From contig NIVC01004906.1 of assembly GCA_002269645.1 (NCBI GenBank), positions 1 through 31,851 on the forward strand: a stretch of 31,851 nt of DNA. Reading direction: 5' to 3'. Source of the stretch: Macrostomum lignano. Its lineage: Eukaryota. The notes under the pieces are model-generated. The model saw only the letters and a list, made by a program, of their open reading frames with translations. It was not told the DNA's origin and searched no databases. Shown one piece after another: positions 1 through 31,851 of the stretch. Made by a program: the position numbers and the translations under genes. Positions within the stretch are counted from its first letter, which is position 1. Each line of letters starts with the position of its first letter.

Positions 1-82
1 TCGATAGTGAGGGTGGAGCTGGGCGTTTTGGCGAACTCCTGCAGCCGCTTGCGCGCCGTCTGCCTCGCTGATCTTGGCGATT
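1..82 (-). CDS. BRF1: BRF1 coding exon 4 (partial, continues beyond window), apparent 1-nt insertion at 63-64
   Basis: Acceptor CCACAG|A at 83/82. (R)IAKISE-(Q)TARKRLQEFAKTPSSTLTI aligns to the recalled BRF1 [26 protein letters not shown] if one G of GAGGCAG is removed. Confidence 0.85.
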
Positions 83-115
83 CTGTGGCGGGTTTGGGCG
101 GCTTTGGAATTGACC

Positions 116-1010
116 AAATATCCCAATAGGGGATCTTGAGCACAGTGTCAGGCACAAGTATCCAATAGTCGATTTTAAAACAGTGTCAGATACAAATATC
201 ACAATAGGGGGATAATTGGGGATCTTGAGTACAGTGTCAGACACAGACACAAATATCCCAATAGGGGATCTTAAGTACAGTGTCAGACACACAAATATCC
301 CAATAAGGGGATCTTGAACACTGTCAGATACAAATATCCAATAGATGATCTTGAGCACAGTGTCAGATACACAAATATCCCAATAGGGGATCTTAAGTAC
401 AGTGTCAGACACACAAATATCCCAATAGGGGATCTTAAGTACAGTGTCAGACACACAAATATCCCAATAGGGGATCATGAGCACAGTGTCAGACACAAAT
501 ATCCCAATAGGGGATCTTGAGCACAGTGTCAGACACAAATATCCCAATAGGGGATCTTGAGCACAGTGTCAGGTACAAACATCCCAATAGGGATCTTGAG
601 CACAGTGTCAGACACAAATATCCCAATAGGGGATCTTGAGCACAGTGTCAGGTACAAACATCCCAATAGGGGATCTTGAGCACAGTGTCAGACACAAATA
701 TCCCAATAGGGGATCTTGAGCACAGTGTCAGGTACAAACATCCCAATAGGGGATCTTGAGCACAGTGTCAGACACAAATATCCCAATAGGGGATCTTGAG
801 CACAGTGTCAGACACAAATATCCCAATAAGGGGATCTTGAACACTGTCAGATACAAATATCCTAATAGGGGATCTTGAGCACAGTGTCAGACACAAATAT
901 CAGAATTGGGGTAATTGGGGGTCTTGAGGACAGTGTCAGGTACAAATATCCCAATGGGGGATAATCGGGGATTTTGAGCTCTGTGTCAGTTACAAATATC
1001 CCAATGGGGC
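116..1010. repeat. Minisatellite, 40-42 bp unit, about 22 copies, filling BRF1 intron 3
   Basis: Unit AAATATCCCAATAGGGGATCTTGAGCACAGTGTCAGACAC; edge copies are more diverged. Confidence 0.95.
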
Positions 1011-1042
1011 AATAAAACAAAATTTAGAGATAAAATCACAAC

Positions 1043-1322
1043 CTGGCTACATCTTCAACAGTTCGATTATAGTTATGCAACGCCCGGCAACCAGCAGGGC
1101 CGATGCGGCCAGGCCAGCCGGCCGCCTGCCCACCGCAATCCAGTCCTTCTTCATCCGCTGCAGCAGTCGCATTGCGGTGGTTTCCACCTCTCTGGACTTG
1201 TCGCCGAACTCCAATTTCTGAGCGAATCGTTGAATATAGAGGCACGGATCCAGAGCTGGGATGTTGATGCACAGGCGCTTGGCTATCTCAGTGTAGCTTC
1301 GGCCCAGAACGTACACATTTAC
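1043..1322 (-). CDS. BRF1: BRF1 coding exon 3 (second cyclin-fold repeat), with an apparent 1-nt deletion at about 1079-1080
   Basis: Acceptor CTCCAG|GTA at 1323/1322; VNVYVLG...[14 protein letters not shown]...LLQRMKKDW...[14 protein letters not shown]. The conserved continuation [13 protein letters not shown] is in another frame and is restored by one extra T (CGTTGCAT to CGTTTGCAT). Donor AG|GTTGTG at 1043/1042. Confidence 0.92.
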
Positions 1323-1409
1323 CTGGAGTAGGAGCGGTGTGCAAAAAACAGCTGGTAGTTGACCTTTAGCAGGCAACAAAGACTTTAGGGATTGGCTATT
1401 CTAGCAAAC

Positions 1410-2905
1410 ACTACAAAGACCCGGGAAATGAGAATGATTATCTACCCGCTATAAAGACCTGAGGAAAAACTGACTTACAAAGACTTAAGCCAAGGTGATT
1501 TACAAATGGCCAGGTAACAATGACGCAGTGACTTAAACGCTACAAAGACCTCAAAAGCAGTGACCTAAATTCTACAAAGACACAAGAAGCAGTGACCAAA
1601 ATGCTACTAAGACCAAAGAAGCAGTGACCTAAATGCCACAAAGACCCAAGAAGCAGTGACCTAATGGTACAAAGACCCAAAAAGCATTGACCTAAATGCT
1701 ACAAAGACCCGAGAAGCAGTGACCAAAATGCTACATAGACCCAAGAAGCAGTGACCTGAATACTACACAAGAATCGAGAAGCAGTGACCAAAATGCTACA
1801 AAGACCTAAGAAGCAGTGACCGAAATGCTACAAAGACCAAGAAGCAGTGACCAAAATGCTACAAAGACCCAAGAAGCAGTGACCAAAATGCTACAAAGAC
1901 CTAAGAAGCAGTGACCAAAATGCTACAAAGACCCGAGAAGCAGTGACCAAAATGCTACAAAGACCCGAGAAGCAGTGACCAAAATGCTACAAAGACCCAA
2001 GAAGCAGTGACCAAAATGCTACAAAGACCAAAGAAGCAGTGACCAAAATGCTACAAAGACCCGAGAAGCAGTGACCAAAATGCTACAAAGACCTAAGAAG
2101 CAGTGACCAAAATGCTACAAAGACCCAAGAAGCAGTGACCAAAATGCTACAAAGACCCAAGAAGCAGTGACCAAAATGCTACAAAGACCCAAGAAGCAGT
2201 GACCAAAATGCTACAAAGACCCAAGAAGCAGTGACCAAAATGCTACAAAGACCCAAGAAGCAGTGACCAAAATGCTACTAAGACCAAAGAAGCAGTGACC
2301 TAAATGCTACAAAGACCCAAGAAGCAGTGACCAAAATGCTACTAAGACCAAAGAAGCAGTGACCTAAATGCTACAAAGACCCGAGAAGCAGTGACCTAAA
2401 TGCTACAAAGACCGAGAAGCAGTGACCAAAATGCTACAAAGACCCGAGAAGCAGTGACCAAAATGCTACAAAGACCAAGAAGCAGTGACCAAAATGCTAC
2501 AAAGACCCAAGAAGCAGTGACCAAAATGCTACAAAGACCCAAGAAGCAGTGACCTAAATTCTACAAAGACTTGAAAAGCAGTGACCTTAATGCTGCAAAG
2601 ACCCAAGAAGCAGTGACCAAAATGCTACAAAGACCCAAGAAGCAGTGACCAAAATGCTACAAAGACCCAAGAAGCAGTGACCTAAATTCTACAAAGACTT
2701 GAAAAGCAGTGACCTTAATGCTACAAAGACCGAGAAGCAGTGACCAAAATGCTACAAAGACCAAGAAGCAGTGACCAAAATGCTACAAAGACCCAAGAAG
2801 CAGTGACCACCAAAATGCTACAAAGACCCAAGAAGCAGTGACTTAACTGCTACAAGGACCCGAGAAACAGTGACTTGAATGCAACAAAGACCCAGCTTGA
2901 ATGCA
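1410..2905. repeat. Minisatellite, 32-bp unit, about 45 copies, filling BRF1 intron 2
   Basis: Unit AAAATGCTACAAAGACCCAAGAAGCAGTGACC, period 32 (e.g. ACAAAGAC at 1861 and 1893); degenerate units at 1410-1540. Confidence 0.95.
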
Positions 2906-2974
2906 ACAAGGACTCAATGCTCACTAAATCAAGCAACTAAAAAACACGCAAAAAGTAAAATTGGCCACACAAAC

Positions 2975-3292
2975 CTGCAGCAGGTCGCTCAAATCCAGCA
3001 GCATATGATGCGTGCCCTCAGTCCGGCAGACAATATACAAGCAAGCGGCAATAACGTAATTCACCTTCCGGCCTCGAGTCCAGCCGCGGTTCAATATAGT
3101 CCGATAGAAATTATAGGCCATGTCAATCTGGTGCTGCGTCAGGCGCAGCTGGCCGCCAACTTGTTGGAGTCGGCGGCGCGCATTGTTCAGCGTGAGCTGT
3201 CGCGACTCGCGCTGGAAGCCCAGCTTACTGGCCAGGCTGGCGCTGCCCGGCAGGAAACCGGACGAGTCATTGGCCATGAACTGTCCGATCAC
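2975..3292 (-). CDS. BRF1: BRF1 coding exon 2 (first cyclin-fold repeat)
   Basis: Acceptor CCCACCCAG|GTG at 3293/3292 and donor CAG|GTTTGT at 2975/2974. Translation VIGQF...RESRQLTL...[35 protein letters not shown] matches the recalled BRF1 motif TRGRK..[28 protein letters not shown]. Confidence 0.95.
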
Positions 3293-3429
3293 CTGGGTGG
3301 GAGTTGGGATATTTTTGAGAAGGGCAGGAAGGGCAGTCAAGGCCACACAACAGCAATTTCCTCTGATGTACTTTTATAGATTTTTTTACATCTGACTCTT
3401 TTAACTATTCTATAGTACTTCATGTCTTT

Positions 3430-4135
3430 TTTTATCCTACTCAACATCTACTCTCCTATCTACCCTCCTTTCTACTCCAACATCTACTCCCATATCTACC
3501 CTCCTTTCTACTCCAACATCTACTCCCATATCTACCCTCCTTTCTACTCCAACATCTACTCCCATATCTACCCTCCTTTCTACTCCAACATCTACTCCCA
3601 TATCTACCCTCCTTTCTACTCCAACATCTACTCCCATATCTACCCTCCTTTCTACTCCAACATCTACTCCCATATCTACCCTCCTTTCTACTCCAACATC
3701 TACTCCCATATCTACCCTCCTTTCTACTCCAACATCTACTCCCACATCTATCCTCCTTTCTACTCCAACATCTACTCTTCTTCTTATCTAATAGTTACTC
3801 TCCGTTCTACTCCAATATCTACTCTCTTGTCTACACGAACATCTACTCTTCATCTTACTCTAATATTTACTCTCCTTTCTACTCGAACATCTAATCTTTA
3901 TCTTACTCTAATATTTACTCTCCTTTCTACTCGAACATCTAATCTTCATCTTACTCTAATATTTACTCTCCTTTCTACTCGAACATCTAATCTTCATCTT
4001 ACTCTAATATTTACTCTCCTTTCTACTCCAACATCTACTCTTCTGTCCACTCCAACATCTACTCTCTTGTCTACTCGAACATCTACTCTCATATCTATTT
4101 TCCTTTCTACTCGAACATCTACTCTCCTGTCTGAC
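3430..4135. repeat. C/T-rich higher-order minisatellite (12-bp monomer arranged as 36-bp then 48-bp units) in BRF1 intron 1
   Basis: CTACTCCAACAT-CTACTCCCATAT-CTACCCTCCTTT about 9 times (3440-3780), then CTACTCGAACAT-CTAATCTTCATC-TTACTCTAATAT-TTACTCTCCTTT about 5 times; almost no G on the + strand. Confidence 0.93.
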
Positions 4136-4190
4136 TTCCTATCGACCCTCCAATCCACTAGCAGGACTAACAAGCAAGCACACAACCAAC

Positions 4191-4361
4191 CTGAGCACTG
4201 CCTGCGGCGCTGTCCTGAAACTCCACCTCGTTAACAATCATACCCTCCTCGAGCACAGCGCCGCAGTTCATGCAGACTGTGTCGCCTCGTCTTCGATCTT
4301 CGTTGATCTCCGAGCTGCCGCAGTGACGACAGTTGAGTTTCGAGGACGGTTTCGAATCCAT
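4191..4361 (-). CDS. BRF1: BRF1 (TFIIIB 90 kDa subunit) coding exon 1, Zn-ribbon
   Basis: ATG at 4361; MDSKPSSKLNCRHCGSSEINEDRRRGDTVCMNCGAVLEEGMIVNEVEF has the TFIIB/BRF CxxC...CxxC Zn ribbon; ends CAG|GTTGGT (donor at 4190), phase 0, 57 codons. Confidence 0.93.
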
Positions 4362-4544
4362 GGCGGAATGCTTTAATTTATTGAAGCGAAGTTTTGGGGA
4401 TTACAAAAACGAAATAGGGGATAATGCTTTTTCGGATGCCGACGGCAATAGCGGGAAGGGGTGCTTCCTCGCCGATGAGACTGAGAGAAAAGTGAGTTCA
4501 GGCAATCTGAAAGGATAAAACAATGATTGCTTGCTAGTTCGGTA

Positions 4545-5742
4545 GTTTATGGGTGATTCCCTGGGGAAGTTCAGGGGTGATTCTCTGGGGTAGTTTATGG
4601 GTGATTCTCTGGGGTAGTTTAGGGTTGATTCTCTAGGGTAGTTTAGGGTTGATTCTCTAGGGTAGTTTAGGGTTGATTCTCTGGGGTAGTTTAGGGTGAT
4701 TCTCTGGGGTAGTTTAGGGTGATTCTTTGGGGTAGTTTAGGGTTGATTCTCTGGGGTAGTTTAGGGTGATTCTCTGGGGTAGTTTAGGGTTGATTCTCTG
4801 GGGTAGTTTAGGGTTGATTCTCTGGGGTAGTTTAGGGTGATTCTCTGGGGTAGTTTAGGGTGATTCTCTGGGGTAGTTTAGGGTGATTCTCTGGGTAGTT
4901 TAGGGTGATTCTCTGGGGTAGTTTAGGGTGATTCTCTGGGGTAGTTTAGGGGTGTCTTTCTGAAGTAGTTTAGGGGTGTCTATCTGGGGTAGTTTAGGGG
5001 TGTCTATCTGAGGTAGTTTAGGGGTGTCTATCTGGGGTAGTTTAGGGGTGTCTATCTGAGGTAGTTTAGGGGTGTCTATCTGGGGTAGTTTAGGGGTGTC
5101 TATCTGAGTTAGTTTAGGGGTGTCTATCTGGGGTAGTTTAGGGGTGTCTATCTGGGGTAGTTTAGGGGTGTCTATCTGGGGTAGTTTAGGGGTATCTATC
5201 TGGGGTAGTTTAGGGGTATCTATCTGGGGTAGTTTAGGGGTATCTATCTGGGGTAGTTTAGGGGTATCTATCTGGGGTAGTTTAGGGGTATCTATCTGGG
5301 GTAGTTTAGGGGTATCTATCTGGGGTAGTTTAGGGGTGTCTATCTGGGGTAGTTTAGGGGTATCTATCTGGGGTAGTTTAGGGGTGTCTATCTGGGGTAG
5401 TTTAGGGGTATCTATCTGGGGTAGTTTAGGGGTGTCTATCTGGGGTAGTTTAGGGGTGTCTATCTGAGTTAGTTTAGGGGTGTCTATCTGGGGTAGTTTA
5501 GGGGTGTCTATCTGAGTTAGTTTAGGGGTGTCTATCTGGGGTAGTTTAGGGGTGTCTATCTGGGGTAGTTTAGGGGTGTCTATCTGGGGTAGTTTAGGGG
5601 TGTCTATCTGGGGTAGTTTAGGGGTGTCTATCTGGAGTAGTTTAGGGGTGTCTATCTGAGTTAGTTTAGGGGTGTCTTTCTGGGGTAGTTTAGGGGTGTC
5701 TATCTGGGGTAGTTTAGGGGTGTCTATCTGGGGTAGTTTAGG
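4545..5742. repeat. G-rich minisatellite, 23-bp then 24-bp unit, about 50 copies, upstream of BRF1
   Basis: GGGGTAGTTTAGGGTGATTCTCT up to about 4940, then GGGGTAGTTTAGGGGTGTCTATCT. Confidence 0.95.
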
Positions 5743-6160
5743 ATGATACTGTGCAAGCTTATGGCGACTTTTTGGATAGTTAAAGAATCCAACAATGCTT
5801 ATTTCTGTGTATGAAATGAAAAGAAAAAATAAAAAGGCGTTAGCTTTAAAATCAAAATACTGTTCGCTGCAGACGTAAAGCCGGTTTGTATTAAATAAGC
5901 ATTTCCTACTACAGTTCGCAGTGATGATTTGTTAGTAATATTTCATTTTAAAAATAGTTAACAAAGAATAACAAATATAGTTAATCTCAGCATGGCAAAC
6001 ATAGACTGTCTACAATTTCTAAGCTTATAGGTGAAACATTTTATTCGTTATTTTGTGTATGGCCAAAACTGCTAAATCTAACAGTTAAAAAGCTGTTATT
6101 ATTTTTCTTATAGTTTTATAGGAGGGTATATTTTTTTAGTTTTAAATGCCCGCAGCCCAC

Positions 6161-6906
6161 GAGGATCAGCCTGAGCGAGGATCAGACTGAGCAAGGATCA
6201 GACTGAGCAAGGATCAGACTGAGCAAGGATCAGCCTGAGCAAGGATCAGACTGAGCAAGGATCAGACTGAGCAAGGATCAGACTGAGCAAGGATCAGACT
6301 GAGCAAGGATCAGACTGAGCAAGGATCAGACTGAGCAAGGATCAGACTGAGCAAGGATCAGACTGAGCAAGGATCAGACTGAGCAAGGATCAGCCTGAGC
6401 AAGGATCAGACTGAGCAAGGATCAGACTGAGCAAGGATCAGCCTGAGCAAGGATCAGCCTGAGCAAGGATCAGACTGAGCAAGGATCAGCCTGAGCAAGG
6501 ATCAGACTGAGCAAGGATCAGACTGAGCAAGGATCAGCCTGAGCAAGGATCAGACTGAGCAAGGATCAGACTGAGCGAGGATCAACCTGAGCAAGGATCA
6601 GACTAAGCAAGGATCAGCCTGAGCAAGGATCAGCCTGAGCAAGGATCAGCCTGAGCAAGGATCAGACTAAGCAAGGATCAGCCTGAGCAAGGATCAGACT
6701 GAGCGAGGATCAGCCTGAGCGAGGATCAGCCTGAGCAAGGATCAGCCTGAGCAAGGATCAGCCTGAGCAAGGATCAGCCTGAGCAAGGATCAGCCTGAGC
6801 GAGGATCAGCCTGAGCAAGGATCAGCCTGAGCAAGGATCAGCCTGAGCAAGGATCAGCCTGAGCAAGGACCAGCCTGAGCGAGGATCAGCCTGAGCAAGG
6901 ATCAGT
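6161..6906. repeat. Minisatellite, 16-bp unit, about 46 copies, starting 30 bp beyond the CCDC51 stop
   Basis: Unit GAGCAAGGATCAG(A/C)CT, period 16. Confidence 0.95.
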
Positions 6907-6935
6907 CTAATGCAGCATCAACATAGCAAAGCAAA

Positions 6936-7415
6936 TCAGGACAATGAGCCGAATAATTTAACAGTCAAGTAGGCTGCAAAACAGCCCAAAGCGGCGGCAC
7001 TGGCCGCTAGAACTGCTGTTCTTTTCATTCCAATATCGATTAACCGTTCCAGTTCCAGCTGCTTTGCTGCCTCATCAACAGTAGGACTATCTAATAGCGA
7101 TGCCTCAGTACTGTTGCTATCTGTCCTAGCAACAGTAGAATTAGCATTTGCAGCGGTTGCTAACGACGCCAACAGGTTGTTAAGCTGATCGGCTTGTCCT
7201 CGCAACGCCTCTGCTAGTTTCTGATTTTCTTTTGCTTCGCGGAGTCGCAGCCAGCGATGCAGAGAAGCTGCACCAACCCCTAGCAACGTCCCGGCAACCG
7301 AGCCGATCAGTGTCCAGTACTTGGTCCGGTCGCTGTGGGCTCGCTCCTGCTCGTGGCTGGCGCGGAATGCAGCTGACAGCTGGCTAAACTTCTTGCGCTC
7401 CTCGTGCTCGGCAGC
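6936..7415 (-). CDS. CCDC51: CCDC51 / MITOK (mitochondrial coiled-coil K+ channel pore subunit homolog) exon 2
   Basis: Acceptor CGACAG|GCT at 7416/7415, phase 0. EERKKFSQLSAAFRASHEQERAHSDRTKYWTLIGSVAGTLLG resembles the recalled CCDC51 [41 protein letters not shown]; second hydrophobic segment at the C-terminus; TGA at 6938-6936. Confidence 0.88.
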   Translation of the reverse strand, partial: AAEHEERKKFSQLSAAFRASHEQERAHSDRTKYWTLIGSVAGTLLGVGAASLHRWLRLREAKENQKLAEALRGQADQLNNLLASLATAANANSTVARTDSNSTEASLLDSPTVDEAAKQLELERLIDIGMKRTAVLAASAAALGCFAAYLTVKLFGSLS

Positions 7416-7435
7416 CTGTCGGGCGTTGAAGTGCA

Positions 7436-8150
7436 TGAGGTTAGCAGCTAAAGTACGTGAGGTTAGCAGCTAAAGTACATGAGGTTAGCAGCTAAAGTAC
7501 ATGAGGTTAGCAGCTAAAGTACATGAGGTTAGCAGCTAAAGTACATGAGGTTAGCAGCTAAAGTACATGAGGTTAGCAGCTAAAGTACATGAGGTTAGCA
7601 GCTAAAGTACGAGGTTAGCAGCTAAAGTACATGAGGTTAGCAGCTAAAGTACGAGGTTAGCAGCTAAAGTGCATGAGATTAGCAGCTAAAGTACGAGGTT
7701 AGCAGCTAAAGTACATGAGGTTAGCAGCCAAAGTACTGGAGTCTAGCAGCTAAAGTAAATGAGTCTGGCAGCCAAAGTACTGAGTCTTGCAGCCAAAGTA
7801 GAGTCTAGCAGCTAAAGTACACGAGGTTAGCAGCTAAAGTACATGAAATTAGTAGCTAAAGTACATAAGGAAATCCAATAAAGTACAAGTCTAGCAGCCA
7901 AAGTACATGAGATTAGCAGTTAAAGTACACGAGGTTAGCAGCTTAAGTACTGAGTCTAGCAGCTAAAGTACATGAGTATAGCAGTTAAAATGCACGAGTC
8001 TAGCAGCTAAAGTACATGAAATTATTAGCTAAAGTACATGAGGTTATCAACTAAAGTACAAGTCTTGCAGCTAAAGTACGAGGCTAGCAGTAGCAGCTAA
8101 AGTACACGAGTCTAACAGACAAAGTATACGAGTCTAACAGCTAGAGTAAA
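7436..8150. repeat. Minisatellite, 20-22 bp unit, about 33 copies, filling the CCDC51 intron
   Basis: Unit GAGGTTAGCAGCTAAAGTACAT; homogeneous at 7440-7720 and diverging towards 8150. Confidence 0.95.
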
Positions 8151-8207
8151 AAATATATGAACCACAAAATAGTATATATAAATCAAACAATTAAAGCTAG
8201 CAAATAC

Positions 8208-8702
8208 CTGAACTCGCTGAGTTAGACTCTGCTCAGATTTAATTAAATCGTGCTCTCGCAAAATCAATTGCAAATATTTATCTTCTCCTTTCTGATATTT
8301 GTCCATCTCTAATTCAAGCCTGTCGCGTTCCATGCTTAGCGCCTGCTGTTGCTGTTGCAGGGTCCGCCTGTGCTGTTGAGAGTCTAAGAATTTCTCCTCG
8401 GCATTGAGCACAGCTTGTTGAGCTCTACGAACATCGTCTAAACCAATTAGTGATTCGTACCAGCTAGCCAGGGAATTGAAGTATCTCAGCAGGGCGGAAG
8501 AAATGACATTAGTTTGTTGCTGCTGCTCAACTGGCTCCTTCTGCTGCTGCGTTTCTATGGAACTTGCCGATGAAGAATAGTAAGTCACGTGATGGCGCCG
8601 ATAATAACAGTAATGATTATCAAGTCTGCCGAATTTTAACAGACCTCGATTCAATCGAACTGATTGAATAGCACAGACAGAAGAAAGACTGTAGGGTGCC
8701 AT
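8208..8702 (-). CDS. CCDC51: CCDC51 exon 1
   Basis: ATG at 8702 with an Arg/Ser-rich, acid-poor N-terminus (presequence-like). YESLIGLDDVRRAQQAVLNAEEKFL...EDKYLQLILREHDLI is typical of CCDC51. Donor CAG|GTATTT at 8208/8207, 165 codons; spliced product about 324 aa. Confidence 0.88.
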
Positions 8703-8849
8703 GCAAAATAAATATTAATATAATGAAGTAATACGCCACAGCACTACTGCCAGTAGAAAGTAGAAAGTCAAAAAATCTATATAAAACTCATAATCATACA
8801 AATGATAGCACATACAGACGGCCTCTGACAGACTCAGGTGTCCTCAAGC

Positions 8850-9190
8850 ACACTGGGGTGTTTTCTATCACACTGGGTCTCTAATATCCCACTGGGGTAT
8901 CTTCTATCACACTAAGCTGTCCTCTATCACACTGGGGTGTCTTCTGGGCTGTCCACTATCCCACTGGGGTGTCCTCTGGGCTGTCCACTATCCCACTGGG
9001 GTGTCTCTGGTCTGTCCACTATCCTACTCCACTGGGGTGTCCTCTATCATACTGGGGTGTCTTCTGGGCTGTCCACTATCTCATTGAGATGTCCTCTATC
9101 ACACTGGGGTGTCTACTATCACACTGGGGTGTCCACTATCACACTGAGGTGTCCACTATCACACTGGGTGTCCTTTAACATAGGGGGTGT
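8850..9190. repeat. Degenerate minisatellite, about 20-bp unit, upstream of CCDC51
   Basis: Recurrent CACTGGGGTGTC(C/T)(A/T)CTATCA. Confidence 0.85.
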
Positions 9191-9352
9191 TTTTAATACA
9201 CTATAGTTTTCTTTATTTCAAAGGGATAGTTAAAAAGCGTAAATAACAGAGACAAATATATTTAACACAAAACAAAGACAGAAGAAAAAATTTGGGTAGA
9301 TTTTATTTGAAAAGATACTACTAAATGCCACCACTAAACGCGCAAACCATTT

Positions 9353-9361
9353 CACTTCCGG
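9353..9361 (-). promoter_or_regulatory. ETS/GABP-type motif (CCGGAAGTG) in a small CpG patch, candidate CCDC51 promoter
   Basis: CACTTCCGG on + within CGCGCAAACCATTTCACTTCCGGCGG. This is a single short motif, so support is weak. Confidence 0.3.
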
Positions 9362-10020
9362 CGGTACAACAGCAAAAAAACCATGGTGCGAAAAAAATTA
9401 ATGTATTTTAAGAATGTTTTCATATTAAAAAATAAGCACAAACGGACAAAAAATTCAATGTGGAAGACAAAACAACTGTCAGAACAATGGCAAAAGAAAG
9501 AAATTTAGAATTTTTGTTAAAAATTTAAAGCAGCAATGATATGGTTAATAGAATGGAAAAACTGGAGCTTGAATGAAGGCAAAATGAAGACAATCAGCGC
9601 ACGATTCTGCTTTTTTTCAAAAACAAAAATAAGTTTAAATAACAAAAATTGTGTTTGTACTTATTAAAGCGCTATAAATACTACTTATAGCATTCAGATA
9701 AACTTGAATGCGCTACGCTTTTAATGCAATAAGGCAAGTATAGATATTATTCAAGTGTAGAAAGTTCAAAACTTTAGAATGTAGTGCTATTAATAAAAAA
9801 GATTCTTCAAAATGCACTTTTAAACCTGTTATGCATGATTAAATCAACAATAAATCGACTACAATATTATTACAGATTACTATAAAACTAGCAACAGAAA
9901 GTTTCCTTATGGAGTCCTTGGTCAAGGGCTGAATTAGCACGCGTATGTACGTGTATTTTTTGATAATTTTGCAAATCTGCACAGTGACTTAAGCGCTTAG
10001 GCAATTTTTTTAACTCCTTA

Positions 10021-10285
10021 TTGCACGCTTGTGTCAGTGTGTATCAATCAAACTTGCACGCTTGTGTCAGTGTGTATCAATCAAACTTGCACGCTTGTGT
10101 CAGTGTGTATCAATCAAACTTGCACGCTTGTGTCAGTGCGTATCAATCAAACTTGCACGCTTGTGTCAGTGTGTATCAATCAAACTTGCACGCTTGTGTC
10201 AGTGTGTATAAATCAAACTTGCACGCTTGTGTCAGTGTGTATCAAACTTGCACGCTTGTGTTGTGCCAGTGTGTATCAAAAGCAC
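10021..10285. repeat. Minisatellite, 33-bp unit, about 8 copies
   Basis: Unit TTGCACGCTTGTGTCAGTGTGTATCAATCAAAC. Confidence 0.95.
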
Positions 10286-10395
10286 TGACAATAGATTTTA
10301 AATTTTTATGAGCATATGTCGTGCGCGCTTTATAAGGCATCCCGTTATTGACATGTTTGTAACCCAATCCGACTTCATTGCCAGTTGATCATAGA

Positions 10396-11771
10396 TTATA
10401 AATCGGCTAATTCAAAACTGGCGCCAGCGGAGAGGCCGAAGAATTGCGATTTATCACCACCAATGTTATTATTATTATCGAAAAAGGAGTCGCCCAAAAT
10501 AGCTGGCACACTGCCAAGAGAGGAGGCACCAGCTGAAGAGTTTAAATTATCGTATTCGCTGCTCGGTTGGCAGACGCTCAATTCGACTAAGGAAAAGTCT
10601 GCCGCCTCACCCTGCTGGCAGGTGGGATACTGCGGCTCAATCTCGGCTGAAGGTTGAATAATTGTTTCAGCATTAGTTAGTTGCTGATTCGGCAACCACA
10701 CCTGTCGCCTATCAGCCTGTTGTTCGCCAGTCAAAAACATTGACTGTTCGTTAAAGAATACTTGCTGCTGGCTCAACTGTTCAGATCCATAGTAGCCAGC
10801 CACTAAACTGAACTTTGACTGGTGCCGTAACCCGAATCGAGGCGGGCATCTATCTGGCATTGTTTCAGGTACTGCTGAGCCTGCTCCTCCTGCTGCTGCT
10901 GAGACGGCTGTGGCGATGGCTTAACCAGTAGTATTTCAGACGATCGATTAGCGTTAGTATTGAAATCTGGTTTCCAATCGTCTGTGCAAACAAAATTAGA
11001 TTGCTGATGAGGATGATGACGGCCCGGCTGACTAGCAGCGCCAGAATTATAGCTAGGCTGCTGATAAGTCACCGACTGCAGATTCAGCATTGAACAACTG
11101 GAGGACTGTTCGTTAGTAGTTAAGAATCCTGCCTGCTCGCAAGATACCAACAGTACGGGAAATTGTCCAATGATGTAATACTCCTGCTGTTGAAGTGGTG
11201 CGCAGCTACTCTCTGCAGCAGTTTCTTTAACTAATTGGCAATCCGGACTAATAGCAGCGCTACACAATTCTTGATCGGCACTGTCGGTTAAATCAATCAC
11301 TGATTGGTTCAAGTCAATATTGGCACAGTCTTCGTCAACATGCTCAGCCTCGCCTTCAGCTGAATTAAAAGCGATATTGCCGCCTAGCTCTGATCGCCAA
11401 GTTCCTGAACTATAATTAACAAAATGCAACCGACGCCCACGACCTCTGCCGGAACTTTTGGTGAACCAGTAGCTACCATTGACACCACTATTAGCTGATT
11501 GCTCCGGTGACTCAAACTCTAAACGTGACGTCAGGGCGCTGTACACAACAGGCGAAGGTGACGGTGTTGACAAAGCTGCACTATAATTCAAGCTTCTAGG
11601 GGTGACAGTGGAAGTTTTACTACCGCGACCTCCACGATGGCCACCTCGAGTGCTGCTGCCTTTGCTGGCAGGACTAGCTAGCATCATTTCTAGCCTAGGC
11701 AATGGTGCTGCATTGAACTGACTATCAACGGAAGATGCCCAGCTATAGTCTAGCTCCATTTCAGAAAACAT
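10396..11771 (-). CDS. Uncharacterised Ser/Gln/Asn-rich, probably disordered protein (about 455 aa if one frameshift at about 10815 is corrected)
   Basis: ATG at 11771, 322-codon ORF; an overlapping 154-codon ORF of the same composition continues to TAA at 10398-10396. One extra base in the TTT run at 10814-10816 joins them. Acceptor-like TTTGCAG 46 nt upstream of the ATG. No family recognised. Confidence 0.6.
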
Positions 11772-14559
11772 ACTGCCGCGTATGCCTCTAATTAAGTGTC
11801 AGATAGACAGACAAGGCTGCAAATGATGTAACATAACAAGTTTTTAAAGCTTTTTTGAATAGATTTGCATGAATAATTTTTGCTCCTTGCTTATTGGGCG
11901 CCCCGAAGGGGGAACTAGATTGCAGGTTAGCTACTATACTTAAAATGAGTAAAATCAGCAATATTGTAAATTAAAATAGCCAACACAAATGCATAATTTT
12001 AGCAACACATAGGGCCTATACATCTTACACTATTGTTACTATAACTTTTTAAAAGTACTTTATACTAGTTATTAAATTTATCGCAAGCTTGAAATAAATA
12101 TGATAGTTCGCAGTGTTTCCTATAGCCAGCATTAGCAACCTAGCAACTAGAGTATGGTATATTAATCACTTGTTTTAGGCTTTTGAGAACCACATTTAGC
12201 TCTTCTTTAGCAAGCCAGACAGAAAATGGCAGGCTTAAACTGCCATTGTCTATTAACACTTTTTTTTGCTGCCATGCTTTCCACCAATAGCTTTTGTTTC
12301 ATATTCCAACTACAATTGTTAGTGCTGATAGACTATTTTGTGATTGACTTGCAAATGCTAGATCTTAGCCCCCAGACCACAGCCACCTGCCCCTCCTCTC
12401 TAGTTTGTGAGTGTCTATGTATAAGAGCTCATTAGCTTTTGCATGTTTATCTCGAATTGTTCATCCTATGGCCAGATTGTCTAGCATTGCCCATTGGAAA
12501 TCTACTTGAACTTGGTGCTATATTTTAATTTGCCTTGGCTTACTATAATCATTTGTCTCCATTTTGTGTACTACTTACTATTTTCGTCTCCATCGCTATC
12601 ATTCTAGCTTTTTCTGCCCATTATGTTATTTGTGCCTGCAACTTTTTCCTATATATTATTGCCCTTTTGTTCTACTTCCTAGCCTAGTGCAATTCTCTGC
12701 TCTTATTGATTTAATTTGTATGAGTAACTTAAGTTATTATGTTACTTACTTAGTACTCTTGTTACCTAAGTAGTAAAAGTAGGCTTTTTGCAATTAGAGT
12801 TTGATGATTTTCTCAATTTGAAGATTTTAAACAGGTCAAAGAATGTTGGCAAGCATTTTCTCATTTATACAAGATACCATCTGTATAGACTCCCATTTTT
12901 CTCAAAATAACATAAGATCCTACTTAAAATAATATATAAAAACCTCAATTCATATTGGTTGGGTCTACAATGTTTGCTGATGTTTGCTAGCCAGACATTT
13001 GCCAGTTGGACATTTGCAAGTGGCAATTAGTTACAGAATTATGCCCTCTTAGGCTTATATGTACTTGCCTTTGACAACTGCAGACATAACACTAATCTAA
13101 TACCACATTCTCTCTACTATTGCTAATAAATTAAAATATACAGGTTGCTAGCAAACTAATACTTACTAGAATGCTCTTTGTCTTCTTGATATTTTGGGTA
13201 TATTTTAGTAATAGGTACCAAAGCAACTATTATAACCAAAACTGTCTAAACTAGTAATAACAAAAGATAGTAAGGTTTGCTAGCTAACAAAAAGTCAATC
13301 AGTGAAAAATTTTGATACTGAAATATTTGCAATTTAGTGGTTTGAAAAAAAAACTATTTTAGTCTACCTTTGATGGTTTATGATGCATAAAAGTTCTAAA
13401 ACAAAATTTAGATAAATTATGCAGTCAACTAGTCTAACATCTAGCATCTAGTTTAACAAAGATTTCTTTGAATGATAAAATATTACAAAGTTTACTTCTG
13501 ACAGTTTTGTATGGCTTTTCCCAGTTTAAGCGCAAAAGAAGATATACCAATTACAAGGGAAATCTCTAGCAAGCCAAGTTTTGAAGCAAATAAAAGAGCT
13601 TGCTAAATGGTAATCTTGGCTTATAGATCAATATTTCTTAGTTCATTAGGAAATCCAAAAGTACATAAATAATTATAATGCAGCTTGTCAAGTGCATGCT
13701 ATCATGCTATCATGGCCAAACTTCATTAAGCAGAGTTTAAAACTGAACAAATTTTCAAAATAGCTTTTAGACACTTTAGATAAGTAAACATTACAAGTTA
13801 TCTGATTGGTTGTTATTTTTGTCTTTTGATTAAAAAGGCTTGATTTTGGCGTAAGTGTATGTACTAGCCTGTACTCATTGTTTAGTGTACATAATATTTG
13901 CCTATTTCTGTATGCATAATAATATTGATAAATAATTTTGTATAGTTCTTACTATGATTTACATGCAAAAAATAGTTAAATAGTAGCCACATTAAACTTA
14001 AGCAAAAATAAAAAACCATTTTATTTTTGTTTTACTACATAAAACATTGGCAATAATTACTTTTTGTTATAAATGCATCCCTAGGACCCTATATATAAGC
14101 AAATTTCACCCCAAATAAATCAGTTTTTTTGTTCTTACCCAAAACTTGCATTCACATTCTCAGACCTTTAAAAATCTTTGGAAAGGAGTTATCAAGTTAG
14201 TTATTCAGTTATAATTTCAAAGTGCTAAGAAATATACTTAAGACATATAAGCATCCCCTGTGACAAATTGGTGGCATAACAGTAGAATTTATAAAGACAA
14301 AGGAAAACACCCCATTACAACTTGGTGTCAACAATGGGAATTTTAATAGAGAAGTTACCCCTGCAACATAAGAAGATGTTATATACCTTTACAAACATGC
14401 AAGCTAAGGCTGCTTCAACCTAGCATTTACTAGCAAATATCATTGCAGATCATGTTAGCTAAGCTGCCTAAAGCTGCTAGGGTTGCACTGCAAAAAAGGC
14501 ATCAATGAAAATGATCCAAAATGTAAAAAAACTACTTCGAAAGTGCCTGTTTAGCTAAA

Positions 14560-15400
14560 CAATCTAATAGACCCAGTGATTCCACCTGAATTTCATGAGC
14601 ACATGGGTCAATCATTTTTATTCTTTGACTCTAAGCTAGGTATTAATTGAATTCTAGTATTTAGATACCAAGAAAATTTGTAGGCTCTACTAGAGGCAAT
14701 CAACTTCTACTTAGATGGCACCTTTGATGCTTTGCTAACACTTTTTGCACAATTGCTAGCTATACATGTGGAGCATCATAGGTTTGTTTAGCCACTTATC
14801 TTTCCTTGCTCCCTGGCAAAACCTAAGACAGTTCCTACCATTTCTTGAGGTCCCACATCAACTAGCACCAAACATTCAGCATTTTTATACGAGATTTTGA
14901 TTTGAAAAAGTCCAGATAACTGCCATTTGGTAGATTTTCAACCTGGAACCAACAAGTTGTCTAATTTCATTTGGGCCAATACATCTATTACAAGGCCATG
15001 TCTAGTAGTCTTAAACAAAAATTAGAACAGGTTGATAGTTTTAACTGTCCTTGTGGCTACACAGCCTGATTGCTTTAGCATTTTTACTTATTGGAGCAAT
15101 CATAGCCTCATTTGAGACATTTGTTGCACTTCCTTATTTTTTTACTTAGTTACAACTAATTCCTTTTTTTGAAAACATTTAGATTGGCAAAATACTTTAA
15201 GATGGAAATAAGTGGCTACCAATTTTCTCATTTCTATCTAGAATATATGGCAGAGGACTCTAGATAGCCAACACTGAGCCAATAACTCAGTTGAGGCTTA
15301 GTACCAACATTTTCAATCAGTTGCTACAATGCTTAAATCCAAATATTTTTTTTAATTGCTTCTGTGTCTGATGGAGTAAGATTACCAAAACTGGCAAATC
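14560..15400 (+). mobile_element. Decayed MULE (Mutator-like) DDE transposase relic
   Basis: Manual translation gives IPPEF...FLFFDS...N*ILVF...NL*AL...FYLDGTFD...LFAQLLAIH...PLIF, FHLGQ, FENI*IG, *ANNSVEA*YQHF and PNIF, matching MULE motifs (DGTF, CxFH, WIG, RTNNxxEAWH). Many stops and frameshifts; DGTF begins at 14714. Confidence 0.85.
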
Positions 15401-16581
15401 CAACTTAATATCAATTACAAGTACTATGCAACTTTTGTGCCATTGCCAACTAACTAGTTGTGAAATATATTATTGTTTTCATATTGACTTTAATGTTAAG
15501 ATACTTTGGGTATTAATTTAAATAGTTTTGATTACATGATAACAACAAAGGGATCACAATGACAGGGATCCCAATCTAATCAATCAGTTTCAATTTTAAT
15601 CAATCTATTTCAATAAAAAAATTTAATTAATTAATTATTTATACAAAAAATTAAAATGTTATTGTTTTTATTTTGTTTACAAACAAAATAAGTATATTTT
15701 ACTTCTATATACTTTGTTATACTATATATGAATTGGGCCCTATATGAGCTATACAACTATAATAAACTTGTTAACACAGTTGACAAATAAAAAGTTAACT
15801 AGTTTACCCAGATCTACTACCAAAGTGTCTAATTGCTATAACTGCCAATTGCAATAATTGCTAATGTCTTGTTACCAAAGTGAATAATAGTAATAGCTAT
15901 ATAGAAATAGAAGTATCTACACTTTTTGGTCCCTATGCTTTTTGGTGCCTAAATTATATAAATTAGAATTGAACACAAAAATATAGAAATTGAACCCTAA
16001 TTTAACAATAAGTGCTATGTCTTGGCAATACTTGTTAACTTTAAAAAATTAAGTTTATTATTCAGTTTGTTAAGCTGAACTAGTTTTTAAATAAAAAAAT
16101 GGTTTAGTTTCATTTAATTTTTTCTCTTGATTTGATTTTTCAAGAAATAAAAAACTAAGATTATGTGATTCAAGAAATCAATACAAAAATAGACTAGTCA
16201 TATAGATTTCAATCAAAACTGATTTATAGCATTGACAAGCATTTCGCTACCCATTAACACGCACGCGGGATGCGTGCTATTGTCCATAGAAAAAAAACAT
16301 TAGTTTAACGAGTTTTTAGATGACCCAAAAATTAATTATTAGATGATTAATTTTTTATTTATACGGTTTATAATTGTAAATTATAGACAACAACTACTTA
16401 TAGCATGAAAATGAGGGGGAAATGTCTAAAGCCATAGTTTCTCTCGAAGAATTAGTATTTTTGATAGATACGCCCTACTCAAACACAGTGTTAATAAAAT
16501 TGTTGTTGCCGTCAATGCAAACACGCATCTTCTTGGTCGGACGTACAGGCCTCGATATGAACTGGCCGAGGAACCGGCTCG

Positions 16582-16879
16582 TCAATTGATTGTGGGGTGG
16601 CATTGCAACTGGTGATCCGTCATCACTTGCGTGCAGACAGTAGAACTGATAGAGCCGCTCGCATTAGCAGAGAAAGACGCCTCATTGGACGGCATTGTGC
16701 TTGTGCTTGGAATATGCCGGCTTAGTGCACAGTTCACTGCCTTGGAACTCCTGAACAGACTGTGGTCCCGGCACCTGGTTAAATTACTTTTGACCGTCTT
16801 CTCACATTTCTGACCGGTAATAAGCATTATGTCTTGCAGCGAATGGCCAGCGGCGTCTAGATCGCACACTCTAGTGACT
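16582..16879 (-). pseudogene. Crypton-like recombinase last exon
   Basis: Acceptor TTCTCCCACAG|A at 16880/16879 completes the Arg of HCIR across a 113-nt phase-2 intron. VTRVCDLDAAGHSLQDIMLITGQKCEKTVKSNL resembles ATxITxLxxAGxxxxxIMxxTGHKSxxSLxxY, with His>Gln and Tyr>Asn changes. Confidence 0.7.
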
Positions 16880-16992
16880 CTGTGGGAGAATCAAAGGAAA
16901 GTAATTTTACATGAACTAGTTAAAACTATTATTTATAAATATACTATTTATATACTATTTATATACCATATCGGAAAACGAAATTTACTTAC

Positions 16993-17188
16993 CTAATACA
17001 GTGATTATTGTAGACCTTGCTTAGACCGGCCCTCGCACTAAGTTTCTTCATAAATTCTTGAAGGAATCGATATCCTCGAGTGGTCTTCTCGGAGAAACGG
17101 TACGGTTTTAAAGATTGGCCTTGGAGAGGCTTCGGAAAAAAACGATAGCGAAGCGCAGGGCCTAAACGGGTATATTTATTCAAATATA
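16993..17188 (-). pseudogene. Crypton-like tyrosine recombinase (DUF3504-type) exon
   Basis: Acceptor CCCCCTCCAG|TA at 17189/17188 and donor AG|GTAAGT at 16993/16992. YLNKY...RFFPKPL...FMKKLSARAGLSKVYNNHCIR fits the Crypton consensus MKxISxxAGLSKxYTNHSIR. Confidence 0.75.
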
Positions 17189-17391
17189 CTGGAGGGGGTG
17201 TAAGATAAGACAGGGGGTGGGGTGGAGTCCGCAACCAAGGAAAGAGGCGAGAACTGAGAGCCAATCAGAAGGCAGCGAGGGAGAGAGATAAATGACATAA
17301 CAAAATTGAACTAGACAGATTCTACTGAGACTGCATTGTCTTTCTCGATCATAAACAACTAGCCTATTTGGAAACACTAGTCAATGCACTT

Positions 17392-17484
17392 TTCTGCAGT
17401 CGGGATGCATGATATTGGAATAACACGACTTGCGCCTACTGGCGCTCGCGTGTTATACCGATATCATGCATCCCGACTGCAGAA
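17392..17484. repeat. 93-nt inverted repeat (hairpin) with perfect 24-bp outer arms
   Basis: TTCTGCAGTCGGGATGCATGATAT (17392-17415) is the exact reverse complement of 17461-17484; inner arms ATAACACG/CGTGTTAT and GCGCC-TACT-GGCGC. Confidence 0.95.
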
Positions 17485-18025
17485 GAATATACCAATATTG
17501 ACAGATTATAATCTTTACATAACTAAGTTTTTATAATTTATAGTATACCTTGCTTGGTATAGCCTTCTATTTGTATATATAAGACATGGCAAATGCATGC
17601 AATTAAATTGATCAAATTTTTCAAAATTTAAAAAATATGCTAGTTTAACAAAATGAATACTGCTTTTATCAGGAAATTTAAACATTTTGTAAATTATTAA
17701 TTATATTTATTGTAGGATTACTTTTTTATTATTATTTTGGCATCACTAACTTTGAGGCAATAATGCAATTGAGGCAAGAAGCAGAAGAAAGCTGGGCACC
17801 AAAAAGCATAGAAACCTAAATAGATAATATAGTATCTTACTATTTATTAAGGCCATAGATAAGCTATAGGCCTACCTATTTATGTTAGCCTAGCCTAGGT
17901 AATATAAAAATAGTGATTAAAATAGGCCTAAGCATAAAAATCCATGGGCAAAACATATAACAATAGTATAGGCCTAGTTCTTCAGTGAGGGTCTTTTGAC
18001 TTGCTAAGATAGGCGGCCTACATAG

Positions 18026-18917
18026 TGTAGAAGGGCCTATGTTTAAATTAGTATTTTCCCACAAAATCAAATTCCCACCAAAATAACAAATACCGTATAA
18101 TTTGTTTTAATTCACAAATTTGTTTTATTGAATAATTTTTGTTTTAGCGAAGTGAATAAATTTGTTTTAATGTTGTAGCACAAACCAATAAAGAAAGACT
18201 TTGACTAGTATAAATATAAGGTATACTAAGGTATACTAAATATAATATAAGGTATACTATAAATATATTAACAGGAAATTAAGATTTGGTTCTTCTGAAT
18301 TAGTCCTCTGAAGCAGTATTGCAGACTAAGTTACAGTGTTGGATAGCAAAGAGCATTTTGCCAGTACAGTGATGAGCAAGGATTGCCAGTAAAGAGGGTG
18401 GAATACCCAATGTAAAGGATGGAATACCCAGTGTAGAAGGGTGGAATACCCAGTGTAGAAGGGTGGAATACCCAGTGTGAAGGTTGGATTACCCAGGAAG
18501 GGAGAATTTTCAGGTTGCTCAGATTAGCGTGATGCAGTTCTAAGTTGTGAGAGACAGTAATAAAAGAAGCTGGAAACCTCTTGGTCTGTAGTAAACGCCG
18601 TGTTTGGACTATAGAGTAGGAATTTAGCAGTAGTCAGCAGTGTTTTACCTCTTGGGCACTGAAGCTACCTAGGGTAATTTGTAGCAACAATAGCCTATAA
18701 CATAAAAAGTACATGTAAGTTTAGAAATAAGATTCTAGGAAATAGCAAATTTAGTGCATATTAGTACAGCTAAGTAGGATTAAATAGGCAGAAATAGATA
18801 TAAACCTGCAACAACTTGGTGACTAATTGGTGGGATCTCAGTAGGCAGCGATTAGGCCTATAACAACTTTGTGGCATTAGTGGGATTCTGAGAGATAGAG
18901 GAAACAGGCCTGCTACA
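18026..18917 (+). repeat. 5' LTR (892 bp)
   Basis: Aligns with 26610-27517 (about 51 substitutions plus indels by hand); TATAAATA at 18209; AATAAA near 18559; internal 22-bp repeat. Confidence 0.95.
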
Positions 18918-18920
18918 ACT

Positions 18921-18939
18921 TGGTGGCAGCGGTGGGATT
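18921..18939 (+). promoter_or_regulatory. Primer binding site complementary to the tRNA-Leu 3' end
   Basis: TGGTGGCAGCGGTGGGATT, 3 nt after the LTR. Its reverse complement AATCCCACCGCTGCCA-CCA is the 3' end of animal tRNA-Leu(AAG) as recalled. Confidence 0.9.
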
Positions 18940-19010
18940 GAGGAACCGGCAAAAATCTAGTATAGTGTTTTAAGTAATTAAAAGTACATTTTAAAAGTAC
19001 ATTAGTTAGG

Positions 19011-19948
19011 ATGGCTACAGGAATTAATGATGCAATGGCACTTTTAGCTGAGGAGATTAGGAACAAATTAGAATTAGGACCATTAAGGCATGTGAAGATA
19101 CAGAAGTTTACACCTAGCCAGGATATTAGGATTTGGCTCACTGCTTTCGACCAGAGGTGTGAAGCAGAAGGAATAGAAGTAGAGCATAGGAAGACTAAGC
19201 TATTAGCTAACCTAGATCTAGCAACAGCATTTGCTGCATTGCAAAGGCTGAATTTGCCTGATGAGCTACCCTATGAGGAGATTAAGGAACGCCTAGTAGA
19301 GAGGTTCAGTAGAATAGGTAGTGCATCAGAATTTTGAGAGGAATTTTGTGGGAGAATGCAGGGTAGGAATGAGACTGCGGAAGCCTATGCCGATGCATTG
19401 ATTGAGTTGTCCACAAGGGCTTTTCCTAATATGAACGCTGAACAGCGCGAGGAGGAAGTAGTTGAACAGTTTATTAAGGGGATAAGAATCCCAACAGACA
19501 CTAGGGAGAAGCTAATTTTTGCGCAGCCAGCTAATCTGCAGGAGGCTAGGAGAATGTTGCGTAGCATATGTCACACAAAGGAGGTGTGAAGATGGTGAAG
19601 GAGGGAGAGGATGAGCAGCAGAAGCTACAGGAGCTGGTGAGACAGCAGAAGGATGGGCTGGAATAGCAGAGGAAGAGAATTGAAGAGCTCATGGCGTATA
19701 AGCCACTGTACAAGCCAGGGCCTCAGCCATGTCCAGCTCAGATGCCGCGTCAAGCATTCTAGCAGCAGCCGCATTTCAGCCACAAATTTCAAATATGTAT
19801 CGGCCCAGGCCAAGGAATGAGTTCATAGGCAAATCATTTTGTGCTGCAGCCAGGAAAGTGTGCAGTCTGCCAGAATCCGGGACCGATAAGGCCTGGTTTT
19901 GACCATCAGTGCCGCCTGTTCCGCAATTGAGGTAATCAGGGAAACTAA
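19011..19948 (+). pseudogene. gag: gag (interrupted)
   Basis: MATG...QKFTPSQDIRIWLTAF...GRMQGRNETAEAYADAL.ELSTRAFP...VVEQFIKG. Stop at 19335, 1-nt shift at about 19588, then a Gln-rich segment with TAG stops, CAVC...HQC, and an end at NQGN-TAA (19946-19948). Confidence 0.85.
19939..19945 (+). promoter_or_regulatory. Candidate -1 ribosomal frameshift slippery heptamer G GGA AAC
   Basis: X XXY YYZ pattern immediately before the gag stop. The -1 frame is open for about 40 codons and is the same frame as PR/RT. Confidence 0.65.
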
Positions 19949-22900
19949 AGTTTGAAGGTCGAGAGACAAGGCCACGTCCCTCCAGAAAATTTAATTGCAA
20001 AATGAAGGCCTCTAAGTGTGATTCTCAAGGTTGGCAAACTGTCCCCATTCGAAAGAGACATGCGTGATACAACTGTAAATAATGCGTTTAATGCACCTGC
20101 ATCTGCACCATCTGTATTTTCTGCATCTGCATCTGCCGCATCGCGATATGTTGTCCCTGCATCTGCTGTTGATGAGTCAGCATCAGCCGATGAGTCCCGA
20201 GAAGAAGAAGAAGAACCCGCACTTGAAGCAAGCCAACCAAAGCCGAAAAAGGTAAGCAAGTGTAAAGTTTTTGTCAAATCTAAGGTAGAACTAGTGAATC
20301 ATAAAAGTTACGAGGCAATAGTAGTAGGCAATATAGAAAAACAGGACTTTTATTAGATACGGGTGCCAGAAACAATTTCTTAAGTCAATCAGTGTGGTCA
20401 AAACTATTCGAACAAGATCAAATTAGGGAGACGAATAAGAGAGTTTCCACATTCGATGGAACGAGAGTTCAGTTAGATGGCGAAGTACATACTGCAGTGA
20501 AATTTAGAGACTTTGAAATCGAAATTGATTTCCTACTATGTAGCCATGAGTGTGATAACATACTCGGAATGGAGTTTTTCCTAGAGCAGTGTGAGAGCAT
20601 TCATCAAACAAAAGGCATGCTTATCTTGAAAGAGGGAATGTGTATTCCTATGCAGTACACCCACCTTCTGGTAAAGGTTTGCCGAGTATATATGCAGGAG
20701 AAGGCAGTCATTCCACCAAATAGTGCATTGCGAATCCGTATGCCTAGCAAAAAATTCTGAATCTAATTATGGAGCTCCAATGACAATTGAGACAATTGGA
20801 AATGGTGTGAGAGCAAGAGAAGAGACTCTGGAGATGAATCCAACTCTAGTGACTAGCGTGAAGGAGTAGCTATAGTGGAAGTCGTGAACTCGAGTCTAGT
20901 AGAAGTTAACTTGCCAAAATCATCGCTAGTAGGTTTAGCCAAGCCAATGAGAGCTAGAGAACTTACCTATCTAACTAGTGAGAAAAATCAATCAGAGCCA
21001 GTTACTGAGCGAGTCGATCAGGCGCAATCTAATGACAAGTCTTGGATTAGTGAAATTAATATTAGCGAGAACTTAACAAAAGAGAAAAAGGAGAAAGTGA
21101 TTCAGCACAGTGAAGCCTTTTCGCAAAATGAATTGGATATGGGTCTAACTCAGCTAGTGACACATGAAATTTCATTAAAAGATGAGACGCCTGTGAGGAT
21201 CCCAACTAGAAGGATTCCCCCTCATCTTTAGAAGCAGGTAGACACTCAGTTAGATGACATGCTAGCTAAGAACTTAATTTGACCATGCTACTCTACGTAC
21301 TCAACACCCTTAGTGATTGTACCCAAGAAGGATAATACTATTTGCACTGTGAGTGATTTCAGAGTACTAAATTCTAGGGTAAATTATTTCCCATATCTGT
21401 TGCCTAATATTCAGGAAACTTTCTTGCATTTGATGGGCAGTCAGTACTTTAGTAGTCTTGACCTAAATTCTGGTTATTGGCAGGTTCCAATTAAGGAAGA
21501 GCACAAACACATGACTGCATTTTCAACTTTAACTAGAGGGCAATTTGAGTATTAGGTGATGGCGCAAGGCCTATCTAATGCACCAGGCATTTTTCAAAGG
21601 CTTATGAATCTTGTATTGGCGGGCATTCAGCACAAATATGCCATGTCATACATAGATGACATTGTGACTTATTCGAAATGATTTGAAGAGCATTTAGAGC
21701 ATTTGAAGGAAGTTTTCCAAAGACTTATTAATGCAGGACTAAAGTTGATAGCTAAGAAATGTAATTTATTCCATAGTGAGCTAAAATATTTAGGCCATGT
21801 GATTGGGAGAGAAGGAATTAAGACCAACAAGATGAAAATAGAAGCTATTAAGAGTTGGCCGAAGCCAAAGGAGGTGAAGGAATTACGAAGCTTATTAGGA
21901 TTATGTAACTACTATAGTCGCTTTGTCAAAAATTATGCCAAAGCCGTGTATCCCTTGTTTCAATTGACTCGGAAGGGAGTGCAAAATTTTCAAGCAAAAT
22001 GGACTAAGGCTCATGATTAGGCATTTGAAGAATTAAAAAATAGAATGATGTCAACAGAAGTTTTAGCTTATCTGGAGTTTGTAGACGATGAAAATGTTAA
22101 ATGGTTTTAGACACTGATGCTAGTGATGGACGCATAGGAGCCTGTTTAGGTCAAATCCAGTCAGGTGGCATCAAGAGGCCTATAGCATATTTCAGTCGTG
22201 CTATGAAGGAATTGGAGAAACGGTATCTTTTTACTAGAAAGGAACTATTAGCTTTAGTAGACGTGATGAAGCATTTTAGGTTTTTTTTAATATGGAAGTG
22301 ATTCCTAGCGCGCACTGATCATAAAGTAATTATGTGGTTATAAAAGCAGACAGAAGCTCAAGGAATTCTAGGTCAATGGATAGAATGATTAAATGAGTTC
22401 CAGTTTGATATAGAACATAAAAGTGGGGCAAAACATTCTAACGCAGACAGTTTGTCCAGAAGACCGGCAGAAGAAGGCATGAGTGTCAGGAAAGAAGGTG
22501 TGAAAGCCAGTAAATTTATGAATGAAGAAGGCATGAGTGCCACGAGATAAGGCATGAAAGCCAGTGAATCTGTGAATGAAGATGGTGTGAGTGCCATGAA
22601 AGAAGGTGTGAGAGCTGTGGAAAACTGTAGTGAAGGAGAGATGCAGACTCTGCATCCCACTGATTCAGAATCTAGGATTGGGTCATTAATCTCAAGAGAG
22701 AAAGGTGTGAAAGAAACTGATGTGTCAGCACTAAGTTCAAGCAATATGCAATTGAACCGAGACACTGATCCTGAACACATGAAGAATGATATGCCTAAAG
22801 TTAAAAAATTATTGACTGATTATTTGCCAGTACCCTTGAAAAAGGAACAGATTGTAAAAGCTCAGAGAGAGGACGCAGCAATTTGTACATTAGTTAAATA

Positions 22901-22982
22901 GAAGCAAGATAAGCTGTCAGTTCCCCCATCTCAAGAGAGCAACTCAGCTGAGTTAAAGCAGTTAAGCAAGCATTATGAGAAT

Positions 22983-24188
22983 ATGAAGCTAGAAAAGGAA
23001 ATGCTCATTATTGAAGAAGATCAGAAATGGAAAGTCGTCTTGCCTAGATCCTTGGATAAGCTAGTTCTTAGCAATCTACATGATAGCCTACTAGCCGGAC
23101 ATTTAGGCAGGGACAAGACAATCCAGTGTGTCAAGGAGAGATTTTGGAGGCCAGGTTTAGTCACCGCAGTAGAGAAATATGTGGCGGAGTGTATTCCGTG
23201 CCTAGAGAGCAAAAGAGGTCATAAGATCCAGGCGCCAGTACTGTCATTTCCAATCAGTGAACCATTTCATAGATTGCATATAGACATGATTGGGCCAATC
23301 TTGAAAGTAAGCAAAAGAGGGCACCAGTATGTTCTAACTATAGTGGATAGTAACACGCGATACCCATTTGCATTCCCAATGCGTAATCAGAAAGCAGACA
23401 TGATTATCAAATTATTACAAGAGAGAGTGTTCAGTGAGTATGGCCAGTGCCATTGGATTCACACGGACAATGGTAAAGCATTTACTAGCAAGCAGTTTAA
23501 TTTGTTTTGCGATTTGTATAATGTTAAGCATATATGCACGACCCCATACCATGCCCAAAGTAATGGTTTGGTGGAGCGATTTAATAAACAAATTAAATCA
23601 ATTATTACTTGCTTAATAGAGAAAGACCACAGTGATTGGGATCTGCTAATCCCAGCAGCATTAGTAGTAGTCAGAACCAGTGTGAACCAGACCACCAGAT
23701 ATTCACCTCATTTTCTATTAATTGGAAGAGAAGCAGTTTTGCCTATGGATAGTGAGCTCAGGGAGTCAAATAATTACGCTAATTATCCAACGTATGCTGC
23801 CGAACACACAAAGAGGCTAGAGAGTGCAAGAAAACTTGTGAGAGAGAAGTACAAGAAGGTGCATAGCCATAGACAGGAAAATGCAGAAAATCAGAAAAAG
23901 CCCAAAAATATCGCACTAGGAAGTCTAGTACTAATAAATAATCTGCAATTAGAGAATGAGGAGTCAAATAAGTTTTATAGGAAAAAGAGAGCAGCTTACA
24001 AAGTGCTAAAGCAGATTTCGGAGGTTGTCTTCAAGATCCAGAAGGAAGAAAACAGAGAATTAACAGGCAATAAACTAATAGTGCATAGTGACTACATGAC
24101 ATTAGTACCGAACTCAGCTAGAGAGCCAATAGATAAGGGAGGCCAGCCCAGTATGCCAACTGCAGAGCTTCAAGATAAGGGAAGCTAG
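22983..24188 (+). CDS. Integrase domain, still an open 401-codon frame
   Basis: HHCC (H..LAGH...C..C), D (HIDMIGP), D (HTDNG) and E (SNGLVERFN). Confidence 0.93.
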   Translation: MKLEKEMLIIEEDQKWKVVLPRSLDKLVLSNLHDSLLAGHLGRDKTIQCVKERFWRPGLVTAVEKYVAECIPCLESKRGHKIQAPVLSFPISEPFHRLHIDMIGPILKVSKRGHQYVLTIVDSNTRYPFAFPMRNQKADMIIKLLQERVFSEYGQCHWIHTDNGKAFTSKQFNLFCDLYNVKHICTTPYHAQSNGLVERFNKQIKSIITCLIEKDHSDWDLLIPAALVVVRTSVNQTTRYSPHFLLIGREAVLPMDSELRESNNYANYPTYAAEHTKRLESARKLVREKYKKVHSHRQENAENQKKPKNIALGSLVLINNLQLENEESNKFYRKKRAAYKVLKQISEVVFKIQKEENRELTGNKLIVHSDYMTLVPNSAREPIDKGGQPSMPTAELQDKGS

Positions 24189-24698
24189 GCGGCAGAGGCA
24201 ATTTGCAAGGGAAGCCAGTCCAAGAAGACGACAAGAGCTAGACCAACTAAGAAGCTATGTGAACAAAAGAAGAGTCATCATCAGATGAAGAAGACCAAAT
24301 CAAATGGCAGTGCAAAATCCGTGATGGAAATGAATCTGTAAGAGGAAGCGATTTAGAGATAGGAGCAGAAGTAGAAGTTAGGGAGGAAAGAAGTGAAGGA
24401 GAGAATACACAGCGTGAGAGCTTAGAGGAAGAAAGTGAGGAAAGTGAGAAGGGAGAAGAATCAGAGCTTGAGCACAAGGGAGAGAGAGAAAGTGAGGAGG
24501 AGGTTGCACGCGAGCACAGTGAGTCAAAGGAGGAGATATCACATGCCAAGCAGAGTGAGAGACAGGATGACGCAATACTAGCTAAAGGTATAACAGGCGC
24601 AGTCAGATTAAGCCCCCAAACAGATGTCAGTGCTATCTGAAAAGGCTAATCTCTGTGTGGAGCCTATTATAGGGACTAAAATTTTGAGTCAGGGGAGA

Positions 24699-24952
24699 AT
24701 TGGCAGCGAGGGTAAGGCACAGAGCAAACAAACAAGTGGGATTTCATTGGGTAAGGGAATGAAATCAGAGCAGCCAATTAAAATCCAGCTATTGGGAAGG
24801 CCAGGAGTGGTCAACTGGGAAATCGGGGCAATCAGCCAATGAAAATTCAGCTTTTGATTAAATGAATTGATGGGCAAATTAAAACAAACAACGCCTAGGG
24901 TGGGGTGCCACGCCTATATAAACAAACACCCAGAGGTGAGAGGAAGTCAATT
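24699..24952 (+). promoter_or_regulatory. Internal Pol II promoter candidate: five CCAAT/ATTGG boxes plus TATA
   Basis: ATTGG at 24699, 24746 and 24791; CCAAT at 24774 and 24836; TATATAAA at 24915-24922; TCAATT at 24947. Confidence 0.6.
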
Positions 24953-24996
24953 ATAGTCATGTTGACAGCTAGTAACCGTTTTGGTATTGATTGACC

Positions 24997-26103
24997 ATGT
25001 TGGATTGCAATAGTTCCGTAATGGAAGATACGATTGATATAATGGCGGAAGACAATATCTTAGACAAGATTTTAGCTGACATTGAGATAGGAAGTGTAGA
25101 GGAAATTGAAGTAAGTGTGAGTGCAAAGACATCAGGAGACAACGCCGTGATGGCAGCGGAACTGGCAAAGATGTCAGGTGACAACGCCGTGATGGCAGCA
25201 ACAACGAAGTCATCAGGAAATGACACGGTGACGATAGCAGCAGTGGCGATGACGCCCAACAACAGCTCCGTGGTGGCGGAGGATGAAGAGGATCGCCCAA
25301 CCAAGCAGCTGAAGTCGGTGATTATCAAGAGGACATCTACTGAGACAGAAGGTGCGCAGTCAGCTAAGCGGCCTGCCCTGGGGAACCAGCCATTGGTTCC
25401 ACACAACCCAAAGGCCCGAGCGCAGCTGCTTAGCAACCAAGCCAACAGGCCAGTGCCTGTCATTCTGGCCATCATGAAGTGGAAGCCACAAGGCATTTGT
25501 CTCGCCAGTCAATTCCAGCTGATTCAGCCGAGGCTGCCGGCAGCAGTTGGTAGGCGAGGACAACAAATAGCAGCGCAGCAAGCTGCGAGGGCCAGCAGCC
25601 ACAGCGGCAGCAGCAGCAGCAATCGGCGGGCAGCCTGCGCCAAAATTGATGGCAGCTCTGACGCCAGTGCCGTCTACAGTTCCGAAGCGGCCACAGGATG
25701 CGGCAGCTTGTGGGTCAGCCAGCGCTGCAGACCTCAGCCTAGGCTCTGACTTCCCGGCCATGCTCGACAGGATCCCAAGAGCTCAACATGACCAATTGAA
25801 ATGCTTTATCAAGATGTTGAAAGGGCACCTGATGCGCATAGTGTATCTACGCACAGATCGGCCAACTCTATGTCGGTGCATGCAGGCCAAACCAGTGCTG
25901 CGTCTACTGGTGCAGCAATTTGATCTGGAGTCTAGAATCGCAGCGTGGCGCCAAGCAATCCAATATGCGCTGCTTAATCTGACACAGGTCGGGCAAACTT
26001 TCCATTGACTGCTTCTACAAATTGAGATCCGCTGGATGGCGGATCAGCTCGGCTGCCTTACCACGATCAGCTGCCTGAGGAATTCAAACTCGAGCGTAAT
26101 TAA
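24997..26103 (+). CDS. ORF3 of the retrotransposon, unknown function (about 360 aa after repairing one stop and 1-2 frameshifts)
   Basis: ACCATG at 24994-24999 (alternative ATGs at 25021 and 25042). A 252-codon ORF overlaps a 120-codon ORF (25646-26008) that reads on past a TGA to about 26103. Acidic, then Ala/Ser-rich, then a Leu-rich helical-looking C-terminus; no signal peptide or TM stretch. Confidence 0.6.
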
Positions 26104-26597
26104 GTAAATGAACTTTTGCAATTGTGAACTTACTTTTATTTGCATAAATTTCTATGCTAGTGCTATTTTTCTTTGTGAATTGCTTTTAATTGCGTGAATA
26201 CTATTTTTTGCGCGAATTACTAGTGCTAGTGCTAATTTTTCAGTGAATCTGTTTTATTTAGTGTAATTTTAAGACAATGCTATTTTTCTTTGCATGAATT
26301 TATGTTTTTGCTCTTATTTGGTTGAAGTTTCTGTACTTGTTTTTTGTGAAGTAGCCTTTAGAAATTTCTTATTTTCTGCATGCACAATTTTTATTTTATG
26401 CTTATTTTTCTTTGGTGAACAATTGCTTGATGACTTAGTGCTTTTCAAATGTTTATTAGCAACTACATTGTCTTGTATTTGTGCCATTAATACATTGCTT
26501 AGTTTTTTATGAATATGTATTGTTGTTGTTTTCCATTTATTACTTATATTAGTAGGCCTATCATTTTGTTCACTTAAAAATTTGCAAAATAATATTC

Positions 26598-26609
26598 AGG
26601 GAAGCCAAC
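26598..26609 (+). promoter_or_regulatory. Short polypurine tract candidate
   Basis: AGGGAAGCCAAC directly abuts the 3' LTR; it is short for a PPT. Confidence 0.4.
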
Positions 26610-27517
26610 TGTAGAAGGGCCTATGTTTAAATTAGTATTTTCCCACGAAATCAAATTCCTGCCAAAATTTACAAGTACCGTATAATTTGTTTTAATTCAC
26701 AAATTTGTTTTATCGAATATTTTTTGTTTTAGCGAAGTTAATAAATTTGTTTTAATTTTGTAGCGCAAACCAATAAGGAAAGACTTTGACTAATATAAAT
26801 ATAAGGTGAAGCTAGAACATTTTCTTTAACCTCAACCTTTTGGGTTCCTAACTCAGTTAATAGGAAATTAAGATTTCTTGGTTCTTCTGAATTAGTCCTT
26901 TGAAGCAGTATTGCAGACTAAGTTACCATGTTGGATAGCAAAAAGTGTTTTGCAAGTACAGTGATAAGCAGGGATTGCCAGTAAAGAGGGTGGAATACCC
27001 AGTGTAGAAAGGTGGAATACCCAGTGTAAGGGTGGAATAGGGGCCTACCCAGTGTAGAAGGGTGGAATACCCAGTGTGAAGGTTGGATTACCCAGGGAGA
27101 ATTTTCAGGTTGCTCAGATTAGCATAATGCAGTTCTAAGTCATGAGAAACAGTAGGCCTAATAAAAGAAGCTGGAAACCCCTCAGTCTATGGTAACACCG
27201 TGTTTGGACTGTAGAGTAGGAATTTAGCAATAATCAGCAGTGTTTTACTGCTTGGGCACTGAAGCTACCTAGGGTAATTCGTAGTGACAATAGCCCATAA
27301 CATAAAAAGTACATATAAGTTTAGAAATAAGATTCTAGGAAATAGCAAATTTAGTGCATATTAGTACAGCTGAGTAGGATTAAATAGGCAGAAATAGATA
27401 TAAACCTATAGCAACTTGGTGACTAATTGGTGGGATCTCAGTAAGTAGCGATTAGGCCTGTAACAACTTTGTGGCATTAGTGGGATTCTGAGAGATGGAG
27501 GAAACAGGCCTGCTACA
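26610..27517 (+). repeat. 3' LTR (908 bp)
   Basis: TGTAGAAGGG...GGCCTGCTACA followed by the ATAG TSD. Confidence 0.95.
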
Positions 27518-28554
27518 ATAGTCTTAAAAAATCAAATTTGAATAAAAAAGCATTTTTGCAAAGAATAGGCTAACTTTGCTTTGCAATACAATTATAGAGT
27601 AAAACAAAAAGTTCTAAGTTTTTGAAGCCCTCTAAGTTTTTATAAAATGAAGTATTTAAAGTTAAAGTAGGCCCCTATATATATTATTACTAAATATTAT
27701 ACAATTTATAGCATTGTAGCATAACTTTAACTTGGCCTTGGGTTGCTCTATATCAGTTAATACATTAGCTTTTTTATATCTCGACTCTGCACCCATGACC
27801 CATGGCTTAACTTCCAGAAATTCTATAGGCACTAGGGCCTAGTCTTATCTTTACAAACTGCAAGAAATTTCTGTCTTACCCAATATCTAGGCCTAGCAAA
27901 TATCAACTAGAAAAAATTTCTTTTTTATACTTTTTATAGAGAGATAAATAGACCTGGGAATAGGATAGGGCAGGGCGGCTAGGCCTATATAGATTTTATT
28001 AGGCCTAGGCCTAAAAAGAAGGTAGAGCACACTGTTGGTCGGAGTGCTATATTCTAAATCTCAAATATTATAGGCCTAATGATATTTATTAGATCTACAC
28101 ATTGCCCGGCGCCGGCGTTCAAGAAATTGGCAGCCAAATTCAGACATACAATCAATAATCGCATCGCGCGTCGAGGTCCACGCGCAAACGTAAACAATTT
28201 TATATAATTTAATACTTGCATGCGATCCTAACTTATGTAGCTTATTTTGAAAAGTTTTATTATACTTTAAAATAAATTCATAGTAATTTTTTATTTACCG
28301 CTGTAACTTTAGCTTACATCTTTTCGTTTTAAGAGCCATATTAAAAATTATTTGTTTGACTTAAGGCATGACTCGGGACGTAGTTTAATTTTAGAAGTGC
28401 CAGATAAAATTGTGCAATACACTCCTTCACTTCACTTTATGTTATTTAATTATCAACAGTAAAGCAACCGGCCGTTTTTGTTTACGTATTTAATATCAAA
28501 TTAAAGTTTCTGACAGCCTTATTTTTAACTGCTTTTGACTGATTGTTAGTAACG

Positions 28555-28570
28555 ATGCCGAAGAATAAAG
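28555..28570 (+). CDS. EIF1A: Probable eIF1A coding exon 1 (MPKNK-G), rest of gene outside window
   Basis: AACG-ATG CCG AAG AAT AAA G|GTATGA. MPKNKG is the eIF1A N-terminus, and a 16-nt first coding exon with a phase-1 intron is the recalled conserved structure. Acceptor-like TTTCTGACAG at 28507-28516 and CpG patches at 28100-28200. Only 5 codons are visible and exon 2 was not found. Confidence 0.6.
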
Positions 28571-29460
28571 GTATGATATGAATCTATTAATCCCATTTTC
28601 TACTCAAACTTTTATTAGGCCCCTAGGCAATCATTATCAATTACACTATCATTTTTAATTCTAAATTTTGTCGGTCGGTAGTCATTCACTATTAATTTAT
28701 TAGGTATTTGATTTTATCTCTTTGTTGTAAGTAATTTATGTTAAAATCGTTTTCCATTATTTATAATGTAGAATGAATTCCGGTTGTTTCGCCCCTAGAC
28801 TGTTTTAGCCATATTCTGTTTGCCCATAAACCAGTTTGTCTATAGGCGTTTTGGTCAAAATGGTGTTTATGCCATAGTCCAGAAGGTGGCCTTTACACCA
28901 GAAAATTCAGGCATATTTTTGCCATCACTGACAATCTTGGCATACTGCATACATTTGGTGTATAGAATTTTCAAGTTTAGCATGAGGTGTACACAGTTGG
29001 CATACAAAAGATAAGCCAAGTTCAGGGCTAATGTAATTGTGTAGTTAAATATCAACTAAGAGGTGTGTTTACAAAAATTGGGAACTAAAAAAACAAAAAT
29101 ATTAATGCAATTTACAAAAAGTAAAGATTAAAACAAAGCCAAATGATATTAGGTTTAGATTTTAGCAAAAAATACTCCTTGTAACATTTAGTACAATTGT
29201 TATGTTTTTTTAAAATATGTTTTTTAAAAAAATTGGCATATAAACAACTTTGAGCTTGGCATAAACATTTTTAGAGCCTAATTTTGTTAGTGTAAAATTA
29301 AAAAACCATAAATTTTTATATTGTCATATGCCTGCCATGATCCAGACTATGGTACTACCCGAGAAAAAAAAACAAACCAAACTTGCTAAGTACTTGGTAA
29401 GTCAACAATGCAACCTTGTGGCAAGTACTGCCTAAGTACTGTCTAAGTTTTCCAAGTACA

Positions 29461-30165
29461 CTCAATAAGTACTTTCCAAGTATGCAATGTTTTCTCCAGT
29501 CACTTCTCAAGTACTTTCCAAGTATGCAATGTTTTCTCCAGTCACTTCTCAAGTACTTTCCAAGTATGCAATGTTTTCTCCAGTCACTTCTCAAGTACTT
29601 TCCAAGTATACAATGTTTTCTCCAGTCACTTCTCAAGTACTTTCCAAGTATGCAATGTTTTCTCCAGTCACTTCTCAAGTACTTTCCAAGTATGCAATGT
29701 TTTCTCCAGTCACTTCTCAAGTACTTTCCAAGTATGTAATGTTTTCTCTAGTCACTTCTCAAGTACTTTCCAAGTATGCAATGTTTTCTCAAGTCACTTC
29801 TAGAGTACTTTCCAAGTATACAATGTTTTCTCTAGTCACTTCTCAAGTACTTTCCAAGTATGCAATGTTTTCTCCAGTCACTTCTCAAGTACTTTCCAAG
29901 TATGTAATATTTTCTCCAGTCACTTCTCAAGTACTTTCCAAGTATGCAATGTTTTCTCCAGTCACTTCTCAAGTACTTTCCAAGTATGCAATGTTTTCTC
30001 CAGTCACTTCTCAAGTACTTTCCAAGTATGCAATGTTTTCTCCAGTCACTTCTCAAGTACTTTCCAAGTATGCAATGTTTTCTCAAGTCACTTCTCAAGT
30101 ACTTTCCAAGTATGGAATGTTTTCTTAAATCACTTTTCAGGTACCTTCCAAGTATGCAATGTTCA
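29461..30165. repeat. Minisatellite, 42-bp unit, about 17 copies, in the putative eIF1A intron 1
   Basis: Unit AAGTACTTTCCAAGTATGCAATGTTTTCTCCAGTCACTTCTC, preceded by loose AAGTAC seeds at 29385-29470. Confidence 0.95.
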
Positions 30166-31851
30166 CAAGAGCTATAAATACTTATCACATTTTAAAGTGA
30201 TTTAGGTGACTTATTTATGAGAAAGTATATGGTTCCAAGTGTGAACCTATTAAATATATAATTTATCTATAGAGCACTTGGCAAAATGTTGATACTCATA
30301 CCATGGACTTGCAAAAAATACAAAAAAACAAAAAATAATTCCATCATACAGAATTTCACTTGTTAAAAAAATTCAACAAGCAATAGGGAGCTTCAAAATA
30401 ATTGTAAAGTGTACTGTTATATTGTATTCAAAGTATTGATGCACATAAAAGTTGCAACTTAACAAATTATTCAGATGATCACAGGCAGAAAAAATGCAAG
30501 ACAAAGAAAAAGCAGCATAAAAAATGGACAATTATATAGCTAACAAATCTTCATTGTTTTCAGCAGGTTTTTTAAATGTAGATGATGACATTTATAGATG
30601 GTAGCTGAAATGGAAATTTAAGTGAATATGAATAATTATATTTCACAAAAAATTAAACCATGTAAATTCTACCCAGGTAATAGTTCTTAATCTAAAGAAA
30701 TGCTAATTAAATGCACTTTATAATATAATTACTATTTTGAGACTAATAGCAGTCTTTTTTAATGTAATAAATAAGTCTAAATATTTTTATAGAGATATTA
30801 TAAAATATAGAAAGTATTGAAATCTAAATATATTCCAAACAAAAATATTACTTTGCTTTTCAATAAAAATTTAATTTAGGCCTTGTCCTTAATAGACCAA
30901 TAATATAACATAGTTTATAAATATACTTAAATATTTTTTATTATAAATTGCTTAATTTTCTGATCTTAAAATCTAAATCATCAAATATACTAAAATAAAA
31001 GTATTCTATAAACAAAAAATAAAATTTTAAGTCTAAATACTTCTAGGCGTATAATTAAAAACTAACTAGGCTTATATTATATTTCTAATAAGCTAAAGAC
31101 AATTTATTAGACTGATTATAATTATAATTGGGCCTAATCAACAGATATTCTAAGACTTAATAAAACAATATTATTACTACTAATCTATTATCAATAAAAG
31201 TCAAAAATTTGCAATCAAAATTAATAACATAGCCTGGATAATTCTAGTCCAGCTGTCTAAAATTAAAAAAAAGTATTTTTACTCTATTTTTGTACTCTGA
31301 AGACATCTTGTATTTTACAATGAATTAAATCTGAACTGAAGATTAAAAACAGAAGCTAAAAGGCAAAACTGTAAACAAGGTCAAGGTTAGATAAGGGAGG
31401 CCAGATGATTTTTCCTATATATATACTAACCATTATGCAGATCAAGACAATAATTCTTAAGTCACAACTCACAAAAGTCAGTTTTAAATTTTATCTATAT
31501 TTATATTCTGAGTCAGTATCAGTATTATACTAAGCCCATATGACTATAATATTAGCTTCTAAAAAAAACTAGTTAAAGATCTAGTTAAAGAAGCCAAGAA
31601 GGCAGGCCTATGCCTATAGGGCATAGTGGGTAGCTGGCCTACTGGGCCATATAAAATGTCAATTACAATAACTATAGTCAGCCAATTGTTGAGCGACAAG
31701 GTATATCAACTACTATATGAAATAAAATCGGCAACAAAATAATTGCTAAAAGGCCTATCTAACTAAAGCCTAAGTTTGAAAAGAAAGATAAAAGGACAAT
31801 TTTACACAAACCTATGCAAAAGCGAAAATTAGAATTTTCGTTTCGAATTTT

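Follow-up and report, generated by a model that had tools for sequence, protein, structure and literature searches.

Why does one stretch of the Macrostomum lignano genome carry copy after copy of the same short word, and how do such copies arise? The word, TAGGCCTA, is an 8-base palindrome. In the window analysed here (the whole stretch of 31,851 nucleotides) it occurs 11 times, at positions 17867, 17923, 17969, 18853, 26553, 27153, 27888, 27980, 28000, 28006 and 28071, while 100 dinucleotide-preserving shuffles gave a mean of 0.59 and a maximum of 3 copies. The recount agrees with the initial annotation, which had counted the same 11 copies and proposed that they arise by insertion at TA. 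Variants were also located where it had listed them, namely TAGGGCCTA at 12010 and 27833, TAGGGGCCTA at 27038, TAGGCCCCTA at 27668 and 28616, and TAGGCGGCCTA at 18010, and, as had been noted, both motif and variants are absent from 1-11.9 kb, which consists of coding sequence and minisatellites.

Census of the motif and order of its filler

Across 45.7 kb of non-redundant M. lignano sequence, TAGGCCTA was observed 14 times against 0.88 expected, and among the 256 words of the form TA-NNNN-TA it is the sole outlier without a tandem-repeat cause. Three further copies lie in the BRF1–Rer1 spacer, so that the excess extends beyond the eIF1A locus. In the roughly 46 kb of sequence covered, motif density is approximately 0.3 per kb; in the hot spot described below, as many as one in ten TAs is affected. 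The cyanobacterial HIP1 word (GCGATCGC), an 8-bp palindrome with many-fold genome-wide over-representation, resembles the motif in these respects; unlike HIP1, the copies studied here arise as short insertions at TA, in eukaryotic non-coding DNA and in local hot spots.

It is extremely improbable that the copies are artefacts of assembly or sequencing. The window does contain indel errors, given the many small gaps (34, at 99.45% identity) that separate it from its counterpart among the Mlig_3_7 contigs, L001 and L003. Yet the same copies stand in the same places in both of these contigs and at orthologous positions in the diverged L002, a second haplotype or homeolog of the locus without the LTR retrotransposon; copies differ from one another by whole units of 6 or 8 bp and not by homopolymer errors, and the motif is missing from 40 kb of unrelated sequence with a similar GC content.

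Between the two TAs the filler is invariably two to four Gs followed by two to four Cs, with a minimum of 2+2, and it is GGCC in 14 of the 19 G-run/C-run copies of the 45.7-kb sample. Word counts returned no match for the opposite-order or mixed G/C fillers TACCGGTA, TAGCGCTA and TACGCGTA. TAGCTA sits at background (19 observed, 19.5 expected), TAGGTA and TACCTA are rarer than expected, and TAGCCTA was seen 8 times against 4.1; the 16 occurrences of TAGGCTA are tentatively attributed to a minisatellite containing GGCTAG. Fillers of 1+1 and 1+2 thus do not convincingly exceed background. Bases on the outside of the TAs are unconstrained. The dominance of GGCC, the order of G before C and the 2+2 minimum favour fixed two-nucleotide overhangs over free template-independent addition, and the earlier description of the filler as variable G/C nucleotides added in a TdT-like manner is too loose. 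On the same counts, the filler lacks the heterogeneity expected of template-independent, TdT-like N-addition.

Differences between copies at orthologous sites

Six clean indels were found, each the gain or loss of exactly one TA plus a G-run/C-run filler: two between the LTRs of the retrotransposon, three specific to the window and one specific to L002. At 27038-27047 (TAGGGGCCTA), one of the GGAATACCC units in the tandem array of the LTR has received an insertion of GGGGCCTA, so that the odd unit of the 3' LTR reads GGAATA-GGGGCCTA-CCC, while the remaining units of both LTRs read GGAATACCC or GGATTACCC. Because all sister units lack GGGGCCTA, this event is beyond doubt an insertion, the sole firmly polarised one, and the TA duplication is directly visible in it. 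The second difference called from the LTR pair, at 27153-27160 (TAGGCCTA), reads CAGTA-GGCCTA-ATAAAAG in the 3' LTR only, the 5' LTR having CAGTAATAAAAG. Both had been described as demonstrable insertions, which stands for 27038; 27153 is a clean indel between the LTRs that is not polarised.

The three window-specific indels are AAAATA-GGCCTA-AGCAT at 17923-17930 (TAGGCCTA) against AAAATAAGCAT in L002, GTATA-GGCCTA-GTT at 17969-17976 (TAGGCCTA) against GTATAGTT, and AAAGTA-GGCCCCTA-TATA at 27668-27677 (TAGGCCCCTA) against AAAGTATATG; L001 has the motif at the first two. All indels other than 27038 are taken as insertions by analogy with it and not from outgroup polarisation. With four indels between haplotypes added to the LTR pair, the view that the motif arises recurrently by insertion at TA with TA duplication is reinforced, and we regard it as supported.

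Other differences are substitutions. At 18010-18020 (TAGGCGGCCTA) L002 has TAGGTGGTCTA, of equal length with two C/T differences, and at 27980-27987 (TAGGCCTA) it has TACTCCTA, again of equal length and with both changes in the G half; neither site is an indel, and the initial annotation erred in placing them among the insertions. The reverse case is seen at 29150-29157, where the window has TAGGTTTA and L002 has TAGGCCTA, with equal length and both changes in the C half. The suspicion that the 5' LTR copy at 18853-18860 (TAGGCCTA) reflects a point change was correct, as the LTR alignment shows a point difference from TAGGCCTG at 27453 in the 3' LTR. The copy at 26553-26560 (TAGGCCTA) lies within the retrotransposon, some 50 bp before its 3' LTR begins, and has no second copy by which to polarise it.

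Many copies are common to both haplotypes. The TAGGCCTA copy at 17867-17874 is also present in the independent assembly copy L001 and represents an older event. Likewise shared are TAGGCCTA at 27888-27895 and at 28071-28078, the latter being the nearest copy upstream of the promoter; TAGGCCTAGGCCTA at 28000-28013, made up of two units with a shared middle TA; TAGGGCCTA at 27833-27841, directly before which L002 has one additional TA; and TAGGCCCCTA at 28616-28625, at the start of eIF1A intron 1. The variant TAGGGCCTA at 12010-12018, which lies upstream of Mlig033887g1 (minus strand) at about 240 bp from the gene start, is present in all copies.

A hot spot upstream of eIF1A

A degenerate Ty3/Gypsy-type LTR retrotransposon occupies 18026-27517 on the plus strand; its ORFs are fragmented and encode protease, RT and integrase domains. 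Its LTRs, as delimited by their alignment, span 18026-18917 (5') and 26610-27517 (3'), both TG...CA, and it is flanked by an ATAG target-site duplication (18022-18025 and 27518-27521). In L002 the empty site carries ATAG only once and reads ...CTACATAG joined directly to TCTTAAAA. The retrotransposon splits the motif cluster in the window, and since L002 lacks it, the two halves form one region upstream of eIF1A, confirming the earlier joining of 17850-18025 and 27522-28625 into one hot spot. The gene itself is borne out by the L002 annotation (PF01176, eIF-1a) at this locus, with the correction that the window holds only exon 1, at 28555-28570 on the plus strand (ATG CCG AAG AAT AAA G, giving MPKNKG, followed by a GT donor). 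No motif copy lies in 28079-28615, where the haplotypes align well apart from two short indels.

Within the hot spot there are 10 motifs per 107 TA sites in 753 bp, against none at 441 TA sites in 12100-16220 and none at 476 in the retrotransposon interior (Fisher, P = 3.6e-9). For every 128 substitutions in the hot spot there are 4 polymorphic motif events, and elsewhere there are 0 in 308 (P = 0.008). The cluster is therefore a true hot spot, and the TA-site occupancy adds weight to the view that the motif arises here recurrently. Copies that the retrotransposon gained after its own insertion (27038, 27153 and, if it is an insertion, 26553) all lie at its eIF1A-proximal end.

Such clustering could reflect selection, with TAGGCCTA as the binding site of a dimeric transcription factor or similar whose excess at promoters owes nothing to a special mutation. 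In favour of this, the word is an 8-bp palindrome found mainly in the 2.7 kb or so that precede gene starts (eIF1A, Rer1, Mlig033887g1), and many copies are common to both haplotypes. All copies outside the retrotransposon in fact lie no farther than that upstream of a gene or else in its first intron, a position shared by most non-coding DNA of this compact locus. We nevertheless hold the explanation to be most improbable: selection is no source of identical insertions of 6-8 bp that duplicate TA, binding sites turn over mainly by point changes, copies arose even inside the LTR of a decaying retrotransposon, and others were lost or altered between haplotypes (27980, 29150). Selection could act on top of a mutational process, and not replace it.

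A cluster might also seed itself, if a 3' end in TA primed on a nearby TAGGCCTA, copied GGCCTA and returned, as in polymerase-theta-type templated insertion or template switching. The tight clustering of events agrees with this local copying, as does the short distance that separates 17923 and 17969 from the older 17867 copy (56 and 102 bp), and priming on TA microhomology would yield an apparent TA duplication. It remains improbable given that all events stop exactly at TA with no additional flanking bases copied, that nothing else in the window is identical to the GGGGCCTA inserted at 27038 and could have served as its template, and that the sole match for GGCCCCTA at 27668 is about 950 bp distant; first copies and isolated ones (12010 and the BRF1–Rer1 spacer) are left unexplained.

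Transposon excision and its alternatives

The motifs may be canonical excision footprints of a TA-targeting cut-and-paste transposon with G-run termini and a promoter-proximal preference, a reading to which we assign a probability of about one half. The transposon, its termini and its cleavage geometry are inferred from the scar. Such an element would integrate at TA, duplicating it, and its inverted termini would start 5'-GG, probably as part of a longer G-run or GGCC. On excision, the transposase's cut in the non-transferred strand would fall two nucleotides within the element at either end and leave a 3' GG overhang on both flanks, which end joining would fill and ligate into TA-GG-CC-TA; occasional longer retention or slippage would account for GGG, GGGG and CCCC. 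The element, or the chromatin within its reach, would favour some 2 kb upstream of the active housekeeping promoter of eIF1A, so that scars would accumulate there and the core promoter would stay clean.

The anatomy of the scar fits this footprint reading. All six indels have TA on both sides of the scar and a single TA in the empty allele. A G-run mirrored by a C-run is the product expected of a pair of inverted transposon ends, or of identical 3' overhangs on both sides, and fixed two-nucleotide overhangs, not free nucleotide addition, predict the sharp 2+2 minimum. The double unit TAGGCCTAGGCCTA at 28000 looks like the product of repeat visits, in which an element would have entered an old scar at one of its TAs and left again, and the bare TA that L002 has in addition beside 27833 looks like a filler-less footprint. 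Tc1 and Tc3 leave TA-CA-TG-TA (TACATGTA) and Sleeping Beauty leaves TAC(A/T)GTA by the same excision geometry. Like the motif, these footprints have TA on both sides with inverted element ends between them, one dominant product, minor length variants and the possibility of repeat visits. Their parent elements normally start CA... or YYAGG..., in contrast to the GG/CC filler here, and, to our knowledge, the density of the motif (approximately 0.3 per kb, and 10 in 753 bp) and its promoter-proximal clustering far exceed anything described for the Tc1/mariner superfamily.

The parent element itself was not seen. A search for a TA-flanked element with GG...CC inverted termini, which the initial annotation had proposed, found none in about 50 kb of non-redundant sequence, and neither a dispersed repeat starting TAGG in the same sequence nor a parent element among the insertion polymorphisms between haplotypes was found. 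Across the window, L001, L002, L003, L006 and L007, a very small sample, sites show only footprint and empty alleles and no full-element allele. MS-Mali, the sole Tc1/mariner family documented in M. lignano, has CTGGG ends that do not match the motif. Of the two mechanisms first considered, footprints or a novel enzyme, the former fits the scar and has no parent in the sequence searched. Against it also stand the new events with GGGGCC and GGCCCC (27038, 27668), which a strict two-nucleotide stagger does not predict, and the roughly 0.3 scars per kb without a resident copy nearby, which would be an unusually high footprint-to-element ratio.

Other superfamilies offer partial likenesses. mPing has termini that start GGCC and a preference for sites a short way upstream of genes, and PHIS-type excision is mostly precise. 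PHIS elements, including mPing-like ones, share GG termini with the ends proposed here and differ in their target duplication. Termini in the PHIS superfamily (PIF/Harbinger-ISL2EU-Spy) usually start GG, or GGG in NuwaI, and the duplications described are AT, TWA, ANT, CWG, TNA or none, not TA (PMC4482050). ISL2EU, with GG termini and duplication of AT within A|AT|T, was rejected because the duplication here is TA and ATGGCCAT was observed 0 times (0.7-0.9 expected); the 3-bp TWA duplication of PIF/Harbinger was rejected because no consistent T precedes or A follows the TAs.

A missing parent in about 50 kb is more readily understood if no transposon is involved. In that case a nuclease of the host, such as a domesticated transposase, would cut TA with a 2-nt stagger in chromatin close to promoters. 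The resulting overhangs would be filled, two to four Gs would be added to both 3' ends, and end joining would yield TA-G(n)C(m)-TA. Candidates for the G-adding polymerase are a TdT/Pol X-like enzyme or telomerase primed on a ...TA end, whose TTAGGG template would give GGG; TAGG/CCTA resembles half telomere repeats, a likeness that may speak for the telomerase variant. The order of G before C is the outcome of 3' G-tailing of both ends, run lengths vary in the new events (GGCC, GGGGCC, GGCCCC), and the strong promoter-proximal hot spot agrees as well. A parallel is found in V(D)J joining, where a transposase-derived nuclease makes the break and G-biased 3' tailing of both ends by TdT gives G-rich then C-rich sequence, like the motif. 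The N regions of V(D)J junctions vary in both length and composition, in contrast to the one dominant product and exact 2+2 minimum seen here, and we know of no TdT-type terminal transferase in flatworms. The filler is too regular for template-independent addition, G4 is longer than the TTAGGG template would add after TA, and a TA duplication this strict is in itself the mark of a transposase. We consider this process unlikely, and equally so its germ-line version, in which hot spots would acquire the palindrome at a few percent of the rate of point substitution.

If the motifs are excision footprints, they constitute a dense and easily read fossil record of transposon visits; if no parent element exists, they represent a new sequence-specific mechanism of insertional mutation. 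Either way, promoters gain palindromes containing StuI and HaeIII sites at a rate that is a measurable fraction of that of substitution, and the process therefore shapes regulatory DNA and haplotype divergence in the neopolyploid genome of M. lignano.

A palindromic motif with a G-then-C filler

The 8-base palindrome TAGGCCTA, in which two TA dinucleotides enclose a GGCC filler, occurs 11 times in the window; 100 dinucleotide-preserving shuffles of the window gave 0.59 copies on average and never more than 3. All 11 coordinates in the initial annotation were exact on recount, and its positions for longer variants were all borne out by a pattern scan of the window. GGCC tetramers in the window are flanked far more often by TA/TA (n = 11) than by any other pair; AG/TA comes second (n = 5), mostly in TAGGGCCTA and at the LTR start. 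In a 45.7-kb non-redundant M. lignano sample, 14 of 26 AGGCCT hexamers have T...A flanks; these 14 copies of TAGGCCTA compare with 0.88 expected, and the word is the sole outlier outside tandem repeats among the 256 TA-NNNN-TA words.

All motif copies fit TA-G(2-4)C(2-4)-TA. Fillers with reversed order or mixed G and C (TACCGGTA, TAGCGCTA, and TACGCGTA) have no occurrence in the 45.7-kb sample. Among shorter fillers, 19 copies of TAGCTA compare with 19.5 expected, both TAGGTA and TACCTA fall short of expectation, and TAGCCTA shows a weak twofold excess (8 observed, 4.1 expected). The 16 copies of TAGGCTA are tentatively attributed to a GGCTAG-containing minisatellite. Fillers below 2+2 do not convincingly exceed background. 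Because only the G-then-C order occurs and shorter fillers show no convincing excess, the motif unit is symmetric, with a sharp minimum of two Gs and two Cs, and the earlier description of the filler as "variable G/C" is too loose.

Copies of the locus and the origin of motif copies

A query made by joining three host ORFs matched M. lignano BRF1 and the hypothetical protein BOX15_Mlig033887g1 at 98-100% identity. By protein match, BRF1 lies on the minus strand with exons within 1050-4400 and minisatellite-filled introns, and Mlig033887g1 lies on the minus strand at about 10.4-11.8 kb; a gene of 321/322 aa stands between them in gene order. A long spacer separates Mlig033887g1 from a degenerate Gypsy-type LTR retrotransposon (18026-27517), which has an ATAG target duplication and fragmented protease, RT, and integrase ORFs, and eIF1A exon 1 starts at 28555. 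Minisatellites with periods of 16-42 bp (40, 32, 36/24, 24, 16, 22, 20, 33, and 42) crowd introns and spacers at 115-10261 and 29467-30163, and several are long enough for spurious ORFs of 200-340 aa.

Three more copies of the locus are present in the annotated assembly Mlig_3_7. Two of them (L001 and L003) match the window at about 99.4% identity, with small gaps as the main differences; L001 has all of the motif copies at 12010, 17867, 17923, 17969, and 18853, and L003 has the same copies as the window over the matching span, including 12010. The locus is thus found in at least four contigs of two assemblies, three at ~99.4% identity and one diverged, and this fits the redundancy and hidden polyploidy known for M. 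lignano assemblies.

The third copy, L002, has diverged from the window and represents another haplotype or a homeolog. It is free of the retrotransposon and shows the exact empty site ...CTACATAG|TCTTAAAA, and therefore 17850-18025 and 27518-28625 are one region, as initially proposed; its annotation identifies the gene downstream of the joined region as eIF-1a (PF01176). Measured as substitutions, L002 diverges from the window by 0.8% at 10.3-16.2 kb and by 7.8% in the region of interest. The jump lies at ~16.2 kb, across a 1.26-kb insertion (10300-16220 versus 17485-28740), and the two copies seem to have separate histories on each side of it, for example through a boundary of recombination or conversion between haplotypes or homeologs. 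This insertion (16221-17484) is absent from L002, is bounded by the imperfect direct repeats TTTATAGCATTGACA and TATACCAATATTGACA, and has at its end a near-perfect palindrome of roughly 90 bp (about 17393-17483). It contains two minus-strand ORFs that are tyrosine-recombinase-like by impression but lack any Pfam hit; a putative Crypton-like tyrosine recombinase at 16585-17264 thus had no Pfam support.

Alignment of the joined flanks with L002 and of the 5' LTR with the 3' LTR together revealed six clean indels, each comprising one TA, a G-run, and a C-run. Present in the window only are those at 17923 (AAAATA[GGCCTA]AGCAT), 17969 (GTATA[GGCCTA]GTT), and 27668 (AAAGTA[GGCCCCTA]TATA), whereas TACTA[GGCCTA]AC is found only in L002 (~4795-4802) and those at 27153 (CAGTA[GGCCTA]ATAAAAG) and 27038 (GGAATA[GGGGCCTA]CCC) only in the 3' LTR. 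Both of the latter had been presented as insertions into the LTR; both are clean indels, but 27038 is the only firmly polarised insertion of the six, because its insert is absent from all other units of the LTR tandem array. The remaining five are read, by analogy with it, as probable insertions. A search for a further copy of the LTR to serve as an outgroup found none. An artefact of assembly or sequencing, as the source of such differences, is extremely unlikely and fails on specific observations.

Four sites differ at the same length and not by an indel: 18010 (TAGGCGGCCTA versus TAGGTGGTCTA), 18853 (TAGGCCTA versus TAGGCCTG in the other LTR), 27980-27987 (TAGGCCTA in the window, TACTCCTA in L002), and 29150-29157 (TAGGTTTA in the window, TAGGCCTA at ~2578-2585 of L002). 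At 27980 and 29150 there are two adjacent changes, both inside one filler half, which could reflect either neighboring bases substituted together (CC>TT at one site) or two distinct repair products from a single former insertion. The indels are real, with 27038 certainly inserted; the same-length sites 18010, 18853, and 27980 are not indels. A point change at 18853 had already been suspected, in agreement with the same-length word in the other LTR.

Motifs common to both haplotypes are those at 12010, 17867, 27833, 27888, the tandem pair 28000/28006, 28071, and 28616. The tandem pair forms TAGGCCTAGGCCTA, the product expected if one TA of an older copy underwent a second event, and L002 has one additional bare TA adjoining the 27833 motif, as a filler-less event would give. 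Local templated copying of an existing motif, another conceivable source of neighboring copies, is very unlikely and founders on specific observations. The sequence TAGCCTAGCCTAGG (17886-17899, both haplotypes), a TAGCC tandem with common TAs, has the architecture of TAGGCCTAGGCCTA but a one-G filler.

The hot spot upstream of eIF1A and copies elsewhere

The hot spot reported upstream of eIF1A is real, and both TA-site occupancy and events per substitution uphold it. It holds 10 motifs per 107 TA dinucleotides in 753 bp (17850-18025 plus 27524-28100), whereas none occurs among the 441 TAs of the AT-rich spacer at 12100-16220 or the 476 TAs of the retrotransposon interior (Fisher 3.6e-9 for motif per TA site against neighboring sequence). 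Polymorphic events per substitution number 4/128 in the hot spot versus 0/308 elsewhere in the haplotype alignments, over 14.8 kb (p = 0.008). The post-integration events 27038 and 27153 lie at the eIF1A-proximal end of the retrotransposon, as does 26553 if it is also an insertion, all three being 1.4-2.0 kb from the ATG, and the LTR alignment shows no event gained since integration by the 5' LTR, now 10 kb away. No motif copy occurs at 28079-28615 (CpG-rich segment, 5' UTR, and exon 1), where the haplotypes align well save for two short indels.

Within the retrotransposon, the segment between integrase and 3' LTR (24991-26005) is unusually GC-rich (54%) and has overlapping ORFs on both strands, 145-252 aa long and lacking a Pfam match; it is possibly an extra gene, env-like or captured. 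Both LTRs contain a 21-22-bp tandem array of AGGGTGGAATACCCAGTGTAGA (4-5 units at 18395-18496 and 26987-27095), possibly with an enhancer-like role. M. lignano LTRs are reported to contain heat-shock elements (PMC12801592); the AGGGTGGAATACCCAGTGTAGA unit differs from the canonical form.

Outside the hot spot, the 12010 motif is found some 240 bp upstream of Mlig033887g1, and the BRF1-Rer1 spacer, covered by two haplotypes (L006 and L007), has three more TAGGCCTA copies, all in both, 0.5-2.6 kb upstream of Rer1. Because of these copies, the TAGGCCTA excess is not limited to one spot, as judged on 46 kb only. The negative control, 40 kb of unrelated sequence at 35% GC, contained none. Selection on a putative binding site has only a slim chance of explaining such a distribution, and it too fails on specific observations.

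Search for a parent element and the proposed mechanism

Pairs of TAGG... and ...CCTA up to 12 kb apart with matching 14-nt inverted termini were limited to the motif itself and one TA-flanked GG inverted-repeat hit, rejected because it lies inside a MITE whose TIRs, judged by eye, span roughly 90 bp. In about 50 kb of non-redundant sequence no dispersed repeat starting with TAGG was found, matches being only orthologous, LTR, or tandem, and no larger insertion polymorphism among the copies examined has TA/GG ends.

Candidates rejected for lack of such ends include the 1.26-kb insert at 16221-17484 and the insertions that L002 has of its own in or near eIF1A intron 1: a 1.3-kb insert with a TTG duplication (1229-2549), an insert of roughly 480 bp enclosing a MITE-like element with 56-nt inverted repeats (3066-3459), and a 311-bp insert with a G14 run inside the hot spot (~4160-4470). 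The same applies to a solo-LTR-like TG...CA insertion of roughly 700 bp in L007, which has an A-run duplication and is absent from L006. The BRF1-Rer1 spacer of L007 (spans 20409-21105, 21690-22260, and 22201-22914) holds this insertion, a reverse-transcriptase-like ORF fragment, and a MITE that both haplotypes share and whose inverted repeats, judged by eye, are roughly 90 bp long. MS-Mali, the one documented M. lignano Tc1/mariner family (35 copies), was rejected for its CTGGG ends, and ISL2EU, which has GG termini, for its AT target duplication (PMC4482050). The literature gave no relevant account of the 8-mer TAGGCCTA, whether alone, with transposition, or with Macrostomum, and the M. lignano genome papers covered do not mention the motif.

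With a probability of about 0.5, we read the motifs as excision footprints of a TA-targeting transposon with GG termini. Each would be a canonical footprint of Tc1/mariner-type geometry, with two nucleotides of the element end left as a 3' overhang on each flank, and the parent, with its GG termini, would lie outside the families checked. Like the motif, the canonical Tc1/mariner footprint combines a TA duplication with a short symmetric filler, and it shares one dominant product, repeat visits, and a filler-less variant. The GG termini of the proposed element, in contrast, would be atypical of the Tc1/mariner superfamily and nearer the PIF/Harbinger-ISL2EU group. Against the footprint reading stand the absent parent, the runs of four Gs or Cs in new events, and the finding of no element-occupied allele at motif sites among the locus copies examined.

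The main rival retains the same end geometry and replaces transposon ends with enzymatic addition of G. We consider it unlikely: it accounts for the absent parent and the variable run lengths, but does not easily explain the dominance of 2+2 fillers or the lack of shorter ones. The initial annotation had offered transposon footprints or TdT-like G/C addition at TA. Its interpretation is partly supported: the indels hold up, one or more being an insertion beyond doubt, and footprints are the more probable of the two mechanisms. If true, the transposon-free reading would represent a new mutational mechanism.

Follow-up and report, generated by a model that had tools for sequence, protein, structure and literature searches.

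A clade of Ty3/Gypsy LTR retrotransposons in the flatworm Macrostomum lignano carries, behind pol, a clade-wide conserved, non-envelope accessory gene, which we call ORF3. A further and new observation is that elements with near-identical RT carry mostly diverged ORF3 and U3 sequences, and that the change from similar to diverged sequence falls no more than about 60 nt from the TATA box of a predicted internal promoter.

The window (the whole analysed stretch of 31,851 nt, contig NIVC01004906.1) holds a decayed Ty3/Gypsy element at 18026-27517, recognised by paired TG...CA LTRs, a target-site duplication, a primer-binding site, a polypurine tract and the domain order PR-RT-RH-IN. The domain order was read from the relative L093 by Pfam, which also gave a weak Retrotrans_gag match in that relative. 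The relatives (labelled L001 onward) come from searches of a 764 Mb genome. Among the named Ty3/Gypsy clades, Gmr1/Osvaldo, Mag, CsRN1 and Mdg3/Micropia are listed in PMC12801592. The features of the window element are as follows.

18022-18025: 4-bp target-site duplication before the 5' LTR, repeated after the 3' LTR
18026..18917, + strand: 5' LTR (TG...CA), 88% identical to the 3' LTR
18921..18938, + strand: primer-binding site, from sequence, presumably of the tRNA-Leu type
19011..19950 (end approximate), + strand: gag, interrupted by stops
19960..24687 (start approximate), + strand: pol (PR-RT-RH-IN and an acidic tail), with many stops and frameshifts
24699..24840, no strand assigned: cluster of five CCAAT/ATTGG boxes, with AGCCAAT at 24774 and 24836
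24912..24925, + strand: GCCTATATAAAC, TATA box of the predicted internal promoter
25021..26103, + strand: ORF3, broken here, 363-368 aa in open relatives
25021..25110, + strand: acidic amphipathic N-terminal motif of ORF3, activation-domain-like and also fitting the class 1 nuclear export signal pattern
25290..25500, + strand: basic and semi-conserved middle motifs of ORF3 (KRLKSVVIKR, KRPAL, RAxLL..QA.xPV)
25715..26100, + strand: conserved C-terminal domain of ORF3, all-helical, about 120 aa
26104..26596, + strand: T-rich 3' untranslated stretch, 48% T (35-51% in 18 relatives)
26597..26609, + strand: polypurine tract, from sequence; the same motif precedes the 3' LTR in relatives
26610..27517, + strand: 3' LTR, followed by the 4-bp target-site duplication

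Degenerate copies of the junction between LTR end and primer-binding site are found at the LTR ends (18807-18917 and 27407-27517) and also in the LTR of L079, as if U5 had grown by repeated capture of the primer-binding site. Elsewhere in the genome, elements are joined head-to-tail with one LTR in common (L058, L097, L105), and in L004 and L005 the stretch from RT to the pol tail is deleted and a mariner-like transposase is inserted behind ORF3. The window itself contains dense tandem-repeat arrays (80-10300 and 29320-30290; units of 12, 16, 22, 24, 32, 33, 40 and 42 bp) and, outside the repeats, a 331-codon stop-free frame on the minus strand (10803-11798).

The roughly 1.1 kb of coding-like sequence behind pol, described in an earlier note made from the letters alone, is a real gene that is open in other copies, although its frame is broken in the window by a frameshift at about 25575-25586, a premature stop at 26006-26008 and a second frameshift near 26060. 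This copy is no longer able to make the full ORF3 protein. The first frameshift is absent from the twin copy L002 (99.95% identical) and may stem from misassembly; the other two breaks are common to L002 and the window. A DNA search of the genome gave 24 ORF3 matches, with the frame open to the end in L006, L008 and L009. The ACCATG proposed as the start (ATG at 24997) had to be given up, because it is a product of local CpG decay and ATG 25021 is better kept: among 19 aligned copies, ATG occurs at 24997 in seven (in frame in only three), GTG in a decaying CpG context in nine and other letters in three, while ATG 25021 is kept in 16. The long U-rich 3' region was described correctly, the 506-nt stretch ahead of the 3' LTR being 48% T.

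All protein features listed in the earlier note are present (acidic N-terminus, SGDNAVMAA duplication, KRPAL, linker and Leu/Arg-rich C-terminal block), the duplication being missing in the more distant copies L010-L012. All members carry an acidic helix motif at the N-terminus, followed by short basic motifs, a variable Pro/Gln/Ser linker and, as the last part, a basic domain of some 120 aa. In 12/12 proteins the net charge is -7 to -12 over the first 40 aa and +1 to +9 over the last 120 aa. AlphaFold2 models the C-terminal domain as all-helical (pLDDT 87.9), and the invariant or near-invariant residues in it are Y, R, D, P, R, E, W and W. The Cys and His residues, to which the first description had drawn attention, are not conserved across the family, and a metal (zinc) site in this block was rejected for that reason. 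The protein is not an envelope: in 12 of 12 intact relatives the top 19-residue hydropathy is 0.42-1.01 and the N-terminus is acidic, none of the 12 proteins has the signal peptide and transmembrane anchor of an envelope, and 33 aligned C-terminal domains contain no conserved Cys scaffold of envelope type.

No Pfam match to ORF3 was found, the ESM Atlas returned no usable match, Foldseek gave no fold match with E under 0.001, and no DNA-binding fold was recognised in the fold searches. The VIA fold neighbours Gle1 CTD (Z 7.9, rmsd 3.9, 125 aligned) and cullin-2 (Z 6.3, rmsd 4.3, 110 aligned) were set aside as lying in the range of chance helical similarity. Phmmer against 1.84 billion representatives returned three weak matches, all resembling the own element family, while the database profile searches gave two matches, both named Macrostomum lignano, and further profile searches none; these searches were word-limited, which makes absence elsewhere weak evidence. 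The view that ORF3 is neither env nor a known host-gene fragment thus holds across the Pfam, profile and fold searches, which gave no match to anything, foamy virus Tas included. One predicted protein (P0004) fuses ORF3 fragments to another protein, which we take to be a ribosome-biogenesis protein by its looks, and P0004 is probably a gene-prediction chimaera. We found no published description of ORF3; it could be mentioned in PMC12801592, of which a part was consulted, or in an earlier classification paper cited there.

Conservation as an open frame, the check on which the earlier proposal depended, is borne out by purifying selection, with dN/dS about 0.2 in other copies. Among six copies of the window's family, eight deep pairs, which cross one branch and are not independent, give dN/dS of 0.18-0.27 (bootstrap upper limits <=0.37), and between sister families ORF3 dN is 0.09-0.14 at dS of at least 2 or saturated. 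For two shallow pairs that involve decayed copies the ratios are 0.62 and 0.70, and their intervals reach across 1; the integrase control gives 0.02-0.08. The C-terminal domain has at least 150 genome matches (248 candidates), down to 25% identity. In a survey of 40 sampled loci, scored by RT, IN and ORF3 matches only, 25 have RT or IN upstream, eight are pol-less LTR elements and seven are unresolved. An integrase search delimits the clade at 69-100% identity, followed by a gap down to 56-61%; when 20 in-clade integrase loci outside the list of domain matches were inspected, the domain was present in 18, one had an interrupted N-terminal part and one had nothing. The ORF3 profile matched 0 of 20 sister-clade loci.

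A sister Gypsy clade (L115-L122, L125, L128-L130) carries its own ORF3 of 240-290 aa behind pol, with 74 genome matches and a layout of basic N-terminus, acidic middle and helical C-terminal domain. Against the ORF3 profile it aligns over 95 columns (P 0.0009, probability 23%) with the same helix order, and 24 of the 50 listed structural neighbours are common to both proteins (counted by eye, without a control); it is likely a remote homologue of the window-type ORF3. In another sister lineage (L126, L127 and L134, about 1280-2020; L133, to 2754) a long tail continues in frame with integrase; it opens with an LEQQLSLS motif similar to the ORF3 N-terminus and has 19 genome matches, and its C-terminal domain has no profile similarity to ORF3 (P 0.38).

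The five CCAAT/ATTGG pentamers reported earlier are found downstream of pol, which ends at 24687, and ahead of the 3' LTR (26610); their positions are 24699, 24746, 24774, 24791 and 24836, with TATATAAA at 24915. Block shuffling of the element gave five boxes within 142 bp in 5 of 2000 trials. Of these boxes and the TATA, only box 5 (AGCCAAT) and GCCTATATAAAC are invariant in 19/19 related copies; boxes 2 and 3 are intact in 17/19, box 4 in 14/19 and box 1 in 11/19, and since the median conservation of all 5-mers in the region is 13/19, boxes 1 and 4 are kept no better than their surroundings. Transcription is predicted to start about 30 nt 3' of the TATA. The CCAAT cluster turned out to be confined to the window's branch and is no family-wide feature, and the family-wide enrichment of RRCCAAT is not clear (15 seen, 8.6 expected). 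A TATA-like box lies 71-159 nt upstream of the ATG in 13 of 23 diverse family members, while the stretch searched before ORF3 has no TATA-like match in the other 10. The possibility that the internal promoter is a leftover LTR was rejected, as similarity was never above shuffles in 7/7 families. Contigs of four presumed-RNA runs, which cover parts of the element and cannot show a transcription start, list no splice joint before ORF3. The earlier claim of an LTR-independent promoter is therefore retained as a prediction, with indirect support from the invariant TATA and AGCCAAT and from the exchange points at the TATA.

These exchange points emerge from 32 pairs of elements with RT DNA 93-100% identical, in 31 of which the ORF3 C-terminal DNA is just 56-76% identical. 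Integrase dS is 0.10-0.44 in pairs with ORF3 dS of 2 or saturated, and U3 identity climbs with ORF3 identity, i.e., U3 mostly follows ORF3. In 9 of 11 whole-element comparisons the identity drops abruptly at the promoter/ORF3 border (one drop is inside pol, one is gradual). Fine mapping was run on 13 pairs, two of which were left out because the alignment ran past its ends; in 10 of the remaining 11 the drop falls between about -41 and +55 nt relative to the TATA-like box. The pairs were chosen for shared pol, overlap in members (about five lineages) and are not independent, and the TATA equivalents were partly read by eye. L062 and L068, for example, are 100% identical up to the switch point and 77% beyond it; they have most of the LTR in common and different ORF3 genes, so the pairing of ORF3 with the LTR is not strict. 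Taken together, the comparisons show that blocks of ORF3, 3' UTR and U3 have passed from one element family to another. Selection alone cannot produce an abrupt identity switch. Besides a template switch at the 5' end of a co-packaged subgenomic RNA, the pattern could reflect homogenisation that repeatedly reached as far as the last conserved element, the ORF3 alleles being held apart by selection or by U3 linkage. Under either account, the TATA region is a functional border.

ORF3 also occurs in pol-less elements, which measure about 5 kb and have a pair of LTRs. Besides a primer-binding site they contain a Gag shortened to about 200 aa, a spacer, the acidic tail of pol, and the promoter with ORF3. 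Among 28 pol-less loci found via the internal region (one locus is cut by a contig end), 25 contain motifs of ORF3 and about 20 can be read in one frame right up to the end of the retrieved sequence; a second set has the motifs in 16 of 22 loci. In many of these copies ORF3 is 99% identical to that of an autonomous family, and its retention may for this reason be a by-product of recent exchange and not of selection. In an old pol-less lineage (L075-L077, L079-L082, L086, L232-L259) the Gag frame is still open; this Gag is shortened internally to about 200 aa, ends in what resembles a zinc knuckle, and may be a modified capsid or a packaging competitor.

The cytosine-targeting process suspected from the window alone is real, CpG-directed and active on both strands, the latter as expected of 5mC deamination. 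On the window's branch, 21/92 CpG cytosines in pol have changed versus 38/913 other C sites, and 15/92 versus 12/441 in ORF3 and its promoter; on the L093 branch the values are 2/56 and 18/898. By its CpG direction this decay shows methylation of the elements by the host, and low-level 5mC, DNMT1 and DNMT3 are reported in M. lignano (PMC11292947). A comparison of C>T load with ORF3 integrity had been proposed as a check; intact copies are indeed CpG-richer, but they are also younger, which confounds the comparison. CpG o/e in pol is 0.63-0.93 in twelve younger copies versus 0.44 in the window copy, a gap for which age accounts.

Our preferred interpretation, which we hold tentatively and at somewhat less than even confidence, is that ORF3 is a conserved non-env gene with its own TATA promoter behind pol, whose product, like foamy virus Tas, acts in the nucleus to activate the co-inherited LTR or to keep it from being silenced. 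Such a role is suggested because the separate promoter, the acidic N-terminus, the basic folded domain and the co-inheritance of U3 all fit it. A short ORF3 RNA would begin at the internal start, extend to the 3' LTR and be made even while the 5' LTR is off; the target of the basic domain would be the cognate U3 or a chromatin factor located on it, and co-activators would be recruited by the acidic helix at the N-terminus. A protein that activates a silent LTR has to be expressed from another promoter, as is the case for foamy virus Tas (PMC7390438). The short RNA could further be co-packaged, with a template switch forced at its 5' end, and the swapping of ORF3 blocks at the TATA would then follow, because such an RNA would force the switch there. 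In its boldest form, which we consider doubtful, the model is a two-promoter, foamy-virus-like circuit with a transactivator or anti-silencer of new fold, in which ORF3 and U3 would fit each other like lock and key and be shuffled as one cassette onto a common gag-pol via the ORF3 subgenomic RNA, so that families and pol-less parasites would change regulatory identity and evade silencing with their enzymes unchanged.

The main rival, which we regard as fairly unlikely, is a shuttling adaptor like Rev or CERV, with an N-terminal export signal, basic import motifs and a C-terminal domain that would bind an RNA element of the 3' UTR or U3 and export unspliced genomic RNA. The class 1 export-signal pattern occurs in the first 35 aa of 18/26 members versus 2.1 expected from shuffles, a control that ignores relatedness and helix periodicity, and Arg, Trp and Tyr are conserved in ORF3, which moves together with the 3' UTR and U3. 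Against this, the pattern is missing in 8/26 members, and acidic activation helices resemble export-signal helices. CERV of the C. elegans element Cer1 is a precedent for such an exporter, yet it comes from spliced LTR-driven RNA (PMC10309623), and thus an exporter would need no promoter of its own. A further, quite unlikely, reading is that ORF3 lacks a promoter of its own and is expressed through cis-splicing or SL trans-splicing of LTR-driven RNA, the CCAAT and TATA boxes being incidental. At the TATA position, L074, L075, L081 and L083 have TTTTTCAG, which would fit a splice or trans-splice acceptor, a YAG is kept near 24957-24968 across copies, and bdelloid ORF3s are described as coming from spliced messages (PMC5408684); but the pyrimidine tract ahead of the YAG is poor, GCCTATATAAAC and AGCCAAT are invariant in all 19 copies, and boxes of the CCTATATAA type are found again in distant families, in intergenic DNA that cannot be aligned.

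An unlikely explanation is that ORF3 suppresses or decoys a host defence protein of the piRNA or chromatin pathway without recognising its own LTR, old alleles being kept by an arms race. The many old ORF3 alleles on near-identical gag-pol, the long disordered linker with short motifs and the CpG-directed decay in an animal with 5mC, DNMT1 and DNMT3 would agree with it, but the selection on ORF3 is purifying and not positive, and a public good should be easily lost from pol-less elements, 25/28 of which retain the motifs. We find it very unlikely that ORF3 is a component of the particle or integration complex, i.e., a detached integrase tail that aids nuclear entry or target choice. The sister lineage L126, L127 and L134 does have, in frame with pol, a similarly built tail with an LEQQLSLS-like start, but the C-terminal domain of that tail gave no profile match to ORF3, and ORF3 has been exchanged independently of integrase, something not expected of its direct partner.

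Additional ORFs in the slot ahead of the 3' LTR are already known, among them plant antisense ORFs, the enzyme ORF3s of bdelloids and CERV, and the ORF3 protein belongs to none of these. Foamy virus Tas/Bel1 is likewise a regulatory ORF near the 3' LTR, with an internal promoter that can work while the LTR is silent, but it belongs to a retrovirus and not to Ty3/Gypsy, its promoter lies inside env, no sequence or fold similarity was found, and the activity is demonstrated for Tas and only inferred for ORF3 (PMC7390438). The maize Grande GENE23 and Retand TRP28 ORFs are accessory ORFs between Gypsy pol and the 3' LTR (PMC7264820; PMC11963269), and for GENE23 an own promoter and a nuclear protein are reported (PMC7264820); unlike the animal, sense-strand ORF3 with no Pfam match, they are plant, antisense ORFs, with the TRP28 domain. 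The ORF3s of bdelloid rotifer LTR elements are sense, non-env, modular third ORFs of an invertebrate Gypsy lineage, and one non-autonomous bdelloid family retains its ORF3; they differ in being described as spliced and in being captured enzymes (GDSL, DEDDy) or membrane proteins (PMC5408684), whereas our ORF3 has no traceable donor, and neither Pfam nor the all-helical model gives a GDSL or DEDDy domain in it. CERV is, like ORF3, a non-env accessory protein of an animal LTR retrotransposon, and it is nuclear, as predicted for ORF3; it differs by its spliced LTR RNA and by an export role demonstrated for it (PMC10309623), and we found no similarity to ORF3. VANC of VANDAL elements is a family-specific accessory factor of a methylated transposon, and family-specific short tandem repeats, known from that system, occur in the LTRs of ORF3 elements too; VANC is by contrast a MAIN-derived protein of dicot DNA transposons (PMC13547354), with no similarity found to ORF3, and the host of ORF3 is an LTR retrotransposon and not a Mutator-like DNA transposon. 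The LTR repeats in question are tandem, family-specific and of 19-46 bp (L055, L059, L060, L071, L078, L081, L083, L093; window 18390-18500), and a regulator specific to each family may bind to them.

Complex retroviruses and plant transposons are known to encode regulators of their own, of which there are, to our knowledge, hardly any examples among animal LTR retrotransposons. ORF3 is clade-wide, old, of no known protein family and present in young copies. LTR reporters are used in PMC12801592 and the animal has transgenesis, which makes the escape of retrotransposons from silencing testable. Swaps of ORF3 and U3 at the internal promoter would explain how LTR subfamilies diversify on one gag-pol.
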